DNA of 64,000 nucleotides from Bacilli bacterium. Its GTDB lineage: Bacteria > Bacillota_I > Bacilli_A > RF39 > UBA660. The translations under genes were made by a program, and so were the position numbers. How positions within the stretch are numbered: the stretch's first letter is position 1; each line of letters starts with the position of its first letter. Below the pieces are notes generated by a model. The model had not been told where the DNA came from. It saw only the letters and a program-made list of their open reading frames with translations, and did no database searches. Positions 1 through 64,000 of the stretch are shown here, one piece after another. The DNA is taken from assembly GCA_036667875.1 (NCBI GenBank), contig JAVWTD010000001.1, positions 5,767-69,766 of the forward strand, in the 5' to 3' direction.

Positions 1-351
1 TCCTTCTTCAAAAATAACAAGAGAAGGAATATCAAACGAATTTGTAATTATTCCTAAATCATTAACAATATTTGATACCTTCTTTTTTGAAATATTTTCT
101 AAATCTAAATAATATAAATTAAATTCATAATTTTTAATTAATGTTTCTATTTGTGATTGTTGAAGAACACATCCTCTACAGTCTGCAGAACCAACATAAA
201 TAAGTTGATTACCTTTTGTTTTTTTAACTTCATTTATAATATTATAGGCTTTTTTGCTTGAATTTGTAATTTTTGAAATGTAAATTGAAAATCCTGCTAA
301 TAAAAGAATTGTTGAAAGTGAAATGAAAATAATTGAATTACCTTTATTCAT
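1..351 (-). CDS. thioredoxin-fold, membrane-anchored thiol-disulfide oxidoreductase-like protein (5' part only; gene continues beyond window start)
   Basis: Reverse-strand translation from ATG at 351: MNKGNSIIFISLSTILLLAGFSIYISK...YVGSADCRGCVLQQ... has an N-terminal TM helix and a CxxC (CRGC) motif. Start overlaps the secA stop. Confidence 0.45.
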   Translation of the reverse strand, partial: MNKGNSIIFISLSTILLLAGFSIYISKITNSSKKAYNIINEVKKTKGNQLIYVGSADCRGCVLQQSQIETLIKNYEFNLYYLDLENISKKKVSNIVNDLGIITNSFDIPSLVIFEEG

Positions 352-2844
352 TTATTTACCACAGCATTGCTTGTATTTCTTGCCACTTCCACATGGACAA
401 AGTTCATTTCGTCCTATTTTAGAAACTTTTTTTGGTTGTTTCTTTTTTTCTTTATTTCCGCTTGATGCTTCATTAGGTTTAACAACTTGTTTTCTTTCGG
501 CGTTTTGTCTAACTTCAGCTTTAACGATGTATAAAGTTGTATCCTTATCAATATTAATTAATAGATTTTCAAATAGTTGGAATCCTTCATTTGTGTATGA
601 CCTTAGTGGGTTTTCATTTGCGTATCCTCTTAAATGAATTCCTTCTCTAAGAATAGACATTGTATTAATGTGTTCCATCCAATAAGTGTCAATAACTCTT
701 AAATAAATTGCTTTTTCAAATTCTCTTTTTATTTCTTCTGGTAATGATTGTGTTTTATCTGTTAAATCGTCGACTAATTTTTTAAATAAATATGATATTA
801 CTTCTTCTGTATTTAGTTCAACTAATTCTTCTAGTCTTATTGCTTTTCTTATAAGATTTTCATTGAAATATTCTAAAATTTCTGTTATATCACTATCTAA
901 TAATTTATTGTCAGGTCCTACGTGTGACATAACTAAGTCATATAAGAAATTATCAATAGCTTCTAAAATTAAATCGTGAACAGATTCACTATCTAAAATT
1001 TTATTTCTTTTTTCATATATAATAGTTCTTTGTTGATTTATAACATCGTCATATTCAAGCAATGTTTTTCTTATGTCATAGTTAGATCCTTCAACTCTTT
1101 TTTGTGCTTGTTCTATTGATGAAGATAACATCTTATGTCTAATTGCCATTTCATCATTAAAGCCTATACTTTGTAGTAAACCTTTTGCTCTGTCTGTTCC
1201 GAATCTTACCATTAATTCATCTTCAAAAGAAACAAAGAATTGAGATAATCCTGTATCTCCTTGTCTTCCTGAACGTCCTCTTAATTGATTATCAATACGT
1301 CTAGATTCATGTCTTTCAGTTCCAATAACAACTAGTCCACCTAGTTCTCTAACACCTTCACCTAATTTAATATCAGCACCACGTCCAGCCATATTAGTTG
1401 CAATTGTTACTGCTCCTTTTTGTCCAGCATTTAATATTAATTCACTTTCTTTTTCATGATTCTTAGCATTCAAAACTTCATGTTTAATATGTTCTTTTTT
1501 TAACATACTACTTAATAATTCACTTGTTTCAACTGCTACTGTTCCTACTAATACTGGTTGTCCAGATTCATGTCTTTCTTTTATTTCTTTTACAATTGCA
1601 TTATATTTTCCTTTTTGAGTTGCATATATTAAATCACCATAATCTATTCTTGCAACTTCTTTATTTGTTGGAATTTGAATAACATACATATTATATATTT
1701 CTCTGAATTCCTCTTCTTCTGTTTTCGCTGTACCAGTCATTCCAGAAAGTTTTTTATACATTCTAAATAGGTTTTGGAAGGTAATTGTTGCTAAAGTTTT
1801 TGTTTCTTGATTAATTTCAACACCTTCTTTGGCTTCAATTGCTTGATGTAACCCGTCAGAATATGCTCTTCCTTCCATTAATCTTCCAGTGAATTGGTCA
1901 ACAATTACTATTTTGTTATCTTGAACTACATAGTCAAAATCTTTTTTCATTGAGTAATTAGCTTTTAAAGCTTGATTTATATAATGAACAAGATTAGTAT
2001 TATTTATATCAAAAAGATTATTTATAGAAAAAGATTTCTCTGCTTTTTCTACTCCAAGTGTATCTAAAGTAACACTTTTGGTTTTTTCATCAAATAAATA
2101 TCCTTCATTTTCTTTCAAATTCTTAACAAATCTATCAGTTTGCATATACAGATTTGCTGAATTCATTTGACCTCCAGAAATAATAAGTGGTGTTCTTGCT
2201 TCATCTATTAAAACAGAGTCAACTTCATCGATAATAACAAAGTTGAATGGTCTTTGACATCTTTCTTCTTTTGTTACAACCATGTTATCTCTTAAATAAT
2301 CAAAACCTATTTCATTATTTGTTGAATATAGAATATCGCAACTATAGGCTTCTTTCTTTTCTTTTGGATCCATGTCATGATAATTTACTGCTACTGATAG
2401 GCCTAAAAAACGGTAAATATTGCCCATCCAATTAGCATCTCTTCCAGCAAGGTATTCATTTACAGTTATAATATGTACACCTTCACCTGTTAAAGCATTT
2501 AAATATGCTGGCATTGTTGATGTTAATGTTTTTCCTTCACCTGTTCTCATTTCAGATATATTACCATAGTGAATGGCAAGTCCTCCTAAAATTTGTACAT
2601 AGTAAGGTTTTTCTTTGTTAACTCTATAAGCTGCTTCTCTTGCTGTTGCAAATGCTTCTACTAAGATATCTTCTAATGTTTCTCCGTTTTTAATTTTTTC
2701 TTTGAATTCTTTTGTCTTCGCTTGTAATTTTTCGTCACTTAATTTACTATATTTTTCTTCTAGGGCTACTACTTGATCTGCAATCTCCCTAAATTTAGTT
2801 AATTCTTTATATTCATGATCGAAAATTTTCTTTAAAAATTTCAT
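352..2844 (-). CDS. secA: preprotein translocase ATPase SecA
   Basis: ~830-aa ORF with a DEAD-like motor and a C-terminal zinc finger CPCGSGKKYKQCCG. The likely start is the second ATG at 2844 (AAGGA RBS); the ORF track begins at 2853. Confidence 0.95.
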   Translation of the reverse strand: MKFLKKIFDHEYKELTKFREIADQVVALEEKYSKLSDEKLQAKTKEFKEKIKNGETLEDILVEAFATAREAAYRVNKEKPYYVQILGGLAIHYGNISEMRTGEGKTLTSTMPAYLNALTGEGVHIITVNEYLAGRDANWMGNIYRFLGLSVAVNYHDMDPKEKKEAYSCDILYSTNNEIGFDYLRDNMVVTKEERCQRPFNFVIIDEVDSVLIDEARTPLIISGGQMNSANLYMQTDRFVKNLKENEGYLFDEKTKSVTLDTLGVEKAEKSFSINNLFDINNTNLVHYINQALKANYSMKKDFDYVVQDNKIVIVDQFTGRLMEGRAYSDGLHQAIEAKEGVEINQETKTLATITFQNLFRMYKKLSGMTGTAKTEEEEFREIYNMYVIQIPTNKEVARIDYGDLIYATQKGKYNAIVKEIKERHESGQPVLVGTVAVETSELLSSMLKKEHIKHEVLNAKNHEKESELILNAGQKGAVTIATNMAGRGADIKLGEGVRELGGLVVIGTERHESRRIDNQLRGRSGRQGDTGLSQFFVSFEDELMVRFGTDRAKGLLQSIGFNDEMAIRHKMLSSSIEQAQKRVEGSNYDIRKTLLEYDDVINQQRTIIYEKRNKILDSESVHDLILEAIDNFLYDLVMSHVGPDNKLLDSDITEILEYFNENLIRKAIRLEELVELNTEEVISYLFKKLVDDLTDKTQSLPEEIKREFEKAIYLRVIDTYWMEHINTMSILREGIHLRGYANENPLRSYTNEGFQLFENLLINIDKDTTLYIVKAEVRQNAERKQVVKPNEASSGNKEKKKQPKKVSKIGRNELCPCGSGKKYKQCCGK

Positions 2845-2940
2845 ATTTTCCATCCTTTCTTAACACATTCTATTTTATCAAAAATCTATGACAAATAAAA
2901 GAAAATTTGATGAAATTAATGAAAAATAGACCTTTTTGGT

Positions 2941-3474
2941 CTATTTTGTATCTATGAGTCCATAATTTCCATCTTTACGTCTATATACTACAGAGTCATT
3001 TCCTGTTTCTTCATTTTTAAATATGAAAAATTCATGTCCTATTAATTCCATTTGAAGAATAGCTTCTTCTTCGTTCATAGGTTTCATTTCTAATATTTTT
3101 CTTTTAACTATGAATGATTCATTATTTTCTTCGTTTTCTTTTTCTTGGGTGAAATTTAATTCTTGTATTATTTTTTTGTTCTTTTTGTTATTCATTTTTG
3201 TTTTATTTTTTCTGATTTGTCTTTCCATTTTTTCAGAAACCAAGTCAATTGAAGCGTATAAATCTTTATTTCCTTCTTCAGCTCGAAGTATGATTTTTTT
3301 TGCTGGTATTGTAACTTCCACAGTTTGTTCATTATTTTTAACACTTATTAGAACCGTAGCTGTTAATTTTTTAGGATTTTCAAAATATTTGTCTAGTTTT
3401 CCAATCTTTTCCTTAATGTAAGTTTTAATTGAATCTGTTACTTCTAAATTTTTACCTCTAATAGTAAATTCCAT
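2941..3474 (-). CDS. hpf: ribosome hibernation promoting factor (long HPF)
   Basis: MEFTIRGKNLEVTDSIKTYIKEKIGKLDKYF... matches the HPF/YfiA sigma-54-modulation family with a C-terminal dimerisation domain. GGAGG RBS 8 nt upstream of ATG at 3474; the ORF-track start at 3489 is the RBS itself. Confidence 0.85.
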   Translation of the reverse strand: MEFTIRGKNLEVTDSIKTYIKEKIGKLDKYFENPKKLTATVLISVKNNEQTVEVTIPAKKIILRAEEGNKDLYASIDLVSEKMERQIRKNKTKMNNKKNKKIIQELNFTQEKENEENNESFIVKRKILEMKPMNEEEAILQMELIGHEFFIFKNEETGNDSVVYRRKDGNYGLIDTK

Positions 3475-3588
3475 ATTATCATCCTCCAATGGTAGTATAT
3501 CATAAAATATTTTTGTTTTAAATAGACTAGTATCATTTCACATAATATAACAAAATTAAAACCTTATAGAAAACTATAAGGTCTTTTT

Positions 3589-3801
3589 TTAAACTAATGC
3601 TGTTTTAATTTCTATTACATTCTTTGCTTGTAGACCTTTGTCAGTTTCTACTAATTCAAATTCGACTATTTGTCCTTCTAATAGGGTTTTATAGCCTTCT
3701 GATGCAATTGCAGAATAATGAATGAAGATATCTTCACCGTTTTTATATTCAATAAAACCATATCCTTTTGAATTGTTAAACCATTTTACTTTTCCACGCA
3801 T
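3589..3801 (-). CDS. csp: cold-shock protein (CspA family)
   Basis: 70 aa, MRGKVKWFNNSKGYGFIE...; RNP1/RNP2-like motifs KGYGFI and FIHYSAI. Confidence 0.9.
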   Translation of the reverse strand: MRGKVKWFNNSKGYGFIEYKNGEDIFIHYSAIASEGYKTLLEGQIVEFELVETDKGLQAKNVIEIKTALV

Positions 3802-3919
3802 TTTAAAATCTCCCTTCTAGTAATTCTCTTACATTTCTAATATACAATACCTAGTTTCCTTTTTCAAGAAATATCAACATACAAAAATCGACATATTTTT
3901 CATTTTTTTAAAATTTGTA

Positions 3920-3950
3920 CATCTTAGACGTTTTCACTATCATCTTAGAC
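3920..3950 (+). promoter_or_regulatory. pair of 10-bp direct repeats CATCTTAGAC with 21-bp periodicity, ~45-70 bp upstream of agrB; candidate LytTR response-regulator binding site
   Basis: CATCTTAGAC at 3920-3929 and 3941-3950, separated by 11 bp. A TATAAAT-like -10 follows near 3983. The geometry matches the known AgrA/ComE/PlnC direct-repeat sites (two repeats, centres two helical turns apart). Confidence 0.45.
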
Positions 3951-3992
3951 ATAACCTATTTATTTTTTTTCTAAAAATGATATCATATAAAT

Positions 3993-4595
3993 ATGAGAGA
4001 AAAAGTTATTGAAAAATATGTTTCATTTCTTCTTAAGTATCATACTTATAGTAGAAAAGAAATACTTACAATCCGATATGGAGTAGAAAATACTTTATTA
4101 TTTTTAGAAAAGATTATTATTATTTTAGTAATAGGATATTTATTAGGAATTTTAAAGATAATGTGTATTTTCATGTTATTTTATATGGGAATTAAGACTT
4201 TCTCTGGTGGGATGCATGCAAGCAGCAGCTTTAGTTGTCTCTTAATTTCTTTAGTTATATTTATTGCATCCCCTATCATTGGAGTACATGTATATTTTAC
4301 ATTATTAGAAAAATTTTTGATATCGTTATTCGTTTTTGCTATATTTCTAATATACAGTCCTGCAGATACTCATAAAAAACCAATTAGAGGTCCTAAAATT
4401 AAAATGCTAAAGATCAAGTCTCTTATAATTATTGATCTTTATTGCATATCTAGTTTTTTCGTTACGAATTATATTGGCAATCTATTAATTATAAGTTTGT
4501 TGGTTCAAGCTTGTATGATATCGCCAATTCCATATAAATTATTTGGATTGCCATATAATAATGGAAGGAGAGAAAAAGATGAAAATTTTAGCTGA
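3993..4595 (+). CDS. agrB: AgrB-family accessory gene regulator protein B (AIP precursor processing peptidase, membrane)
   Basis: 200-aa polytopic membrane protein. The KTFSGGMHASS region resembles the AgrB catalytic His/Cys segment. Its 3' end overlaps a small AgrD-like ORF. Confidence 0.7.
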   Translation: MREKVIEKYVSFLLKYHTYSRKEILTIRYGVENTLLFLEKIIIILVIGYLLGILKIMCIFMLFYMGIKTFSGGMHASSSFSCLLISLVIFIASPIIGVHVYFTLLEKFLISLFVFAIFLIYSPADTHKKPIRGPKIKMLKIKSLIIIDLYCISSFFVTNYIGNLLIISLLVQACMISPIPYKLFGLPYNNGRREKDENFS

Positions 4596-4698
4596 CCTTT
4601 TAGGAAAAATAACTCTATCTTTTGGAACATTAGGTGTTACTTATACTTCATGGTTTGTGTTTGATGAAGCTGAATGTCCAGAAGAAATTAATAACTAA
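4579..4698 (+). CDS. agrD: AgrD-like autoinducing peptide precursor (39 aa), absent from the ORF track
   Basis: GGAAGGAG RBS at 4564-4571, ATG at 4579. Translation: MKILADLLGKITLSFGTLGVTYTSWFVFDEAECPEEINN. It has an amphipathic leader, a hydrophobic core YTSWFVF, and an acidic Pro-containing tail DEAECPEE like the staphylococcal DEVEVPKEL tail. A Ser lies five residues before the acidic tail. Confidence 0.6.
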   Translation: MKILADLLGKITLSFGTLGVTYTSWFVFDEAECPEEINN

Positions 4699-4802
4699 GG
4701 AAATTTAAAAAGTTGCTTATCTTGCAAAAAAAAATTGATGATTGGAATTTTAATTCTTTTCATCAGTTTTTTTATATATAATACTTGTATTAAAAAGAAT
4801 TG

Positions 4803-6149
4803 CTATTTTGTAGTAATTCTTTCTTTTTTAGGATATTTATTATTTTTTTTGTAAATTAATGTAAGTTTAATAACATTACCATATATTTTCCTATTGAGTG
4901 TGTATTGAGGATTCTTTTTTAATAATTCATTTACAATTGTAAGTCCATGTCCTCTACCTTCACCATTTGTAGAATAGCCATCTTGAGTCATTTTTTCTAA
5001 ATCAATTTTTCCTTTAAAGGTATTTGATATTGCAATAATAAAATTTTTGTTTTCTAGGTAGGCTTCTATTCCTAAGTATGGTGCTCTATCTAATTTTTGT
5101 TTTTCTAATTCTTGCATTGCATTATCTACAAGAATATTGAATATTTGAGTAATTTTTGCTCCTTCTGTATCATCGATGTATTCATCAGGTAACTTTCTTA
5201 AATCATCATCTATTTTATAAATTACAAATATATTTTTTCTATGTGCTTCAACTATTTTATTATATATTGCGGATTTTAAACTAAGACAATCTATTTTATA
5301 TGCTTCAAATTTAATATTTTCATCATCTTTTATTTTTTTCTTTTTTTCAAAAGAGTTACCAACTAAATCAATGTAATTTTTAACTTTTTGTTCATTAGTC
5401 ATTGCTCTTATTGTACAAAGAATATTATTGTTTTCATGATTTTTTAATCTGTAATCATCAACCATTTTACAAGCATCTTTTTGTGATATTTTCATCATTT
5501 TTGTATCTTCTTTTAATTCACATTTTTCTTGCTCACTTTTATAAAGATACCCTGCTACCATAAACATTGATAAAAAAGATATAATAGTAAGAAATACATT
5601 AAATAAAATACTATCATGAATAAAGTTTGTTATCAAAAGATATGAAAATATAATTAAAAATGTATAAAGAATAAATAATAATGTTTTACTATTAAATCTT
5701 ATAAATTTCTCTGATAAGAAGTCATAACAAATTTTAAGAAATTTAGTTTTAGACAAAATTAATATTGAAATTAAGAAGACAATGTTAAAGACATCAAGAC
5801 TGTAAGATGCCATAAATTCTACGGTTGTCTTATAACCAAATATAAAAATTATTGATATTGAAGTTAAAAGTTCTATACCGGCTATAAAACAATCTATAAA
5901 GATTATTGAAAAGACTATTTCTTTATTACTTTTTTCATATATTGATTTTATTGCTAAATACATTGCTCCAGTTGTCAAAAAAAATGCAAAATCAGTTATA
6001 TTTACAAAGTATTTTATTGAAGGAACAATTAACATTATTAATGATCCTAATGTAAGTTTAATTAGTTTAGGTTTTTGGTCAAAGAATTCTCCTATTATTA
6101 GAAGTATAATTATATTTCCTATTAAAGTTATTATTGTTGAGAATGGCAT
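4803..6149 (-). CDS. agrC: AgrC-like sensor histidine kinase (polytopic N-terminal sensor, GHKL ATPase C-terminal, HPK10 type)
   Basis: 448 aa. The N-terminal ~200 aa carry 5-6 TM helices. The C-terminus has NGEGRGHGLTIVNELL, a G-box-like ATP-lid. It sits directly upstream of, and overlaps, the LytTR regulator gene. Confidence 0.7.
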   Translation of the reverse strand: MPFSTIITLIGNIIILLIIGEFFDQKPKLIKLTLGSLIMLIVPSIKYFVNITDFAFFLTTGAMYLAIKSIYEKSNKEIVFSIIFIDCFIAGIELLTSISIIFIFGYKTTVEFMASYSLDVFNIVFLISILILSKTKFLKICYDFLSEKFIRFNSKTLLFILYTFLIIFSYLLITNFIHDSILFNVFLTIISFLSMFMVAGYLYKSEQEKCELKEDTKMMKISQKDACKMVDDYRLKNHENNNILCTIRAMTNEQKVKNYIDLVGNSFEKKKKIKDDENIKFEAYKIDCLSLKSAIYNKIVEAHRKNIFVIYKIDDDLRKLPDEYIDDTEGAKITQIFNILVDNAMQELEKQKLDRAPYLGIEAYLENKNFIIAISNTFKGKIDLEKMTQDGYSTNGEGRGHGLTIVNELLKKNPQYTLNRKIYGNVIKLTLIYKKNNKYPKKERITTK

Positions 6150-6853
6150 AATATATCTAACTCCTTTTTATATTTTAATGATAATAGATCTACTTCTAAT
6201 CCTGTATCAAATTTTATACTTTTCTTTTTCTTATTGATAGCTACAATTCTTTTTAAATTAACAAAACCAGATTTGTGAGTTTGAACAAAATTTTCATCAA
6301 AATATCTTCTAACTTCAATTAATGTTTTGCTTATCTCATAAGTTCCATTATCTGTAACTATTTCTGTTTTTCTACTAACATTTTCTCTTGAAATATATAA
6401 AACACTTTGTTGTCTAAAATAATAATTTGTTGATTTAGTAATTATTTCTACTACATCGTTTTTTATATCATTTTTTATTATATAATTTAATACATTTTCT
6501 AATCTATTTTTTGTATCTTTATTCTTTGTTATAAAAGATGTGATAAATAAATCTAAAGTCAATATTTCTTCTGCTGATTTTTCGTGACTGGTTAACATAA
6601 TAATATGACTTTTTAAGTCACGACTTCTTATCTTTCTTGCTGCTTCAATTCCGCTGCCTGTTGGTGTTTCAATATCTAAAATATATATTTTGTTTTTATT
6701 ATTTAAATAAGTTGCATCGTAAAACACTTGATTATAGTCATTGAATTTAGAAATCTTATATTCTATTTTTTCTTTCAATAAATAATCGTCTATTACTTCA
6801 ATAACTTTATCAACATATATATCATTATCATCGCAAATAATAATTTCAAGCAT
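6131..6853 (-). CDS. agrA: LytTR-family response regulator (AgrA/ComE-like)
   Basis: MLEIIICDDNDIYVDKV... is a receiver domain with DD and K residues. The C-terminal ~100 aa (FRQQSVLYISRENVSRKTEIVT...FVQTHKSGFVNL) is typical LytTR. Confidence 0.8.
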   Translation of the reverse strand: MLEIIICDDNDIYVDKVIEVIDDYLLKEKIEYKISKFNDYNQVFYDATYLNNKNKIYILDIETPTGSGIEAARKIRSRDLKSHIIMLTSHEKSAEEILTLDLFITSFITKNKDTKNRLENVLNYIIKNDIKNDVVEIITKSTNYYFRQQSVLYISRENVSRKTEIVTDNGTYEISKTLIEVRRYFDENFVQTHKSGFVNLKRIVAINKKKKSIKFDTGLEVDLLSLKYKKELDILCHSQQ

Positions 6854-7112
6854 AATTTTAACCTCCGTTACAACACCTCATGTTGTTAACTATATTAAGT
6901 GTACATTATTTAGAAGTAAATTACAATATTAAAAAGACATTATATGTATCTTTACATGTCTTTTTTGCCATATAATCTAAAACAGATTATGGGTTTTATA
7001 ACATAATAATTTTAATATTTTTTCTTTTCTTTTAGCAATTAAATTATACCATAATTATAGAGTTGTTTTTATAATTTAACTTATTTTTTTTATAAACAAA
7101 ATAAAAAGGATG

Positions 7113-7763
7113 TTATTTCCATCCTTCATACCAATTTTTAATTTTAGTTTTTCCATTATCAATTATTTCTTTGCTTTTTTCTTTTATTTCATTTCCTTTT
7201 TCTTTTACTTCATCAACGGTTTCTTTATATTTATCTTCTCCTACTTTTTCTATAACTTTTTCTTCTAAAAATTCTTTGGTAGACTTTATTTTTTCTTCTA
7301 CATAGATTAACACTTTTCCTGTTTTATCTTTTGTAGTTTCTTTATAATCTGGAATTTTCTTTTCAATTTTTGAATCAATACTGCTAGTTATATTTAAAAT
7401 TTTAGTTTTTGTTGTTTCATTTAATTCGTCAAAAGTAATCCCTTTTATTTCTCCGTTGTAAAATAAGAAGTCAACCAGGTTCACAAATATCTCTTTAGAA
7501 CCTTCTTTAAGTTTATCGAAACTATTGTTTTCCAAAATTTCATTTACTTCACTTTCTTTTTCTTCGAAGTAGTTTATAACATATTCATCCTTATTTTTGA
7601 TTTCTTCTGATTTATCTACATAATCTGTTATTTCAATAATATCATTTTTTGGTTCATTGTTTTCAATTTCTTTTTTATTTGTACAACCTGTTGTTACTAG
7701 AACAAAGCCTGTTAATATTACAAAAACAATTTTTTTTACATTAACATTTTTCATATTAGTCAC
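7113..7763 (-). CDS. lipoprotein, Lys/Glu-rich, function unknown
   Basis: Signal peptide with lipobox LVTTGC. Highly charged repetitive mature region. Confidence 0.5.
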   Translation of the reverse strand: MTNMKNVNVKKIVFVILTGFVLVTTGCTNKKEIENNEPKNDIIEITDYVDKSEEIKNKDEYVINYFEEKESEVNEILENNSFDKLKEGSKEIFVNLVDFLFYNGEIKGITFDELNETTKTKILNITSSIDSKIEKKIPDYKETTKDKTGKVLIYVEEKIKSTKEFLEEKVIEKVGEDKYKETVDEVKEKGNEIKEKSKEIIDNGKTKIKNWYEGWK

Positions 7764-7781
7764 CTCAGTGATATTGTACTA

Positions 7782-8084
7782 CTAATCATCATTTTTTACA
7801 ATAATATCTTTTATTTCATTTATCATAATTTTTTCATTTTCCATTGTTAGTAAATAATCTTTTGTTTTAGCTATTATTTTTTTGTTTATTACTTTATTTT
7901 CTAATTGAATTTCAACATCCATTTTATAAATATACTTTGACGATTTAAATATTTCTGCTATTTTCTTTTGTATAGATATAGGATTTTCTTTTGATGGTTT
8001 AGGATTTTCACCATAAACATATTTTTTGTTATTCATATTATTTTTAATTACAGTATTTTGAAATACTTTTGGAAGTTTTTTCAT
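7782..8084 (-). CDS. hypothetical protein (100 aa)
   Basis: ORF lies between the SGNH hydrolase and lipoprotein genes with an 18-bp spacing, so it is probably co-transcribed. No motif recognised. Confidence 0.35.
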   Translation of the reverse strand: MKKLPKVFQNTVIKNNMNNKKYVYGENPKPSKENPISIQKKIAEIFKSSKYIYKMDVEIQLENKVINKKIIAKTKDYLLTMENEKIMINEIKDIIVKNDD

Positions 8085-8130
8085 TTTTTCATCACCTATT
8101 TAAGTATATGAAAAAAATAGTAAAATCTTA

Positions 8131-9354
8131 CTATTTTTGATACATATGTGTTTGAAAATATTCCATTGCTTTTTTATTACCAGTTTCTGACAAATGAACA
8201 CCTGATTCGTTTGATGCTTCTCTATAATATCCTTTTTTTAATTGTCCATTTTCATCTTTTAAAATTCTTGAAGTATTTAAGAAAGGTATTTTCATTTCAC
8301 TACATAATTTTAACAAATAATAATTCATTTTATTTATTTTTTGATTATTTAATTGCTTTCCTTCACTGTCAAACCTAGAAGCGACTGGAAAAATAGATTG
8401 GACTATAATAACTCCTTCTGGATTTTTTTCTTTCATAGATTTTAATAATTCTTGAAATTTTGTTATAAAATAGTCTATTTCCATTGCTGCAACGCTGTTT
8501 GTTCCTAGACTTAGCAGTAAATATTTTGGTTTTTTTTCTTCATAAGCATCAATCAAAGTTTTTTTTGAATCTATATGATTAATATAAATTGTATTATTGA
8601 ATATTGTTTCTAAATTAACTCCCTCTCTATGCCATAATTGTTTACCGGTTATGTTTTTATTCATGACATAGTATAAAGCAGTTGAATCTCCTGCAAAGAT
8701 AAATTTATTACTATATTCTTCTTTACCATTTTTTGTTTCTTGCAATTGTATATCCTTATAATAAGAATCTAAACTAAATTCTTTTAAATTCATTGTTAAT
8801 GGTGAAGATTTTGTAACTTCTACTTTTCTTTTTTCAATAGCCCTATTACCATTTGAATCGGTTACACTATATTTTATTGTATAGATTCCTTCTTTTTTTG
8901 TATCAACAGTTCCCTCAGTGATGACTTTATCTTTTAAATTACCATCATAATTATCGATAGCGGCATATCCTGGATCATTAAATTTTTCATTAATAATGAC
9001 TACTATACTATTTCCTTCTTTTAATGTAATAATAGGTTTGGATAGGTCTTTCACTTCAATTTTTAAATTTCTTTGATATGTTCTGTTTTTATGTTTATAT
9101 TTAAAATTAATTTTATAAGTACCTAATTCTTTATTATTTATATTACTTTTAATTTTAATGTTACTTTGAATTCTTTTTCCATTAAATGTTGCTGTGTATT
9201 GATCTTTAAATTTTTCATTTAAATCAATAGACTTTGTTTTTAAAACAACTTTAAAAGGATAACTTTGAATATAAAACAATGTATAACCCACTATTACCAA
9301 AGTAATTAATAACAATGCAAAATTTTTTTTCTTTAATTTCTTTTTCTTTACCAT
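8131..9354 (-). CDS. membrane-anchored SGNH/GDSL-family hydrolase with an Ig-like (DUF5011-type) domain
   Basis: N-terminal TM. The central PIITLKEGN...DPGYAAIDNYDGN...YTIKYSVTDSNGN is DUF5011-like Ig. The C-terminus has FAGDST (block I), LSLGTNS (block II) and SGVHLSETG (block V-like). Confidence 0.6.
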   Translation of the reverse strand: MVKKKKLKKKNFALLLITLVIVGYTLFYIQSYPFKVVLKTKSIDLNEKFKDQYTATFNGKRIQSNIKIKSNINNKELGTYKINFKYKHKNRTYQRNLKIEVKDLSKPIITLKEGNSIVVIINEKFNDPGYAAIDNYDGNLKDKVITEGTVDTKKEGIYTIKYSVTDSNGNRAIEKRKVEVTKSSPLTMNLKEFSLDSYYKDIQLQETKNGKEEYSNKFIFAGDSTALYYVMNKNITGKQLWHREGVNLETIFNNTIYINHIDSKKTLIDAYEEKKPKYLLLSLGTNSVAAMEIDYFITKFQELLKSMKEKNPEGVIIVQSIFPVASRFDSEGKQLNNQKINKMNYYLLKLCSEMKIPFLNTSRILKDENGQLKKGYYREASNESGVHLSETGNKKAMEYFQTHMYQK

Positions 9355-9387
9355 ATTCTCACCATATTTTCTTCTATTCTAATTATA

Positions 9388-10167
9388 TCATAATTTTCTT
9401 GTAATAGTATATCCGATTAGTAATAATGCTAAACCTAAAGATATATTTAAAAAATTATAAGGATGACTAAGTGTTTCTTTTAAAATAATAAGGCTAGTGG
9501 ATATTGATAAACCAAAAATTGTATAATATGATTCATATTTAAACTTGTTAAGTACATAATATATTAATTTTGCAAACATAATTACACCAATTATAATACC
9601 AAGGATAAAAAACAGAAATAAAGGAAATTCAAATGTTGAAACTATTTTTAATAATTTTTTATAAATACCTAATGATGAAAAGATTGCAAATCCACTTATT
9701 CCTGGTATTATTGTTGTTAAAGCTTCTATAATTCCTACAATAATAATTGAAAATAGATTTAACTCGATATTAAAATGAAATTTAATTGTACTTAGGAATA
9801 ATAATACTGTAATAGGAAATAATAAAAATAGTATATTTTTTAAGTTTTTCTCTTCTTTGGTAATTTTGTAGATACTAGGTAAACCTCCAAGAATTAAACC
9901 AATAAATAAAAACATTGTTTGAATATAATACTTATTTAATAAAGAGTACATGAACTTGCTTAAAAACATTATAGAAATAACTAGTCCAATTAAAAATTGA
10001 AATAAAAATTTTGCATCATTTTTTTTAATTTTAAGTGGGTTTCCAATAATAAATAGTAATCTATCATATATGTTTAATGAAATAGCTATTAAACTCCCGC
10101 TTACTCCTGGAATTATTTTTCCAGTTCCTACTAAAAGACCTTTAAGAATATTTTTCAAGACCATCAC
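9388..10167 (-). CDS. polytopic membrane protein, possibly DUF368 (PopT-like polyprenyl-phosphate transporter) family
   Basis: 259 aa with ~8 TM helices and two repeated G-x-SG motifs (IPGVSGSLIAISL, IPGISGFAIFSSL) reminiscent of the duplicated GxSRSG motif of DUF368. The assignment is tentative. Confidence 0.35.
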   Translation of the reverse strand: MMVLKNILKGLLVGTGKIIPGVSGSLIAISLNIYDRLLFIIGNPLKIKKNDAKFLFQFLIGLVISIMFLSKFMYSLLNKYYIQTMFLFIGLILGGLPSIYKITKEEKNLKNILFLLFPITVLLFLSTIKFHFNIELNLFSIIIVGIIEALTTIIPGISGFAIFSSLGIYKKLLKIVSTFEFPLFLFFILGIIIGVIMFAKLIYYVLNKFKYESYYTIFGLSISTSLIILKETLSHPYNFLNISLGLALLLIGYTITRKL

Positions 10168-10280
10168 CTATTAAAATATATGCTTATATTGCAAAGTTTT
10201 GTCAATCAAATTAAATATTTTATCATTCTAATTGTTTTTATGTTTTATTTATTATAAACTATGTATAGTAGAGGTGTTTT

Positions 10281-12086
10281 ATGGAACAAAAAGAAATAGT
10301 CGATAGTAACGATTCAACTACAAATCAAAATATAACTGAACCTAATCTAAGTAATGATAAAAAAAATGAGACAGATTTATCTGTTCAGCCACTTAATATT
10401 GATAATACTGTGGAAAACTTGTCATTAGACGAAAATAATCAAGAAAAAGATAATGAGTTGATTATGGATGCTGTGGAAAAAACTAATGTGGATGATAATG
10501 AAAATAGTTTTACTGTGGAAAACAATAATGTAGATGATGAAAAAAATACTTTTACTGTGGAAAACAATAATGTAGATAATGGAAAAAAGAAAAAAATGTT
10601 ATTTGTTCTTTTAATTATTGCTTTTCTTTTAATCTTTATTTTTGCGGGATATAAGGTTAATGAATTTGTTCAAAAGAAAAAAACGGAAAATAAAAAACCT
10701 CCAATTATAATTGATAAAGATGATGATAAAGACAAAGAAGATAATGATAAGTTTGTACCAGAAGTAGTTTCAAATATTGATGTCATTTCTGTTTCTAGTG
10801 CTATTAATGAAGGCGTTTTGGCTGATGATTATTATTTTTCAGACTCTGTTTTTATAGGGGATAATACTATTTCAAAATTTAATAGTTATCTTTCAACTAA
10901 ACCTAATGGATTTTTAGGGAAACCATTTATCTTATATGATTCAAAGTTAAGTACTAATACTTTAGTTTCAGAAGTTAATGAAAAGTCTAATCATCCAGTT
11001 TATAATGGCACTAAAATGCTTGTTGAAGATAGTGTCAAGTTAATGGGAGCGAAGAAAGTATTTATTAATTTAGGGCATAATGATATTTTAAGTTCTGGTA
11101 TTAATAATACATTATCAAATTATAAAACTCTAATTAGTAGGATAAAAACAAAGAATCCTAATACAAAAATTTTTATTATTAATGTTGGTTATATGTTTAA
11201 AGGAACAGAGACAAAAAAAATGAATAATACTTTAATAAGAGAATTAAATGAAAAACTAAAAAACAGTTCTGCTACATGGGGTGCAATTTATATAGATATG
11301 GCTCATACAATGATAGAAAGTAATGGTTATTTAAAAGAAGAATTTTATTCTGAAGAGTCTTTACTTATTAATAATCTTGGTTATAATGTATGGGTAAATG
11401 TTCTTAGAAGAATTGCTTCTACTCAGATTGAAGCTGAAATTTTAAGCACTGCTTCATCTTTATTAAAAGCTTGTGAAACTAGTCCTTCGTATGATGCATA
11501 TAACAAGGCAGTAAAGGCTGTTGATAGAGTTCCTGAAGGAATTGCTAAAGTAGACTTTAAAAACCGTTTAATCAAGGTCTTAGCGGTTATTGAAGCTAAT
11601 TATAGTAATAAACTTACTGAAATTAAAATAAACAATGTAGCAATCGCTCTTACTAGTGGTAACTATAATTATTCTTACAATGTTCCAAATGATGCTTCAA
11701 CTGTTAATATATCAGTTAAAAAAATAAGTAATAACGCAATTGTTGAAGGTGAGGGGAATGTTAATTTAAATTTAGGAGAAAATATTTTAAAAATCATCGT
11801 AAAAAATAATGGTGAGATTATTACATATACTTTGAAAATATATAGAGCCTATGATGATAGTATTTTAAAAGTTACTATTGATAATAAGGATATAGGTTTA
11901 GATACTTTATCTTTAACTGTTCCAGCACAAGTTTCTAGTGTAATTTTAAAAGTAACTCCAACTTATTCTGGGGCAACAGTAACAGGGGAAGGTACTTTGA
12001 GTTTGGTAACCGGTACTAATACCTTCAAATTCAAAGTTTATGAAAAGATTTATACTTTAACAATTATTAGAGAGGTTAGTTCTTAA
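10281..12086 (+). CDS. membrane-anchored SGNH-like protein with an Asn/Asp-rich N-terminal region and C-terminal beta-rich repeats; catalytic Ser apparently replaced (GDN)
   Basis: AGAGGTG RBS. Has N-terminal TVENNNVD repeats, a single TM (LFVLLIIAFLLIFIFAGY), FIGDNTIS (block I with N in place of S), NLGHNDI (block III) and DMAHT (block V). The C-terminal 200 aa show repeated Ig-like segments. Confidence 0.5.
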   Translation: MEQKEIVDSNDSTTNQNITEPNLSNDKKNETDLSVQPLNIDNTVENLSLDENNQEKDNELIMDAVEKTNVDDNENSFTVENNNVDDEKNTFTVENNNVDNGKKKKMLFVLLIIAFLLIFIFAGYKVNEFVQKKKTENKKPPIIIDKDDDKDKEDNDKFVPEVVSNIDVISVSSAINEGVLADDYYFSDSVFIGDNTISKFNSYLSTKPNGFLGKPFILYDSKLSTNTLVSEVNEKSNHPVYNGTKMLVEDSVKLMGAKKVFINLGHNDILSSGINNTLSNYKTLISRIKTKNPNTKIFIINVGYMFKGTETKKMNNTLIRELNEKLKNSSATWGAIYIDMAHTMIESNGYLKEEFYSEESLLINNLGYNVWVNVLRRIASTQIEAEILSTASSLLKACETSPSYDAYNKAVKAVDRVPEGIAKVDFKNRLIKVLAVIEANYSNKLTEIKINNVAIALTSGNYNYSYNVPNDASTVNISVKKISNNAIVEGEGNVNLNLGENILKIIVKNNGEIITYTLKIYRAYDDSILKVTIDNKDIGLDTLSLTVPAQVSSVILKVTPTYSGATVTGEGTLSLVTGTNTFKFKVYEKIYTLTIIREVSS

Positions 12087-12087
12087 A

Positions 12088-12120
12088 AAAAGATATAAAT
12101 TAAATTTATATCTTTTTTTT
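12088..12120. terminator. bidirectional rho-independent terminator between convergent genes
   Basis: AAGATATAAATT/AAATTTATATCTT perfect hairpin, flanked by an A-run upstream and a T-run downstream. Confidence 0.5.
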
Positions 12121-12441
12121 ATCTATGTCATGTACTATATTATAAATGCAAGAATAACTATGTTTTCCATAAAACTTATAAAACTTTCTTATTGATGCTG
12201 ATGATCTGGTATATAACTGTCTAATCTTTTTAATTTCTTCTTCACTTAAAGCGTTGTGAGGTGATTTATTTTTATTTCCATGGTCTAACGAAATTGTTCC
12301 ATTCAAAATTTCATTTTTAAGTTTAAAAAGATATTTAGGATGATATCCAGTTATAACAGAAATTTCTTCATAAGATAAATATGTATCATTAGCAATTTTT
12401 TTATTTATAAGTTTAATAGCTTCTTTTTTATCTTTTTTCAT
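12106..12441 (-). CDS. HTH-domain protein resembling the N-terminal DNA-binding part of a DDE transposase (no catalytic domain; possible IS remnant)
   Basis: GGTGA RBS upstream of ATG at 12441. MKKDKKEAIKLINKK...ISVITGYHPKYLFKLKNEILNGTISLDHGNKNKSPHNALSEEEIKKIRQLY follows a transposase N-terminal HTH/HGNxGxxPxNALSEE pattern. The ORF-track N-terminal extension to 12600 is probably spurious. Confidence 0.35.
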   Translation of the reverse strand: MKKDKKEAIKLINKKIANDTYLSYEEISVITGYHPKYLFKLKNEILNGTISLDHGNKNKSPHNALSEEEIKKIRQLYTRSSASIRKFYKFYGKHSYSCIYNIVHDIDKKKI

Positions 12442-12542
12442 TGTAGTATCACCTATTATAATTGTAACACTAGCTATGTATAATTGCAACAGAAAAGTAA
12501 TAAAATCGAATAAAGATAAATTTAAGGTAATAAATAAAATAG

Positions 12543-12679
12543 TTTTCCACAATATATGTGGAAAACTATTAATTCGTTTGTAGTATAAAGACTTTTCCAC
12601 AGTATTAAAGCATAAATTTTAGTGAAAACAACACTAATATAAGAATAATTAATAGTATAATAATTTTTACTGTGGAAAA
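12543..12679. promoter_or_regulatory. cluster of four DnaA-box-like 9-mers (TTTTCCACA/TGTGGAAAA), including a perfect inverted pair, ~50 kb from oriC
   Basis: TTTTCCACA at 12543-12551 and TGTGGAAAA at 12557-12565 form the palindrome TTTTCCACAATATATGTGGAAAA. Further boxes: TTTTCCACA at 12593-12601 and TGTGGAAAA at 12671-12679. Confidence 0.45.
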
Positions 12680-14632
12680 CTTTCTTGTTTCTTGTTTATT
12701 TGTATTTTCAGATAATTTATTTTCTATTGTTTTTCCTTTGTTTATATTTTCTTTTTCTCCATTATAACCAATAACAAAATATTCTTCATTGTTATTTATG
12801 GATTTATAAATTAAATTCATTATATTTTCAGAAAGAATTTTAATAAATTCTACTTTATATTCATTTTCATCATTGATTTTATCGCTTGGCTTTAAAATAA
12901 TTTCTTTATCTTTTAAACTATATACGTTAATTATGTTTTCTAAAATATTTTTTCTAATTTCATTTTCACATTGGTAAAGATAAAGAGCATTTTTTATGTT
13001 ATATTTCTTTGCTTTTTTGAAACTTTTCGTTATATATTCTAAAGTCTTAAATGGTAATATTTTATCTATTTCATATAAAACATATTTTGAATTGAATTCT
13101 GAAATGTTTTTGTAAGGATTTAGTTCTTTTGAATAAATAATTTTACTTATTACTTTATCGATTAGATGTTCTAAAGTATCAAATTCATAAATTCCTTTAA
13201 AATCAGTTAAAGCATTTTCAAAATAATAAAATTTATCATTTTTAAGATAAACTAAAAAGAAATGTGGATCAGTAATTACTGTTTTATTATCACTATTAAT
13301 TTCAGTGCATATCACAAATCTTTTTACCTTTATATTATTTGCTTCTAAAAAGCAAGCTTCAAATTCAATTTGTTCATTACTACTTGCTACTTCTGAATTA
13401 AAAATATCAAGTGGATAGTTTTGAGAATATATTTTATTTAGTATAAAGTTTGTTGTTGATATGCTTTTTAAAAGTTGTGTGACTTCAATTTGAGTAGGAT
13501 TTATTTCATTTTTATGTTTAGAATAATATTTATTTAAAAAAGCTATGATTTCTGGATTATCGTATGTTATTTTTTTATTATTTCTTCCCTCAATTGATTC
13601 TAAAGCACCAAAAGGTATTTTATATGTTTCCGAGTCTATTTCAACAGTTGTTCCATATTCAATATTATTTGACATATATTTTAATAATGATTCTTCATCT
13701 ACAATTGAGTAACTTCTAAATATTTCTAAAATCTTTTTATTATTATATTTTTTGATAAGGTTAAAATTGTTTTCTATTTTAGTTTTATATATTTTTGCTT
13801 CTTTTTGTTCTAACTCTAAATCAAAAATTTCTTCGATTTTTTTTAATTTCTTATCATCAAAATTTCTATTTATAAATTTTCCTATTTCTTCGTAATAATT
13901 TTTAAATAGACAATCAAGTAATGAATATTTGTCACAGATACAATTATTTAAATAGATATCATTTTCATTTAAGCCTTTAATTTTTTCTGTGTTTAAAAAA
14001 TTTGTAATAGGAAATAATTTAAAATTATTTCCATCACTTATTCCATAGGTATTTAAGCCTATATTATTGTTATCAATTAAAATATTAAATAATATCATTT
14101 TTATATATTCACTTTTAATTATTTTTGAATTTTCAATTGAGAGGGGAATTTCTATTACTTCAATAATATCTTTTGTATTTTTTTCTTTATCCATTTGAAT
14201 AATTTTGTCTATTGTTTTACATTCTTTTTCATTTGATGTTAATAGTATATAATTTTTATTTTCATATTTTATTCTTTTTATATCTACAACATTTAATTCT
14301 AATAGTTTACCAATCTTCATTAAAGCAATCTCTAAATCATTTAAAGTTAGTGATTTATGTGTTTTTAAATATCCCACATTATTATCTACTTCTACTTTTA
14401 TATTTTTTTTGCTTTTTTCTATAATTTTTATTTCTATATTTTTATTTTGATTATATTCATTTTTTTTGTTTTCAATATAAATATGGTTTTTAATGCTTTC
14501 TTCGATTAAATCTTCAATTTCATTTTTTGTATATTCTTTCGATTTAATTTCATTTCTTATTTTATTTTTTTCATCTATTTTTAGTATTGATTTTTCTTTT
14601 AATTTTGTTTCTAAAAATTCTTGATTATTCAT
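12605..14632 (-). CDS. large hypothetical protein (675 aa) with a C-terminal transmembrane anchor
   Basis: Lys/Asn/Glu-rich. The C-terminal KFSTVKIIILLIILILVLFSL is a TM helix. No confident family assignment. Its last codons carry one of the DnaA-box-like motifs. Confidence 0.5.
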   Translation of the reverse strand: MNNQEFLETKLKEKSILKIDEKNKIRNEIKSKEYTKNEIEDLIEESIKNHIYIENKKNEYNQNKNIEIKIIEKSKKNIKVEVDNNVGYLKTHKSLTLNDLEIALMKIGKLLELNVVDIKRIKYENKNYILLTSNEKECKTIDKIIQMDKEKNTKDIIEVIEIPLSIENSKIIKSEYIKMILFNILIDNNNIGLNTYGISDGNNFKLFPITNFLNTEKIKGLNENDIYLNNCICDKYSLLDCLFKNYYEEIGKFINRNFDDKKLKKIEEIFDLELEQKEAKIYKTKIENNFNLIKKYNNKKILEIFRSYSIVDEESLLKYMSNNIEYGTTVEIDSETYKIPFGALESIEGRNNKKITYDNPEIIAFLNKYYSKHKNEINPTQIEVTQLLKSISTTNFILNKIYSQNYPLDIFNSEVASSNEQIEFEACFLEANNIKVKRFVICTEINSDNKTVITDPHFFLVYLKNDKFYYFENALTDFKGIYEFDTLEHLIDKVISKIIYSKELNPYKNISEFNSKYVLYEIDKILPFKTLEYITKSFKKAKKYNIKNALYLYQCENEIRKNILENIINVYSLKDKEIILKPSDKINDENEYKVEFIKILSENIMNLIYKSINNNEEYFVIGYNGEKENINKGKTIENKLSENTNKQETRKFSTVKIIILLIILILVLFSLKFML

Positions 14633-14720
14633 GTTCTACATCACACCTATCTTTTTCATTATAACATTTTAATTTGCAAAAAAAAACAGTATTTAAGATA
14701 AATTAAAAAACTTATTAAGT

Positions 14721-15824
14721 TTATTTTAATAAGTTTTTAATCTTTTCCCAAGGAAGATCTAAGTCATCTCTTCCAAAATGTCCATAAGCCGCTAGTTCAT
14801 AATATTTAATATTTAATAAATTCAATTCGTCAATCATGTTTGAAACAGTAAAATCAAAATTTTTAGAAACAAAGTTTTCAATTACATTTTTTGTTACTTT
14901 TTCAGTATTAAATGTTTCTATCATTATTGATATTGGCTTTTCTTTACCTATTGCATAAGATACTTGAATCTCACATTTTTCTGCTAAATCATGGGCTATA
15001 ATATTTTTTGCGACATATCTACAATAATAAGCTGCGGAACGATCAACTTTTGATGGGTCTTTACTGCTTAAACATCCTCCTCCAACTCTTGAATAACCAC
15101 CGTAAGTATCTACTATAATTTTTCTTCCTGTTGTTCCTGAATCACCGAATGAACCTCCGATAACAAATGATCCACTTGTATTTATAAGGAATTTTGTTTT
15201 TTTATCAATTAATTCTTTTGGTATAACTGGCTCAATTATATTTTTAATTATATATTCCTTTAAATATTCTTGTGTAACTTCTTTGTCATGTTGACTTGAT
15301 ATAATAACTGTATCGATTCTTGTTGGTATTCCATTATTATATTCAATAGTTACTTGAGTTTTTCCATCAGGTTTTAAAGGTGATTTATTGTCACTTTTTC
15401 TAACAATTGTCATTTGTTTTGCAAGCTTATTAGCTAGACATATAGGTAATGGCATCAATTCTTTTGTTTCATTACATGCGTAACCAAACATAATTCCTTG
15501 GTCTCCAGCATGTATTTTATTTTTTTCTACTGCTTTGTTGATTTCTTCTGATTGAATTCCAACTTTTACAAGTACTTCATATTTTTCGTTATATCCAATT
15601 TCTTTTATAACGTTTTTAGCAATTTCTTCATAATTTAAATTAGCTTTTGTTTTTGCTTCTCCATATATTAATATAAAATTATCTTTTATGGTAGCTTCTA
15701 CAGCCATTTTGCTGGTTTTGTCAATCATAAGAGCAGTATCTAAAATTTTGTCTGCGATTTTATCACAAATTTTATCTGGATGTCCTTCCGTTACAGATTC
15801 ACTAGTAAAATAATATTTTTCCAT
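14721..15824 (-). CDS. metK: S-adenosylmethionine synthetase
   Basis: FTSESVTEGHPDKICDKIAD, GDQGIMFGYA and GGGAFSGKDP-like motifs. Confidence 0.9.
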   Translation of the reverse strand: MEKYYFTSESVTEGHPDKICDKIADKILDTALMIDKTSKMAVEATIKDNFILIYGEAKTKANLNYEEIAKNVIKEIGYNEKYEVLVKVGIQSEEINKAVEKNKIHAGDQGIMFGYACNETKELMPLPICLANKLAKQMTIVRKSDNKSPLKPDGKTQVTIEYNNGIPTRIDTVIISSQHDKEVTQEYLKEYIIKNIIEPVIPKELIDKKTKFLINTSGSFVIGGSFGDSGTTGRKIIVDTYGGYSRVGGGCLSSKDPSKVDRSAAYYCRYVAKNIIAHDLAEKCEIQVSYAIGKEKPISIMIETFNTEKVTKNVIENFVSKNFDFTVSNMIDELNLLNIKYYELAAYGHFGRDDLDLPWEKIKNLLK

Positions 15825-15844
15825 ATTTCCTCCTCTATAACTCT

Positions 15845-15990
15845 ATCAAAAAAAACTCTTAAGAAAGAGTTTTACGTACCTTTATAAATACTTCTTTCTT
15901 ATCGTTATTAGCTGTACCACCTTGCTTATTGCAGGTTGGTGTGAGATCTTAGAGCTAATTCTCTCCCTCACTCTTGATAAAAGTTATATC
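15845..15990 (-). promoter_or_regulatory. SAM-I (S-box) riboswitch with intrinsic terminator in the metK leader
   Basis: Reverse strand reads CUUUUAUCAAGAGUGAGGGAGAG..GCUCU..CACACCAACCUGCAAUAAGCAAGGUGGUACAGCUAAUAACGAUAAGAAAG, matching the S-box consensus UUAUCAAGAG.GG.GGAGGGA...CAACC...GGUGCUAA...GAUAAG. It is followed by AAAACUCUUUCUUAAGAGUUUUUUUU. Confidence 0.8.
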
Positions 15991-16025
15991 TAAATTATAT
16001 CATTTTAATTTTTTTTGTCAAGATA

Positions 16026-17189
16026 TTATAAATCTTTTCCAGCACTATATCCTGTTGATAATGCTAGTGTTAAATTATACCCACCAATAGGTCCATGTAT
16101 ATCTAAAGCTTCTCCTATAAAGTAAAAAGTTGGATTTATAGTTGATTCAAATGTTTTGCTATTTATGAATTTCATGTCTATTCCTCCACCTGTAACGTAT
16201 GCATTTTTTAATGATTCTACAGATTTAATAGAGTATTTCATATGCTTTAAAATATTTATAATATAAATAGTATTTTTTTTGCCTAATTGTTTTATTTTGG
16301 TTTCTCTTTTAATATTTGCTTTTTCTAAAATAAAATCACTATATTTTTTTGAAAAAATAGTTGATAAAAAAGTATGGATTTCTTTTTCTTGATCAAAGTT
16401 TTTAATTTTAAATGCTAGTATTTCTTCACTTTGATATGGAATATTATCTATTTCAATTTCTTTATATTTTTCTTTAAAGATATGTTCACTCATTAGCATT
16501 ACACTTGTCCCACTTAATCCTTTATGAGTATAAATTAAATTTCCTTCTTTAATTATTTTTCCACATTTAACCAAAACATTATCAATTGATGTTCCAGGAA
16601 TATTAGGAGGATCTATCAGATTTATTGATACTTCAGCAGGATAGACATTTGTAATTGGTTGCTTTATCATTTTTGCAAATTTTAGATTATCTCCTGTTGA
16701 ACCAGTTTGAGGAAAGCTTAGTCCTCCTGTTGCTATAATGATTTTTTTTGTTTCATATATATTTTTATTAGTTATTACTTTTCCTTTTTCTAAGCCTATT
16801 ACTTCTTCATTAAAGTGAATATCACCTTTATAACTATTTAAAAGTGCTTCTAGTATAACAAAAGATTTATTTGCAACAGGAAATATTTTTCCATCTTCTT
16901 CTTGTTTAAGTTTTACATTCTTTTGCTCAAAAAAGAGCATTATTTCTTTTGGTCCAAAAGTATTAATAGTGCTATACAAATATTTTTTATTGTGATTTAC
17001 ATTTTCCAAGAAAGTATTTAAGTCTTTTTTATTAGTTAAGTTACATCTTCCTCCACCTGTTAAAAGTAATTTCTTTCCAGCGTTACTATTTTTTTCGATA
17101 ATCAGTACTTTTTTATGACATTGAATGCCAGCCATTAAGCCTGATGGACCTGCGCCTATAATTATTGCATCATACATATTTTCACCCAA
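16026..17189 (-). CDS. HI0933/BaiN-family flavoprotein (NAD(P)/FAD-dependent oxidoreductase)
   Basis: YDAIIIGAGPSGLMAG (FAD fold) and GGGRCNLTN signature. Confidence 0.8.
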   Translation of the reverse strand: MGENMYDAIIIGAGPSGLMAGIQCHKKVLIIEKNSNAGKKLLLTGGGRCNLTNKKDLNTFLENVNHNKKYLYSTINTFGPKEIMLFFEQKNVKLKQEEDGKIFPVANKSFVILEALLNSYKGDIHFNEEVIGLEKGKVITNKNIYETKKIIIATGGLSFPQTGSTGDNLKFAKMIKQPITNVYPAEVSINLIDPPNIPGTSIDNVLVKCGKIIKEGNLIYTHKGLSGTSVMLMSEHIFKEKYKEIEIDNIPYQSEEILAFKIKNFDQEKEIHTFLSTIFSKKYSDFILEKANIKRETKIKQLGKKNTIYIINILKHMKYSIKSVESLKNAYVTGGGIDMKFINSKTFESTINPTFYFIGEALDIHGPIGGYNLTLALSTGYSAGKDL

Positions 17190-17402
17190 ACTTATTATAT
17201 CATGAAATTCTTTTTTGTTGCTAAATAGTACATATTTTAAATAAAAAGTCCTTGACTTATAATCTATATTAGATTATGATATAGTAGTTAAGAAACAATA
17301 TAGAAGTGTTTATATATTATTTATTATAAATATTAAACATTCTACGAAAAAAATTTACTAAGCATAAGATTAAATAAGAAAATAATTCAAGGAGGAAGAG
17401 TA

Positions 17403-17930
17403 ATGAATTGTATAAGAAAGATAACAGATGAAGATTTAGGGTTAGAATCGGTTAAATTTAATAATCCTCGCATAAGATTAGGTGCTAGAGGTATTGTTAT
17501 TAGGGATAATGGAGATATTGCTGTATTTAATAAAACGGTAAAAAATGAATACAAATTGCCAGGTGGTGGAATTGATGAAGATGAAGAACCTCGTGAGGCA
17601 TTTAAAAGAGAAGTTTTAGAAGAAACAGGTTGTACTATTGAAATTATTAATGAATTAGGTTTTATTGAAGAACTTAAATCATTAGATAATTTTATGCAAA
17701 AATCATTTGTATTTGTAGGTCGTGTTATTGAAGATACTCATAACTTTGAACTAACAGAAAAAGAAAAAGCAGAGGGTGCTAGACTATTATGGTGTAAGCC
17801 AGATGAAGCATTAAAATTAATTGAAAATTGTTCTAAAGATTTGAAGGCTTCTGCTTATGAAAATTTATATCATAGTAAATTTATTTGTCTAAGAGATCAA
17901 GAAATCATGAAAACTTATTTATCTATATAA
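17403..17930 (+). CDS. NUDIX hydrolase
   Basis: Nudix box GGGIDEDEEPREAFKREVLEETG. Confidence 0.8.
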   Translation: MNCIRKITDEDLGLESVKFNNPRIRLGARGIVIRDNGDIAVFNKTVKNEYKLPGGGIDEDEEPREAFKREVLEETGCTIEIINELGFIEELKSLDNFMQKSFVFVGRVIEDTHNFELTEKEKAEGARLLWCKPDEALKLIENCSKDLKASAYENLYHSKFICLRDQEIMKTYLSI

Positions 17931-17936
17931 TATGAA

Positions 17937-17970
17937 AATAGCTATTCAGTAATGAATAGTTATTTTTTGA
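17937..17970 (+). terminator. rho-independent terminator after the NUDIX gene
   Basis: AATAGCTATTCA-GTAA-TGAATAGTTATT hairpin (one mismatch) followed by TTTTT. Confidence 0.4.
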
Positions 17971-18026
17971 ATTAGTAATTTATTATATATATTAGACTAT
18001 AAAAAAAAGGATTTTTAATTCTTTTT

Positions 18027-19886
18027 TTATGATATTATATCACATATTAAATTTGTAATTTCTGTTGGATTTTCAAGTTCTAGTCCTTCAATCATTCTTG
18101 CTTGTGCATATAATACTTTTGTATATTTTTCTAGTTTTTCTTTGTCATTTTCATATAATGTTTTTATTTTTTCTGCTATTTTATGATTTTGATTTATTTC
18201 TAAAACCATATTAGCTTTAATTTTTTCATCTGTTGGCATTGCATTTAAAACTTTTTCCATTTCAATAGATACATCACCTACGGTTGATAAACAAACTGGA
18301 TGACTTTTAAGATTGTTAGTAAATTTAACATCAATATTATTTAATGAGTTTTTCATAATTTCTAATATATTTTTGTTTTCCTCATTAATTTTTGATATTT
18401 CTTCTTTTTCTTTGTCAGAGTCAATATCTAATTTCTTTGTCGAAACATTTACAAAGTTCTTTTCTTTATGACTAACAAGAATTTGGAATACAAATTCATC
18501 AATTGCGTCATCAAGATATAAAACATCATATTTTTCTTTTACTTTTTCAACTTGTGGAAGATTGTCAATTGCTTCAATTGTTTGTCCACAGGCATAAAAT
18601 ATTTCTTTTTGATCTTCTTTCATATTTTCTACATATTCATCAAGTGTTACATAGTCTTTTTTTGTTGATGAATAAAAAATAAGTAAATCTTTTAATTTTT
18701 CTTTATCCATTCCATAATTATTATAAGCACCAAATTTAATAGCTGATCCAAAGTTTTTAAAGAATTTTTTGTATTCTTCTTTGTCTTCCATCATATTCTT
18801 TAATTCTTTGATTAATTTTTTTTCTAAACTTTTAGCAATTTGTTTTACTTTTGTATCTTGTTGTAACATTTCTCTTGATATATTTAGTGATAGATCTTCG
18901 GTATCTACAATTCCTTTAATAAAACTAAAGTAGTCAGGTAATAATTCTTCACATTTATCCATAATTAGCACACCGTTTGTATATAGTTGTAATCCTTTTT
19001 TATACTCTTTTGTGTAATAATCTTGGCTTGTGTGACTTGGAATAAAAACAAGACTATTATAACTACATAAACCTTCTACACTAAAGTGAATAGTTTTTTG
19101 AGGTTCTTTGTAATCATAGAATTTTTCACTATAGAAATTTATATATTCATCGTTTGTAATATCTTTTTTTTCTTTTTTCCAAAGTGGAATCATTGAATTT
19201 AATGTTTGTAATTCCTTAACATCCTCGTATTCATCAGTGTTTTCTTTTTTTACACTATTTGTTATTTCCATTTTAATTGGAAATTTTATGTAATCTGAAT
19301 ATTTCGATATCAACTCTCTTAGTTGATATTCAGTTAGATATTCACTATAATTTTCTTCGTCAGTGTCATCTTTTAAATATAACTTAATTGATGTTCCATT
19401 TTTATTATTGTCTATTTCTTTTATTTCATATCCGTCAATTCCGTTTGAAGTCCAAAGATATGATTTTTCTTCATTATATTTTTTGCTTATTACTTCTACT
19501 CTTTTTGCAATCATAAATGAAGAATAAAATCCTACTCCAAATTGTCCAATTATATTTAGGTCGTTTTGATTTTTGTTTTCTTCTTTAAATGAAAGTGATC
19601 CACTTTTTGCAATTGTTCCTAAATTATCTTCAAGTTCTTCTTTTGCCATACCTATTCCATTATCAATAATGGTTAATGTTCTTTTTTTATCGTCTACTTC
19701 TATTAATATTTGAAGTTCTTCTTTATTAACCTTTATTTTATTATCTGTTAATGATGTGTAGTACAATTTATCAATAGCATCACTTGAATTAGATATTAAT
19801 TCTCTTAAAAATATATCTTTATTTGTATATATAGAATTAATCATCAATTCTAATAATCTTTTTGATTCTGATTTAAATTGTTTCAT
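18027..19886 (-). CDS. htpG: molecular chaperone HtpG (Hsp90)
   Basis: ELISNSSDAIDKL..., IGQFGVGFYSSFMIA. AAGAGGT RBS before ATG at 19886; the ORF-track start at 19955 adds a 23-aa extension. Confidence 0.9.
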   Translation of the reverse strand: MKQFKSESKRLLELMINSIYTNKDIFLRELISNSSDAIDKLYYTSLTDNKIKVNKEELQILIEVDDKKRTLTIIDNGIGMAKEELEDNLGTIAKSGSLSFKEENKNQNDLNIIGQFGVGFYSSFMIAKRVEVISKKYNEEKSYLWTSNGIDGYEIKEIDNNKNGTSIKLYLKDDTDEENYSEYLTEYQLRELISKYSDYIKFPIKMEITNSVKKENTDEYEDVKELQTLNSMIPLWKKEKKDITNDEYINFYSEKFYDYKEPQKTIHFSVEGLCSYNSLVFIPSHTSQDYYTKEYKKGLQLYTNGVLIMDKCEELLPDYFSFIKGIVDTEDLSLNISREMLQQDTKVKQIAKSLEKKLIKELKNMMEDKEEYKKFFKNFGSAIKFGAYNNYGMDKEKLKDLLIFYSSTKKDYVTLDEYVENMKEDQKEIFYACGQTIEAIDNLPQVEKVKEKYDVLYLDDAIDEFVFQILVSHKEKNFVNVSTKKLDIDSDKEKEEISKINEENKNILEIMKNSLNNIDVKFTNNLKSHPVCLSTVGDVSIEMEKVLNAMPTDEKIKANMVLEINQNHKIAEKIKTLYENDKEKLEKYTKVLYAQARMIEGLELENPTEITNLICDIIS

Positions 19887-19964
19887 ATTTATACCTCTTT
19901 TCTGGAGTGTTTTACCACCTCTATAAGTTATACCACTCTTTTTAGCAGTTGTCAATATAGAGTG

Positions 19965-20771
19965 CTAAAATTTATTTTTATGATTTTTTTTGAAATATTT
20001 TGCTATAAAATATGTTAAAGTTAGTGCTATAGAAATGATAATATAAAATAACATTATATTATTTATAGCATCAATATTTAACTTTATCGGTAATTTTAAT
20101 TTGTCAGAAATTTTAAAATTTATCTTATTTATAAAATTTGGTAATAAGAAAATAAATGAAATTCCTACTGTAAAAAAAGATATAGAAAAATTTAGTAACC
20201 AATAATCTGCTAAAACTATTATAAGTAAAGATAAAACAGTGATAATTGCAATAATACAATATAATAAAATCTTAGATGATAAAAAATTATAAATTTTTAT
20301 TATATTTTTTTGTTTGTCAGTAAGGTTGTTTTTGAATGTTTGAGTCAATTTTTTGTATATTTTATCTTCATTTTGTTGATTTATTATTTCAATAACTTTT
20401 TCTTTTTGTTTATCAGATAATGTTGTATTATTGACTATATTAATAAATTCTTTTTTTGTATTTGGAGTCTTTTGATTTTCATTTGATAATACGTTATCAA
20501 TAAATGTCTGCAAATATATTTTAGTTATATTTTCTAATTCATTACTTATTAATATTTGATTTTCAATTTCATTAATGTCTTTTGAATTCAAAGTTGCTAA
20601 ATTATTTTTTATAGACGATATTATGACAGTTTTTACTTCTGTTTTAACAAACGATTCGTTTATACTTTTAATACTTATTTCTTTAAGTGTTAAAATTAGA
20701 GCAAACAATGATAGAGTAATCATAAAAATAAAAGTTAATAGAATGGTAAAGATTTTTTTCAATAATTTCAT
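19965..20771 (-). CDS. hypothetical membrane protein
   Basis: N-terminal TM, Asn/Lys-rich central region, three C-terminal TM helices. Confidence 0.45.
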   Translation of the reverse strand: MKLLKKIFTILLTFIFMITLSLFALILTLKEISIKSINESFVKTEVKTVIISSIKNNLATLNSKDINEIENQILISNELENITKIYLQTFIDNVLSNENQKTPNTKKEFINIVNNTTLSDKQKEKVIEIINQQNEDKIYKKLTQTFKNNLTDKQKNIIKIYNFLSSKILLYCIIAIITVLSLLIIVLADYWLLNFSISFFTVGISFIFLLPNFINKINFKISDKLKLPIKLNIDAINNIMLFYIIISIALTLTYFIAKYFKKNHKNKF

Positions 20772-20876
20772 AAGTATTCCTCCTTAAAATATTATACTAC
20801 AATTATATAATAAAGTAGAAGTATTAATTAATCAATCAAAAAACATAAGCATAAATATATATAAAGGAATGATAAA

Positions 20877-21191
20877 ATGTTTGAATTTATAGCAAAATAT
20901 TGGTTAGAGGTAATTTTTGGATTATTTTTAAGTTTTATTGCTTTTGTTTTTAAAAGATTACTCACTTATAAAGATAATATTGAAAACATAAATGATGGTA
21001 TGAAAAGTATACTTAGAATAAAAATAAGTGAAAATTATGAAAAAATTATTGAAAAAAATTGCATAACTCTTTATGATAAAGAAGGAGTAATGGATATGTA
21101 TGAATGTTATAAAAAATTAGGTGGAAATGGTTTTATAGATGAACTTATTGAAAATATTAATAAAATACCAATTAAAGAAAATTGCAAATAA
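20877..21191 (+). CDS. hypothetical small membrane protein
   Basis: N-terminal TM (WLEVIFGLFLSFIAFVF), 104 aa. Confidence 0.4.
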   Translation: MFEFIAKYWLEVIFGLFLSFIAFVFKRLLTYKDNIENINDGMKSILRIKISENYEKIIEKNCITLYDKEGVMDMYECYKKLGGNGFIDELIENINKIPIKENCK

Positions 21192-21226
21192 AAACTAGAA
21201 ATTTAGTTTTCTAGTGCTTTTTTTTT
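21190..21226. terminator. bidirectional terminator overlapping the stop of the convergent gene
   Basis: ACTAGAAA-TTTAGT-TTTCTAGT hairpin flanked by an A-run and a T-run. Confidence 0.45.
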
Positions 21227-21442
21227 GATATTTCTCATATAATCTTTTTTTGCTTCTGTTGTTGGATAAAATCCTTCTTTTTCAGCTGCGTTGAATGTAA
21301 TTTTCTGAGCATTTAAATATTCATCTAAAACTTCCTTAAATTGGTCTGTTAATTCTTTTGACTCTATTACTCCGTGAAACGAAGTTCCACATAAACCTTT
21401 TAATAAGGTTAATATATTTCCCATAATTATTTTATCTTCCAT
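21203..21442 (-). CDS. Coat_F-domain (spore coat protein F-like) small protein
   Basis: LTLLKGLCGTSFHGVIESKELTDQFKEVLDEYLNAQKITFNAAEKEGFYPT parallels the CotF-like core L..YLC.TY...I.ES....LR..L......Q......M...GWYP. Confidence 0.5.
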   Translation of the reverse strand: MEDKIIMGNILTLLKGLCGTSFHGVIESKELTDQFKEVLDEYLNAQKITFNAAEKEGFYPTTEAKKDYMRNIKKKALEN

Positions 21443-21452
21443 TTTTATCCTC

Positions 21453-21659
21453 CTATAATAAATTAGTTAAAGATTGTATTTGTTTATCATTTATGCAACT
21501 TACTTCATCGATTGCGCTTTTCAATTCTTCGCTTTTTAATTGAAAGACTAGATTTTTTATTACTTCTTCAAGTTGTTTTCCTTGACCAATAATATCTTCA
21601 ATATAAGCTAGTTCTTTTGTAGTCATTTTATACCTCCTGTAATTATTATGATGAAACAT
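21453..21659 (-). CDS. small helical protein, possible Coat_F-like partner
   Basis: 68 aa, TTKELAYIEDIIGQGKQLEEV..., adjacent to and co-oriented with the Coat_F-like ORF. Confidence 0.3.
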   Translation of the reverse strand: MFHHNNYRRYKMTTKELAYIEDIIGQGKQLEEVIKNLVFQLKSEELKSAIDEVSCINDKQIQSLTNLL

Positions 21660-21812
21660 AAGTTTTATATTCAGTATTTATAAAAAAAATCTCAATTAAA
21701 ATTAAGATTCTATTTATTTTCGTAATAATTTTTTAAATCGCTATCATTAATAAGACAAAAACACAATTCTTTTAAAATTCTTGCTTGTTTTATCATTTTT
21801 TCACCCATTTTA

Positions 21813-22196
21813 TTATGTATTTTTATTCAGTCTTTTATACATAATTTCTTTATTTATTTTAAAATTTAATCCAAATGGATCAATTACAAATCCTTCTATT
21901 TTTTCATCTATCAACATTATACACATTTCTTTAATTGATTTAAATATAAAATTTAGTTGATTTTTTTTGCCCCATTTTTCAAATTCTTCTATAGATGTAA
22001 AACAGGGTACAAATTTTAAATTTCCATCTGTTATAAGTGGTAAATCTTTTATTTCCTTTTCTATTGAGTTTATAGGTAGTAAAAAGTTTGATTTTTCTAA
22101 TTCAATTAACAATCCTTTATAATTATTTGTTTTTTGCATTTCTTTTATCTTTTTGTTTGGAAAGTTATCTTCAAATAAAGTGAGTCCATCAAACAT
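21813..22196 (-). CDS. SseB-like protein (tentative)
   Basis: LLPINSIEKE...LKFVPCFTSIEEFEKW resembles the SseB N-terminal motif around FTS.EE. Confidence 0.3.
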   Translation of the reverse strand: MFDGLTLFEDNFPNKKIKEMQKTNNYKGLLIELEKSNFLLPINSIEKEIKDLPLITDGNLKFVPCFTSIEEFEKWGKKNQLNFIFKSIKEMCIMLIDEKIEGFVIDPFGLNFKINKEIMYKRLNKNT

Positions 22197-23376
22197 TATT
22201 TAAATTTTTTATTGCATTATCTATTGCAATTTTTCCATACTCATAAGTTAATCCGCCTTGAAGATATGCAATATAAGGTGCTCTTATAGGTCCATCACAA
22301 GATAATTCAATTGATGATCCTTGTGTAAACGAACCTGAAGCCATAATTATTTCATCATCATAACCTGGCATATTTGAAGGAATTGGTAGTGCAAATGAAT
22401 CTATAGCGGAAGATTTTTGTATGGATTGAATAAATTTTATAAGTTCTTCTTTATTTCCAAATATGATATTTTGTACTATATCAACTCTTTTATCATTATA
22501 TTTAGGTTCTACCTTGTATCCCGTTTTTTCAAGCATATAAGCAGCGTACACGGCAGTTTTGAGACTACTTGATACAACTGATGGTGCTAAGTATAAACCT
22601 TGTAAAATCATCTTATTTATACCAAGAGATGGTCCTACTTCTTTTCCTTCCCCTGGTAGTGTTAATCTTTCTGCACATAATTGTACTAAATCTTTCCTGC
22701 CAGATATATATGCACCATTTGGGGCTAATCCTCCACCTAAATTTTTAATAAGAGATCCTACAATTAAATCGGCTCCAACATGAAGAGGAGAGTTGTATGT
22801 AACCAATTCACAGTAACAATTATCTACCATTATTATTATATCTGGAGAAATATTTTTTATAAATTTTATGATTTTTTCTATTTTTTCTAAACTTAAACTT
22901 TTTCTTGTTGAATAACCTTTTGATCTTTGAATTTCAATTAATTTAATTTTTTTTGAGGTAATAGTTTCTTTTATTTTCTCATAATCAAAATCATTATCAA
23001 TTAAATCAATCTGTTCATATTTGATATTATAAGATTTTAAGGAACTAGGGTTATCTGTTATTCCGATTACTTGATGTAATGTGTCGTAAGGAAGTCCAGA
23101 AATTGATAGCATAATATCATTAGGTCTTAATAAACCAAACAAAGCTACTGTTAAAGCATGACTACCTGAAATCAGTTGACTTCTTACCAAACTATCTTCT
23201 GCTCCTAGAACATCACTAAATATTTTTTCTATAACGTCTCTTCCTAAGTCATTATAGCCATATCCAGTTGTACCATTAAAATGTACTTCAGATAGATTAT
23301 TTTTATGAAATGAATCTAAAATTCTTTTACTATTTTTTAAACATAAATCATCAATTTTTTTAAATTCTTCTTCCAT
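22189..23376 (-). CDS. YnbB/aluminium-resistance family PLP enzyme (Met_gamma_lyase-like)
   Basis: 395 aa; FHKNNLSEVHFNGTTGYGYNDLGRD...SGSHAL... is typical of PF06838. Confidence 0.7.
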   Translation of the reverse strand: MEEEFKKIDDLCLKNSKRILDSFHKNNLSEVHFNGTTGYGYNDLGRDVIEKIFSDVLGAEDSLVRSQLISGSHALTVALFGLLRPNDIMLSISGLPYDTLHQVIGITDNPSSLKSYNIKYEQIDLIDNDFDYEKIKETITSKKIKLIEIQRSKGYSTRKSLSLEKIEKIIKFIKNISPDIIIMVDNCYCELVTYNSPLHVGADLIVGSLIKNLGGGLAPNGAYISGRKDLVQLCAERLTLPGEGKEVGPSLGINKMILQGLYLAPSVVSSSLKTAVYAAYMLEKTGYKVEPKYNDKRVDIVQNIIFGNKEELIKFIQSIQKSSAIDSFALPIPSNMPGYDDEIIMASGSFTQGSSIELSCDGPIRAPYIAYLQGGLTYEYGKIAIDNAIKNLNNV

Positions 23377-24077
23377 TAGTTTTTCCCTCCATCTACTCTT
23401 ATTGTTGTTCCATTAATGTATGTTGAATCAGCAAGGAATAAAATTACTTTAGCAATTTCTTCTGGTTCTGCAAATCTCCCTAATAAAATTTTTTTATTTT
23501 CTTGTTCTATAAATTCTTCATCTAGTTCTTTATTCATTTCTGTATTAACCCATCCTGGAGCAATATCATTTACTCTTACATATGGTGCAAATTGACATGC
23601 TAAATTTTTTGTTAAAGATATCAATCCGGCTTTTGAAGCGTCATAATCTATACTCATTGGATAAAATGTATCTATTCCATTAGTTGAAGTTATATTTATA
23701 ATAGATCCATCTTTTTGATTAAACATATACTGTCCAAAAAGTTTAGATAATAAAAAAGGTCCAACTAGATTAGTTTCAAGAGTTTTAATAAAATTATTTT
23801 TTGTTTTATTTTCAAAAAGTGTATCAATTGCAATAGCAGCGTTATTTACTAATACATCTATTCTTTTGTATTTTTCAATAACAAAATTATATAATTCATT
23901 TATATTTTTTTCATCAGTTAAGTCTAATTTAAAAAGGGTTATATTTTCTTTTTTTAATTTTATTGCATTTTCTTTATTATTACAATAACATAATACTATT
24001 TCATAGTTTTCAGCTAATTTTGATAATGAAGCTCCTATTCCAGAACTCCCTCCTGTTATTACCATAACTTTTTTCAT
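23376..24077 (-). CDS. SDR-family oxidoreductase
   Basis: VMVITGGSSGIG (TGxxxGxG), NNAA, catalytic YxxxK (YDASK). Confidence 0.8.
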   Translation of the reverse strand: MKKVMVITGGSSGIGASLSKLAENYEIVLCYCNNKENAIKLKKENITLFKLDLTDEKNINELYNFVIEKYKRIDVLVNNAAIAIDTLFENKTKNNFIKTLETNLVGPFLLSKLFGQYMFNQKDGSIINITSTNGIDTFYPMSIDYDASKAGLISLTKNLACQFAPYVRVNDIAPGWVNTEMNKELDEEFIEQENKKILLGRFAEPEEIAKVILFLADSTYINGTTIRVDGGKN

Positions 24078-24183
24078 AAATCTATCCTCTTTCTTTTATA
24101 TATTATAACATATAATTTTTTTTTTTAATATTTTATTATAATAATTTATTTTGTATGATATAATTAAAATATGGTGATGAATA

Positions 24184-24540
24184 ATGAGTATATTTGAAAT
24201 ATTTAAAGAAAAGAAAACAATAAACAAGAAAAAATATGATTCCATATTAAGCAGAGATTTAACTGAAGAAAATGATTTTATTAGAGATGATTTCATGATG
24301 TCTATTGAAGAGGTTATTTTAGAAAATGGAAAAGATATTTGTTTAAATGGAAAAATTGATGCTGGAAATGTAAAAATAGGGGATGTATTAAAATATAATG
24401 GATTTAAAACTTTTATTGTAAAAAAAATTATTTACAAAAAAAATGAGGTTGAATTCGCTGAAAAGGGAAATTACATAAAATTATATTTTGAAAAGTGTAA
24501 TATGAATGAAATTGAAAAAGGTGGGGTATTAAAAAAATAG
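24184..24540 (+). CDS. standalone EF-Tu domain-II-like beta-barrel mini-protein (118 aa)
   Basis: DDFMMSIEEVILENGKDICLNGKIDAGNVKIGDVL...EIEKGGVLKK aligns by eye with EF-Tu [36 protein letters not shown]...EIERGQVLAKPG. It has its own TATAAT-like -10 and a GGTGATG RBS. There is no G domain or domain III in any flanking frame. Confidence 0.5.
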   Translation: MSIFEIFKEKKTINKKKYDSILSRDLTEENDFIRDDFMMSIEEVILENGKDICLNGKIDAGNVKIGDVLKYNGFKTFIVKKIIYKKNEVEFAEKGNYIKLYFEKCNMNEIEKGGVLKK

Positions 24541-24552
24541 TAAATCTAATTA

Positions 24553-24915
24553 CTATTTTTTTTTACAATCATTACATATTCCATGTATTTCAATATTATG
24601 TGATGTTATTTCATATCCTTTTACAATTTTAATTGGACATACTTTTAACATTTCTTTTTTATGACATATATCACATTCTACAAAGTGAAAATGGTCATTT
24701 TTTATCAAGGAATAATATATTTCATTATCTCTTACTTCTTTAGTAATAATTTCTTTTTGTAAGAATAATTCAATAACTCTATATATTGTTGATTGATCAA
24801 TATCTTTACAATATTCTAAAAGACTTTTTACGGTAGTAGGTTTTTTTAAGGTTTGATAGATTTTAATCCTTTGCGTCGTTTGCTTTATATTTTTTTCTTT
24901 TAATTCTTTAATCAT
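24553..24915 (-). CDS. Fur-family metalloregulator (Zur/PerR-like)
   Basis: QRIKIYQTLKK...STIYRVIELF winged HTH, HFHFVEC, CxxC pairs (CDICHKK, CNDCKKK). Start overlaps the upstream permease stop (ATGA). Confidence 0.8.
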   Translation of the reverse strand: MIKELKEKNIKQTTQRIKIYQTLKKPTTVKSLLEYCKDIDQSTIYRVIELFLQKEIITKEVRDNEIYYSLIKNDHFHFVECDICHKKEMLKVCPIKIVKGYEITSHNIEIHGICNDCKKK

Positions 24916-25772
24916 ATAAATAATATTATATCTATCAATAATCCTGAAAATAATCCTATTAAATATAAAATAGATAAAATTTTAAAATTTTCTTTTATAT
25001 CACTATTAGATTTAAACAATACTAATAATGCTACACCAGATCCTGTTAGAAGACCAGAAATCATAGATCCAAAAGTGATTGCATTTGCTAGATATAGTTC
25101 GGTTATTAAAACACTAGCAGCACAATTTGGTATTAATCCAAACAAACTTGTTACAATAGGGCCAAAGAATGTTCCTTTCAAAAGTAATTTTGCTAAATTG
25201 TTTTCTCCAATATAATATATTATTGTATTCAAGCATAGTGAAACAAAAATTAAAAATATTATAATATTAATTGAATGTTTTAAACTTGATTTTAGAATTC
25301 CGTGTTCACAGTCACAGTGTTCTTCTTCACATATTTCATGAATTTTTTTATTAGTATTCTTATTTTTACTTATAAAAAAGTCTATAACTATTCCACATAT
25401 TAGTGCAATAAAAAATTTAACTAATAAGATAGAACTTATGATAGTGAATGGCACTTGTTTTGACAACATGATTGGTAACATTTCATCAGAAGTTGCAAGG
25501 TAAATAGAAATTAAAGTTCCCATTGATATGATTCTAACTGCATAAAGATTTGATGCTGCAGCACTAAAACCACATTGTGGGAATAAACCTAAAATAGATC
25601 CAATTAAGGGACCAAACTTTCCTGATTTTTGTAATATTTTTTTGTTTTTACTTGTTAATTTATGCTCTATGAATTCCATTAATAGAAATGTTAAAAATAA
25701 AAATGGAAATAGTTTTATAGAGTCAGTTAATGTCTCGATTATTATTTCTTTCATAATTCCTCCTAAATGCAA
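24912..25772 (-). CDS. polytopic permease with duplicated P-x-C motifs and a Cys/His-rich loop (DUF318/ArsP- or CcdA-like; tentative)
   Basis: LFPQCGFSAAAS and LIPNCAASVLI form an internal repeat. The cytoplasmic loop is HEICEEEHCDCEHG. The gene is translationally coupled to the Fur-family gene. Confidence 0.4.
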   Translation of the reverse strand: MHLGGIMKEIIIETLTDSIKLFPFLFLTFLLMEFIEHKLTSKNKKILQKSGKFGPLIGSILGLFPQCGFSAAASNLYAVRIISMGTLISIYLATSDEMLPIMLSKQVPFTIISSILLVKFFIALICGIVIDFFISKNKNTNKKIHEICEEEHCDCEHGILKSSLKHSINIIIFLIFVSLCLNTIIYYIGENNLAKLLLKGTFFGPIVTSLFGLIPNCAASVLITELYLANAITFGSMISGLLTGSGVALLVLFKSNSDIKENFKILSILYLIGLFSGLLIDIILFI

Positions 25773-25844
25773 AAAACTTGCAACTATATAATAACATTTA
25801 CAAAAGGTTTTGTAAAGAAAATGTTTATTATAAAATCAGCTTTA

Positions 25845-26138
25845 TTAATTGTAGTTATCTTTTTCAACGTTTTTTACAATTGATAAATCTCTTGTTGTAA
25901 TTAAAAACTCTTTTTCTTTTTTGGTTAATTTTTTTATATGATACTCTAATTTAGAGGCGAGGCTTTTTCCGTTTGTTTCCCAAAATGTTTCTAGTTTAAC
26001 AACGCTATGTGTCAATGTATATTTAGCACATTTCTTTGTTTTTTTTATATGTTCATTTAATCTTTTTTCCAAATTATTTGTTATCCCTGTATAAAGAGAA
26101 TTATCTTCACATCTTAATATATAAATATAATACTTCAT
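25845..26138 (-). CDS. GIY-YIG nuclease family protein
   Basis: YYIYILRC...LYTGITNNLEKRLNEH. Confidence 0.8.
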   Translation of the reverse strand: MKYYIYILRCEDNSLYTGITNNLEKRLNEHIKKTKKCAKYTLTHSVVKLETFWETNGKSLASKLEYHIKKLTKKEKEFLITTRDLSIVKNVEKDNYN

Positions 26139-26269
26139 TTTGTTTCTCCTATTTAATTTCTTTTACTAATTATACCATTAATAAATGCTAAAATTAGTAT
26201 TTCAAATATACTTATTGTGTTATATTTGTATTAAAGGTATAATTAAACTAGGTAGAGAGGATTGATTTT

Positions 26270-26704
26270 GTGAAACAAGAAATAAAAAAATTATTTAACA
26301 TTGCATTTTTGTATTGTATTTTGGCGATGATAGGAGGAGTTTTTTTTAGAGAATTTACGAGAATGAATAACTTTAACGGTGTAACAAGTTTAAGTTTAAT
26401 ACATACTCATTTTTTTGTACTAGGAACCTTTTTGTTTTTAGTCTTAATTTTTATAGAAAAAGAATTTAAAATTTCAAAGATTAAAAATTACAATGCGTCT
26501 ATTTTAATTTATAACTTAGGTTTAATTATTACATCAATAATGTTTTTTATAAGAGGAATTTGTGATGTTTCTTTTAAACTATCATCTATGTATGATAAGA
26601 TTATTTCAGGATTTTCAGGAATAGGTCATATAACTTTAGGAATAGGATTAGTAATGATTCTTTTAATAATTAAAAAAAGTATATATGATTTTGTTAATAA
26701 ATAA
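26270..26704 (+). CDS. small 4-TM membrane protein (DUF2871-like; tentative)
   Basis: 144 aa, REFTRMNNF...LIHTHFFVLG. Confidence 0.35.
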   Translation: MKQEIKKLFNIAFLYCILAMIGGVFFREFTRMNNFNGVTSLSLIHTHFFVLGTFLFLVLIFIEKEFKISKIKNYNASILIYNLGLIITSIMFFIRGICDVSFKLSSMYDKIISGFSGIGHITLGIGLVMILLIIKKSIYDFVNK

Positions 26705-26738
26705 AAAAGAAACTCATAAAGTTTCTTTTATTTTTTAA

Positions 26739-26815
26739 TGGGGCGACTAAAGGGAATCGAACCCTTGAGTAACGGAACCACAATCCGCCGTGTTAACCAC
26801 TTCACCATAATCGCC
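26739..26815 (-). tRNA. tRNA-His (anticodon GTG) with genome-encoded G-1 and CCA
   Basis: Reverse strand: G-GCGATTA...anticodon loop TTGTGGT...TAGTCGC-C-CCA. G-1 pairs with C73, T-loop GGTTCGATTCC. Confidence 0.85.
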
Positions 26816-26883
26816 AAATTCATATTTAGTTTATCAAAAAAAATTAAAAAAAGCAATACTTTTCTTAAAAATAAACAAACTAT

Positions 26884-26968
26884 TGGTACCGGTAGTCGGA
26901 CTTGAACCGACACGGGCAAAACCCACTTGATTTTGAGTCAAGCATGACTACCATTCCATCATACCGGC
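26884..26968 (-). tRNA. tRNA-Leu (anticodon CAA), class II long variable arm, encoded CCA
   Basis: Reverse strand: GCCGGTATGATGGAATGGTAGTCATG-CTTGA-CTCAAAA-TCAAG-variable arm GTGGGTTTTGCCCGTGT-CGGTTCAAGTCCGAC-TACCGGTACCA. Confidence 0.85.
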
Positions 26969-27014
26969 ATACAAATATATTATAGCATATATTTATATAA
27001 ATGAAACTTTTTTT

Positions 27015-27575
27015 TCAATTCTCTTTGTATTTGGTTTCATATAAATCGCTTTCGTTCGTATATTTTTCAATATTATCGGCTATTTTTGGCAAGTCTTCAA
27101 TTGTTTTCATACCTAAATAATCAAGAAATTGATCTGTAACAGAATATAAAATTGGCTTCCCTGGCAAATTAGATCTACCGTCTTCTTTTATTAAATTCCT
27201 ATATAGCAATTTTTTTATTTGATAAACACTATCTACTCCTCTTATTTCATCTACAAAAGTTCTTGTAATAGGGGAATTATAAGCAATAATTGCTAATGTT
27301 TCTAGAGCTGATTGTGACAATTCGCCTTTTTTTTCTTTATTTATAAGTTTTTCAAAGAATTTACAATGTTCTTTTTTTGTAACTAGTTTATATTTATTTC
27401 CTAAAAATGCTAATCTAAAACCTCTTACTTCATTTTCATAAGTTTTCTCTAAAATTATTAGAACTTCTTCTAATTTTTTATCATCTATTTCCAGAATATC
27501 TTTTAAATCGTCAAATGTTATTCCTTCATCTCCTACTACATAGAGTATTCCTTCAATTATTCCTATATACTCCAT
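27015..27575 (-). CDS. scpB: segregation and condensation protein B
   Basis: GIIEGILYVVGDEGITFDDL..., winged-helix ScpB pattern, directly downstream of scpA. Confidence 0.85.
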   Translation of the reverse strand: MEYIGIIEGILYVVGDEGITFDDLKDILEIDDKKLEEVLIILEKTYENEVRGFRLAFLGNKYKLVTKKEHCKFFEKLINKEKKGELSQSALETLAIIAYNSPITRTFVDEIRGVDSVYQIKKLLYRNLIKEDGRSNLPGKPILYSVTDQFLDYLGMKTIEDLPKIADNIEKYTNESDLYETKYKEN

Positions 27576-28298
27576 TTAATCACCTAAACTTTCTAAATAA
27601 ATTTTACTAAAATTTATGTCTTGAATTATTGATATTTCATTTAGTTTTGCTAAATTTAAAATTGATAAAAATGTAACTATAATATATTCTTTTGAATAAA
27701 CATCAAAAAGACTTGTAAATTCAACCTTTTTCTTTTCCTTAAGAATAAATTTAATTTGATTACATCTTTCTTTTATAGAGTATTCTTTATTAGTTATTTT
27801 GGTTTCTAATGGTTTGTCAAGTTCTTTTCTTTCTATCATTTTATTAAAAGCTGACATTAAATCATTAATGTTAAAGTTTTCAGTCAGATCTTTTGTTTTG
27901 TTATCATATATATTTAAATCTGTTGCTTTTTTTGTAAATATTTGATTTCTTTCTTTTTCAAGATTTTTTAATTTTTGTGTTACTTCTTTATATTTTTCAT
28001 ATTCTAAAAGTTTTTTTATCAAATTTTCTCTAGGATCTTCTTCAAATTCATCTTCTTCTAAAATTTTCTTTTTAGGCAATAAAATATATGATTTTATTTC
28101 TATCAGTTCAGCAGCCATTACTAAATATTCTGAAGCAATATTTAAATTTAATTGCTCCATAAGCTTTAAATAATTCATGTATTGTTTTGTTACATCATTA
28201 ATTGATACATCAAATATATCAACTTTAGATTCTTTGATTAGATGTAATAATAAATCTAAGGGTCCTTCAAAATCTTTTATTTCAATAACATAATTCAT
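27576..28298 (-). CDS. scpA: segregation and condensation protein A
   Basis: FEGPLDLLLHLIKESKVDIFDVSINDVTKQY. Confidence 0.85.
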   Translation of the reverse strand: MNYVIEIKDFEGPLDLLLHLIKESKVDIFDVSINDVTKQYMNYLKLMEQLNLNIASEYLVMAAELIEIKSYILLPKKKILEEDEFEEDPRENLIKKLLEYEKYKEVTQKLKNLEKERNQIFTKKATDLNIYDNKTKDLTENFNINDLMSAFNKMIERKELDKPLETKITNKEYSIKERCNQIKFILKEKKKVEFTSLFDVYSKEYIIVTFLSILNLAKLNEISIIQDINFSKIYLESLGD

Positions 28299-28372
28299 AA
28301 TTCACATCCATGTCTATTAAACAATTATATCATAATTTTATTATATATGATATAATATGCATGGTGATTTAA

Positions 28373-28675
28373 ATGAAAAATTTTACTATGAAAGACGAAA
28401 AATTTGTTTGCGAAAATTGTAATAGGGAAGTAACAAAATTGAATTATACAGCTAGAGATCATTGTCCATTCTGTTTATTTTCTAAACATCTTGATATATT
28501 ACCGGGTGATAGATTAAATAAATGTCAAGGTTTGTTAGAACCCATTGGAATAGAAAAATTTAAAAATACTTTTAAAATAATATATAAATGTCAAAAATGT
28601 GGAGAAACCCATAAAAATATTGTTGCAAATGATGATAATGAAAATTTAATTATACAATTATCTATTGTAAAATAA
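28373..28675 (+). CDS. RNHCP-domain zinc-ribbon protein
   Basis: CENCNRE...ARDHCPFCLFSKH...CQKCGETH: four Cys pairs, RDHCP variant of the RNHCP motif. Confidence 0.5.
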   Translation: MKNFTMKDEKFVCENCNREVTKLNYTARDHCPFCLFSKHLDILPGDRLNKCQGLLEPIGIEKFKNTFKIIYKCQKCGETHKNIVANDDNENLIIQLSIVK

Positions 28676-28696
28676 AAAAGAGTAAAAACTCTTTTT

Positions 28697-29224
28697 TTAA
28701 AACCCTAAAATTCTTATAATTATTGGAAAAAAGGCAATTGCTAATAAAATTACAGCAATAAATACAACAATATATATAATGTTTTTTTTGAATTTTGCAT
28801 CGTCTGCTTTTAATTCTCTTTTTATTACTCGTTCATCAAGAACTTCTTCTACTTTAGCAATTTCTTCAACTTTTAGGTCTTCTGCGTTAGCTGTTCCAGT
28901 TACTTTAAATTTTTCTTCTTCATTAAAAACTTTTGCTTTAATTTCAGAATTAGAATCTACAGTTACAGTTTTTATCTCCATATCTTCCATTCTTGTAGGT
29001 GCATTGGCTGAAACTTTAATTTCAACTTTGTTTTCTACGTTAGGATTTAATACTCTTTGAGTATTAAATTCTGGATTTGGTTTTGTATTTATTGGAGGTA
29101 TAGAATTTTCAATATTTGTTTGTTCACTATTTTGAACATTATTTAATGTATTATTATTTTCTAAATTATTTTGGTTTTTTATTTCATTATTTGATTCATT
29201 CATATTATTACCATTCACACTCAA
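28697..29224 (-). CDS. Asn-rich protein with C-terminal TM anchor
   Basis: Low-complexity N/Q-rich N-terminus, C-terminal IIYIVVFIAVILLAIAFFPIII. Confidence 0.45.
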   Translation of the reverse strand: MSVNGNNMNESNNEIKNQNNLENNNTLNNVQNSEQTNIENSIPPINTKPNPEFNTQRVLNPNVENKVEIKVSANAPTRMEDMEIKTVTVDSNSEIKAKVFNEEEKFKVTGTANAEDLKVEEIAKVEEVLDERVIKRELKADDAKFKKNIIYIVVFIAVILLAIAFFPIIIRILGF

Positions 29225-29825
29225 AACCTAAACTTGCATATTCCTCTGTTACTTGAACAGTATCTTGATTATAAACTCCAACAAGTTCTAAGGTTTCATC
29301 ACTTTCTATTTTTATATTTTTAATTGATGCCTTACTTAAATCAATTACTGAACTAATTTTTAATGCTGTTGAACTACTTTGTGAAGTTACTATACTGTAC
29401 CCCTTCAATTTTAGGTTAGTTGTTTTCCTTTTCTTATATCTATTATTTTCTGAATAAATATAATTCATGTATTCATCAGAGGTTCCTGAAAAGTTTAGTT
29501 CTTCAACAATACTTTTTAGTTTATTATTAGAATGATAAAGTTTAACAGTTATAAGTTTATCTCCTCCTGATTCAGATACAGTTTTGCTACATACTCCATA
29601 ATCTTGTCCTATTGGTTTAACTACTTCATATTCTTCTTTTGGCTTGTCTACAGGTTTTTCTACTTCTTCAGTGTTTGGTTTTTGAAATAATTGTCCTGTT
29701 TTAATTTTGGATACAAATTGATAAACATCCTTCATATTTATTATGAAAAAAAATAACAATCCGATTAAAACAGCATAAAGTATTCCTTCACTTTTCATTT
29801 TTACATTAAAACCCATTTTATTCAT
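29208..29825 (-). CDS. N-terminally membrane-anchored hypothetical protein
   Basis: TM at residues 14-32, then a beta-rich ectodomain. The 3' end overlaps the next gene by 17 nt. Confidence 0.45.
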   Translation of the reverse strand: MNKMGFNVKMKSEGILYAVLIGLLFFFIINMKDVYQFVSKIKTGQLFQKPNTEEVEKPVDKPKEEYEVVKPIGQDYGVCSKTVSESGGDKLITVKLYHSNNKLKSIVEELNFSGTSDEYMNYIYSENNRYKKRKTTNLKLKGYSIVTSQSSSTALKISSVIDLSKASIKNIKIESDETLELVGVYNQDTVQVTEEYASLGFECEW

Positions 29826-29946
29826 TTGACATCTCTCCTATCATACTAATTATATCAAATTATAATTAAAATATAAAGATATAACTATATTTCTTTAAAT
29901 ATAATTTTACGTCAATACATTTTTTTGCAATAATCTTACTTTTACA

Positions 29947-31185
29947 TTAAATAATCGAACGTTTTAATTTAACTACTGTCTCTACATGATAAGTATTTGG
30001 GAACATATCAAAAGGAGTAATTTCTAAAACTTCATATTTTTCCTTTAAAATATTTAAATCTCTTGCTAAAGTAATTGGATCACAAGAGACATATACAATT
30101 TTTTCTGGTTTTATTTGATAAATATCTTTTATGATGCTTGTCGTTAATCCACTTCTCGGTGGATCTACAATAATAGCATGAAATTTTTGATTAATTTCTT
30201 TAATTACTTTTTCTGTATCACCACAGATGAAATCTATATTTGAAATATTATTTATTTTTTTGTTTGTCTTCGCATCTTCGATTGCTGATTTTGATATTTC
30301 AATTCCCAATACTTTTTTTGCTTTTTTACTTGCAAATATTCCTATTGTTCCTGTACCACAATATAAATCTAAAATGTTTTGTGTTCCATCTAAATCTAAA
30401 TATTCTAAAACTTTATTATATAAATTTAATGTTTGCTCAGTATTAACTTGAAAAAAGGCTAGGGGACTAACGATAAATTCAAAAGTGTCTAATTTAGCCA
30501 AAATCTTACTTTCATCTTTTATATTGTAATGATTTTTTTCTATAAATGTGTTAAGTATTATATCGTTTTTATCAGAGTATTTTTGTATATCATCTATATT
30601 AGACGATTCATGTAAATATAAAGTTAAGGCAGTTTTAGAGGAATTAATATTTCTAATTGATATTTCATTAATATTTTTAAAATTATTAATTTGATTTAAA
30701 TCCTTTATAATTTTATTAATTTTATTGTTTGCTAATAAACATTCATTAATTAAAACTAATGAATTAGTTCTCCTTTTATAAAAGCCTAGACCATTTTGTA
30801 CTTTAAGAGTTATTTTATTTCTATAATTAAATTGATTTGGGCTTTCCACTATAGGTTCTACATTATCTATGTTAGCATATTTTTTCATTATATCTTTTAT
30901 TTTTTCGTTTTTATAATTTAATTGATTATTGTAATTAATATGTTGTAAGTCGCATCCTCCACATTCTTTATAATGAGGGCATTTACTTTCAATTCTATCT
31001 TTACTTATTTTAATCATTTTAACTAATGAAGCTTCATTATATTTCTTTTTTTGATTTATTATTTTTATATCTGCAATTTCTCCTGGTAGAGTATTTTCTA
31101 CAAAAGTAATTTTACCATCTATAAAGCAAATACCTCTTGCTTGATGATCTAATTTTTCTATTTTAACTTCCAAAGTAAACACCAC
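29947..31185 (-). CDS. rlmD: 23S rRNA (uracil-5-)-methyltransferase RlmD/RumA family (TRAM + Fe-S + SAM MTase)
   Basis: TRAM-like N-terminus, Cys cluster CPHYKECGGCDLQH, SAM motif LDLYCGTGTIG, catalytic PPR. Confidence 0.85.
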   Translation of the reverse strand: MVFTLEVKIEKLDHQARGICFIDGKITFVENTLPGEIADIKIINQKKKYNEASLVKMIKISKDRIESKCPHYKECGGCDLQHINYNNQLNYKNEKIKDIMKKYANIDNVEPIVESPNQFNYRNKITLKVQNGLGFYKRRTNSLVLINECLLANNKINKIIKDLNQINNFKNINEISIRNINSSKTALTLYLHESSNIDDIQKYSDKNDIILNTFIEKNHYNIKDESKILAKLDTFEFIVSPLAFFQVNTEQTLNLYNKVLEYLDLDGTQNILDLYCGTGTIGIFASKKAKKVLGIEISKSAIEDAKTNKKINNISNIDFICGDTEKVIKEINQKFHAIIVDPPRSGLTTSIIKDIYQIKPEKIVYVSCDPITLARDLNILKEKYEVLEITPFDMFPNTYHVETVVKLKRSII

Positions 31186-31280
31186 TTTCTTTATATAATT
31201 ATATCATGTATGTTTCTTTTTTTAAATAGGTCATAATATTATAATTTTTATTTTAAAAAAAACATAGTTTCCTATGTTTG

Positions 31281-32270
31281 CTAATTATCAATTAAGTTTA
31301 AATTTTCAAGCATTATTCCTGTACCTTCTGCTACACAAGTTAAGGGGTTACTTGCAACATAAACAGGAACTTTTAGTTCTTGCTCTAATAATCTATCTAG
31401 ACCATCTATTAAAGCTCCTCCTCCAGTTAATACAATTCCTTTATCAATTATATCTGCTGATAATTCTGGTGGAGTTATTTCTAATATATTTTTTACATTT
31501 CTTATAATTTCATCAACAGATTCAAACAGTGCTTCTTCGACCTCTTCTGATGAAATGACTATTGTTTTTGGTAAACCTGTAACAATGTCTCTTCCTCTTA
31601 CATCCATTTTTTCATTTTTTTTATTTGAAAATACTGTACCAATTGTTAGTTTTATTTTTTCAGATGTCGTTTCACCTATAAGAAGTTTGTATTTGTTTTT
31701 TATATATTTTGTTATTTCTAAATCAAATGTATTTCCAGCTATTTTTATACTTGCACTGTTTACAATGCCTCCTAGAGACAATACAGCTATATCTGTAGTT
31801 CCTCCACCTATATCAATAATCATGTTTCCACTTGGCTTAGATATATCTAATCCTGCTCCTATTGCTGCAACTTTAGGTTCTTCTTCAATAAAAACTTTTC
31901 TTGCTCCTGTTTTCTCAGTTGCTTCTCTAATTGCATTTTTTTCAACTTGAGTAATATTAGAAGGACAGCAAATAAGTATTCTTGGCTTTGAGAATGGATT
32001 TTTTCCATTTATTTTTTTTATGAAACTATTTAGCATTATTTCTGTTAATTCAAAATCTGCAATTACCCCATCTTTCATAGGTTTAATGGCTTCAAATTTT
32101 CCTGGAGTTTTCCCTAGCATTTCTTTTGCTTCTGTTCCAACTGCTAATGATTTTTTTGTTTCCAATTCAATAGCAACGACACTGGGCTCATTTAAAACAA
32201 TTCCTTGACCTTTTATATAAATTAATACATTAGCCGTTCCTAAATCTATTCCTATGTCATGAAAAAACAT
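31281..32270 (-). CDS. mbl: rod-shape protein MreB/Mbl
   Basis: DIGIDLGTANVLIY..., actin-fold ATPase motifs. Lies downstream of spoIIID, as for Bacillus mbl. Confidence 0.9.
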   Translation of the reverse strand: MFFHDIGIDLGTANVLIYIKGQGIVLNEPSVVAIELETKKSLAVGTEAKEMLGKTPGKFEAIKPMKDGVIADFELTEIMLNSFIKKINGKNPFSKPRILICCPSNITQVEKNAIREATEKTGARKVFIEEEPKVAAIGAGLDISKPSGNMIIDIGGGTTDIAVLSLGGIVNSASIKIAGNTFDLEITKYIKNKYKLLIGETTSEKIKLTIGTVFSNKKNEKMDVRGRDIVTGLPKTIVISSEEVEEALFESVDEIIRNVKNILEITPPELSADIIDKGIVLTGGGALIDGLDRLLEQELKVPVYVASNPLTCVAEGTGIMLENLNLIDN

Positions 32271-32274
32271 TTTA

Positions 32275-32523
32275 TCACCTTGCTTTATATTTTAATTTGG
32301 TTGCTTCTCCACCTTTAATATGTCTTATTTTAAGATGATAATCCATTATGCATTTTACTTTAGCATATTTCTTTTTATCTATTTTTTTTAATCTTTCTAC
32401 TAAATCTTTGTGAACTGTACTTTTAGACACATTAAACTTTAAAGCGATTTCTCTTACTGTTTCGTTTGTTTTTATAATATAATTATATTCTTCTAAAATT
32501 CTTTTTAATATTAAAGAATCCAT
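32275..32523 (-). CDS. spoIIID: sporulation transcriptional regulator SpoIIID
   Basis: 82 aa. VREIALKFNVSKSTVHKDLVERL...YHLKIRHIKGGEATKLKYK closely parallels the B. subtilis SpoIIID HTH and C-terminal basic region. Confidence 0.8.
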   Translation of the reverse strand: MDSLILKRILEEYNYIIKTNETVREIALKFNVSKSTVHKDLVERLKKIDKKKYAKVKCIMDYHLKIRHIKGGEATKLKYKAR

Positions 32524-32561
32524 ATAACACCTCTACTAAAGTATATAGATTCTTTTTCTTA

Positions 32562-33248
32562 TTATTCCTTTATATTATTTATGTTTTTATCAAAATAGAA
32601 TTCAGGATCAACTATTTTGTCATCAACAATTAATTCAAATAACAAATGTGATTTTAAATCTTTATTAAGATTAGATTCTCCACTTGAAGCAATTTTTTGA
32701 CCTTGTTTAACAACATCGTTTTGTTTTACTAAAACGTCTTTTACGCTTTGATAAATACTAATTATTTTATTTTGATGTTCTATTTCGATTACTGTTCCAA
32801 CTAAATCATCTTCTTTTACACTTATAACTTTACCATCTAAAATAGACACTATATCAAAATTATCTACTCCTCCATATGCGATTGAACAGTTTTGCATATA
32901 TGTTGATTCATAAAAAATAATTGAATTTTCTTGATTCAGCTCTTCATCTTTATAGTCATAAAAATCTTTTAAAACTTTAACATCTTTACTTAGAAATGGT
33001 TTATTAATTTTTATTTCATTATTAGAAACCATTACTTCATCATCAAAAACTGTTTTATTTACATAATTTAAATCTTTTGGTTTTGATTTTTCTGTTTCGG
33101 ACAAATTATTATTTGTATAAAAAATCAATGAAACAAAGGCTGTAAAAATTAGTAAAACTGTTGCTATTTTTGCTGATTTTCTTACTCTATATTTTTTCAT
33201 CTTTTCACCTCTACTTATATTTTGTAAAGTTTTTATTTTTTTATACAA
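32562..33248 (-). CDS. spoIIQ: membrane-anchored degenerate M23/LytM-domain protein (SpoIIQ-like)
   Basis: N-terminal TM. The LytM fold reads GTVIEIEHQNKIISIYQSV...GQKIASSGES...SHLLFEL, with the HxH catalytic motif degenerated to SHLLF, as in SpoIIQ. Sits between spoIID and spoIIID. Confidence 0.55.
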   Translation of the reverse strand: MYKKIKTLQNISRGEKMKKYRVRKSAKIATVLLIFTAFVSLIFYTNNNLSETEKSKPKDLNYVNKTVFDDEVMVSNNEIKINKPFLSKDVKVLKDFYDYKDEELNQENSIIFYESTYMQNCSIAYGGVDNFDIVSILDGKVISVKEDDLVGTVIEIEHQNKIISIYQSVKDVLVKQNDVVKQGQKIASSGESNLNKDLKSHLLFELIVDDKIVDPEFYFDKNINNIKE

Positions 33249-34144
33249 GATATTTTGGTGTTTTGATAATAATATTTTAAGATCTCATCATATTTATAAT
33301 TTTTAAGTGCCATAGCTTGGGCACCGTACTGACTCATACCAACACCGTGACCATATCCTTTTGATACTATTTTTATAATATCATTTTCTGAATTTATCTT
33401 AAAATAAGTCGAACGTAAATTTAAAATTTCCATTACTTTAGATGCTTGAAATTCTACATTATTAATAATAATTTTTTTGTTTCTTCCTGTAGAGGTAGTT
33501 TCAATATAATTGACATTTAGAATAGAAGAAGAGGGGAGAGAAAGTTTTTTAAAAAATTCAGATTTGCTAAAAAAAATGTTTTCAGTAAAAACTGGTGATA
33601 TATCATCCCATTTTGAATCAACACTTTTTAGATATGGTTTTTCTGTTCCAAATATTTCTTCAGAATTTTCAGTTTTTCCAGTACTCGTAGAAAAAAAGAA
33701 AGTATATGCTATTTCTCCTTTATATTCTAAATATTGTCCTTCTGTTTTTTGTACAGCTTCCTTAATCTTATTAATATTGTTGATATAGTCATTTTTCCAA
33801 GTTTTTTTTAAATATTCATAATCTAAATATACTTGATTCATTACTGTATCAACTAAATCATAATCTTTTCCTTTGTTTTCATTTATTTTAATTAAAGCGT
33901 AACTTCTTGCAGCAACTGCTTGAGCTTTAAGGGCTTCAATATCAAAAGATACGGGCATTTCACCAGCTAGAACACCTACTATGTAATCTTCAAAATAAAC
34001 TTTATCAATTTTATCAGCTCTTTTTATTCTTACTTTAAAAGAATCAATATGACTAAATGATATTTCTTCTTTTTTAAAAAAAATATTTACAACTATAAAT
34101 GGTATAAGAATTATTAGCATTGAAAAAAGCAGTACTTTTTTCAT
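33233..34144 (-). CDS. spoIID: stage II sporulation protein D (SpoIID/LytB lytic transglycosylase family)
   Basis: YIVGVLAGEMPVSFDIEALKAQAVAARSYAL... and GYGHGVGMSQYGAQAMA are SpoIID-domain signatures. N-terminal TM. Confidence 0.8.
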   Translation of the reverse strand: MKKVLLFSMLIILIPFIVVNIFFKKEEISFSHIDSFKVRIKRADKIDKVYFEDYIVGVLAGEMPVSFDIEALKAQAVAARSYALIKINENKGKDYDLVDTVMNQVYLDYEYLKKTWKNDYINNINKIKEAVQKTEGQYLEYKGEIAYTFFFSTSTGKTENSEEIFGTEKPYLKSVDSKWDDISPVFTENIFFSKSEFFKKLSLPSSSILNVNYIETTSTGRNKKIIINNVEFQASKVMEILNLRSTYFKINSENDIIKIVSKGYGHGVGMSQYGAQAMALKNYKYDEILKYYYQNTKISCIKK

Positions 34145-34359
34145 ATAAACCTCCTTTATATTACTTGTACTACTTTATAAAACTTGAATTTAAAAAGAAA
34201 TCGAACAAAAAGTTTGTTGAAAGGTAGGATAGAGACATTGTTAATAATAAAAACAATATCTTAGCCTGGTTTATTTTGTATGGTTGTATAATTTTTTTAT
34301 AATCTAAAGCATTTAATGCGTATAATGACAAAGGTACCGTCAATATATAAAGTATTGCT

Positions 34360-34797
34360 TTAATTGTCAAAAGAATCAACCATTTCGTTACGTCTTATGT
34401 GTCTCTCTTCGTTAGAAAATTTTGTTTTTACAAACATATCTAAGATATCTCTTGATCTGTAAACACCCATTTCTGTTGAAAAAGCGGCCATATTTGCGTT
34501 ATTATGGAATCTTGTGTAATATGCGTCTCTTAAGGTATCTAATTTTGCACATCTTATTCCTTTTACTTTATTAGCGGCTATAGACATTCCTACACCTGTT
34601 CCACATAATAATATTCCGAAATCTACTTCTTTATTACAAACCTTTTCTGCACATTTAAAAGCTAATTCTGGATAGTCAACAGGTTCTTGAGAATCAACTC
34701 CTAAATCTATAACATCATATCCTTTATGCTCTAAATAGTTTTTAAAATCATACTTCATTTTAACCCCATGATGGTCATTTGCTATTGCAATAGTCAT
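34360..34797 (-). CDS. rpiB: ribose-5-phosphate isomerase B (RpiB/LacAB family)
   Basis: MTIAIANDHHGVKMKY...GILLCGTGVGMSIAANK. Confidence 0.85.
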   Translation of the reverse strand: MTIAIANDHHGVKMKYDFKNYLEHKGYDVIDLGVDSQEPVDYPELAFKCAEKVCNKEVDFGILLCGTGVGMSIAANKVKGIRCAKLDTLRDAYYTRFHNNANMAAFSTEMGVYRSRDILDMFVKTKFSNEERHIRRNEMVDSFDN

Positions 34798-34931
34798 GTT
34801 ATCATCCTTTCTAAGATAATTAAATTATATCATAACTTTTCATAGATGTAAATTAATATTGTATGTTGAAAGTGTAAAGTTTCATTTTTTTAGAAATATA
34901 AAAGGAAAAGAGCACAATAGTGCTCTTCATT

Positions 34932-36371
34932 TTATTCTTTTAATATATTTTTTAAAACGATAGTTTTTGTTCGAGATAATTCTTTAAGAGTCGATGATAT
35001 TCCTTCATTTCCGATACCACTATATTTCCATCCACCGAAAGGCATTTCTGCCGATCTAAAGAAACTTGCACCATTAATTACTGCTCCTCCAACTTCAAGA
35101 GCATTAGCTACTTTAAAAGATTTTTTCATATTTTCACTTATTACGCTACCACATAAACCAAATGAAGATTGATTTGCAATCTCTATAGCTTCATTAATTG
35201 TATCAAATCCTATGACTGAAATTACGGGTCCAAAAATTTCCATATCTTTTGCAACATCCATATCTTTTGTTACATTATCAATGATTGTTGGTTCATAAAA
35301 TGCACCTTTTCTATGACCACCAATTACGATATTGGCACCAGCATCTATTGTTTGTTTAACTTGTTCTTCAACTTTTTTAGCTGCTGATTCGTTAATCAAA
35401 CAACCTATTTGTGTTGAAGGGTCTGAAGGTAAGCCTTGTTTTAAAGTTTTGATTTTTTTTACCATTTTTTCTATATATTTATCTTTTATAGAATTATGAA
35501 TTAAAAATCTTTTACTAGAACAACAAACTTGACCTGTATTATAAAGCCTTCCCCATACAGTTTCTTCAACTGCTAAATCTAAATTTCCATCTTCTAAAAC
35601 TATAAAGGCATCATTTCCACCTAACTCAAGCATTACGTGAGTCAAATTTTTACTACAAGTAGCCATAGTTTCCATACCAGCTCTAGTTGAACCGGTTAAA
35701 CTTACACAATGAACTAGAGGATGAGCAGCAAGCTCATGGCCAACAATTTCACCTTTTCCATGAATAATATTAACAACTCCAGCAGGTACTCCTGCTTTTA
35801 AGAGTAGTTCGACATATCTTGATAAAGTTAAAGGATTACAAGAAGATGGTTTTATTATGACTGAATTTCCCATTATTAATGCCGATGGTACCTTTTGCCC
35901 AAAAAGGTCACAAGGGAAATTAAATGGAATTATACAAGCGACTACACCGAGTGGTTCTTGTACTGTAAATTGAATTGTAGATTCTTGTCCTGGTTCTGAA
36001 CCAACTGGAATGTTCAAACCATACATGTGTTTAGCACGTTCTACATAACCATTAACAAATATTTTAGTATTTCCGATTTCCGCAATTGCTTCAGATATAG
36101 GTTTCCCTGTTTCATCTGATAGCAATTTTGATAAAGATTCTTTTTCATTTTCAACGAGACAAGCAAATTTTTTTAAAATTTCTCCACGCTCATGCATGGG
36201 AGTCTTCGACCATTTTTTATAAGCTATATTAGCGATTTTAACTACCTTATCTACGTCTTCTTTAGTAGATGAAGGAATAGTATCAATTAATTCATTAGTG
36301 GCTGGATTTATTATTTCAATAATTTGATTATTACTTGAATCAAGTAACTCATTCCCAATTATATTTTTCAT
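34932..36371 (-). CDS. NAD(P)-dependent aldehyde dehydrogenase
   Basis: 479 aa; ELGGNDAFIV (catalytic Glu region), GQVCCSSKRF (catalytic Cys), GSTRAG. Confidence 0.85.
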   Translation of the reverse strand: MKNIIGNELLDSSNNQIIEIINPATNELIDTIPSSTKEDVDKVVKIANIAYKKWSKTPMHERGEILKKFACLVENEKESLSKLLSDETGKPISEAIAEIGNTKIFVNGYVERAKHMYGLNIPVGSEPGQESTIQFTVQEPLGVVACIIPFNFPCDLFGQKVPSALIMGNSVIIKPSSCNPLTLSRYVELLLKAGVPAGVVNIIHGKGEIVGHELAAHPLVHCVSLTGSTRAGMETMATCSKNLTHVMLELGGNDAFIVLEDGNLDLAVEETVWGRLYNTGQVCCSSKRFLIHNSIKDKYIEKMVKKIKTLKQGLPSDPSTQIGCLINESAAKKVEEQVKQTIDAGANIVIGGHRKGAFYEPTIIDNVTKDMDVAKDMEIFGPVISVIGFDTINEAIEIANQSSFGLCGSVISENMKKSFKVANALEVGGAVINGASFFRSAEMPFGGWKYSGIGNEGISSTLKELSRTKTIVLKNILKE

Positions 36372-37534
36372 TCTTCTTTATCGAATCCTGTAAATGATAA
36401 CATTAATCCACCACACGTATTTCTTGAGTGTTCGTTATAACCATACTCACCAAATGTGAAAATTGTTATAAAAGGAACATCTTTAGTAACACTTTTAATA
36501 CTATTATATACTTCTTCTAGTCTATCACCAATACCTACTTTTCGACCACCACAATGTACTAAAAAGTAAGCACCTGGATTTTTTAATTTCTTATTAACTT
36601 CATTTAATGTTTTACCAGTTGAAGATATTAACTCATCAACTGTAGATTCCATTTGAATAATTGCAGTATTTTCTACTACTTTATTACCTAGACTAATACT
36701 ATAATCATCATTACCTGCCATAGGATGTCTAATTGCTATTAAATCTCCCAATGATTCTTTAACTCCTAATGGCTTAGTAACCGATGCAACTAATAAGTTG
36801 CTACCCATAAGATCATTAACACTTGCTCCAGTCCATTCAGCATATTTTTTCAATGCTGGGACACCATCGATTTCAATTAAATTACGATCATTTTTTACTT
36901 TAGTGATTATACCTACATTTTTAGATTCTTTATAAGCACCTGTATAAACTGTTTCAATAGGTTTTTCAGTATAGAAGAATGCCACAGCTACACCATCAGA
37001 AAATGATTGATCATTGCATATTATTTTCCAATCACCTGAAATTGTATTGTCAGCTGCTGACCCTCCAAAAAATGGAACATCACCGATTACATCTTGTATA
37101 CCTTTAACATAAGACTCTTCTTCCTTAGGAGATGCAACCATATAATAATATGATGGGGCAAAATCTGCTCCTGCATTTTCTAAGGCTTCATAAGCGACCA
37201 TACGACCTGTTTCACGAGCGTCTTTTTTAAGTGGACTACCGGCAACACCAACAATCATTGATTCTTCTTCTATTGTAAGCATTCCAGCAAATCCATGATC
37301 AGAAGTAATTATTCCATCAGGAACAATTATTCCTCCTGAAGAAGTACATCCTATAAATGGAATGTCTTTCATTACTGATTGTACTCCTTTTATAACTTCT
37401 TCTTGATTGTAATCAACAGAAGTATATAACATACCTATTTTTGTCTTTTTTAAATTGTTTTGTGCCTTTAAAGCAGTTTCTTTTCCTGCTTCAAAAGCAT
37501 TCTCTAATGTACTATATCCAACATTAGATTTCAT
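36368..37534 (-). CDS. FIST-domain sensor protein (FIST_N + FIST_C)
   Basis: GGGAGGT RBS before ATG at 37534. IPFIGCTSSGGI..., VPFFGGSAADN..., FLVHCGGR...FTFGEYGYNEH follow the FIST N/C pattern. The stop overlaps the ALDH start (ATGA). Confidence 0.55.
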   Translation of the reverse strand: MKSNVGYSTLENAFEAGKETALKAQNNLKKTKIGMLYTSVDYNQEEVIKGVQSVMKDIPFIGCTSSGGIIVPDGIITSDHGFAGMLTIEEESMIVGVAGSPLKKDARETGRMVAYEALENAGADFAPSYYYMVASPKEEESYVKGIQDVIGDVPFFGGSAADNTISGDWKIICNDQSFSDGVAVAFFYTEKPIETVYTGAYKESKNVGIITKVKNDRNLIEIDGVPALKKYAEWTGASVNDLMGSNLLVASVTKPLGVKESLGDLIAIRHPMAGNDDYSISLGNKVVENTAIIQMESTVDELISSTGKTLNEVNKKLKNPGAYFLVHCGGRKVGIGDRLEEVYNSIKSVTKDVPFITIFTFGEYGYNEHSRNTCGGLMLSFTGFDKEE

Positions 37535-38244
37535 AATTATACCTCCCAAATATTCTTTCATTATGACTATTCTAGAGGTTTAACTAAATACTATCACGAC
37601 ACTTAATTAAACACTTTAGATTAATCATGTCATTAGCAAAGGTTTTTACAAAATATTATTATCTACATTTCCCTTTTCTCATATTAATTCATTATTTGGA
37701 ATTCTAATAATATTATTGTAATTTTGATGTAATAAATACTCAAAATACTTTTGTTTGTAATATATTTCCAAATTACAAACTATCAATAACCAAATTTTTG
37801 TAAGTATAATTTATATGCTATTTTAATTCTTTTCCATATTTTAATGGCTATTATGCAAAATAAATTAATACTTTTAGAAGATTTAGAAAAAATAAACTTA
37901 AACTACTTCAGGCCCACTGTAATAATTTAAATAAGTTTTATATATCTTTTTTGCTTATGATTTTTTTAGTAGAAGTCGATACTAATTAAATTAATAATGT
38001 AATTCCTTTTAACATTAGTAATTATCTATTTTAGTTGCCCATAACTAATTTATAGATGCCTTTTTACAGGTCTTGTTTAAAATCATAATACTAAGATATT
38101 TTTAACTTTGCCAATCTATCTACCTCTTCTAGTTTCATTATAACACCACTTTTAATAAGAGCAATACCTAAATTCATTTTTTTGTCAAACTGTACATTTG
38201 TATTTACAAAAAACAAAAATAATAAAAAAAGAAAGTATATCTTT

Positions 38245-39315
38245 CTATTTTATTACTATCTGATATGGGTTTTCAATAGTGCCATATCCTTTAAAAAGAA
38301 CATCTTTATTTAATGTAAAGACGGGTCTTACGTAAAACTGTTCATTTTCAATTGCACTTTCAATTTCTCCGTTATTTCTTATAATTAAATTTGAATTACT
38401 TCTAGAATCTATTGTAAAATAATCATATTTTGCCTTTAACCAATTTAAAGGGGCACACAATTTGCTTTCACTGATTGTTTCTTTACACTTTTTATTTTTT
38501 GTTGTATTTAAATATTCATTTACATTTAATAGAGAAATTGTAGAGTAAAAAAGTTGTTCTTCTATTCTTTCATCTTTTTTATAAATATATTTTTTGTATT
38601 CATTTTCTACAAAATTACGATTATTTCTTAATTTATTTGTATCCTCACTAGCATTTAAATAAAATGATACAGTATTATCTTCAAACGATATAATTTTTAA
38701 ATTTTGTTTATATTTGCTCCAAGTCATTTTAGTTAAAGGTTCGTTAATTATAATTTTAATATATCCATTGTCATCTATTGAAACAATTCTGTAAACTGTA
38801 TCATCAATTATTAAATAATTATTTGGATTTTCTCCTTTAAAATAATAATTACCGTTATCCTCTTTATAAATTCCATCAATTTCATGAGCTAAAGAAACAT
38901 TAATTCCAGCGAATTTTACTGATTGCTTGATTTTACAATTATCTGTTTCTTCTATTAAAATATCATCATTATCATATTTTTTAGTGATACACCATTCTTT
39001 ATCGTTAGCAATGATTTGTATTTGTCCATTTTTACTTAAATATATTTTCCCTTTTTGTGGAAGTTTAGATTCAATAATTAGTCCTTCTTCAACAATATTC
39101 CAATTTTCAATTGTAAACACTTTATATTCTTCTTTAAATTCTCTTGTGGATAGATAATATTTATCCACTTCATTTATTACTTTGTTTACATTTTCATTTA
39201 ATAATTTTTTATATTTTTGTTTTATTTTAATCTTTGCAAATGGATACATAATTAATATACTCATTAATATTATTATACTTATACTTAATATAAAAATTTG
39301 TTTTTTTTCTTTCAT
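38245..39315 (-). CDS. N-terminally anchored extracytoplasmic hypothetical protein
   Basis: TM at residues 8-26; 330-aa ectodomain rich in Tyr/Asn with two conserved Cys pairs. An AGAAAG-TATAT-CTTTCT hairpin terminator lies just downstream (38228-38250). Confidence 0.45.
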   Translation of the reverse strand: MKEKKQIFILSISIIILMSILIMYPFAKIKIKQKYKKLLNENVNKVINEVDKYYLSTREFKEEYKVFTIENWNIVEEGLIIESKLPQKGKIYLSKNGQIQIIANDKEWCITKKYDNDDILIEETDNCKIKQSVKFAGINVSLAHEIDGIYKEDNGNYYFKGENPNNYLIIDDTVYRIVSIDDNGYIKIIINEPLTKMTWSKYKQNLKIISFEDNTVSFYLNASEDTNKLRNNRNFVENEYKKYIYKKDERIEEQLFYSTISLLNVNEYLNTTKNKKCKETISESKLCAPLNWLKAKYDYFTIDSRSNSNLIIRNNGEIESAIENEQFYVRPVFTLNKDVLFKGYGTIENPYQIVIK

Positions 39316-39383
39316 TCTACCACCTAATTAATTATATTATAGCAAACTTTTAATAATAAGTAAAAAAAAAATAATTTATTCAA

Positions 39384-39593
39384 TTATTTTTCAGTACTTA
39401 TACCATATTTACGATTAAATTTTTCTACGCGTCCAGTTTTTGTAGCTGAACCTTGTTTTCCTGTAAAAAATGGATGACATTTATCACAAACTTCAACATG
39501 TAAATCTGGTTTATTTGATTTAACGGTAAATGAATTTCCGCAAGCACAAACTACAGATGTTTCCACATAGTTAGGATGTATTCCTTTTTTCAT
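39384..39593 (-). CDS. rpmE: 50S ribosomal protein L31 (zinc-binding type A)
   Basis: MKKGIHPNY..., CACG...[10 protein letters not shown]. Confidence 0.9.
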
Positions 39594-39777
39594 AATATTT
39601 CTCCTTCCGCCATGACAATATATAAAGTCATAGTAATTTTTGCGCCTTTATTATAACAATTTTACATATGTAAAGTCAACTGTTAAAATTAAAAATCACA
39701 AATATGCTGTTAAAAAACGCTTTTTAATTACTATATGGTACAAAAAGACTCTAACTTAAAATTATACACATAATAAT

Positions 39778-40452
39778 TTAATCGGTCAAAGTTTTATTTT
39801 TTATTATATTTATTATTTTATTACTGATTTTCTTATTTGTTTTATAATCTAAAAACAATGAATTTTCGTTTAAATTTTCATTTTTTACTTCTATAAAATT
39901 TATATTTATTTTTTTACATTCTTCTTTTATTTCTTTATTTAATTTTTTTATATATAAATTATTTTGTTTTTGATTTTCTAAATTTTTATATGGATTATAT
40001 AATGCAGTGAAAAATATATCTTCCTTAGAATATTCTCGAACACTATTTAAAAAACATATAATATCATTTCTAATTTCAATTAAATTATTAGAATCATTAT
40101 TATTTAGATTTAAATTAAATAAGTAATCTGGAAGTCCTAATGATATTGTTATAATATCAGCTTTTATTAGTGCATTTTTAAACGTTATTTTTTTATTGTT
40201 ATATTTTATTTCTTTATTATCTTCTAAAAAATTAATATAGTCTGTTGTTCTATAAGAAACATTGGAAAACATATCTATATATTTTTCTAATATATTATTA
40301 TCTTTTAAATATTTTTTTATTATAATATTATAATCATCTATTTTATTTGTTGAATTGCTAATTGATAGATAATATATTTTTTTTTCATAAGTTAATAGAT
40401 ATACAAAAATTAAAGAAAAAAGTATTAAAGAGATTGTTAAAATTTTTTTCAT
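39778..40452 (-). CDS. secreted/anchored hypothetical protein, possibly degenerate SGNH-like
   Basis: Signal/TM at the N-terminus. LSISNS and ITISLGLPD are loosely reminiscent of SGNH blocks I/II with Ser replaced. Weak assignment. Confidence 0.35.
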   Translation of the reverse strand: MKKILTISLILFSLIFVYLLTYEKKIYYLSISNSTNKIDDYNIIIKKYLKDNNILEKYIDMFSNVSYRTTDYINFLEDNKEIKYNNKKITFKNALIKADIITISLGLPDYLFNLNLNNNDSNNLIEIRNDIICFLNSVREYSKEDIFFTALYNPYKNLENQKQNNLYIKKLNKEIKEECKKININFIEVKNENLNENSLFLDYKTNKKISNKIINIIKNKTLTD

Positions 40453-40490
40453 AAAACCTCCATTAAAAAAAGTATATTAATTCTACTTAA

Positions 40491-41744
40491 TTATACTTCT
40501 TCAATTTGAATTTTAGCACCAACATTACTTAATTTTTCAATAATGTTTTCATAGCCTCTTAATACATGTTCAATATCTGTCACAATAGTTGTTCCTTCGG
40601 CTCTTAATCCTGCCAATATTAGGCATGCTCCTGCACGGAGATCAGTCGCTTTAACTACTTTCCCTTTTAAAGAAGAAGGTCCTGTTATCAATGCTTTTTT
40701 ATCTTTAACAACTATATTTGCACCCATTTCATTAAGAAAAGGGATATTTTGAAATCTATTTTCATAAATTGTTTCTTCTAAGATAGATTCGCCATTACAT
40801 TGAGTTAAAAGCGTTACAATTGGTTGTTGTAAATCTGTTGGAAATCCAGGGTATCCTAGTGTTTTGATATTTACTGAATTTAAAGTTTTACAGTGAGAAA
40901 TATTGATAAAATCTTCACCAATTTCCATTTTTACACCCATTTCTTCTAATTTAAAAAGAAGGTTTTGAATGTGGTCAGGAATTATGTTAGTTATTTTTAG
41001 ATTATCACCTAATAGTGCACCTGCAATAACATAAGTTCCAGCTTCAATTCTATCTGGAATTACTTCTATATAAGTTTTATGAAGTTTGGTTACTCCTTCA
41101 ATCACAATCTTACTGGTTCCTGCTCCTTTTATATTTGCTCCCATATTATTTAAATATGTAGTAACATTTACTATTTCAGGTTCCTTAGCTGCGTTTTCTA
41201 TTATTGTTTTTCCTTTTGCTTTTACTGCAACTAGTATAGTATTAATAGTTGCTCCAACACTAGGCATATCCAAATATACATTAGAACCAATTAGTTCTTT
41301 TGCATCAATTATAAACTTATTATCTATTTCTTGGACAGTAGCACCTAATGCTTTAAATCCTTTTAATGTTTGATCTATAGGTCTTGCACCAATGGAACAT
41401 CCACCTGGAAAATACATTTCAACATGCTTGTATTTCCCAAGAAGAGCTGACATAAAATAATAAGATGCTCTTAATCTTTTTGAAATACTTTCAGGAATTT
41501 CCTTATTTTCAATCGATGAAGAGTCTATTTCCATTCTTTTACTATCTCTTTTAACTTTTGCCCCTAAAAATTCAAGAATATCATTTAACGCTTCAATATC
41601 AGAAATATTAGGTATATTATCTATTATTGCTGTTTCGTCACATAAAATAGATGCTGGTACAAGGGCTACTGCACTATTTTTTGAACCTCCAATGTTGATT
41701 TGTCCTGTTAAAGTTTTATTTCCTTCGATTTTTATTTGTTTCAT
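40491..41744 (-). CDS. murA: UDP-N-acetylglucosamine 1-carboxyvinyltransferase
   Basis: IEGNKTLTGQINIGGSKNSAVALV..., catalytic Cys loop PGGCSIGARPID. Confidence 0.9.
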   Translation of the reverse strand: MKQIKIEGNKTLTGQINIGGSKNSAVALVPASILCDETAIIDNIPNISDIEALNDILEFLGAKVKRDSKRMEIDSSSIENKEIPESISKRLRASYYFMSALLGKYKHVEMYFPGGCSIGARPIDQTLKGFKALGATVQEIDNKFIIDAKELIGSNVYLDMPSVGATINTILVAVKAKGKTIIENAAKEPEIVNVTTYLNNMGANIKGAGTSKIVIEGVTKLHKTYIEVIPDRIEAGTYVIAGALLGDNLKITNIIPDHIQNLLFKLEEMGVKMEIGEDFINISHCKTLNSVNIKTLGYPGFPTDLQQPIVTLLTQCNGESILEETIYENRFQNIPFLNEMGANIVVKDKKALITGPSSLKGKVVKATDLRAGACLILAGLRAEGTTIVTDIEHVLRGYENIIEKLSNVGAKIQIEEV

Positions 41745-41756
41745 AATATTTTCTCC

Positions 41757-42608
41757 TTAAGCTTTATTTATTGAATTTAGCAAAACAACTTTATTTTTAA
41801 TTGCTTCTTTTATATTTTTTTCACCAGCGCCAATTACTTTTCTTGGGTCATAAACTGTTTTATTTTTTTCTATAAACTCTATAACAGCTTTATGCCATTC
41901 TATTTGTAATTCTGTATTTATATTAATTTTACATATACCACATTCAATAGCTTTTTTAATTTTATCATCTGGAATACCTGTACCACCATGAAGAACAAGT
42001 GGAAGATTAGTTTTTTCACTAATTATTTTCATTCTTTCAAAATTTAAATTTGGTTCTCCTTTATAAATACCATGAACACTACCTAAAGCAGGTGCTAATG
42101 CGCATAAATTAGTTTCTTTAACCATTATGGTGCAGTCTTCAACTTTCGCGTGTAATACTTCATTTGAGATTCCATCTTCATTACCACCAATATGTCCAAT
42201 TTCTGCTTCTACAGAGCATCCAAATTTATTTGCATAAGCAATTACTTCATTAGTTATATTTATATTTTGTTTCAAATCATACTTTGAAGCATCAATCATT
42301 ACCGAACCAAATCCTCCATCTATTGCGTTTTTACAACATTCAAATGATGAACCATGATCAAGATGTAAACATACGGGTATTGTTATTTTTAGATCTTCTA
42401 ATAATCCTTTAATCATATTAGATATCACTTTATATCCACCCATGTATTTTGCAGCACCTTCACTAACTCCTAAAATGACAGGGGTTTCTAATTCTTGACA
42501 TTCTTCAAGAATATACTTTGCCCACTCTAAATTATTTATATTAAAATGGGGAACTGCATATTTTTCGTTTTTTGCTTTATTAAGCATTTTCTTCATATTT
42601 TCTAACAT
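41757..42608 (-). CDS. fba: class II fructose-bisphosphate aldolase
   Basis: YAVPHFNINNLEW..., LHLDHGSS, VMIDAS. Confidence 0.9.
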   Translation of the reverse strand: MLENMKKMLNKAKNEKYAVPHFNINNLEWAKYILEECQELETPVILGVSEGAAKYMGGYKVISNMIKGLLEDLKITIPVCLHLDHGSSFECCKNAIDGGFGSVMIDASKYDLKQNINITNEVIAYANKFGCSVEAEIGHIGGNEDGISNEVLHAKVEDCTIMVKETNLCALAPALGSVHGIYKGEPNLNFERMKIISEKTNLPLVLHGGTGIPDDKIKKAIECGICKININTELQIEWHKAVIEFIEKNKTVYDPRKVIGAGEKNIKEAIKNKVVLLNSINKA

Positions 42609-42756
42609 TCTATCACCATCTCAATTATATATTTTTTTTTGTAAAAAGGCAAACATAATAAAAATAAAAATGAATTAATTTCTAAAATCAAATCATTTTA
42701 TCTTTTATATATCGCTTATTATAATTATTTCCCATAAAACATTGAATTTTTAGCGC

Positions 42757-43212
42757 TTATTTGTGATAGGATTCATTTTTTATTATTTTATAACTTCTAT
42801 AAATTTGTTCAAGAAGTAATACTTTAAATAATTGATGAGGGAAAGTCAATTTTGAAAAAGATAATGATAAATTACTTTTTTTCTTTATATCGTCATGTAA
42901 TCCGTACGACCCACCAATGATAAATGTAATACTAGGATACTTGATGAAAGTTTCATCTATTTTTTTGGCAAATTCTTCACTTGACATTTCATTTCCCAAA
43001 ATTTCCATTGTTATTATGTAATCTTTTTCATTAATATATTTCATTATATTTTCTTTTTCTTTTTCTAGTACAATTTTTTTATTATTAAATTCATAATCAC
43101 TAAGTTCAATAAACTCTAATTTAGTATATTTTGAAATTCTTTTAGAATATTCTAATACTGCATCTCTAAGATATTTTTCTTTAATTTTTCCAATTGAGAT
43201 AACTTTTATCAT
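42757..43212 (-). CDS. rlmH: 23S rRNA (pseudouridine1915-N3)-methyltransferase RlmH
   Basis: 151-aa SPOUT fold; MIKVISIGKIKEKYL...FIIGGSYGL. Confidence 0.85.
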   Translation of the reverse strand: MIKVISIGKIKEKYLRDAVLEYSKRISKYTKLEFIELSDYEFNNKKIVLEKEKENIMKYINEKDYIITMEILGNEMSSEEFAKKIDETFIKYPSITFIIGGSYGLHDDIKKKSNLSLSFSKLTFPHQLFKVLLLEQIYRSYKIIKNESYHK

Positions 43213-43955
43213 ATACTAAATACCTCTGTTCTTTCATTTTGAGTTGTTATAATTATTTCTTTATCAAAATCTATCAAGTCTGACACAGTTGAATACGCTA
43301 ATTCACTTGAATTATTATTTTCACTTAAATGTGCTAAAACTATTTTTTCGGTTTTAGTACCTATAAAAGACTTTAAATAATAGGAACAGTCTTTATTTGA
43401 AATATGACCGCTATCTCCTAAAATTCTCATTTTTAAAAAGTGTGGTCTATTACTAGACATTAGAAGGTCAACATCATGATTTGCTTCAATTATGTAAACT
43501 GTTCTATTAAATAATAAATTGTTATATTTTTGATTTATATATCCAGTATCAGTTATGTAAACTAAATCTTTATCAAGATGTTTGAATAAGTAACCTCTGC
43601 ATTCTGCAACATCATGAGATAATATAAAACTAGAAACACTAAAATCATTGATTATAATTTCATTTTCATTTAAATAATATTTTTCTAATTTAAAAGGTAA
43701 TTCATTCATAGTCTTAGATGATATATATATTGTTGGATTAATAACTTTAATAATTCTTTTTAAAGCACTAATATGATCTATATGAGAGTGTGTAATAAAT
43801 ATTCCTTCTATTTCACATGGTTCAACATTAATTTCAGCTAATTTATTTGAAATGTAAAGGAAATTAGTACCGGCATCTATAAGAAATTTATGATTTCCTA
43901 TTTGAATGAAAGTACAATTTCCTTTTGATCCACTTGCTAATACACAAAATTTCAT
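43209..43955 (-). CDS. MBL-fold metallo-hydrolase (YycJ/WalJ-like)
   Basis: FIQIGNHKFLIDAGT, ITHSHIDH. Confidence 0.75.
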   Translation of the reverse strand: MKFCVLASGSKGNCTFIQIGNHKFLIDAGTNFLYISNKLAEINVEPCEIEGIFITHSHIDHISALKRIIKVINPTIYISSKTMNELPFKLEKYYLNENEIIINDFSVSSFILSHDVAECRGYLFKHLDKDLVYITDTGYINQKYNNLLFNRTVYIIEANHDVDLLMSSNRPHFLKMRILGDSGHISNKDCSYYLKSFIGTKTEKIVLAHLSENNNSSELAYSTVSDLIDFDKEIIITTQNERTEVFSI

Positions 43956-43958
43956 TAT

Positions 43959-45440
43959 TTAATAAAATGCGTAAGGATTAATAAATGCTGAATAATTAAA
44001 TCCTGGATGTGATGAACCTGAATACATTTCAAAGTGTAAATGACTTCCCGAAGTTTGACCTGTTAGTCCTACAAAGCCTATTAACTGACCACGTTCTACT
44101 GGGAATCCAGCTTTTACACCAGGTGCAATAGCAGAAAGGTGAGCGTATCCACTACCATATCCGTTATTATGATTTATAGCAATGAATGTACCATATGTTC
44201 CATATCCATACGTTGCCATTGTAACAGTACCGTTGTTAGCGGCATAAACAGGTGCACCATAATAATTTGTTATATCTAAAGCTTGATGGAATGAACAAGA
44301 TCCACTAAAACATCTATTTCCGAATCCAGATCCTATAGTAGTACTAGATGTTGGCCATGTCCAATATTTACCACCAACACCTGATATATATTTAGTTCCT
44401 ATTAGAACTATTTTATTAGTTGATGGTTTAAGTACTGATTGTTCTAATACTTCATTTTTTAAAATAAAGCCATTTTTTGAAACAATATTTTGTTTAATTC
44501 TTGATAGTCCATTTTCTCCATTTTGAATAGTTTCTTCATCACCTGCTAAAACAGAATCAGAAGGTCTTTCTTCAACACTATAATACAATTCTTGATCAGT
44601 AACTTTAGTAATAGAAGAAACTACATCCACCACAGGATCAGCGTATGAAACTGAAACTACTTGACCTGGATAAAGAATATTGTCAATGGATGTAAATTCA
44701 GGATTTGAAACTAAAAATTCTTGAACACTTATCTTATTATCTTTCGATACCGATTCAATAGTATCATTTTGTTGCACGATATATTCTTTGTTTTTTTCTG
44801 TAGTTGAAAATAGAATGTATTGTGATAATTCTTCTGAATTATTATAAATAATTTCATTGACAGGAATATTTGTCTTTTTGCTAGTAATTATATTGTCAAC
44901 ATATATACTGTCATATTTTAAGCCTGTTGTTTCTATTTCTTTTTGAGTCTCATCTAAATATGAATTATAATTTTCTTCTCCAATAAAAGCAATTATTGTA
45001 TTTTTAATTGATTCTTTGAAAATTGAATTATTTGTTACATATATAACATTATTTTCTATTTTTTGATTACCATCTTTTGTTTGAATCTCTTTTTTGATAG
45101 TATATTGATATCCTTTTATTGTAAAAGGTTTAAGATTTTGTAATTTTTTATAGACATCTTTAACTTCATCTGTTTTGTTATTGAAAGTAATAATCTTTTT
45201 AATATCAAGACCATTAGGGATATCAACTTTTTTAACATTATATTTATCTTTTATATTAGATCCTTCTTTGTCTATATAATCTTCTAATTCTTTTTTATCT
45301 TTTATTACTCCTAATATTTGATCATCTAAATACACTTGATAAAAATTATTAGGACTTGTTCTTTGGTTATTATTTATCCCAATAAAGCATACAAACATAC
45401 TTACAACAATTACAAATATCCATGGAATTACTTTTTTCAT
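43959..45440 (-). CDS. membrane-anchored LysM + M23 family metallopeptidase
   Basis: N-terminal TM. The LysM-like block is YIVQQNDTIESVSKDNKISVQEF. The C-terminal M23 domain has HQALDI...GYGSGYAHLS...GQTSGSHLHFEM (intact HxxxD and HxH). Confidence 0.75.
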   Translation of the reverse strand: MKKVIPWIFVIVVSMFVCFIGINNNQRTSPNNFYQVYLDDQILGVIKDKKELEDYIDKEGSNIKDKYNVKKVDIPNGLDIKKIITFNNKTDEVKDVYKKLQNLKPFTIKGYQYTIKKEIQTKDGNQKIENNVIYVTNNSIFKESIKNTIIAFIGEENYNSYLDETQKEIETTGLKYDSIYVDNIITSKKTNIPVNEIIYNNSEELSQYILFSTTEKNKEYIVQQNDTIESVSKDNKISVQEFLVSNPEFTSIDNILYPGQVVSVSYADPVVDVVSSITKVTDQELYYSVEERPSDSVLAGDEETIQNGENGLSRIKQNIVSKNGFILKNEVLEQSVLKPSTNKIVLIGTKYISGVGGKYWTWPTSSTTIGSGFGNRCFSGSCSFHQALDITNYYGAPVYAANNGTVTMATYGYGTYGTFIAINHNNGYGSGYAHLSAIAPGVKAGFPVERGQLIGFVGLTGQTSGSHLHFEMYSGSSHPGFNYSAFINPYAFY

Positions 45441-45443
45441 AAA

Positions 45444-46805
45444 TCACCTATTTTCCACTTCTTTATTAACAATACTAACAAACTTACTTAAATTTTTATG
45501 AAATATAAGATTTATAGTATCAGTAGGGCCACTTCTGTGTTTGGCTATTATAAATTCACTTTGACTATCATTACTTTCATCTTGGTCTTTTTTTAAAGTA
45601 TAGTAATCATCTCTATATAAAAATGCAACTATATCAGCATCTTGTTCAATAGATCCTGACTCTCTTAAATCTGAAAGCATTGGTCTTTTTTCATCTCTTT
45701 GTTCAACACCACGAGATAATTGAGCTAAAGCTACAACTGGAATATCTAACTCCATTGCCATTGTTTTTAAAGATCTTGATATTTCAGAAACTTCTTGTTG
45801 TCTATTTCCTTGATATTTTGGTGAACCTTGAATAAGAGTTAAATAGTCAATTATGACAATTCCAAGACCATTTTCTGATGATGCTAAACGTCTACATTTT
45901 GCTTTTATTTCTCCAATTGTCATTCCAGAAGTATCATCAATAACTAAATTTGTTTCTCCAAGTCTTGCTACTGCTTCATTAATCTTTTTAAAATCATCTT
46001 TTTCTATTTCACCACGTTTTAAATTTCCTAAATCAATTTCACCACACGCTGAAATCATTCTCATCGCTAATTGTTCGGCACCCATTTCCATATTGAAAAG
46101 AGCAACAGTCTTAGATGTTGTCATCGCCATATTTGTTGCTAAATTTAAAGCAAACGCTGTTTTCCCCATGGCTGGTCTTGCAGCAATAATTATTAATTCA
46201 TGTGGATGAAATCCAGTTGTAATTTTATCTAAATCGTCAAATCCTGTTGAAAGACCAGTTATTTCTCCTTTGTTTTTTGCAATTCTCTCTAATTGTTCAA
46301 CTGTTTTATTCAAAACTTCTTGAATTGTTCTAAATTCAGAACCTTTTCTGGTTTTTACAACGTTTAAAATTTTTGTCTCTGCACTTTCTAATATATCTGA
46401 AAGATTATCACTACCTTTGTAAGCATCATCAATAATTAACGATGATTCATTAATCAATCTTCTTAAGACTGCTTTTTCACTTACAATTTTAATATATTCA
46501 TCTATATTTGCAGCACTAGGTACAGTATTTAGTAAAGAAGCCACATATTCTGAACCACCTATGTTTTTTAAAATATTTCTTTTTTCTAATTCTGCTATAA
46601 CAATAGCACCATCTATATTGGTGTTATTTTCAATCATAGTTTGCATAACTTCAAATATTTTTTTATGAGACTCTTTATAAAATAATTCAGATGATAAATT
46701 TTCAACACATTTTTTTGCAGCTTGATCTGATAAAAACATTGAACCTAGAACACATTGTTCTACTTCAATATTATGAGGCATAATTTTATCATCCATAATT
46801 TTCAC
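45444..46805 (-). CDS. dnaB: replicative DNA helicase (DnaB family; dnaC in Bacillus nomenclature)
   Basis: Walker A GARPAMGKTAF, Walker B IVIIDYLTLI, arginine finger RESGSIEQDAD. Confidence 0.9.
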   Translation of the reverse strand: MKIMDDKIMPHNIEVEQCVLGSMFLSDQAAKKCVENLSSELFYKESHKKIFEVMQTMIENNTNIDGAIVIAELEKRNILKNIGGSEYVASLLNTVPSAANIDEYIKIVSEKAVLRRLINESSLIIDDAYKGSDNLSDILESAETKILNVVKTRKGSEFRTIQEVLNKTVEQLERIAKNKGEITGLSTGFDDLDKITTGFHPHELIIIAARPAMGKTAFALNLATNMAMTTSKTVALFNMEMGAEQLAMRMISACGEIDLGNLKRGEIEKDDFKKINEAVARLGETNLVIDDTSGMTIGEIKAKCRRLASSENGLGIVIIDYLTLIQGSPKYQGNRQQEVSEISRSLKTMAMELDIPVVALAQLSRGVEQRDEKRPMLSDLRESGSIEQDADIVAFLYRDDYYTLKKDQDESNDSQSEFIIAKHRSGPTDTINLIFHKNLSKFVSIVNKEVENR

Positions 46806-47252
46806 CTAACTTTCTTTAGATAATTCAACCTGTAATTCTGCAACAACTTTTTTATGCAAATTTATTTTTAAAATATGCATTCCTAAACAATTTAAATTTA
46901 TATTTTTATCAATTGTTTTTTTATCTATTTCTATTTTTTTGTTTTTTAATTCTTGTACAATTTGCTTTGGACTAATTGTTCCAAAAACTTTATCAAATGA
47001 ACCTGTTTTAACTTTAAATTTTAATGTAATTTTTTCTATTTGTTCTTTAATTTTTAGAGAATCATTAATTTTTTCATTTTCTTCAAGTTCTTTTTTCTTT
47101 GTCAAAGTGTCTTGATGTTTTAAATTACCATCATTGGCAATTACTGCATATCCGTTTTTAATTAGAAAATTCATTCCATATCCATCTTTAACTTCTTTGA
47201 TCTCACCAATTTTTCCTTGGCCTTTTAAGTTTTTAACAAAAATAACTTTCAT
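46806..47252 (-). CDS. rplI: 50S ribosomal protein L9
   Basis: [31 protein letters not shown]. Confidence 0.9.
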
Positions 47253-47348
47253 ATTTTCACCTCACTACCATTATACTATATTTTTTGATAATTGTCTTTA
47301 TAAAAAAAAATAAAAATTGTTGGGAAATGATTATTATAGTTCATATAA

Positions 47349-48275
47349 TCAATTCTTTTTTTCTTTTATTCTTTCTGCTAAATCTTGTATTTTTTTCATT
47401 CTATGATTAACACCTGACTTTGAAATAAGGTTACCAGTTTCATAAGAAATTATTTGGCTTAATTCTAAAAGTGAAGCATCCTCGTATTTCAGTCTATAAT
47501 TTGCAATAACTTGTTCTTTTTCATCAAGTAAATCTAAGCCACCGATATTTATTATTAAATTTATATCGTCTGCTTGTTTCATTGCAGTTGTTATAATTTT
47601 ATCAACATTAGCTTGTTCCATATTATTTAAACGATTTGTCATATTTTTGTGATCTCTATAAATTCTAATATCCTCATAATACATTACTGCATTTGAAGCA
47701 CTAATGATTCTTAAAAAGTCACCGATTTTTTCTGCTTCTTTTATATAAACCATAAATTTATTTTCTCTTTTAATTATTTTGCTGTTTAAATAAAATTCAT
47801 TTAATATTTTTACAACAAAATTAGAGTATTCTTCATTATTAAATAAGAATTCTAAATGGTATCTAGATTTTTTAGGATCATTTATGCTTCCTGAAGAAAT
47901 AAATACTCCACGCAAGTATGCTCTCATAGTATCCATATCATCAATAATATATTCTTCAGGAATATCTAGTAATTTTTTATTAAATATGGCTAATTGTTCA
48001 AGAATATTATATATATTATTATTTATTTCAATAATATATATTAAGTTTTTATTATAATTGTATCCTTTTCTAATTGTTATTTTAGGTTGTACATCAAATA
48101 ACTCTTTAAATAAGGAATATATTTTCCTTGCGACACTTGAATTTTCGGTGTCTATTTTAATCTTTTCTTTACTTATCTCACTATTTTTAACAATTGCAGA
48201 TAATTCCGCAATATTTTCGGTTTTTATTCCTGAAATCTTACTAACTTCAGTTTTAACTACACTAGTAAAAGACAT
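47349..48275 (-). CDS. whiA: DNA-binding protein WhiA
   Basis: MSFTSVVKTEVS..., LAGLIDADGH-like degenerate LAGLIDADG repeats, C-terminal HTH. Confidence 0.85.
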   Translation of the reverse strand: MSFTSVVKTEVSKISGIKTENIAELSAIVKNSEISKEKIKIDTENSSVARKIYSLFKELFDVQPKITIRKGYNYNKNLIYIIEINNNIYNILEQLAIFNKKLLDIPEEYIIDDMDTMRAYLRGVFISSGSINDPKKSRYHLEFLFNNEEYSNFVVKILNEFYLNSKIIKRENKFMVYIKEAEKIGDFLRIISASNAVMYYEDIRIYRDHKNMTNRLNNMEQANVDKIITTAMKQADDINLIINIGGLDLLDEKEQVIANYRLKYEDASLLELSQIISYETGNLISKSGVNHRMKKIQDLAERIKEKKN

Positions 48276-49229
48276 TTAATTATTAATTAATTCAGAAAAA
48301 ATAAAAAATGCAAGTTTTAAAACATTGTGTCTAATAATTTCATTCTCATATAAAACTAAATCATCTTCAATAACTTTTACACCCATATGTATTAATTTTT
48401 CTTTATCAAAAACTACTTGGTCTTTTTGTTCTAGAGTTTCATATTTTTTTACGATTTCCTCATTTAATTTGTCATTATTTAATATTACTGTATTAATTTT
48501 TCTTTTTCCTAAATAACTATTTAATAGTCGTATGTGATCACTTACTGTAAAATCATCAGTTTCGCCTGGTTGTGTCATTAAATTACATACATAAGTTATA
48601 TTAGCAGTACTTTTATCAATTTCCTTAATTATGTCTTTACAAATAAGGTTTGGTATAATACTTGTAAATAAACTACCCATACTTAATATAATAGCATCTG
48701 CTTCTTTAATAGCGTTTAGTGCTTCTTCAGTTACAATAGGTTTTTCTTTATAATAAACATTTTTAATTTTATTATGAGACATGGTAATATTATGTTCACC
48801 TTCAACTATTGTTCCATCCATCATTTTTGCAACTAAAACCACATTATCTTCCGTTAGTGGTAAAACTTTACCTTTTAAATTTAAAACTTTACTTAATGAT
48901 TGAATTCCATCTGACATGTTGCCGGTAATGTTAGCCATCGCTGTTAATAATAAATTGCCTACTGCATGTCCATTTAAATCACTATTAGTTTTAAATCTAT
49001 AGTTTAATAATTCTTCTACTAATGGCTCAGTTTCAGAAAGAGCAGTTATAACTTTCCTAATATCTCCTACAGCTGGTGTATTAAATTCTTCTCTTAATCT
49101 ACCAGTACTACTTCCATCATCACATACTGAAACAATTGCAGTAATATCTACAGGATACATCTTAAGACCTTTTAAAAGAAATGATAAACCTGTTCCTCCA
49201 CCTAAAATAACTATCTTTTTTTTATTCAT
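48276..49229 (-). CDS. yvcK: gluconeogenesis factor YvcK (CofD-like, UPF0052)
   Basis: IVILGGGTGLSFLLKGLK...VCDDGSSTGRLR. Confidence 0.85.
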   Translation of the reverse strand: MNKKKIVILGGGTGLSFLLKGLKMYPVDITAIVSVCDDGSSTGRLREEFNTPAVGDIRKVITALSETEPLVEELLNYRFKTNSDLNGHAVGNLLLTAMANITGNMSDGIQSLSKVLNLKGKVLPLTEDNVVLVAKMMDGTIVEGEHNITMSHNKIKNVYYKEKPIVTEEALNAIKEADAIILSMGSLFTSIIPNLICKDIIKEIDKSTANITYVCNLMTQPGETDDFTVSDHIRLLNSYLGKRKINTVILNNDKLNEEIVKKYETLEQKDQVVFDKEKLIHMGVKVIEDDLVLYENEIIRHNVLKLAFFIFSELINN

Positions 49230-49238
49230 ATATACCTC

Positions 49239-49643
49239 CTAATTGTAATTGTCTTCTAAGACAATACCTGATCCACATTCACCTTGATAAATAATGTAAT
49301 AGCCTAAGTTTCCAGTACCACAAAATTTGTTGGTTTTAACATTTTCTAAAAAATAATTTTTATTTCTATAATAAATTTTTCCAGAAATTATTTCATCACT
49401 ATTTTCAAATTGTATAGTACCATCTGTTATGTCTATTCCAAGATTAGTAAAACCTTCATAATCATTTTCTGCATTATACATTTTTGCAGAATCAATAATG
49501 GCATTTAGTGTTTGCTTAAAAGCATTTTTCTTTGAATTTTTTAAGGAATTAGAGATAATAGGAACGCTAATCAATCCTATTATACCTAATAAACTAATAA
49601 CTGCTAATAATTCTACCAATGTAAATCCTAATTTTTTTTTCAT
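49239..49643 (-). CDS. prepilin-type N-terminal cleavage/methylation domain protein (ComGC/PulG-like pseudopilin)
   Basis: Class III signal KKKLGFTLVELLAVISLLGIIGLISVP (G|FTLVE), then a small globular domain with a C-terminal Cys pair. Confidence 0.6.
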   Translation of the reverse strand: MKKKLGFTLVELLAVISLLGIIGLISVPIISNSLKNSKKNAFKQTLNAIIDSAKMYNAENDYEGFTNLGIDITDGTIQFENSDEIISGKIYYRNKNYFLENVKTNKFCGTGNLGYYIIYQGECGSGIVLEDNYN

Positions 49644-49796
49644 ATTTATTTTTATAATAGGTATAGAAAAGATAATAATTATTATTTTATTGTCTAGTCT
49701 TATTTATTATGCTATTTCAATTTATAATTATGACTTTTAGCAATAATACTTAACCTATTTCTCCTTTCTTCTTTTTTCCTACTAACATTATATCAT

Positions 49797-49820
49797 AAAA
49801 AAAAGAGTATACTCTTTTTA
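49797..49820 (-). terminator. rho-independent terminator immediately after lgt
   Basis: mRNA sense: UAA-AAAGAGUAUACUCUUUUUUUU. A perfect AAGAGUA/UACUCUU hairpin plus U-run. Confidence 0.55.
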
Positions 49821-50630
49821 TTTGCTTTCTCTAAAATTATCGATGTCATGATATTGATTGGATAATTTTGAACCTTTACTAGATTTAATATATAGAAGTA
49901 AGCCGACTATAATCATAAAAAGCGAAACTATTTGAGCAATTTTAAATGATCCTAGCATTAAACTATCTGTTCTTAAAGATTCAACAAATAATCTTCCTAT
50001 TCCATACCAAACAAGATAGAATGAAGTAAGTTGGTTTACTTTTAAATACTTATATTTTCTTATTAATATAATAATAATAAATCCAACAAGGCACCAAAGT
50101 GATTCATAATAAAATGTTGGTTGATAATAATATCCATTAATTTTCATTCCTTCAATTACGAAATCTGGAACAAATAAAGATTTTAAAAATTCAATTGTAG
50201 TTCCTCCTCCATGAGCTTCACTATTGAAAAAATTACCCCATCTTCCTATTGCTTGTCCAATTAGTAATGCTGGAACTGTAAAATCAATAAAATATTTAAA
50301 ACTAATTTTATATTTTCTACAATAAAATATTATAAATAGAAGACCTGCTAGCAATCCACCATGTATTGCTAGACCACCTTCCCAAATTTTAAATATGTCA
50401 ATTAGATTTTTAGAATAATAACTAAAATTAAATAATACATAGTATATTCTTGCCCCAATTAATGAAATGGGTATTAACCAAAAAAACAAATTAAGTGTAA
50501 AGTTTTCAGGAATATCAAATTTTTTTGTTTCTTTTAAAACTATATTTCCACCAATAAGTAAGGCTAAAAAAATAAAAAAGGAATACCAATATATTTTTAT
50601 AAAACCGATATCTAATAAAATTGGATTCAT
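49818..50630 (-). CDS. lgt: prolipoprotein diacylglyceryl transferase
   Basis: IYWYSFFIFLALLIG, GARIYY, WEGGLAIHGG signature. Confidence 0.85.
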   Translation of the reverse strand: MNPILLDIGFIKIYWYSFFIFLALLIGGNIVLKETKKFDIPENFTLNLFFWLIPISLIGARIYYVLFNFSYYSKNLIDIFKIWEGGLAIHGGLLAGLLFIIFYCRKYKISFKYFIDFTVPALLIGQAIGRWGNFFNSEAHGGGTTIEFLKSLFVPDFVIEGMKINGYYYQPTFYYESLWCLVGFIIIILIRKYKYLKVNQLTSFYLVWYGIGRLFVESLRTDSLMLGSFKIAQIVSLFMIIVGLLLYIKSSKGSKLSNQYHDIDNFRESK

Positions 50631-51052
50631 TATTTCACTCTCCTTAAAATTGATTTAATTATTATTTCTTGAAGTAAAAAATTCATAAGAGAAATTAAAA
50701 TTGCAACTACAAAAGACATAAAATAACCTTTTATTGTAAAATGTCCTCCAAGAATAAAATCTGCAATATTTAATATTAATACATTAATTACTGGATAAAA
50801 GAGACCAAATGTCAACCCAGTTAGAGGTAGTGTCATCCAAACTAATAATGGTTTTATAGTTTTATTTAGTATATATATTATTATTGATGTAATTAATCCC
50901 CAAAACCCAAAAAAATATGGATCTATATATATAGTTTTTTTAAATATAGTTGACGTTGCTATTAAAATTAATGCATAGCCAACCATATAAATTAACCAAT
51001 CTATAAATTTGTTTAGTCTTACTTTTTTATTATCTACAACAATTATTTTCAA
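50630..51052 (-). CDS. DUF360/phage-holin-4_2-like small membrane protein (YvlD-like)
   Basis: 140 aa, four TM helices. Resembles the lgt-yvoD neighbourhood in Bacillus. Tentative. Confidence 0.4.
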   Translation of the reverse strand: MKIIVVDNKKVRLNKFIDWLIYMVGYALILIATSTIFKKTIYIDPYFFGFWGLITSIIIYILNKTIKPLLVWMTLPLTGLTFGLFYPVINVLILNIADFILGGHFTIKGYFMSFVVAILISLMNFLLQEIIIKSILRRVK

Positions 51053-51090
51053 AATATCATCTCCTACTCTATAAGTATATCATATTTATA

Positions 51091-51918
51091 TTAATTTTTG
51101 AATGAACAATGCTTACAAAGTTCTTCAACTCTTTTATTATCCTTAAAATTTTTAATTATTTTTTGTGTTTTTTCACTTTCAATTATTTCTTTTAAATCAT
51201 TATTTTTGATGTTTCCTAGACTTATTATTCCTTCTGCATCTAAACAACAAGGTACAACTGTTCCATTACTTAAAATGCCAATATGAGTTTTTAAACCATT
51301 ACAAAAACCAAACTCATTATACGACTCATTTTCAATAGATGGCCACTCAAATTCAAAATCTTTATTTATATATAAATTGTTATCAATTTTAAAATTCATC
51401 ATGTTTTTAAGGTTTAAAATTGAATTTTCATCTAATTTGTACCACTCAGATATAATATTAGTAAGTTTTTCAAATACTTTATCTTTTGATGAATAAGTCC
51501 AATACCTATATACAATAAAAATATTATTATTATTTTTCATTATTAAATCCACAAAATGAAATAATTTTTTAATTTCATCAATATCACTATATGAATGTAA
51601 ACTTATATTTATTTGCCTAATAGAAGAACTTTTAGAGATTACATCAATGTATTTTTCTATTAAAGATCCATTAGTTGTTATATTTACATTTATATTGCTT
51701 TTATCACAAACTTGTATTATTTCTTCAAATTTTGAATGAAGTAATGGTTCACCTTTAATATGGAGATAAATATAATTTGTATAATTTTTTATTTCTTCTA
51801 AAGTTTTTTTAAATAGTTCTAGCGACATTTCTTCTTTTGGTCTTTTTGATACTGAACAAAATGTACATGATTTGTTACAAATGTTGGTTATTTCAACATA
51901 AACTTTTTTAAATTTCAT
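51091..51918 (-). CDS. radical SAM enzyme with C-terminal twitch/partial-SPASM Cys-rich domain
   Basis: CNKSCTFC (Cx3Cx2C) at residues 14-21. C-terminal CNGLKTHIGILSNGTVVPCC (Cx12Gx4C) plus CKHC. 275 aa. Start lies 1 nt after the uvrB stop. Confidence 0.7.
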   Translation of the reverse strand: MKFKKVYVEITNICNKSCTFCSVSKRPKEEMSLELFKKTLEEIKNYTNYIYLHIKGEPLLHSKFEEIIQVCDKSNINVNITTNGSLIEKYIDVISKSSSIRQINISLHSYSDIDEIKKLFHFVDLIMKNNNNIFIVYRYWTYSSKDKVFEKLTNIISEWYKLDENSILNLKNMMNFKIDNNLYINKDFEFEWPSIENESYNEFGFCNGLKTHIGILSNGTVVPCCLDAEGIISLGNIKNNDLKEIIESEKTQKIIKNFKDNKRVEELCKHCSFKN

Positions 51919-53865
51919 TTATATATTTCCTTTTAATTCAAACAAAATATCTCTTAATTCTGTTGCTCTTTCAAAATCTAATTCTTTTGCTGCATTCATC
52001 ATTTCTTTTTCAATTTTAATAATTAAATTTTGTTTTTCCTTTCTGCTTAATTTTTCACCTGTTTCTTCTTTTTCAGAAATATTTGAAATTACATCTCTTA
52101 TTTCTTTAATAATAGTAGTAGGGGTGATATTATTAATTTTATTATAATCATCTTGTATTTTTCTTCTTCTTTCTGTTTCGCTTATAGCAATTTCCATAGC
52201 TTCACTTATTTTATCAGCATACATTATAACTTTACCATTTGAATTTCTAGCAGCTCTTCCTATTGTTTGTATTAAACTTCTTGAACTTCTTAAAAATCCT
52301 TGTTTATCAGCATCCATAATTGCAACTAAACTTACTTCTGGAATATCAATTCCTTCTCTAAGAAGATTTATACCTACTAATACGTCGTATTTTCCTTTTC
52401 TTAAGTCTCTTATTATTCTCATTCTATCAAGAGTTTTTACTTCACTATGTAGATAAGCAACTTTAATATCTATTTTTTTCAAATAGTTTGTTAATTCTTC
52501 AGCCATTCTGATTGTAAGTGTAGTGATTAAAACTTTTTCATTGATAATTATTTTTTTATTTATTTCTGAAACTAAATCATCAATTTGTAATTTTGTTGGT
52601 CTAATTTCAACTATAGGATCTAATAATCCTGTAGGTCTAATAATTTGTTCTATAACTATATTAGTTTTTTCTTTCTCATAGTCCCCTGGAGTTGCAGAAA
52701 CATAAATTATATTATTCATTTTCTTTTCAAACTCTGAAAACTGTAATGGTCTATTATCTAATGCACTAGGTAATCTAAAACCAAAATCAACTAAAGAAGA
52801 TTTTCTCGCTTGGTCTCCATTATACATTCCTCTTACTTGTGGAACAGTTACATGTGATTCGTCAATAATCATTAGAAAATCATCTCCAAAAAAGTCGATT
52901 AGAGTAGTAGGTGTTTCTCCTTTTTGTTTAAGTGACAAATGTCTTGAATAGTTTTCAACTCCACGACAAAAACCTGTCTCAGTTAGCATTTCTATATCAA
53001 AATTTGTTCTTTCGTTAATTCTTTGAAATTCGATTAGTTTGTTTTCTTTTTTAAATTTAATTAATTGTTCTTCTAATTCTTTTTTTATATTAACTATTGC
53101 AACTTTTAGTTTTTCTTCGCTTGTAACAAAGTGACTAGCCGGAAAAATAGAAATACTTTTTTTACTTTGATAAACAATTCCTGTTAAAGTGTCAAATTCA
53201 CTTATTTTTTCAATCTCATCTCCAAAAAATTCTACTCTTATACCTTTACCATGTTGATTAACAGGAATCAACTCTAACACATCACCTCTAACACGAAAAC
53301 TACCTCTTTTTAAATCCATATTATTTCTTTCATATAACATTTCAATTAATTTTTCTATAACTTCATTTCTTTCAATTATCATTCCTTCAGTTAGAGTAAG
53401 CATTTTATTTTTATATTCTTCTTTATCTCCAATACCATAGATACATGAAACAGATGAAACTACAATTACATCGTTATAATTAAGTAGGGAACTAGTAGCA
53501 CTGTGTCTTAACTCATCAATTTCGTCATTTATAGACGAATCTTTTTCAATATAAGTGTCTGTTTTAGCAACGTATGCTTCTGGTTGATAATAATCATAGT
53601 ATGATACAAAATATTCGACATGATTATTGGGAAATAGTTCTTTTAACTCACCATAAAGTTGACCTGCAAGTGTCTTGTTATGAGCAAGAACTAGTGTTGG
53701 CTTCTGAACTTGTTCTATTACATTGGCTACAGTAAATGTTTTACCACTTCCAGTAACACCTAATAATATTTGTTCTTTTTTTCCATTTTTAATACCTTCA
53801 ACTAATTTATGTATTGCTTGTGGTTGATCACCGCTAGGTTTATATTTTGATTCTAATTTAAACAT
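51919..53865 (-). CDS. uvrB: excinuclease ABC subunit B
   Basis: [15 protein letters not shown] Walker A, helicase motifs, C-terminal UVR domain RATELRDIL. Confidence 0.95.
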
Positions 53866-53993
53866 AATTTCCTCCTTTTTATAGATTAATCTTTTTAAAT
53901 TTATCTTATTTTAACATTATTAATACCAAAAAACAACAAATTGTTGATTTAGTTTAATTGCCATTTATAAGTTTTAAAAAAAGTAAGATGAAC

Positions 53994-56150
53994 TTACTTT
54001 TCAATTCTAAACATTATTTGGTACATATTCTCAAAATCAAAATCTTCAGTATTTATATTATATCCTAGTCTTTTTATTTTTGAAACACATTCTTTAATAG
54101 CATCCATAGCAAGATTCATATTATTATTTGATTGCAATTGATTTGATACTATATTTTGTGTCATATAACTAGACATATTGTTTTCAGGAGTTTTATTTTG
54201 TTGTACTTGTTGATTATTAACCTGATTAACGTTTTGATTTGTAAATTGATTTTGTATTATAGGTTCTGAGTAATTATTTTGTGTATAAGGCATTTGTTGT
54301 GTTTTAACTTCAAATTGTTCTTGTGTTGGTAGTCCAAATTGATTAACAGGATTGTTATTTTTATCAATATTTTCCATCATTACTGGTTGAAAAAATTGAT
54401 TGAATTTATTTTCTTCTTTTGGTTCTTCTTTAAATTGACTAACTTCATCTAAAGATTTTAAAACAGGTTGGTTTTCTTGATTTATATTCATGGCATTTAT
54501 TAAATTATCTGACATATTAAATTCAAATGGATTACTGTCAAGTTTAAATTCTTCATTTTTATTTGTTTCTTCTTGTATAGGTAAACTAAAGAATTTTCCT
54601 GGTTGAAGTTCCTCATTTTCTTCTTCGTAAGATTTTAATGTAGTATTACTAGGTTTAAGAAGAGGACCATTATTTGAAAAAATATCAATTGCTTCATTTG
54701 TTTGTTCAGATAAATATTCTGGTTGATTAAATTCTTTGCTTTCATTTATATCAACAGCTTCATTTTGTATTTTATCTATATCCATAAATCCAGGATTTAT
54801 AAAATTATTATTATTTGATTGAATATTAACATTTGGTTCTTCTATTCCTAAATTATTTGTATTAGGTAAAGTGTTGTTAGTATTAGTAAAATCATTTTGA
54901 TTGTTTTCTACAATTGGAGTTACTGGAATACTAAAATCGTTTGATATTGTATTATTTGCCATATCAAATGGATTAAATTCTTTAGGAGCACTTGTTTGTT
55001 GATTATTTTGAAAATAATCAGGAGTCATGAAATTATTATTTTGAAAATTATTTATTGGTTCATTGTTCATTGTTGGTTCCTCTTCTATAATAATAACTGG
55101 TTCTTCATTTTTGTTATTATAACTTTCTTCTTTTACAACTTCTTCAATTGTATTATTATATGGATTAAAAATATCAATATTTTTTTCTACATTTAATTTA
55201 TTTTCAGTTTTTTCTTCTAATAAATTAGGAAATATTGTTTCTTCATTACCTTCAAAAATAGGTACTGCGTTTTCTTCCTCATTATTTTCATTAAAACTAT
55301 TGAAGTCAAAATTATTATTATAATTTTTAATAACATTTTTTGGATAATTATAGTTATTATCGAAAAAAGATTTTTTTTCATCTTCATTTACATTACTGCT
55401 TGGAACATTAAATTCTGATATTGCATTATTTTGATTATCATTAGTAGTGTAAGTAGTATTTTCAAAAACATTTTTTTCCTCAGAATTGATATTATTTTCT
55501 GGTTTAATAATTTTATCTACATTATTGTTTCCAAAAATATCTTCCCCTTTTAAAATTTTAGCAATTTCATCATCAGCTTTTCTAACTGTTAATCTTTCAT
55601 TTATGATTTTTGTCAACATTTTCCTTTGAATTATTGGATTTGTTAATCTAAGTAAAGATCTTGCATGTCTTTCTGAAATTTTTTCTTCAAGAAGAGATTC
55701 TTGAATTTCATCATCAAGATTAAGAAGTCGTAATTTATTTGCAACTGTAGATTGTGTTTTGCCTAATTTTGTTGCAAGTTCTTCTTGAGTAAGAAATCCC
55801 ATATCAAGTATTTTTTTATAAGATATAGCTTCTTCTATTGGTGTTAAATCTTTTCTTTGAACATTTTCTATTAAAGCTACTTCAGCACTATCTTTATCAT
55901 TTAGTTCGGTTACAACTGCTGGAATATAATTTTTTCCTGCTAATAAAGATGCTTTAAATCTTCTTTCACCTGCAATTATTTCAAATTTATCGCCCATTTT
56001 CCTAACAACAATAGGTTGAATAACCCCATGTTCTCTTATTGAATCAGATAATTCATTTATTGAATCTTCATTAAATTTGATACGCGGTTGAAATCTATTA
56101 GGTAAAATATCATTTATATCTAAATTAACAATTTTTTTCTCTAAATCCAT
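53994..56150 (-). CDS. noc: ParB-family protein with Noc-like C-terminus and a ~460-residue Asn/Gln-rich low-complexity insertion
   Basis: N-terminal 200 aa are canonical ParB (PNRFQPR, GERRFKAS, HTH TQSTVANKLRLL). C-terminal INTEDFDFENMYQIMFRIEK parallels B. subtilis Noc LNTEEEEFEEYIQLTIRIPK. The middle ~460 aa are N/Q/E-rich with no globular signature. Position (after rsmG) matches noc. Confidence 0.7.
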   Translation of the reverse strand: MDLEKKIVNLDINDILPNRFQPRIKFNEDSINELSDSIREHGVIQPIVVRKMGDKFEIIAGERRFKASLLAGKNYIPAVVTELNDKDSAEVALIENVQRKDLTPIEEAISYKKILDMGFLTQEELATKLGKTQSTVANKLRLLNLDDEIQESLLEEKISERHARSLLRLTNPIIQRKMLTKIINERLTVRKADDEIAKILKGEDIFGNNNVDKIIKPENNINSEEKNVFENTTYTTNDNQNNAISEFNVPSSNVNEDEKKSFFDNNYNYPKNVIKNYNNNFDFNSFNENNEEENAVPIFEGNEETIFPNLLEEKTENKLNVEKNIDIFNPYNNTIEEVVKEESYNNKNEEPVIIIEEEPTMNNEPINNFQNNNFMTPDYFQNNQQTSAPKEFNPFDMANNTISNDFSIPVTPIVENNQNDFTNTNNTLPNTNNLGIEEPNVNIQSNNNNFINPGFMDIDKIQNEAVDINESKEFNQPEYLSEQTNEAIDIFSNNGPLLKPSNTTLKSYEEENEELQPGKFFSLPIQEETNKNEEFKLDSNPFEFNMSDNLINAMNINQENQPVLKSLDEVSQFKEEPKEENKFNQFFQPVMMENIDKNNNPVNQFGLPTQEQFEVKTQQMPYTQNNYSEPIIQNQFTNQNVNQVNNQQVQQNKTPENNMSSYMTQNIVSNQLQSNNNMNLAMDAIKECVSKIKRLGYNINTEDFDFENMYQIMFRIEK

Positions 56151-56234
56151 AACATCCCTCTATTCTATATACTATAATACTATATATTTTCTAAAAACTC
56201 AATATTATTTGGGAAATATTTCCCAAAAAAAAAC

Positions 56235-56939
56235 CTATAATGGTTTTTTCTTTATTTCTGCATATTTTCTTGGATAAATTTTATTGGTTTCTTTTATTTT
56301 TTTATATTTTAGTAAACACCTATTACTATTTTCAAAAGGTAATTTAAATTCTATTTTTTCTTCTATATTAATAGAAAGTTTATCACATGCATTACTAGTT
56401 TTTATTTCTTCATCACTAATATTTGCTTTCATAGGTATAAAATACTTATTTACTTTAACTAGAGGAACACAAATCTCCATTAAAATAGGAAGCGAAGCAA
56501 CTGCTCTTGCTGTAACAACATCAAATTGTTCTTTATTTTTTACTCCAAATTCTTCACTTCTTGTATGAATTGCAATAATTTCAGTTAATTCTAATTCTTT
56601 TATTACTTCATTTAAGAAATTAATCCTTTTATTTAATGAATCTATAAGTACTACTTTTATGTGTGGAAACAGTATTTTAATAACAAGCCCTGGAAATCCA
56701 GCACCACTTCCAACATCACATAAACTTTCTACAGTATTTAAGTCAATAATTTGATTCATAGTGGCTGAATCATAAAAATGTTTTAAATATACTTCTTTTA
56801 TTTCAGTGATTCCTGTTAAATTCATACTTTTATTCCATTCAACTAGAATTTCGTAATATTTTTTTAGTTGATTTAACTGATTAATAGAAACATGAATATT
56901 AATATCTTCTAAAGCTTTTATAAAATCATTTTCTTTCAT
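56235..56939 (-). CDS. rsmG: 16S rRNA (guanine527-N7)-methyltransferase RsmG (GidB)
   Basis: NLTGITEIKEVYLKHFYDS..., DVGSGAGFPGL SAM motif. Confidence 0.85.
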   Translation of the reverse strand: MKENDFIKALEDINIHVSINQLNQLKKYYEILVEWNKSMNLTGITEIKEVYLKHFYDSATMNQIIDLNTVESLCDVGSGAGFPGLVIKILFPHIKVVLIDSLNKRINFLNEVIKELELTEIIAIHTRSEEFGVKNKEQFDVVTARAVASLPILMEICVPLVKVNKYFIPMKANISDEEIKTSNACDKLSINIEEKIEFKLPFENSNRCLLKYKKIKETNKIYPRKYAEIKKKPL

Positions 56940-58800
56940 TATTGAACTCCTTTTTTAAATATATCATTAAAATAGAAATATCTGCAGGATTTACTCCACT
57001 AATTCTTAAAGCTTGTCCTATAGAAGAAGGGTTAACCTCTTTAAGTTTTTGTTTAGCTTCACTAGCTAGATTATGTATTTTGTTATAATCTATATTCATA
57101 GGTATTTTTTTGTTATCTAAATCCAACATTTTTGCTGCTTCTTTATTTGCTTTAATAATATAACCTTCATACTTATTATTTATATAAACTTGTTCTTTTA
57201 CTTCTTCACTAAAGTCTAGTTTTAAAAAATGCTCAATATTGTTCATTTTTATTTCAGGTCTTTTTAACAAATCATATAGACTTATTCCATCATGTATTAT
57301 TGTTGAATTAATTTCTAAAAGATATTTATTAACTTCTTCTTTTGGTGTTATTTTATTTGTTTTAAGTATTTTTGTTAAGTCCTCAATATTTTTAATTTTT
57401 AATTGAAATTCATTAAATTGATTATTATTTATTAAGCCAACTTCATATCCTTTATTTCTAAGTCTAATATCAGCATTATCATGCCTTAAAAGCAATCTAT
57501 ATTCAGCTCTTGAAGTAAGTAACCTATATGGATCTCTTACTCCTTTTGTTATTAAATCATCAATTAAAACTCCTATATATGCTTCGTTTCTTTTTAAAAT
57601 AAGAGGATCTTTTCCTTCAATTTTTAAAGAAGCATTGATTCCTGCCATAAGTCCTTGACATGCAGCTTCTTCATAACCACTTGTACCATTAATTTGTCCT
57701 GCGGTAAAAAGGTTTTCTATAATTTTAGTTTCTAAAGATTGTTTTAATTGTGTTGGATAAATTGCATCATACTCGATAGCGTATGCATATTTGACTATTT
57801 TAGCATTTTTTAATCCAGGAAGACTATGTATCATTTTTTCCTGAACATCATGAGGCATACTTGTTGAAAATCCTTGAACATAAATATCATCATAATATTT
57901 ACTTTCTGGTTCTAAAAAGAGTTGATGTCTTTCTTTATCACTAAATCTTACAACTTTATCTTCAATAGATGGACAATATCTTGGTCCTACACCTGTAACA
58001 TCATTTAATCCTCCATACATGCTTGATTTATTTAAATTTTCTTTAATTATTTCGTGTGTTTCTTTAGTAGTGTAAATTAAATGACATGGTACTTGTTCTT
58101 CTATTTTATAAGAAGGATTGTTATCAAAACTAAATGTTCTTAAAACTTGATCACCAAGTTCTTCTTTTGTTAACGAAAAATCAATAGTTTTTTTATCAAT
58201 TCTTTGAGGAGTTCCAGTTTTTAATCTTATAATTTTTAATCCATATTCTTTCATTTTATCACTAAGATGATTACTTGGTTTTTCTCCGTGTGGACCTTCT
58301 CTTCTTCTAATATCTCCAACCATAATGTCAGCTTTTAAATAAGTACCCGTAGTTAGAATAACAATTTCAGATAATATTTTAGTTCCATCTTCTAGAACAA
58401 CACCTTTATTTACATTATTTTCAATAATTAAATCTTCAACAAGAGATTCTTTTATTTCAAGATTTTCTTGATTTAATAGTGTTTTCAACATTTCTTTTGG
58501 GTAAGTAATTTTGTCAGCCTGAGCACGAAGTGCTTGAACTGCTGGTCCTTTGGCAAAATTTAACATTTTTATTTGAATTTGTGATTTATCTGCATTTTTT
58601 CCCATTTCTCCACCGAGGGCATCAATTTCTCTTACTACTATTCCTTTAGCACTTCCTCCGATTGATGGATTGCAAGGCATATCTGCTATATTTTTAATAT
58701 TCCCTGTAATTAGCAAAGTTTTATGTCCTTTTCTTGCAGAAGCAAGACTTGCTTCGCATCCTGCGTGTCCACCACCAACGACTATAATTTCATATTCCAT
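56926..58800 (-). CDS. mnmG: tRNA uridine-5-carboxymethylaminomethyl modification enzyme MnmG (GidA)
   Basis: YEIIVVGGGHAGCEA FAD motif; 624 aa. Confidence 0.95.
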   Translation of the reverse strand: MEYEIIVVGGGHAGCEASLASARKGHKTLLITGNIKNIADMPCNPSIGGSAKGIVVREIDALGGEMGKNADKSQIQIKMLNFAKGPAVQALRAQADKITYPKEMLKTLLNQENLEIKESLVEDLIIENNVNKGVVLEDGTKILSEIVILTTGTYLKADIMVGDIRRREGPHGEKPSNHLSDKMKEYGLKIIRLKTGTPQRIDKKTIDFSLTKEELGDQVLRTFSFDNNPSYKIEEQVPCHLIYTTKETHEIIKENLNKSSMYGGLNDVTGVGPRYCPSIEDKVVRFSDKERHQLFLEPESKYYDDIYVQGFSTSMPHDVQEKMIHSLPGLKNAKIVKYAYAIEYDAIYPTQLKQSLETKIIENLFTAGQINGTSGYEEAACQGLMAGINASLKIEGKDPLILKRNEAYIGVLIDDLITKGVRDPYRLLTSRAEYRLLLRHDNADIRLRNKGYEVGLINNNQFNEFQLKIKNIEDLTKILKTNKITPKEEVNKYLLEINSTIIHDGISLYDLLKRPEIKMNNIEHFLKLDFSEEVKEQVYINNKYEGYIIKANKEAAKMLDLDNKKIPMNIDYNKIHNLASEAKQKLKEVNPSSIGQALRISGVNPADISILMIYLKKEFNNERK

Positions 58801-58815
58801 TTTTACACCTTATTT

Positions 58816-60174
58816 CTACTTTCCTAAACAAAATTGACTAAATAACTGATTTATTAATTCATCTTGATAAGTTTCTCCAATAATTTCACCCAGTATATTC
58901 CACATGTTTTTTATATCTATTTCAATCATATCTATAGGCATTTGCATATCCAATCCTTTATAAACTTCATTTAAACAAACATAAGCTTTCTCAAGTAATG
59001 ATATACTCCTAGCATTTGTTAAATAAGTGAGGTCATCAGTAATTACTTTTTCAAGATTAAAAATTTCTTTTATTTTATTTTTTAAAAGATCTATTCCTTT
59101 ATCTTCTAAGGCACTAATTTCAATTATATTTGATAAATTATTTGGTAAACACAATTTTTTTTCTAAATCACTTTTATTTACAACTATAATATAATTTTTT
59201 TCTTTTACTTTTTCTAAAAGTTCTATTTCTTTAGTTGTCAAAATTTCATTATTATTTAAAACAAATAAAATTAAATCCGATTTTTCAATAAGTTCAAGAC
59301 TTTTTTTAACACCTATACTCTCAACTAAATTAGATGTATCTCTTATACCAGCTGTATCTATCATATTTAATAAAATACCATCAATTTGTACTGTACCTTC
59401 TATTATATCTCTTGTTGTTCCTTCAATATCTGTAACAATTGCCTTATCTTCATTTAAAAATCTGTTTAAAATACTACTTTTCCCAACATTTGGTTTACCA
59501 ATAATAGATGTTTTTATTCCTTCTTTAATCAATTTCCCATTTTCACTTTGATCTAAAATATTTTTAATTTTAATTTTTAAATTATCTAGTTTGGGTTTAA
59601 CTTTTTCATTAGTTAGTTCTTCAATGTCTTCATATTCAGGATAATCAATATTCACTTCTATATTTGCTAAAATTTCAACTATTTCTTGTCTTAGTTCTCT
59701 AATTAAGTTAGACACTTTACCATCCAATTGATTAATAGCGATATTTCTTGATTTTTCTGTTTTTGAATTAATTAAATCAATTATACCTTCTGCTTGTGTT
59801 AAATCTATTCTTCCATTTAAAAAAGCTCTTTTTGTAAATTCTCCAGGTTCTGCTAATCGACAACCGTTATTTAATAGAAGTTTTAAAATCTTATTTGTAG
59901 TAGTTATTCCACCATGTGCGTTTATTTCTACTACATCTTCTGTTGTAAATGTTTTAGGTGCTCGCATAACACTTATTAATACTTCATCAATAATATCTTT
60001 ATTATCAATAATATGGTCATAATTTATAGTATGTGATTTTACATCTAATAATCTTTTTCTTTTTGTTATTTTATTGGCAATTTCAATTGCATCATTGCCA
60101 CTTACTCTTATTATAGAAATGGCTCCAACACCAAGTGCAGTTGATACTGCAGTTATTGTATCATTCATATTCAT
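58816..60174 (-). CDS. mnmE: tRNA modification GTPase MnmE (TrmE)
   Basis: G-domain GKPNVGKSS, DTAG, NKSD; C-terminal CLGK. Confidence 0.9.
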   Translation of the reverse strand: MNMNDTITAVSTALGVGAISIIRVSGNDAIEIANKITKRKRLLDVKSHTINYDHIIDNKDIIDEVLISVMRAPKTFTTEDVVEINAHGGITTTNKILKLLLNNGCRLAEPGEFTKRAFLNGRIDLTQAEGIIDLINSKTEKSRNIAINQLDGKVSNLIRELRQEIVEILANIEVNIDYPEYEDIEELTNEKVKPKLDNLKIKIKNILDQSENGKLIKEGIKTSIIGKPNVGKSSILNRFLNEDKAIVTDIEGTTRDIIEGTVQIDGILLNMIDTAGIRDTSNLVESIGVKKSLELIEKSDLILFVLNNNEILTTKEIELLEKVKEKNYIIVVNKSDLEKKLCLPNNLSNIIEISALEDKGIDLLKNKIKEIFNLEKVITDDLTYLTNARSISLLEKAYVCLNEVYKGLDMQMPIDMIEIDIKNMWNILGEIIGETYQDELINQLFSQFCLGK

Positions 60175-60176
60175 AT

Positions 60177-60710
60177 TTATTTTATCCTCCCTTTAAAAAT
60201 CAATGCTAATCCTATATATTTGTACCATTGCTTTGGATAAAGTAAAACTTCTAGTGAGACAGCTTTATCTACTAGACTAACAATCCAAGACTCTAAATAG
60301 ATAGGTGGTTTTATTGTTAATGGAAACATATGCTTTTCAATAATATCCTTAATTTTTTCATCACTAAACTCTGGAAAATTAATTTCTGTATTTTTATATG
60401 CTTCTTTTGCATGTATAAAACCGTGAAGATTTTTTATTCCCTTTTTAGGATTCGTTTGCCAATCATCACAATAGAAATCATGAAGAAGTCCTCCAATTGC
60501 AGTTTTTCTACAATCAAGATGCATAATTTTAGCGATTTTATAAGAATAAAAGGATACAAACAAAGAATGAGTATAAACAGATCTATTTTCATGGTGGTGA
60601 AATGTCAATCTTTTTTTAAATTCATCATTATTAAGAATAATATTAACAGCTTCTTGATACTCTTTATCAAACTTACTTTTTAAATTTTCAATTATTTTTT
60701 CTTCCTTCAC
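60177..60710 (-). CDS. HD-domain phosphohydrolase
   Basis: H...H and LLHD motifs (HSLFVS...GGLLHDF). 177 aa, inserted between jag and mnmE. Confidence 0.5.
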   Translation of the reverse strand: MKEEKIIENLKSKFDKEYQEAVNIILNNDEFKKRLTFHHHENRSVYTHSLFVSFYSYKIAKIMHLDCRKTAIGGLLHDFYCDDWQTNPKKGIKNLHGFIHAKEAYKNTEINFPEFSDEKIKDIIEKHMFPLTIKPPIYLESWIVSLVDKAVSLEVLLYPKQWYKYIGLALIFKGRIK

Positions 60711-60771
60711 TCGTATTCCTCCCTCTAATTGATTAATTATACACTATTTTAATAAAAAAAAGAAGATAAAA

Positions 60772-61368
60772 TTAATCTTCTTTAAATCTTATAACAACAT
60801 AACGTTCAGGGTTTTCACCAAAACTTTCTGTTTCTAAATTTTTATATTCACTTATAATTGTATGAACTAATCTTCTCTCATAAGAATTCATTGGATCAAG
60901 TTTAGCTTCAATTTTTGATTCTGAAACTTCTTTTGCTATTTTTTTAATTTCTGATTCTAATCTTTTTTGCTTTTTTTCTTTGTAGTTAGCAACATCAACA
61001 TTTATTCTAATATTAAAATTAGTAAGATTAGAAATTATTTGATGAATAAGTAATTGAATAGAATTTAGTGTTCTTCCATCTTTTCCTATTATCAATGAAT
61101 TATCTTCTGAATCAAGTACTACATTATAACATTCATTTTTATATATCATTTCTGATTTAATATCAATTTTTAAAGATTTACCAAGGTTTAGAATAAACTC
61201 TTTTATAAATTCTTTTATATCATCTTGTTTAATATATTTTAATTCATATTTTTTACTTTTAAATAATTTACCAGGTATTTCATTTACAATATAATGAATT
61301 TCATTGCAATCAACTTCGTTTAATAAAACTTTTTCATCTTTTCCTTCAATTTTAAATACTTCTATCAT
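60772..61368 (-). CDS. khpB: RNA-binding protein Jag/KhpB (KH + R3H)
   Basis: KH-like LIIGKDGRTLNSIQLL and C-terminal R3H region. Downstream of yidC as in the spoIIIJ-jag operon. Confidence 0.8.
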   Translation of the reverse strand: MIEVFKIEGKDEKVLLNEVDCNEIHYIVNEIPGKLFKSKKYELKYIKQDDIKEFIKEFILNLGKSLKIDIKSEMIYKNECYNVVLDSEDNSLIIGKDGRTLNSIQLLIHQIISNLTNFNIRINVDVANYKEKKQKRLESEIKKIAKEVSESKIEAKLDPMNSYERRLVHTIISEYKNLETESFGENPERYVVIRFKED

Positions 61369-62288
61369 TTTTCAATTCCTCTTTTAACATATAAATTTTG
61401 TACAATTGTAAATGTTGAATTTGTAATCCAATATAATGATATTGCTGATGAAACAGTAAATGAAGCTGTTCCTATCATTACTAGAGTTATATTTCTCATC
61501 ATTTTCATTTGTGATTCTTGTTCAGCAGACATAGCTGCTCCTGAATTCAATTTAAATGAGTAAAATGTAACTAAGAAAACTAATAATGCTAGTATTAAAT
61601 AATAATAATTACCGTTACCTATTGAAACAAGAGGACTTGTACCTAATTCAAAAGGTCCGAATTTTCCTTCAAAAACAGCTGGTAATCTATAAAGTGCTTC
61701 GTAGAAAGCCATAAATAAAGGCAATTGAATGAATGAAAATAAACATCCAGACATTGGATTAATATTATATTTTTTATAAAGCATAAGCATTTCTTGACTT
61801 TTTTGCATCATACTATCTTGATCAGTTTTATTTACATATTTTTTTTCTAATCTATCTAACTCAGGCTTTACTTTTTTTAAATTTTCTGACTGTAGTGCTG
61901 CTTGTTTAGTAAAAGGAACCATTAAAGATCTTATTAATATAGTTACAATTATTATTGCAACACCACTATTTTTAACTATTTTACTAACTTGAAGTATAAA
62001 CCAAGCAAGAGGTTTAACAAAAATAGATGTCCAAATTCCTTCATATCCACCACTTGTTATCTTAAATGATGTACATTTAGGAAGATTAGATATATCTTTT
62101 TTTTGTCCTTTATAAACATCTAAAGTCGATTTAGCCTCAGGTTGACATAAAATATTATCAACTAAGTTTTGACCAGTTATTTCGTCTTTTACAATTTTAT
62201 TATTTTTATCCTTAACATAGTTTGTACATCCTGTTAAAATAAAACAACTAATTATTAAAGTCAAAAATAAAACAGATTTTTTCTTCAT
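61365..62288 (-). CDS. yidC: membrane protein insertase YidC/SpoIIIJ (lipoprotein type)
   Basis: Lipobox LTGC, five TM helices, conserved YidC core. Confidence 0.85.
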   Translation of the reverse strand: MKKKSVLFLTLIISCFILTGCTNYVKDKNNKIVKDEITGQNLVDNILCQPEAKSTLDVYKGQKKDISNLPKCTSFKITSGGYEGIWTSIFVKPLAWFILQVSKIVKNSGVAIIIVTILIRSLMVPFTKQAALQSENLKKVKPELDRLEKKYVNKTDQDSMMQKSQEMLMLYKKYNINPMSGCLFSFIQLPLFMAFYEALYRLPAVFEGKFGPFELGTSPLVSIGNGNYYYLILALLVFLVTFYSFKLNSGAAMSAEQESQMKMMRNITLVMIGTASFTVSSAISLYWITNSTFTIVQNLYVKRGIEK

Positions 62289-62292
62289 TAAA

Positions 62293-62625
62293 CTACTCCT
62301 CTACAATTTTTAAATCTCTTAGAGATTTAACTAAAGCATTTTCCATTTCATTATAATCTATATTTAAAATGCTTCCTTTTAATATTATAATACAATTAAA
62401 ACCTTTTTGGTAGTTATTTTTATCAATAATTGATCTAACTCTTCTTTTATACTTGTTTCTAGTAACTGCATTACCAATTTTTTTACCAACAGAAATACCA
62501 AAATGATAAATTTCATCATTGCTTTTTTCTATGTATATAACAAAATATTTGCTTTTAAAAGGTTTAAAACTTGAAATAATACGATTAAAATCTCTATTAT
62601 TTTTTAAAACATTACATTTTTTCAT
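62293..62625 (-). CDS. rnpA: ribonuclease P protein component
   Basis: 110 aa basic protein, FGISVGKKIGNAVTRNKYKRRVR (RNR motif region). Confidence 0.8.
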   Translation of the reverse strand: MKKCNVLKNNRDFNRIISSFKPFKSKYFVIYIEKSNDEIYHFGISVGKKIGNAVTRNKYKRRVRSIIDKNNYQKGFNCIIILKGSILNIDYNEMENALVKSLRDLKIVEE

Positions 62626-62671
62626 ATATAATCATTCTCCTTAATTAAAAAACCACTTTTCAGTGGAATTA

Positions 62672-62794
62672 TTAATGAGTTAAAACTTTACGTCCTTTTC
62701 TTCTTCTTCTTTTAACGATTGAAGATTTAACACGAGCTAAGAAACCTATTTTTTTACTTCTTCTTCTAGTATTTGGTTGAAATGTTCTTTTCAT
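62672..62794 (-). CDS. rpmH: 50S ribosomal protein L34 (absent from the ORF track)
   Basis: Reverse-strand ATG at 62794: [40 protein letters not shown] (40 aa), the classic L34 sequence. Confidence 0.85.
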
Positions 62795-63278
62795 TTTTTA
62801 CACCTCCTGAACTTAAATTTCGGTTGCTTTATACATTATATATTCAAAAGCTTGTTTTGTCAATAAATTTATATGGATTGTGGAAAAAAAATATGATTAG
62901 TATGTGATAATGTCTTAAGTGGTGGTACTGGCTAATTATATGGATTGTGGAAAAAACCTATGAAATTTACTTTTGCACAGTAAAAAAAATATTAATGTGG
63001 AAAATTGTTGTTGTATTAATTAATTATAATGATGCAATCCACATTTTCTGTGGAAAACTTAATTATGCACTTGTGTATAACCATTTATCAACATTTTTGT
63101 GGATTACTTTATAGTATCCATTGTTTTTAAAGTCTTTTTTTTCCACAATTTTATTTTTTCGTAATAATATAATATTTCCCAATGTTTTCTTTATAATATA
63201 AGTGCTTTTTTTTACAAATGATATTGTAATTTTAAAGAAAATAATCTAAAATGGGATTAGACGAAGTGAGGTGATGAA
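62795..63278. other. chromosomal replication origin (oriC) between rpmH and dnaA, with at least seven DnaA boxes and an AT-rich unwinding region
   Basis: TGTGGAAAA at 62879, 62946, 62996 and 63049. AATCCACAT at 63036. TGTGGATTA at 63098. TTTTCCACA at 63139. A 21-bp direct repeat TTATATGGATTGTGGAAAAAA occurs twice (near 62866 and 62935). A very AT-rich stretch at 63150-63240 precedes the dnaA RBS. Confidence 0.75.
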
Positions 63279-64000
63279 ATGGGACTTGATTATAATTCGA
63301 TATGGAATAAGTTTTTAGAAAAAATAAAAACAGAAATTGAACCCATTAATTACGAAACTTGGTTTGAGGATACTAAACTAATTGAGATTAAAGAAGGTAT
63401 AGCTAAAATACAAGTAAATATGCCTCTTGCTAAAAAGCACATAAAAGAAATATATAATAATAAAGTTACTTATATATTTAATAACATAACAGAGTCTAAT
63501 TTTACAATAGAATACTTCACAGAAGATGAAATAGAAACGAATATAATTATAGATGTGGACAAAATAGGAATTCCAAAAGATAATAATTTTGAATCTAATC
63601 TTGACCCAAACTATACATTTGATACATTTTTACTTGGTAAATCAAATAAATTTGCTAAAATGAATGCAGTTGCAATAGCGGAAAGACCTGGGCAGATATA
63701 TAATCCTTTATTTATATATGGACCAAGCGGGGTAGGAAAAACTCATCTGATGCACTCAATAGGCAATTATATTGTTAAAAATTCAAATAAAAAAGTACTC
63801 TATGTAACAAGCGAAAAATTTGTTGATGACTTTGTTAAGATTTTTATAGCAAAGAAAGAAAAAGAAAACTACAAATCAACAGATGAATTTAAAGAAAAAT
63901 ACAGAAACATTGATGTTCTGATTATAGATGATATCCAATATCTTCAAGAAGCCACTAAATCACAACAAGAATTTTTTAATACATTTAATGATTTATACAG
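63279..64000 (+). CDS. dnaA: chromosomal replication initiator DnaA (5' part; truncated by the window end)
   Basis: GAGGTGA RBS, ATG at 63279. MGLDYNSIWNKFLEKIKTEIEP..., AAA+ Walker A GPSGVGKTHLMHSIGN, DVLIIDDIQYL Walker B. Confidence 0.9.
   Translation, partial: MGLDYNSIWNKFLEKIKTEIEPINYETWFEDTKLIEIKEGIAKIQVNMPLAKKHIKEIYNNKVTYIFNNITESNFTIEYFTEDEIETNIIIDVDKIGIPKDNNFESNLDPNYTFDTFLLGKSNKFAKMNAVAIAERPGQIYNPLFIYGPSGVGKTHLMHSIGNYIVKNSNKKVLYVTSEKFVDDFVKIFIAKKEKENYKSTDEFKEKYRNIDVLIIDDIQYLQEATKSQQEFFNTFNDLY

Follow-up and report, generated by a model that had tools for sequence, protein, structure and literature searches.

The locus described here is best read as an origin-proximal, bipartite cluster of DnaA boxes, which would bind DnaA, buffer it and/or control the helix-turn-helix (HTH) gene flanked by its two halves; we give this reading a probability of about 60%. 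It lies in the window, i.e. the whole stretch of 64,000 nucleotides analysed, which has a G+C content of 24.9% and comes from an uncultured gut bacterium, probably placed in or near order RF39. The sequence data establish that the boxes are enriched, that they are identical to those of oriC, and that they are conserved among species as DNA, independently of protein sequence. The two halves are referred to as cluster A and cluster B; coordinates are reported in Table 1, together with those of the neighbouring genes and of the origin region.

Table 1. Features of the bipartite locus and of the origin region, numbered from the first nucleotide of the window
Feature	Position	Strand	Remarks
DnaA box TTTTCCACA, promoter-proximal arm of the inverted pair	12543..12551	+	TGTGGAAAA in the sense of the HTH gene; exact match; invariant in 5/5 orthologous sequences
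DnaA box, second arm of the inverted pair	12557..12565	-	TGTGGAAAA on the + strand; exact match; degenerate in L004, one mismatch in L082
DnaA box TTTTCCACA, distal	12593..12601	+	50 bp from the proximal box; TGTGGAWAA at the orthologous position in 3/3 species
DnaA box in the 3' end of the 675-aa coding sequence	12671..12679	-	codons F-S-T-V; exact match; only in the window's species
Cluster B	10409..10579		exact boxes at 10409, 10472, 10514 and 10556 (TGTGGAAAA on the + strand); one-mismatch boxes at 10487 and 10571
Hairpin, putative intrinsic terminator	12538..12570	-	built from two boxes
Gene for the conserved 111-aa bipartite HTH protein	12106..12441	-	box cluster on either side
Putative sigma-70 promoter of the HTH gene	12461..12489	-	TTGCAA - 17 nt - TG-extended TACAAT
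Gene for the 675-aa protein	12605..14632	-	cluster A in its 3' end and terminator
Gene for a 601-aa GDSL-lipase-like / cadherin-like membrane protein	10281..12086	+	convergent with the HTH gene; cluster B in its 5' part
rnpA	62293-62625
oriC / dnaA-promoter box array	62879..63147		five exact TTTTCCACA and relaxed boxes; comparison region
dnaA start	63279

In order to count the boxes, exact copies of TTTTCCACA were searched on both strands of the window, and the expected number was derived from 100 dinucleotide-preserving shuffles. Fourteen copies were found, compared with 1.25 +/- 1.0 expected, and none of the 100 shuffles reached this number. All but one, located at 16557, fall into three groups: oriC (5), cluster A (4) and cluster B (4). 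Cluster A extends over 137 bp; cluster B, 2 kb away, extends over 171 bp and also includes two one-mismatch boxes. Together, they contain eight perfect copies of the oriC 9-mer and bracket the HTH gene. When up to one mismatch is allowed, nine boxes are counted within 300 bp at oriC, six in cluster B and four in cluster A. These two are the sole sites of the window outside oriC with a cluster of perfect boxes, the other groups of three or four being all imperfect.

Cluster A has a density of 29 boxes per kb, about 340-fold the background of 0.085 per kb calculated over 551 kb of related genomes. The corresponding Poisson probability is 2e-12, or 3e-9 when the arms of the hairpin are counted once, and about 1e-6 when corrected for all windows; with conservative collapsing and multiple-window correction, values per cluster range between about 1e-6 and 1e-9. 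An earlier, sequence-only reading of this DNA had proposed a non-origin DnaA-box cluster about 50 kb from oriC, made of the same box variant as the origin, and had made the proposal depend on a local density above the wider frequency of the 9-mer. All of this is borne out by the counts, and the four boxes of cluster A are located exactly where they had been placed. The same reading assigned the cluster to the spacer between the 675-aa gene and the HTH ORF. This is true for three boxes, contained in the spacer 12442-12604; the fourth, at 12671, is inside the 675-aa coding sequence, so that cluster A covers the 3' end, the terminator and the downstream spacer of that gene. Since the four exact boxes of cluster B are also coding, five of the eight exact boxes are located within coding sequence. 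Cluster B and the terminator-like nature of the inverted pair had not been part of the earlier claim.

The right end of the window contains dnaA, rpmH, rnpA, yidC, jag/khpB, mnmE, mnmG, rsmG and a ParB-like gene. Five exact copies of TTTTCCACA are found in the rpmH-dnaA spacer and, together with the positions of rnpA and dnaA, they confirm this region as oriC. In the window's species, clusters A and B are therefore 50 kb from the boxes upstream of dnaA; in a related species, YidC and the 652-aa gene were not found together on any one retrievable contig.

Conservation was evaluated on 80 loci containing the HTH gene, one per assembly, with one genome screened per species. Further contigs from two of the groups encoding the 675-aa protein were then added (L082-L084 and L097-L101). 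Boxes upstream of the HTH gene were found only in L004 and L009, about 77 of the 80 loci being devoid of them; a general association of DnaA boxes with the HTH gene was therefore rejected, and control by DnaA is not a general property of this gene. L004 and L009 are also the sole loci, among the 80, to show the gene order metK - (small ORF) - 675-aa gene - HTH, and the order metK - 675-aa gene - HTH is common to three species. Five distinct sequences from these three species were aligned upstream of the promoter. Box columns were invariant in 22 of 36 cases (61%), compared with 35 of 194 (18%) for the other columns, as expected from the sequence-only reading if boxes are kept while their surroundings diverge. 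All five sequences share, at invariant positions, two boxes oriented as the HTH gene, TGTGGAWAA and TGTGGAAAA, separated by 50-52 bp, in spite of the 675-aa proteins of the three species being just 44-48% identical. Position 3 of the box alternates between A and T among species; in DnaA boxes, degeneracy is classically found at this position.

The organization of cluster A varies within this conserved frame. One inverted pair with a 5-bp spacer is present in the window, two pairs with a 4-bp spacer in the related species represented by L009, and one pair with a 6-bp spacer and a one-mismatch arm in L082, while none is found in L004. Among L009-type strains, spacers mutate (GTTT or ATTT versus ATAT) and boxes are unchanged. 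The L009-type species has both clusters, with 4 boxes in cluster A and 4-5 in cluster B, and within the 22 kb of L083 there are no boxes apart from the eight of these two clusters. In the third species (L004 and L082), cluster A includes 2-3 boxes, and both the GDSL-like gene and cluster B are absent. The proximal box pair of the window begins 53 nt upstream of the -35 hexamer of the HTH gene, and the distance between proximal box and hexamer differs by 19 bp between species.

Groups of boxes were also observed in the wider set of loci. L017, L042 and L073 have true clusters near the HTH gene, and five loci have at least 3 boxes in 300 bp, compared with 0.03 expected; this number is not clearly above that of a random 579 kb. 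An apparent cluster in L010 was discarded, being accounted for by the codons of a GxGxxG motif.

Cluster B falls within the stretch that encodes the N-terminal tail of the GDSL-like protein, a tail which is acidic and of low complexity and precedes a hydrophobic, predicted membrane segment. Each of its exact boxes is read as xxT-GTG-GAA-AAx (T/A-V-E-N/K). GTG accounts for 4.5% of the valine codons in the genes of the window; GTG following a T-ending codon is found at all four V-E-N/K sites of cluster B, compared with 1 of 17 V-E-N/K sites elsewhere. Two of the four boxes derive from a 42-bp tandem duplication and, when three independent events are considered, the probability is about 1e-4. In the L009-type species (L009, L083, L097, L100 and L101) the orthologous segment contains 4-5 boxes within a peptide that cannot be aligned: three are read as V-E-K/N, one is inverted and read in another frame (S-Y-P-Q), and one near-box is perfect in some strains. 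A DNA motif kept where the peptide varies, at the cost of rare codons, provides the strongest argument for selection acting on these boxes as DNA sites.

The inverted pair of cluster A reads TTTTCCACA-ATATA-TGTGGAAAA, with a 9+5+9 organization. It had been described as a perfect 24-bp palindrome centred on ATATAT: the inverted pair of exact boxes stands, whereas the core is 23 bp long and its centre is not perfectly palindromic, because of the 5-nt spacer ATATA. Complementarity of the arms extends to 14 nt (AATAGTTTTCCACA / TGTGGAAAACTATT). The resulting hairpin has a 14-bp stem, including 4 G-C pairs, a 5-nt loop and the tail TTATTTATTA, and is located 35 nt past the stop codon of the 675-aa gene; its folding z-score is -4.4. 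On the strand of that gene, the stem is followed by the T-tract UUAUUUAUUA. Among terminator-like hits in positions 1-20000 this is the longest stem, with a shape similar to that of the others (AAAATAG...CTATTTT). No known RNA family was detected within 10-13 kb. A stem-loop and T-tract, just past a stop codon and on the strand of the gene, are what defines an intrinsic terminator, and this hairpin is likely to act as such for the 675-aa gene.

A role as terminator can explain part of the conservation of the inverted pair. It does not account for the whole feature, because the unpaired distal box is equally conserved, and because no T-run follows the proximal pair in the L009 type. In L004 and L082 both the hairpin and the T-run are retained, and there the arm with the perfect box is invariant while the opposite arm decays, which points to a constraint beyond hairpin pairing. 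Converging pairs with 4-6-bp spacers are absent elsewhere in 775 kb of related DNA, save for the origin region of a relative, upstream of dnaA. The pair found there, in the dnaA-rpmH spacer, has a polymorphic 5-bp spacer (AAAAC / AAATC), and both genes point away from it; since no gene ends at this site, the pair would be a module of DnaA sites and not a terminator alone.

The gene between the clusters starts at the ATG at 12441, with an AGGTGA ribosome-binding site ahead of it, and a longer ORF of 164 aa is an upstream extension. Its product has 170 relatives in the database, the best 120 of these 170 being 106-179 aa long. The 28 relatives which were aligned share 54-83% identity, 39 invariant residues and an HGNKN-KP motif in the linker; all of them are full length (106-130 aa, P0078 carrying a 19-aa N-terminal extension). 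The gene is found in one copy per genome in 80 genomes, within many different gene contexts, and the related genomes that carry it are MAGs from the gut, listed as Bacilli, Tenericutes or Mycoplasmatota. Its promoter is conserved across loci as TTATcTTGcaAAaAtATtAc...tg.TataaT, followed by GGTGAT.

Pfam and NCBIfam searches gave weak transposase-type matches only (HTH_28, HTH_23, HTH_29 and the N-terminus of ISNCY, the latter over 44 residues with E = 0.027). The AlphaFold model (pLDDT 85) consists of two three-helix bundles and the conserved linker. Fold search produced weak matches, the best having E = 0.06: a CRISPR repeat-binding protein was top by E-value, the bipartite DNA-binding domain of Tc3 transposase had the highest probability (0.96), and paired domains were also matched. 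No match was obtained by searching PDB sequences with the HTH profile, nor were members of the family detected in phage and plasmid collections. The gene had been taken for a transposase-HTH fragment, but the full-length family of about 110 aa, the single copy in 80 genomes and the conserved promoter contradict this interpretation. An IS or transposase remnant was rejected on similar grounds, i.e. full-length relatives, single copy, weak resemblance to ISNCY and lack of phage or plasmid matches. Taken together, these data describe an independent DNA-binding protein, present in single copy and with a fold of the transposase type. A scar left by a mobile element, offered earlier as an alternative for the cluster, has no support: the HTH family has no counterpart in the phage and plasmid collections, and gene order is kept in three species.

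The 675-aa protein shows no link to replication in domain, metagenome or profile searches. It has a hydrophobic C-terminal tail, read from the sequence as a tail anchor, and its family is confined to three species-level groups; a deposited protein, 99% identical to the ORF, is a hypothetical protein from a 'Bacilli bacterium' MAG. No match was found in Pfam and NCBIfam, and a metagenome scan with the alignment of the family yielded no confirmed relatives. The AlphaFold model (pLDDT 53) was too poor for a fold search. An exhaustive profile search retrieved only the central region (about 395-545), common to many small proteins, one of which weakly matches a transglutaminase-like family.

We infer that DnaA occupies clusters A and B, as high-affinity sites, in the same way as six non-origin clusters of B. 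subtilis. Being located 50 kb from oriC, the locus would be copied right after initiation, and would, by titration or buffering, draw free DnaA off the origin. Expression of the HTH gene may be coupled to DnaA availability by DnaA occupying sites at about -90 to -150 from its promoter, and expression of the GDSL-like gene by DnaA bound within its first 300 nt. The inverted pair could have a dual use, as head-to-head DnaA sites in the duplex and as an RNA hairpin ending the 675-aa transcript before the HTH promoter. As to the relative weight of the two functions, gene control is somewhat favoured by the joint loss of cluster B and its gene and by the constant 50-bp interval between the two conserved boxes; a sink is somewhat favoured by how many sites there are and how perfect they are, by their proximity to the origin and by the 19-bp indel between box and promoter. 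Each function in its pure form is weakened by comparison among species: the fewer boxes of the third species indicate that total box number is not strictly maintained, as pure titration would have it, and the 19-bp difference is at odds with an activation which depends on geometry.

Several alternatives were weighed against this reading. The palindrome could simply be the terminator of the 675-aa gene, all other boxes being accidents of AT-rich sequence and V-E-N repeats; the long stem with its loop and T-tract and the duplication that produced two boxes of cluster B can be cited in favour. Yet an enrichment of about 1e-6 per cluster remains after counting pair and duplication once each, the distal box, which has no pairing partner, is unchanged across three species, and cluster B has been kept although the protein has diverged, using another reading frame and rare GTG codons. 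Since, in addition, the L009-type proximal pair lacks a T-tract and the same geometry is found in an origin region where nothing terminates, this combination of terminator and chance is very improbable, although termination is likely to be one component of the locus. That the 9-mers are operators of another protein, such as a dimer of the adjacent HTH protein on the inverted repeat, and merely resemble DnaA boxes, is suggested by the inverted repeat adjoining the gene of a DNA-binding protein. It is made highly improbable by the sequence of this genome's own oriC boxes, which is identical, the prevalence of single 9-mers among the sites, the variation of the spacer from 4 to 6 bp, the A/T toggling of position 3 as in DnaA boxes, and about 77 genomes in which the same conserved HTH protein has no such sites near its gene. 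We attach hardly any probability to a second or relic replication origin, or to an integrated mobile element that left its origin or its scar here, with two clusters bracketing a small gene as B. subtilis oriC does around dnaA. The bipartite layout, with clusters about 2 kb apart, and the AT-rich DNA throughout would suit it. A second origin is unlikely, however, because neither GC skew nor gene orientation switches at 12.5 kb: skew is negative all through the window, the sole blip corresponding to the plus-strand gene at 10.3-12.1 kb, cumulative skew falls steadily, and genes on either side of 12.5 kb are on the minus strand. Further features of a chromosomal origin are also missing, dnaA being 50 kb off and no unwinding element or repeated AT-rich element being recognised at the locus (DnaA-trio searched by eye). 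No iterons, rep gene or integrase were found in searches of the window, where repeats consist of the 42-bp coding repeat and chance matches only; the single-copy HTH family without phage or plasmid relatives and the gene order kept in three species also argue against a mobile element.

Two further alternatives concern the consequence of DnaA binding. DnaA could act as a transcription factor only, on the HTH gene through cluster A and on the GDSL-like gene through cluster B, as a roadblock in its first 300 nt, with no meaningful effect on initiation. Two orthologous boxes at a fixed spacing of 50-52 bp upstream of a conserved promoter, and the absence from L004/L082 of both cluster B and the gene that carries it, are what such a role would predict, and from such clusters of B. 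subtilis DnaA activates sda and represses dnaA, ywlC and yydA (PMC3245932). The 19-bp indel between boxes and -35 hexamer, the box-free HTH gene of about 77 other genomes and a number of perfect sites, eight, exceeding the usual need of single-promoter control speak against it. Regulation without a role in initiation is less probable than not; it is compatible with the main explanation and does not exclude it. The pair could also be a DARS-like element, holding the AAA+ domains of two DnaA molecules face to face and promoting ADP release, as reported for the core of E. coli DARS1 and DARS2 (Fujimitsu 2009, cited in PMC5295017). Boxes I and II of DARS are oppositely oriented and 5 bp apart (Sugiyama et al. 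2019, PMC6868365); E. coli DARS1 in MG1655 reads TTATCCACt-ATTCC-TGTGGATAA-cca-TGTGTATtA. As in DARS1, the boxes at 12543-12565 belong to a non-origin locus, converge on their CACA ends across a 5-bp spacer and have a further box nearby, at 12593, and a 5-bp-spaced pair is also found in the origin region of the relative. In contrast with DARS, there is no box III in the same orientation 3 bp after box II: no box with up to 2 mismatches adjoins either arm of the pair, the next one being 27 bp off and inverted. Moreover, the spacer varies among relatives (4 bp in the L009-type species, 5 bp here, 6 bp in L082), the partner box is lost in L004, and IHF or Fis sites are not expected here. Gln208 of E. 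coli DnaA, located at the head-to-head AAA+ interface and required for DARS activity (PMC6868365), is aligned by BLASTP with an Asp in the DnaA of the window (FVDD versus FVQD), and no DnaA nucleotide-state regulator is known in B. subtilis according to PMC5295017. A DARS-like function is very improbable, and the resemblance is better regarded as a possible lead than as membership.

An extension of the preferred reading, that of a bipartite DnaA-binding locus acting as buffer and/or regulator, is unlikely as it stands and is put forward as speculation. In this reduced, AT-rich clade of Bacilli, loci for DnaA handling might be coded in the disordered tails of envelope proteins, around pairs with the geometry of DARS I-II, such as that also present in the origin region of the relative. 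The two clusters might cooperate via looping or nucleotide-state switching, thus forming a dedicated replication-control element, which would place the clade-wide bipartite HTH regulator under replication control, as an sda-like checkpoint. If this were true, it would be a regulatory DnaA locus of Bacilli acting beyond simple titration.

To our knowledge, replication control is poorly mapped outside E. coli and B. subtilis, and we know of no experimental system at all for uncultured gut lineages of the Bacilli/Tenericutes type. The locus represents a concrete, conserved candidate for a non-origin DnaA-binding site in a genome of this kind, and draws attention to a small and widely conserved HTH regulator that may be among the outputs of replication status. 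It also indicates that selection can maintain binding sites for the initiator within coding sequence, the signs being rare codons and a box count kept despite divergence of the peptide. Scans for DnaA boxes restricted to intergenic DNA would therefore miss half of such a locus. Elements of this type having been described before, the advance is an incremental one, unless the head-to-head pairs turn out to be DARS-like or to support looping.

Among known systems, datA of E. coli is described in PMC3245932 and PMC5295017 as a locus of roughly 1 kb, with some five boxes of high affinity, that reduces the initiation potential; the present locus is similar in having several boxes, of predicted high affinity, close together. 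datA works through IHF-dependent ATP hydrolysis and belongs to a different phylum. With the bipartite oriC of B. subtilis, where boxes are found on either side of dnaA, the locus shares an arrangement in which looping by DnaA would be possible in principle (PMC5295017), but it is not beside dnaA or dnaN, and shows neither a switch of strand bias nor a recognisable unwinding element.

The closest counterparts are the six non-origin clusters of B. subtilis, located mostly near oriC and beside different genes in each Bacillus species (Okumura et al., PMC3245932). Deletion of all six leads to early initiation (PMC3245932), although their role in initiation has been judged modest in reviews (PMC5295017); one of them is located between the 3' ends of two genes, and only 8 of 269 DnaA sites determined in vitro in B. 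subtilis are occupied in vivo (PMC4447404), a point against the occupancy predicted here. As such elements are described in the literature (PMC3245932), the locus was assigned to the same kind. It shares with them several consensus boxes within a few hundred bp, identical in sequence to those of oriC and outside but near the origin in the window's species. It also shares the position beside species-specific genes, one B. subtilis cluster being upstream of a small regulator gene, sda; by analogy, both DnaA buffering and control of neighbouring genes would be expected. Unlike them, it is known from sequence alone, in an uncultured host with 25% GC, probably a small-genome member of the Bacilli. 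The B. subtilis clusters are intergenic, a position which is descriptive and not mechanistically required, whereas five of the eight boxes are coding here, within the segments that encode the tails of two membrane proteins. What is distinctive of this locus is the bipartite arrangement, with two clusters 2 kb apart around a regulator gene, partly buried in coding sequence, and with one pair of boxes doubling as a terminator hairpin.

DnaA boxes lie within coding sequences both in the window and in related genomes (see the table). Where the GDSL-like gene encodes the tail, every one of its three tandem repeat units is opened by a DnaA box, so that the duplication multiplied the boxes. Outside the clusters, the copy within the oxidoreductase gene is the sole perfect box in the window.

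In the second clade, represented by the loci L017 and L042, the box-bearing lipoprotein-like gene is located two genes downstream of the HTH ortholog, and its boxes occupy differing frames, encoding the lipobox C-G-K, E-V-I-H-S and T-V-E-K. Since a single box position is common to both species, the boxes have evidently been turned over while their count was maintained. A homolog of this gene, devoid of boxes, is found at 7113-7763 in the window. In the genome of L073, the box group lies 1 kb downstream of the HTH ortholog, and one of its boxes again encodes F-T-V-E-N.

Features of the window and of related loci (L-numbers)
Feature	Location	Strand	Context
Perfect inverted repeat, 17-nt arms, AAAAAAAGATATAAATT / AATTTATATCTTTTTTT	window 12085-12119		between convergent GDSL-like and HTH genes
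Three tandem repeat units, 42 bp (14 codons) each	window 10471-10596		tail-coding region, GDSL-like gene
Single exact TTTTCCACA	window 16557-16565		inside HI0933-like oxidoreductase gene
ParB-like protein, 718 aa	window 53994-56150	-	ParB_N and HTH_ParB in first 200 residues
3-4 DnaA boxes	L017:6143-6282 and L042:3044-3421		5' coding part, lipoprotein-like gene
Three DnaA boxes, within 200 bp	L073:5368-5568		inside P-type ATPase gene
Converging box pair TTTTCCACA-AAAAC-TGTGGAAAA	L088:2247-2269, also L087, L089-L093		dnaA-rpmH origin spacer

The promoter of the HTH family, TTATcTTGcaAAaAtATtAc..tg.TataaT, is kept across about 79 genomes (in front of this gene in L002-L081; 12461-12500 in the window). 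Its conservation, which includes the spacer, suggests that it contains an operator, perhaps one for autoregulation. Instead, the three species that carry boxes have CGATTTTATTAC in common, a motif immediately upstream of the -35 hexamer (about 12498-12509 in the window). At the other end of the HTH gene, the inverted repeat, almost purely A/T, looks like a bidirectional terminator; it was missed by the terminator scan, which required G+C.

The full-length 675-aa family (12605-14632, - strand, in the window) is limited to three species. The central region of the protein (residues about 395-545) is related to many small proteins of 170-220 aa, one of which gave a weak match (E = 4e-4) to the transglutaminase-like family DUF553.

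The ParB-like protein carries, after residue 200, a long C-terminal part without domain assignment. Its gene adjoins rsmG, with uvrB directly after, and no ParA/Soj gene is found beside it.

The converging boxes in the origin spacer of a relative whose YidC is 74% identical (L088 and the other loci in the table) are separated by 5 bp, exactly as in the inverted pair of the window; their spacer is polymorphic (AAATC), the boxes being intact.

Follow-up and report, generated by a model that had tools for sequence, protein, structure and literature searches.

Domain II of the elongation factor EF-Tu (D2 in the following) holds tRNA at its aminoacyl end, contacts the shoulder of the 30S subunit and is a target of toxins and antibiotics. 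A stand-alone protein of this type has been characterized in archaea: Pbp11 of the Thermococcales, with a size of ~11 kDa, consists of a disordered N-terminal tail and an EF-Tu-D2-like barrel, and binds tRNA through the tail as well as the PAN proteasome ATPase (PMC9540759). Here, we analyzed a gene for a stand-alone D2 within a 64,000 nt stretch of DNA from a Bacilli bacterium (in the following called the window; GC content 24.9%). Judged by its architecture, archaeal Pbp11 is the closest described analog of the encoded protein. We consider it highly probable that the gene is independently transcribed, that its product combines an N-terminal motif, a disordered linker and a D2 barrel, and that it belongs to a larger family of such proteins. 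Stand-alone EF-Tu-D2 proteins as such are known; this bacterial family, with the general structure MGLFD motif, linker and D2, is undescribed in the literature searched.

Gene arrangement and expression signals

The D2 gene lies between an SDR oxidoreductase gene and a gene for a Fur-family regulator, both on the opposite strand (Table 1), with gaps of 106 bp on the SDR side and 12 bp on the Fur-like side. Both neighbors are intact, as the initial annotation had stated. An SseB-like gene is located three genes upstream of the D2 gene. Over 20 kb, the window is 99.7% identical to a contig of the metagenome-assembled genome (MAG) GCA_036658175.1, labeled “Bacilli bacterium”, in which the D2 reading frame carries the annotation “hypothetical protein”. 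A word-index search with the protein alone returned this near-identical MAG protein as its sole match, and relatives were obtained by phmmer and profile searches. With three differences between the two contigs, one of them non-synonymous, the pair has no power to yield a selection signal.

Table 1 Features of the D2 locus in the window
Feature	Position	Strand	Description
SDR oxidoreductase gene	23376-24077	-	intact, full-length Pfam match
Conserved box TATTATAACATAT	24101-24113	-	minus-strand reading TGTTATAAT; the three aligned loci do not differ here
TATGATATAAT, extended -10 (TGnTATAAT)	24154-24164	+	TG at 24156-24157, TATAAT at 24159-24164
GGTGATG Shine-Dalgarno	24173-24179	+	4-5 nt 5′ of the ATG
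Stand-alone EF-Tu domain II (D2) gene	24184-24540	+	ATG start, 118 aa, TAG stop at 24538-24540
N-terminal motif MSIFEIFKEKK, codons 1-11	24184-24216	+	family motif, with Ser2 for the usual Gly2
Polar Lys-rich linker, predicted disordered, codons 12-34	24217-24285	+	pLDDT <50; length and sequence vary across the family
D2 beta-barrel, codons 35-118	24286-24537	+	profile matches, model, structural matches; ends at the D2/D3 border
A-tract / 13-bp hairpin / T-tract	24531-24562	both	overlaps the stop codon of the D2 gene
Fur-family (Fur-like) regulator gene	24553-24915	-	intact; ArsP_2 permease gene next

The gene had been proposed to possess its own -10 element and a GGTGATG ribosome binding site (RBS), and both are present. 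In an alignment of three loci, the window and the orthologous loci L002 and L012, the TATGATATAAT element is identical despite a protein identity of only ~42%, and the RBS retains its GGTGAT core, located 7-8 nt after the -10 element and 3-5 nt before the ATG. Thus, orthologs in another species share the same TGATATAAT -10 box and the same GGTGAT RBS. The TATGATATAAT element escaped a simple scan for -35/-10 consensus sequences because a -35 element is missing. The oppositely directed TGTTATAAT is likely the extended -10 element of the divergent SDR/Met-gamma-lyase operon. At the other end of the gene, the RNA fold of positions 24520-24575 reaches -13.5 kcal/mol (z -5.2), and an equally good fold was found in 0 of 200 shuffled sequences. 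The element listed there in Table 1 is likely a bidirectional intrinsic terminator common to the D2 gene and the convergent Fur-like gene; its hairpin was missed by a terminator scan that requires GC.

The encoded protein is a divergent EF-Tu domain II

Four NCBIfam EF-Tu models matched residues 30-118 of the window protein with their positions 206-297 of 396 (E 1.5e-6 to 6e-6). The EF-Tu equivalog models TIGR00485 and NF009373 gave 25-27 bits against cut-offs of 452-522, restricted to these positions. Searching the PDB sequences by phmmer, we found D2 of HBS1L (E 2.4e-4) and, from E 3e-3 to weaker values, dozens of EF-Tu chains, the matches always falling on D2, and with a profile made from three sequences of the clade the EF-Tu match improved to E 2e-6. 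Both motifs on which the initial annotation had relied can be aligned: the entry motif F37-M-M-S-I-E-E-V corresponds to F-L-L-P-I-E-D-V of EF-Tu, and the last strand E109-I-E-K-G-G-V-L to E-I-E-R-G-Q-V-L, in agreement with the general EF-Tu patterns F-x-x-x-I-E-[DE]-V and E-I-E-x-G-x-V-L.

The similarity is lower than the roughly one third identity assumed before, since the measured identity to EF-Tu D2 is only 22-25%. In addition, the profile search suggested as a check, with Pfam PF03144 (GTP_EFTU_D2), gave no match for the window protein at a limit as permissive as E ≤ 1, which characterizes it as highly divergent. Its orthologs P0002 and P0015 scored 21.6 and 18.6 bits, under the gathering threshold of 30.3 bits. 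Despite these sub-threshold scores, the homology to D2 is supported by the full-length EF-Tu models, by profile-profile comparison and by structure.

Because AlphaFold2 performed poorly on the single sequence (pLDDT 44), we used a run based on an alignment of 71 sequences. In the resulting model, whose underlying alignment consists mostly of EF-Tu-like members of the family, residues ~35-118 are all-beta, with pLDDT values of 72-97 in 10-residue blocks from residue 31 and >90 from residue 41. Residues 1-33 stayed below 50, and no confident helix was predicted at the N-terminus. Foldseek against the PDB matched EF-Tu D2, Hbs1, SelB, Pbp11 (7ANU) and PF0907 (1XE1, 4PGO), the top matches having E-values of ~1e-6 and an rmsd of 1.5-2.1 Å over 80-89 columns. 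The structural superposition thus bore out the assignment as a stand-alone EF-Tu domain II, on which NCBIfam models, phmmer, AlphaFold2 and Foldseek agree.

Compared with EF-Tu, the window protein has the same beta-barrel (rmsd 1.6-2.1 Å), corresponding to the D2 positions of TIGR00485 and to PF03144, but lacks the G domain and domain III and instead carries an unrelated N-terminal motif and linker. The barrel of Pbp11 (Q9UZY3, PDB 7ANU; also PF0907 / 1XE1 / 4PGO) superimposes with an rmsd of 1.5 Å over 80 columns (E 1e-6), whereas the Pbp11 model NF041207 gives only 17.3 bits (E 0.0035) against its cut-off of 100 bits. Pbp11 is archaeal and restricted to Thermococcales, while the window protein is bacterial and has a different N-terminal motif, so that the likeness is one of architecture only. 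To our knowledge, bacteria of this type have no PAN, which is archaeal.

Remnant search, orthologs and selection

A short reading frame of low EF-Tu identity in AT-rich DNA could be a recent fragment of a tuf pseudogene or a chance ORF, and nothing beyond these two properties speaks for such an origin. For a tblastn search, we used an E. coli EF-Tu sequence whose numbering reproduces E215, E259 and R288. The only match was at 24259-24537, corresponding to EF-Tu residues 200-295. Similarity to the G domain or to domain III did not rise above noise in any frame, neither within 23000-26000 nor in the whole window, as the initial annotation had maintained for the surroundings of the gene. Given the short flanks next to intact genes, there is also no room for tuf remnants.

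Orthologs were found as P0002 (121 aa) and P0015 (122 aa), with 40-46% identity to the window protein (46% for P0002 by phmmer); their sources are a Logan assembly and a MAG labeled Mycoplasmatota bacterium SUG259. The gene order SseB-like / Met-gamma-lyase / SDR / [D2] / Fur-like / ArsP_2 is kept in this other species, so that the search in related genomes that had been proposed as a check yielded the gene in its original context. Across the species pair, the D2 proteins are 41.7% identical and the products of the neighboring genes 46-73%. On this comparison, the D2 gene evolves fast, though at a rate not exceeding that of the other small proteins in its vicinity. For the pair P0002 and P0015, the Nei-Gojobori method gave pN 0.107 and pS 0.60, and the resulting dN/dS of ~0.10 in this sister clade clearly points to purifying selection.

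At a probability that we regard as close to nil, the pseudogene and chance-ORF readings were rejected: the remnant search was negative, orthologs exist and share an architecture common to the whole family, purifying selection is evident, and the expression signals are conserved. A dN/dS of ~0.1 together with orthologs in a kept gene order argues directly against a pseudogene. The earlier view of a long-maintained gene rather than a fresh tuf pseudogene therefore holds, based on the orthologs, the dN/dS value, the lack of remnants, and the conserved -10 element and RBS.

Altogether, clustering at 90% identity divides the clade of the window protein into five clusters, including P0143, which is a mis-called copy of P0015. 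We dismissed the apparent 80-aa “short form” P0143 as an artifact of gene calling, N-gaps and a chimeric scaffold, as the full ORF is present. Two further entries of the phmmer list, P0003 and P0006, were compositional false positives.

A family of small bacterial proteins with a conserved N-terminal motif

An exhaustive phmmer search revealed small proteins of the same layout, namely P0012 (113 aa), P0010 and P0013 (118 aa each), and the N-terminus of P0005. A profile built from four such proteins gave 7531 matches, and 119 of the best 120 were proteins of 109-152 amino acids, nearly all carrying PF03144 alone. We estimate the family at a minimum of 115 sequence clusters of 109-135 amino acids in the sampled contigs of metagenomes and MAGs from low-GC Firmicutes. 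Its members bear automatic source names such as “elongation factor Tu” and “translation elongation factor EF-Tu-like GTPase”; a dedicated NCBIfam model for the family was not found, nor was a description of it in the full-text literature searched.

Almost all of these 119 proteins (114) begin with M-[GS]-[ILFW]-[FLI]-[DESNGKR], with the consensus MGLFDFLFKK, which can be summarized as MG[LIF][FL][DS]x[LF]. The start of the window protein, MSIFEIFKEKK, fits the family pattern M-[GS]-[ILF]-[FL]-[DES]-x-[LF]-x-K, and its Ser2 recurs in 3 of the 114 motif-bearing members. Three of the 119 begin with MFGF[FKR]K, and the remaining two (P0078 and P0112) have a hydrophobic, transmembrane-like helix of 15-19 residues followed by KK in place of the motif. 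We counted this substitution as support for a membrane location. The linker that follows is polar and of low complexity, and the distance from the motif to the entry Phe of D2 varies from 7 to 50 residues (median 36). At the C-terminus, 95 of the 119 members end at the position aligned to the last residue of EF-Tu domain II; the end of the window protein, ...GGVLKK, aligns to ...GDxLTK of the family and ...GQVLAK of EF-Tu.

By hhalign, the window clade matched 61 members of the main family along the entire protein, with the N-terminal motif being part of the alignment (columns 1-122 against 1-119; probability 99.2%, E 8.7e-20). The three-part architecture, the motif and the end at the D2/D3 border are the same in main-family members such as P0012, P0017 and P0073. 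These are 45-67% identical to each other, whereas the window clade is only 17-28% identical to them. On these alignments, the window protein is a divergent, fast-evolving member of a large stand-alone D2 family and not an independent tuf fragment. This bacterial family appears to be descended from bacterial EF-Tu; its main members match EF-Tu models with E-values of ~1e-28 to 1e-31 and EF-1alpha models with 1e-13 to 1e-21. The statement in the initial annotation that no family of this kind had been described needs revision in that the protein belongs to a large stand-alone PF03144 family, and in that Pbp11 has been characterized (PMC9540759).

The aminoacyl-tRNA pocket is kept in the main family and replaced in the window clade

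Members of the main family conserve the residues forming the EF-Tu pocket for aminoacyl-A76 to 89-100%, except for Glu215 with 77%. Their EF-Tu signature blocks, among them G-D-N-V-G-x-L-L, are near-invariant; it is within these blocks that the residues supplied by domain II to the aminoacyl-A76 pocket of EF-Tu are located. The window protein has EEVILENGKDICLNG, KIIYKKN and GNYIKLYF as counterparts of the family signature blocks, and lacking these it represents a divergent sub-clade rather than a typical member.

We take E215, D216, F218, I220, T228, R262 and N273 of EF-Tu to be sites of the aminoacyl-end pocket, following the ternary-complex structures of Nissen et al. The window protein has E42, E43, I45, E47 and N55 at the positions of E215, D216, F218, I220 and T228, and I83, K86, Y97 and K112 at those of E259, R262, N273 and R288. 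Relative to EF-Tu, the replacements are D216E, F218I, I220E, T228N, E259I, F261K, R262K and N273Y. In P0002, the residues at E215, D216, F218, I220, T228, E259, R262, N273 and R288 are E, N, L, a gap, S, K, D, E and I, respectively. E259 and R288 have been named as contacts of the tRNA end, and Pbp11 keeps equivalents of both (PMC9540759), in contrast to I83 and K112 in the window protein or K and I in P0002.

What the window clade conserves instead is a G-x-x-x-x-G-D turn of structural character, the block Y71-N-G-F-K-T-F77 and the C-terminal G-G-V-L-K-K; the latter two are its own and differ from the main family. They form part of a conserved surface consisting of A60-G-N-x-K-I-G-D-x-L-x-Y-N-G-F-K-T-F-x-V-K80 and G113-G-V-L-K-K.

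These observations bear on the suggestion that the free domain binds the 3′ ends of aminoacyl-tRNA. A free binder of tRNA or aminoacyl-tRNA would work like Pbp11, with the barrel holding the acceptor end and the Lys-rich tail adding affinity for RNA. Such a role is attractive because Pbp11, likewise a D2-like barrel with a disordered tail, binds tRNA and needs its tail to do so (PMC9540759), and because the window protein shows the weak matches to the Pbp11 model and to structure 7ANU mentioned above. Residues 8-17 read KEKKTINKKK, and the main family has retained the pocket. However, E259 is replaced by I83 in the window protein and by K in P0002, and R262, F218 and N273 have changed to K/D, I/L and Y/E within the clade. 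The window protein has a net charge close to neutral and its orthologs are acidic (pI 5.2), so that neither net charge nor pI gives an RNA-binding signal; moreover, the tRNA site of EF-Tu is only partly made up of D2. With the pocket residues replaced, binding of aminoacyl-tRNA ends by the window protein is unlikely, and the suggestion is disfavored for this particular protein although the pocket persists in the main family. Overall, we rate the Pbp11-like reading as having a small probability.

The loss of the pocket may also be read as loss of function, with the protein persisting in this lineage in a folded but functionless or decaying state. The lower identity of the D2 proteins compared with the neighboring genes, the disappearance of almost all family-invariant residues and the tiny size of the clade would fit this. 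It is nevertheless quite improbable, as two species have kept an intact ORF with identical ends at 22-25% GC, where stop codons arise easily, as dN/dS is ~0.10 in the sister clade, as promoter and RBS are conserved, and as the clade-specific block YNGFKTF and the GGVLKK end are invariant.

Genomic context of the family

Sampled loci of the family have GC contents of 22-30%, with one at 39%, and lie in ordinary chromosomal Firmicutes contexts. Ten independent neighborhoods of family members share no common operon partner, and the gene context therefore gives no functional anchor. Three of the ten have an SDR gene next to the D2 gene, which is co-directional in L003 but divergent in L017 and in the window clade; these SDRs are only ~30% identical to each other, and the adjacency is probably due to chance. 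In the relative P0005, the N-terminal motif is fused to a zinc ribbon and D2, and a weak SseB-like domain forms the C-terminus. Together with the SseB-like gene near the D2 gene of the window, this is a hint only.

D2 alone can serve as a docking site, at least for the toxin CdiA-CT of E. coli NC101, which is reported to bind exclusively to domain 2 of EF-Tu (PMC5737660). A mimic or decoy of EF-Tu D2 for the 30S shoulder, a toxin, a phage protein or an antibiotic could modulate translation or protect EF-Tu, and the structural matches include EF-Tu complexes with CdiA, Tse6 and GE2270A. The very strict conservation of EF-Tu-like surfaces in the main family would suit a decoy as well. Against it, PADLOC gave no match to a defence model, the PHROG matches were uninformative (noise only, E >0.003), and neither a defence island nor a mobile-element context was seen at the examined loci. 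In phage records, a tblastn search with a family member matched nothing but host tuf, present there through mis-binning or contamination, and a BFVD search for viral fold relatives returned only translational GTPases of giant viruses. These results leave the family without a link to phages or defence. As the window clade is no longer EF-Tu-like on the surfaces in question, it would make a poor decoy, and we consider this role unlikely.

Discussion

Taken as a whole, we lean, if only slightly, toward explaining the locus by a functional D2 gene, an offshoot of the family, whose product combines a tether, a leash and a partner-binding barrel. In this arrangement, the N-terminal motif would fold into a short amphipathic helix and thereby attach the protein to a partner or to the membrane at its cytoplasmic face, the disordered linker would serve as the leash, and the barrel would be the binding module. 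As a mechanism, the tether-plus-adaptor scheme is our best guess for the function and a tentative one. That the clade evolves faster than its neighbors and has lost the most conserved residues was counted against the explanation, since it could mean relaxed constraint.

Three properties of the N-terminus led us to the docking idea. Gly/Ser2, the aromatic or aliphatic residues 3, 4, 6/7 and 8, and the following lysines are nearly invariant; a transmembrane-like helix with KK on the cytoplasmic side takes the place of the motif in P0078 and P0112; and the motif resembles the start of helix alpha0 of Vipp1 (IM30). The Vipp1 alpha0 peptide (MGLFDRLGRVV) binds membranes through its amphipathic character, and its start MGLFDR compares with MGLFDF and MGIFSK in the family and MSIFEI in the window protein. 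PspA starts in a similar manner with MGIFSR(F...), and Bacillus FtsY with MSFFKKLKEK... The likeness to the PspA/Vipp1 helix extends over 6-10 residues only, and homology is not claimed. The helix here would be much shorter, an ESCRT-III-like body does not follow it, and its hydrophobic moment, calculated over 11 residues, is moderate, with 0.24-0.34, and 0.25 for the window protein, compared to 0.54-0.71 for PspA and Vipp1. The motif may act as an amphipathic docking or membrane helix, a moderately supported reading.

For the barrel, the two parts of the family may differ. In the main family, it keeps the EF-Tu half of the aminoacyl-A76 pocket and may recognize aminoacyl-tRNA ends or other D2 ligands; the strict retention of this pocket without domain I points to recognition of an aminoacyl-adenosine-like or another EF-Tu-D2 ligand. 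In the window clade, the barrel would most likely have a protein or a ribosomal component as its partner and not an aminoacyl end, and this partner would have to differ from that of the main family.

A more specific proposal, which we regard as rather improbable, sees the family as a membrane-tethered module recognizing aminoacyl-tRNA ends or the factor-binding site of the ribosome, with the window clade as a neo-functionalized offshoot. If this were true, the family could hand aminoacyl-tRNA to membrane-bound transferases of the Fem/MurM type for peptidoglycan or of the MprF type for lipid aminoacylation, or alternatively could park ribosomes at the membrane, and the window clade would reuse tether and barrel for a new partner.

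Within the literature searched, the stand-alone bacterial D2 family is unstudied, and the copy in the window stands at its degenerate edge. Pbp11, which links tRNA to the proteasome, is the only characterized analog. The value of the window protein is therefore mainly that of a pointer to the family and of a natural “pocket-minus” control. A family with a lone D2, an N-terminal motif and a mostly intact pocket would be a new player at translation, probably at the membrane.

Gene neighbours of the D2 gene

A gene for a short-chain dehydrogenase (SDR) directly adjoins the gene of the stand-alone EF-Tu domain II (D2) protein in three of ten independent family contexts, with a mutual identity of only ~30% among the three SDRs. 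An SseB-like gene (PF07179, E 2e-9), at 21813-22196 on the reverse strand of the window, is found three genes upstream of D2, and the same position is occupied by such a gene in L012, an orthologous locus. In one protein, P0005 (422 aa), D2 is joined to the N-terminal motif of the family (MGLFD-type), a zinc ribbon and, at the C-terminus, a domain with weak similarity to SseB (E 2e-4). This fusion and the SseB-like gene near the D2 gene hint at a possible functional link between D2 and SseB-like proteins.

In L009 (4676-5360; genome GCA_045531055.1, 39% GC), a tandem pair of stand-alone D2 genes of 99 and 119 aa is flanked by tatD and ksgA. In L019 (907-5149), a single metagenome scaffold, the SDR is truncated, and downstream of the gene of the P0015 type (orthologous to the window D2 protein) the Fur-like and ArsP_2 genes are replaced by phage-like genes (P22_portal, Fn3_assoc). 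A prophage insertion could account for this arrangement, as could chimerism of the scaffold.

Promoter region and other features of the window

Upstream of the D2 gene, a pair of extended -10 boxes arranged back to back is kept across species (window; L002, 1404-1515; L012, 5914-6017), while the remainder of the AT-rich intergenic region around them has diverged. For both conserved boxes, a recognisable -35 element is absent. An antisense ORF of 66 aa (24096-24296, reverse strand) overlaps the promoter and 5′ end of the D2 gene; it is of low complexity and presumably arose by chance in AT-rich sequence.

Elsewhere in the window, a SAM riboswitch precedes the S-adenosylmethionine synthetase gene (14721-15824, reverse strand). 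Short ORFs called over the two tRNA genes were rejected as artefacts.

Positions of sequence features and SDR-D2 gene pairs
Feature	Location	Strand	Evidence
Extended -10 box TGATATAAT	window, within 24101-24164	+	cross-species conservation
Extended -10 box TGTTATAAT	window, within 24101-24164	-	cross-species conservation
SAM (S-box) riboswitch	window 15896-15983	-	56.5 bits vs gathering score 44.4
tRNA-His(GTG) gene	window 26739-26814	-	
tRNA-Leu(CAA) gene	window 26884-26968	-	
SDR + D2 gene adjacency	L003 6001-7136		
SDR + D2 gene adjacency	L017 3129-4342		
SDR + D2 gene adjacency	window 23376-24540		

Other architectures with EF-Tu domains but no G domain

An exhaustive phmmer search yielded further architectures in which EF-Tu domains II and III (D2, D3) occur without a G domain (P0009, P0007, P0004, P0008 and P0011). 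In P0009, the N-terminus looks by eye like a signal peptide and precedes SLH repeats and a pair of D2-D3 units, whilst P0007 combines D2-D3-D2 with a zinc ribbon and a TM-like hydrophobic stretch. Tandem D2 repeats make up several of the proteins. EF-Tu modules may here be extracellular, which is unexpected.

Follow-up and report, generated by a model that had tools for sequence, protein, structure and literature searches.

A noc orthologue with a long acidic linker and no N-terminal membrane helix in uncultured low-G+C gut Bacilli

The 64,000-nucleotide stretch of DNA analyzed here (the window) has the gene order rnpA-yidC-(HD protein)-mnmE-mnmG-rsmG-long-linker noc-uvrB, in which a ParB-family gene about 7 kb from oriC/dnaA encodes a protein whose two Noc-like ends are separated by several hundred residues. 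The locus raises the question of whether so long an insertion belongs to a genuine gene and, if it does, what kind of origin-proximal protein the gene encodes. The host lineage consists of uncultured low-G+C gut Bacilli (records labelled "Bacilli bacterium", "Tenericutes" and CAG:710), and the presence of cell wall and MreB genes in the window suggests that the host is probably walled and rod-shaped. Three features described below, namely, the absent membrane helix, the conserved motifs of the linker and the half-site in the gene's own promoter, had been missed in an initial annotation of this DNA.

Authenticity, domains and identity of the gene

The open reading frame (ORF) and the parts of its product are located in the window as follows (residues are those of the protein).

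53994..56150, minus strand: complete ORF of the long-linker Noc-type ParB, 718 aa plus stop, ATG start
55857..56135, minus strand: ParB N-terminal CTP-binding domain, residues 6-98 (Pfam ParB_N PF02195, E 8e-32)
55554..55853, minus strand: HTH DNA-binding domain, residues 100-199 (Pfam HTH_ParB PF17762, E 2e-31)
54132..55535, minus strand: disordered acidic linker, residues 206-673, 468 aa, net charge -50, 22% Asn, 13% Glu
53997..54128, minus strand: Noc-type C-terminal (dimerization) domain, residues 675-718, predicted as a helix and a beta-hairpin, pLDDT 85-90

The gene has a ribosome-binding site (GAGGGA, 56160-56155), and an in-frame TAG lies four codons upstream of the ATG, so that an N-terminal extension of the 718-aa protein is impossible. 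AT-rich low-complexity sequence could be prone to error, and a frameshift, a chimeric assembly or a junk insertion might have fused a ParB N terminus to a Noc C terminus in an artificial or decaying gene; no tool result supported such an origin. In contrast, the 718-aa protein was identical in five independent assemblies (four NCBI metagenome-assembled genomes [MAGs] and one Logan assembly) with the same gene context. ORF length was unchanged across these assemblies and strains, and the 0 to 4 nucleotide differences among the ORFs were all synonymous, at third codon positions and within the linker. The four single-nucleotide polymorphism (SNP) sites between strains (4/4 synonymous, 4/4 in the linker) are a signal of purifying selection. 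Furthermore, the N- and C-terminal domains lie in the same frame in hundreds of related proteins, more than 150 clusters at 50% identity show the same architecture (ParB-N, HTH, long linker and Noc-type C terminus), and the linker itself holds conserved motifs. Five assemblies with synonymous-only differences, together with more than 150 clusters of like architecture, establish that the long-linker ORF is not an artifact; this confirms a real and complete gene and leaves the artifact reading with a negligible probability. The frameshift or assembly error that the initial annotation had allowed for was thus not found, and the insertion, which it had considered might be absent or variable in close relatives, was present in all relatives and did not vary in length between strains.

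The protein comprises a ParB CTP-binding domain with an HTH (residues 1-205), the 468-aa linker and a 44-aa Noc-type C-terminal domain. The N-terminal part has the ParB fold and the arginine patch GERRFKAS (residues 61-68, nucleotides 55947-55970) noted previously, along with the CTP motifs FQPR (20-23) and ENVQR (95-99); FQPR, GERRFKA (61-67) and ENVQR align with and match those of Noc 7NG0. Overall, this domain is 53% identical to Noc 7NFU/7NG0. The Noc-like C-terminal peptide pointed out in the initial annotation was likewise recovered, as the final 44 residues form an ungapped alignment over their whole length with the C-terminal 44 of a Bacillus Noc (64% positives, E 4e-7), and this domain is kept across the clade. 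No further Pfam domain was detected in the linker at E values up to 1.

The specificity set for the NBS consists of Q173, K179, K184 and R201 (Caulobacter ParB numbering), of which a single Lys, at either 179 or 184, is enough (PMC7383237). Residues Q133, K139 and R161 of the HTH, which are invariant in the clade, map to Q173, K179 and R201, while the fourth position (184, Lys) is N144 in the 718-aa protein. The HTH alignment shows the Noc-type segments GKtQS, ANKLR and SERHAR in place of GKSRP, ANHLR and SMGHGR of Spo0J, and ParB/Spo0J proteins differ in carrying R173 and G201 where the long-linker protein has Gln and Arg. The three best PDB sequence matches were all Noc structures (7NG0, 7NFU and 7OL9; 186 to 209 bits), compared with 173 bits for the best Spo0J (1VZ0), and a fold search ranked Noc and Spo0J structures in the same way. 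The best NCBIfam model was nucleoid_noc (TIGR04285), which matched in two stretches, the second at the C terminus. NCBI names the protein merely "ParB/RepB/Spo0J family partition protein".

The position of the gene directly after rsmG, the better match to Noc structures and the Noc-type specificity residues, together with the C-terminal domain and the nucleoid_noc model, identify it at the level of sequence as a noc orthologue. Two observations stand against this identity: the TIGR04285 score (273.3 bits) falls below the curated cut-off of 315, and the membrane helix that defines Noc is missing. With the Nocs of Bacillus subtilis and Geobacillus thermoleovorans (7NFU, 7NG0, 7OL9 and 6Y93), the long-linker protein shares the CTP-binding domain and HTH (47 to 53% identical), the Gln/Lys/Arg residues specific for TATTTCCC, the C-terminal domain and the location after rsmG near oriC, and its relatives have genuine NBS palindromes. 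What it shares with ParB/Spo0J is the fold, the CTP motifs (GERR and ENxQR), an origin-proximal gene and sites beside or inside neighboring genes. However, ParB/Spo0J proteins have a C-terminal domain of other sequence and carry the ParA-binding motif LG(R/K)GL, whereas the N terminus of the long-linker protein, MDLEKKIVNLDINDILPNRFQPR, contains no such motif. On the basis of homology, the 718-aa protein would bind CTP and close into a clamp, and any division role would follow from the same kinship.

The N-terminal amphipathic membrane-targeting helix of Noc is needed for nucleoid occlusion (PMC4331003, PMC8429893). This helix (MKxxFSRfFG) is absent from the 718-aa protein and from the whole clade. 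In alignment with Noc, the protein begins at a position equivalent to residue 27-28 (its residue 6 aligns with residue 27 of 7NFU) and thus differs from Noc in being without the 26 N-terminal residues that include the helix. The FSRxFG start motif was found in 0/150 family representatives, in contrast to 19/19 canonical Bacillaceae-type Nocs. Among the papers searched, none described a long-linker or helix-less Noc, and a 2025 survey of the ParB-CTPase fold gives Noc its canonical architecture. The long-linker, helix-less protein is a previously undescribed variant of Noc.

Composition and motifs of the linker

AlphaFold2 pLDDT values were below 50 across the linker, indicating that it is unstructured. 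The initial annotation had described the insertion as some 460 residues long and not a simple tandem repeat, and this description holds: no tandem or long direct repeats were present in the DNA of the 468-aa linker, where TRF and repeat scans returned just 17- to 20-nucleotide chance arrays. Tandem or simple repeat expansion as the origin of the linker is thereby ruled out. Linkers measured 137 to 558 aa in 37 species and were acidic, disordered and motif bearing, unlike the tether of about 25 residues in Bacillus Noc as aligned. The best 120 matches to the 718-aa protein were all 440 to 847 aa long, and the best 150 representatives at 50% identity were 291 to 982 aa long (median, 562 aa).

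The Asn/Gln-rich composition had led to the suggestion of a prion-like linker through which the clamp would condense on DNA. Indeed, Asn and Gln make up 29% of the linker in the window copy, an 80-residue stretch (residues 598-677) reaches 46% with just 6 charged residues, and the literature includes discussion of ParB condensates. However, Asn content over 37 species ranged from 3 to 22% and was lower as genomic G+C rose (Spearman -0.59, p = 1e-4), and just 6/149 family representatives reached 40% Asn plus Gln in any segment of 80 residues. The linker carried a net negative charge in 149/149 representatives (-50 in the window copy), and such acidity in every relative argues against homotypic condensation. 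The conserved features of the linker are its length, negative charge, disorder and five short motifs; Asn richness is not conserved, and in the window copy it is a by-product of 24% G+C rather than a selected property. As conservation lies in short motifs and not in composition, the prion-like reading is not supported as a functional property of the family and is very unlikely to explain the linker.

The five motifs conserved in the family (FNPF, IPxxPIE, NPGFMDIxKIExxAxDI, KPGKFFxL and NPFEFN) were located by alignment in the window copy.

54963..54977, minus strand: FNPFD, residues 392-396, with a rise in pLDDT at 391-400
54906..54929, minus strand: IPxxPI(E/V)E, residues 408-415, P409 invariant
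54747..54797, minus strand: NPGFMDIDKIQNEAVDI, residues 452-468, P453 and I468 invariant
54579..54608, minus strand: LQPGKFFSLP, residues 515-524, F520 and F521 invariant
54516..54533, minus strand: NPFEFN, residues 540-545

The invariant or nearly invariant linker columns among 45 sequences were P409, N452-M456, I461, A465, D467, I468, K519, F520, F521 and L523. A short amphipathic acidic helix is predicted at residues 458-464, within NPGFMDIDKIQNEAVDI; with a net charge of -3, this helix was ruled out as a membrane binder. The [KR]FF[GSN]L core of the LQPGKFFSLP motif resembles the FSRFFGL core of the Noc membrane helix. A relocated membrane helix at KPGKFFxL was rejected, as Pro and acidic residues bracket the motif and its hydrophobic moment is 0.23 to 0.26 versus 0.45, and it was retained solely as a low-probability idea. 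When the window and 48 related loci (about 900 kb) were scanned for the linker motifs, no other ORF of 60 aa or longer contained one, and hence the motifs gave no clue to a shared partner.

Binding sites and the origin neighborhood

Upstream of the gene and next to the origin, the window contains a candidate promoter and Noc-type half-sites.

56174..56202, minus strand: promoter-like sequence TTGAGT-17-TATTAT, coinciding in position with the -35/-10 conserved in the clade
56208..56227, no strand assigned: two Noc-binding half-sites as an everted pair, TTTGGGAAATATTTCCCAAA, immediately upstream of the -35
63173..63183, plus strand: lone half-site TATTTCCCAAT, in the interval from the DnaA-box cluster to the dnaA start; weak alone, with similar sites in relatives

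In the clade, the half-site TATTTCCC is a regular element of the gene's own promoter, with at least one copy in 41/47 loci and at least two in 34/47. The 250 nucleotides upstream of the gene held 81 copies over 47 loci, compared with about 0.03 per 250 nucleotides elsewhere. Two copies 22 nucleotides apart, the proximal one between -35 and -10, are the usual layout. In the window promoter, the copy in the spacer has decayed and a pair lies upstream of the -35, so that any regulation could be of either sign. An everted pair is at odds with the way in which a Noc dimer is known to sit on the NBS, and in principle the promoter motif could be recognized by a different factor; both points count against the explanation favored below. 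As a control, Bacillaceae noc promoters contained parS half-sites in 17/20 cases and NBS half-sites in 2/20, one of which (L050) is a clade member. Half-sites in the gene's own promoter, like the score below the TIGR04285 cut-off, set the long-linker protein apart from Noc.

No full 16-bp NBS (TATTTCCCGGGAAATA) was found in the window at up to 3 mismatches beyond chance-level 3-mismatch matches, and its NBS content amounts to the everted pair and scattered half-sites. Across 827 kb of clade DNA, 28 NBS were detected with no more than 2 mismatches, and 6 of these had none; most sit in the 3' end of rsmG, where they are encoded by rare TCC-CGG codons. Half-sites cluster between the gene and oriC, a distance of 8 kb, where they also lie among DnaA boxes in about 10 loci, and are nearly lacking in the 10 kb downstream. 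A peak of half-sites 2.3 to 2.75 kb upstream was dismissed as binding sites, as it reflects mostly coding coincidences in mnmG (TGNI and MGNN peptides). For parS, the window yielded no match at up to 2 mismatches and chance-level matches alone at 3, and the clade loci (827 kb) contained 1 weak match, compared with 60 in Bacillaceae loci.

The initial annotation had also remarked that uvrB rather than soj-spo0J follows the gene and that the ParAB pair is missing from the origin region, and both statements are borne out: neither a deviant Walker-A ParA nor a second ParB was detected in the window, by the KGGxGK(S/T) motif or by tblastn with genuine Soj and Spo0J. Likewise, soj/spo0J were absent within 10 kb of the gene in 44/48 related loci. 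No conserved downstream operon partner was apparent in these loci; uvrB-holin-lgt is frequent there but not universal.

These absences suggest another possibility, namely, that Noc has turned into a centromere protein and that, after loss of soj-spo0J, a clamp at the NBS and half-sites of oriC has taken over the role of ParB in SMC loading or origin positioning. The near-absence of parS and the concentration of sites between the gene and oriC are consistent with this reading, as is the ScpA encoded in the window (27576-28298), which indicates that an SMC complex, normally needing a loader, probably exists. However, the search for soj-spo0J covered the window and, in relatives, 10 kb on each side, and the genes may lie elsewhere. 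Moreover, four relatives (L047, L025, L030 and L036) keep soj-spo0J nearby despite having a long linker and no helix, so that the architecture predates any loss. The ParA-binding motif is absent, and Noc is not known to load SMC. A centromere role is therefore unlikely.

A proposed partner-docking Noc variant and its implications

With a probability of roughly 0.6, the gene is best explained as a noc orthologue that, clade-wide, has lost the membrane helix while its tether has grown into an acidic, motif-bearing linker, yielding an autoregulating, partner-docking clamp. It keeps from Noc the CTP-binding N-domain, an HTH with Noc-type specificity for TATTTCCC and the dimerization domain; the 26 helix residues and the short tether are what changed. 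A dimer would bind the NBS or half-sites beside its own gene and near oriC, and binding in or beside its own promoter could autoregulate transcription. With CTP, the N-domains would then come together to form a clamp whose lumen is very wide and negatively charged, and the linker motifs may dock one or more putative partners, most plausibly in place of the direct contact with the membrane that has been lost. A more elaborate version, in which a CTP-gated clamp without lipid contact recruits membrane or divisome partners through an acidic tether of 50 to 170 nm and also stands in for ParABS at oriC, appears quite unlikely.

KorB of plasmid RK2 (8QA8/8QA9), a ParB-family CTP clamp that binds promoter operators and represses together with a partner, is a precedent for a partner-docking regulator. 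It differs in being plasmid borne, in its operator and in working with an identified partner, KorA, and the two proteins are related only distantly (26% identity). SlmA of Escherichia coli is a DNA-site-specific nucleoid occlusion factor that contacts a division protein and not the membrane. It is a possible functional model for partner-mediated occlusion by the long-linker Noc, although its TetR fold is unrelated and it has neither a CTP switch nor a long disordered region.

Noc serves as the model of how a CTP switch links the DNA to the membrane, and nucleoid occlusion is considered to require its amphipathic helix. Yet in a large family found in nature, with over 150 clusters at 50% identity, the helix is gone while the CTP domain, the specificity for the NBS and the dimerization domain persist. 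The family thereby offers a natural experiment on how a ParB/Noc clamp behaves when its DNA-storing lumen is enormous and negatively charged, on whether nucleoid occlusion can run through partners rather than direct lipid binding and on whether a Noc-type protein can serve an origin where soj-spo0J is missing. For annotation, it advises caution, as an Asn-rich "prion-like" composition at 24% G+C is largely mutational bias. Finally, the conserved half-sites in the gene's own promoter provide a simple testable case of Noc-type autoregulation.

A Noc orthologue lacking the membrane helix

The long-linker gene runs on the minus strand from 56150 to 53994 and encodes 718 aa, as the initial annotation had placed it. 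A GAGGGA ribosome-binding site precedes it, and an N-terminal extension is ruled out because an in-frame TAG lies four codons 5' of the ATG. Five assemblies, four of them separate MAGs at NCBI and the fifth from Logan, encoded the identical protein, and all shared the gene context mnmE-mnmG-rsmG-gene-uvrB-radical SAM. These copies differed from the window at 0 to 4 nucleotides, all of them synonymous third-codon-position changes within the linker, and showed no difference in length. The best 120 database matches were all 440 to 847 aa long, and the best 150 representatives of 50%-identity clusters were 291 to 982 aa (median, 562). A frameshift, a chimera, and a strain-variable repeat expansion are therefore excluded.

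Pfam matched two domains in the protein, with no others at E values up to 1:

residues 6-98, ParB_N
residues 100-199, HTH_ParB

The top NCBIfam model was nucleoid_noc (TIGR04285); its match fell into two stretches and scored 273 bits, short of the curated cutoff of 315. When sequences of solved structures were ranked, Noc 7NG0 and 7NFU scored 208 to 209 bits, followed by 7OL9 (186 bits) and then Spo0J (173 bits); a fold search likewise ranked Noc structures above Spo0J. In an alignment with the genuine Noc and Spo0J of a Bacillus locus (L055), the protein carried GKTQS, ANKLR, and SERHAR, whereas Spo0J has GKSRP, ANHLR, and SMGHGR. Bases of the Noc-binding site (NBS) are read by Q173 and R201, with Lys at 179 or 184 as the permissive residue (Jalal et al. 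2020, PMC7383237). The equivalents here are Q133, K139, N144, and R161, all but N144 being invariant throughout the clade of relatives with a long-linker Noc. The C-terminal 44 residues aligned end to end, without gaps, to the final 44 of Noc. Furthermore, the CAG:710 locus (L047) retains the order noc-like, soj, spo0J, which fixes the orthology with noc. Judged by sequence, the long-linker protein is thus a Noc orthologue, and it has almost certainly retained CTP binding.

Membrane recruitment and nucleoid occlusion by Noc depend on its N-terminal helix, which is CTP controlled (PMC4331003; PMC8429893). In contrast to canonical Noc, the long-linker family lacks this helix. Residue 6 of the long-linker protein aligns to residue 27 of 7NFU, and the start MK..FSR(L/F)FG, found in 19/19 canonical Bacillaceae-type Nocs recovered, had no FSR-type counterpart among the best 150 family representatives (0/150).

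Origin-proximal setting and host

The replication origin lies at the right end of the window, about 7 kb from the long-linker gene:

62840-63300, oriC region, between rpmH and dnaA
about 62669-62794, minus strand, rpmH
62879, 62946, 62996, 63049, and 63139 (cluster 62879-63147), five DnaA boxes (TGTGGAAAA/TTTTCCACA) between rpmH and dnaA
63280, ATG of dnaA

The order away from oriC is rnpA, yidC, an HD-domain protein, mnmE, mnmG, rsmG, the long-linker gene, and uvrB, which confirms uvrB as the next gene; a radical-SAM/SPASM protein, a 4-TMS holin-family protein, and lgt lie beyond it. The HD-domain protein (177 aa, 60177-60710) sits between yidC and mnmE, an interval usually occupied by jag/khpB in Firmicutes. 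Neither an ORF with a deviant Walker A box, nor a second GERR protein, nor a tblastn match to genuine Soj was found in the 64-kb window, bearing out the proposal that the ParAB pair is missing from the origin region. In the related locus L036 (also L025 and L030), the order is rsmG, noc-like, uvrB, holin-like, lgt, orf309, soj, spo0J; no homologues of the L036 orf309, soj, or the two ORFs after spo0J were found in the window. This L036-type order suggests that insertion of the uvrB-lgt block separated noc from soj in the clade before soj-spo0J was lost or moved in most members.

Relatives are gut MAGs named "Bacilli bacterium," "uncultured Tenericutes," Clostridium sp. CAG:710, Acholeplasma sp. 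CAG:878, and Candidatus Fimihabitans, the last placed under Mycoplasmatota by NCBI. The window encodes the following:

27576-28298, ScpA
31281-32270, MreB
33233-34144, SpoIID-like protein
40491-41744, MurA-type enzyme
43959-45440, M23/LysM/G5 peptidase

Despite the Tenericutes/Mycoplasmatota labels on related records, the host probably has a peptidoglycan wall, a rod shape, and an SMC-ScpAB complex; the MreB, SpoIID-like, MurA-type, and M23/LysM peptidase genes argue against a wall-less cell. Two sizeable ORFs, 12605-14632 (675 aa) and 38245-39315 (356 aa), had no Pfam match at E values up to 1e-5, and an agr-like quorum-sensing cluster occupies 3993-6853:

3993-4595, plus strand, AgrB
4803-6149, minus strand, GHKL histidine kinase
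6131-6853, minus strand, LytTR response regulator

Noc-type DNA sites

Neither a full NBS nor a parS was found in the window. Upstream of the gene lies the following element, with a TTGAGT-17-TATTAT promoter directly downstream:

56208-56227, 20-bp palindrome TTTGGGAAATATTTCCCAAA, formed by two copies of the 8-bp NBS half-site TATTTCCC in everted orientation

Over 47 related loci, the 250 nt preceding the gene contained 81 copies of TATTTCCC in total (1.72 per locus), versus a background elsewhere of about 0.03 per 250 nt; at least one copy was present in 41/47 loci and at least two in 34/47. Most frequently, two half-sites are direct copies 21 to 23 nt apart, the proximal one beginning 11 nt ahead of TATAGTATnAT and hence within the -35/-10 spacer; seven loci, the window included, have an everted pair. 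This placement suggests that the protein regulates its own promoter. Canonical noc promoters of Bacillaceae carried parS half-sites in 17/20 loci and NBS half-sites in 2/20, one of the two (L050) actually belonging to the clade. An NBS-like site, (C/A)ATTTCCCGGGAAGTA (2 mismatches), is conserved at about 11230-11250 in five Bacillaceae loci (L060, L064, L070, L071, and L078), which have parS upstream of noc and at the end of spo0J; by comparison with L055, it would lie inside soj in several canonical noc-soj-spo0J loci.

The 827 kb of clade DNA contained 28 full 16-bp NBS at 0 to 2 mismatches, of which six were perfect; most lay within the rsmG 3' end, 270 to 310 nt upstream of the long-linker gene (perfect or near perfect in L018, L028, L030, L036, L046, L047, and others). 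There the site encodes NIS(R/Q)EI through TCC and CGG, both rare codons, a pattern suggestive of selection on the site within coding sequence. The rsmG of the window has lost it (AATATTAGTGATGAAGAAATA, NISDEEI, 56403-56423). About ten loci have one to four half-sites among the oriC DnaA boxes; the window has one in the oriC area, at 63173. Window-wide, ATTTCCCAA was in excess (7 observed versus 1.5 expected; 0/100 shuffles reached 7). Two half-sites in intergenic DNA may be extra targets or chance:

42726-42736 and 47320-47328, NBS half-sites; one is upstream of a fructose-bisphosphate aldolase gene, in a possible promoter spacer (TTCAAT-17-TATAAT, minus strand), the other between whiA and a 148-aa ORF preceding dnaB

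More adventurously, the protein could organize the origin where soj-spo0J has been lost, a reading that fits the clustering of half-sites and NBS near the origin and the absence of parS. However, four relatives that keep soj-spo0J already have the long linker and lack the helix, and the absence of soj-spo0J refers to the window and most related loci. The most cautious interpretation is that of a Noc orthologue still recognizing NBS-type DNA.

Linker composition and conserved motifs

The second difference from Noc is the long, acidic, disordered linker. Asn makes up 22% of residues 206-673, Glu 13%, and Phe, Ile, Pro, and Gln 7% apiece (net charge of the segment, -50), and no tandem or long direct repeats were found in the gene. 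AlphaFold2, run on a family alignment of 45 sequences, modeled residues 1-205 and 675-718 confidently, while nearly all of 208-673 had pLDDT below 50; the value rose slightly at 391-400 and at 451-470, and residues 458-464 were predicted to form a short helix. The nonrepetitive, disordered insertion of about 460 residues first described thus holds, but the idea that its N/Q-rich, prion-like makeup is the functional property is not supported. In 37 species-level relatives, linkers span 137 to 558 aa (median, 292) with 18% D+E versus 5% K+R, and Asn ranges from 3 to 22% and is inversely correlated with flanking G+C (Spearman -0.59, p = 1e-4). The linker was net negative in 149/149 representatives (median, -0.135 per residue), whereas only 6/149 reached 40% N+Q in any 80-residue stretch, residues 598-677 of the window protein being an extreme case (46%). 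From these compositions, the "prion-like" character is a lineage-specific effect of 24% G+C rather than the conserved feature.

Five short islands keep their order amid otherwise unalignable linker sequence:

residues 392-396, FNPF(D/K)
residues 408-415, IPxxPI(E/V)E, P409 invariant
residues 452-468, NPGFMDIxKIExxAxDI, P453 and I468 invariant
residues 515-524, (L)KPGKFFxL, F520 and F521 invariant
residues 540-545, NPFEFN

KFF-type and NPGF-type motifs were present in 102/150 and 73/150 distant representatives, respectively, and a search of about 900 kb of related DNA found the linker motifs in no further ORF. The KPGKFFxL core resembles FSRFFGL of Noc; direct membrane binding by it is unlikely because of its prolines, acidic flanks, and low hydrophobic moment.

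No description of a helix-less or long-linker Noc was found in the literature searched, and a 2025 survey of the ParB-CTPase fold gives Noc the canonical architecture. The tether to the dimerization domain has become a long acidic disordered region presenting conserved, putative docking motifs. Because the entire family has lost the lipid-binding helix, these motifs are the natural candidates to connect the clamp on DNA with another component.
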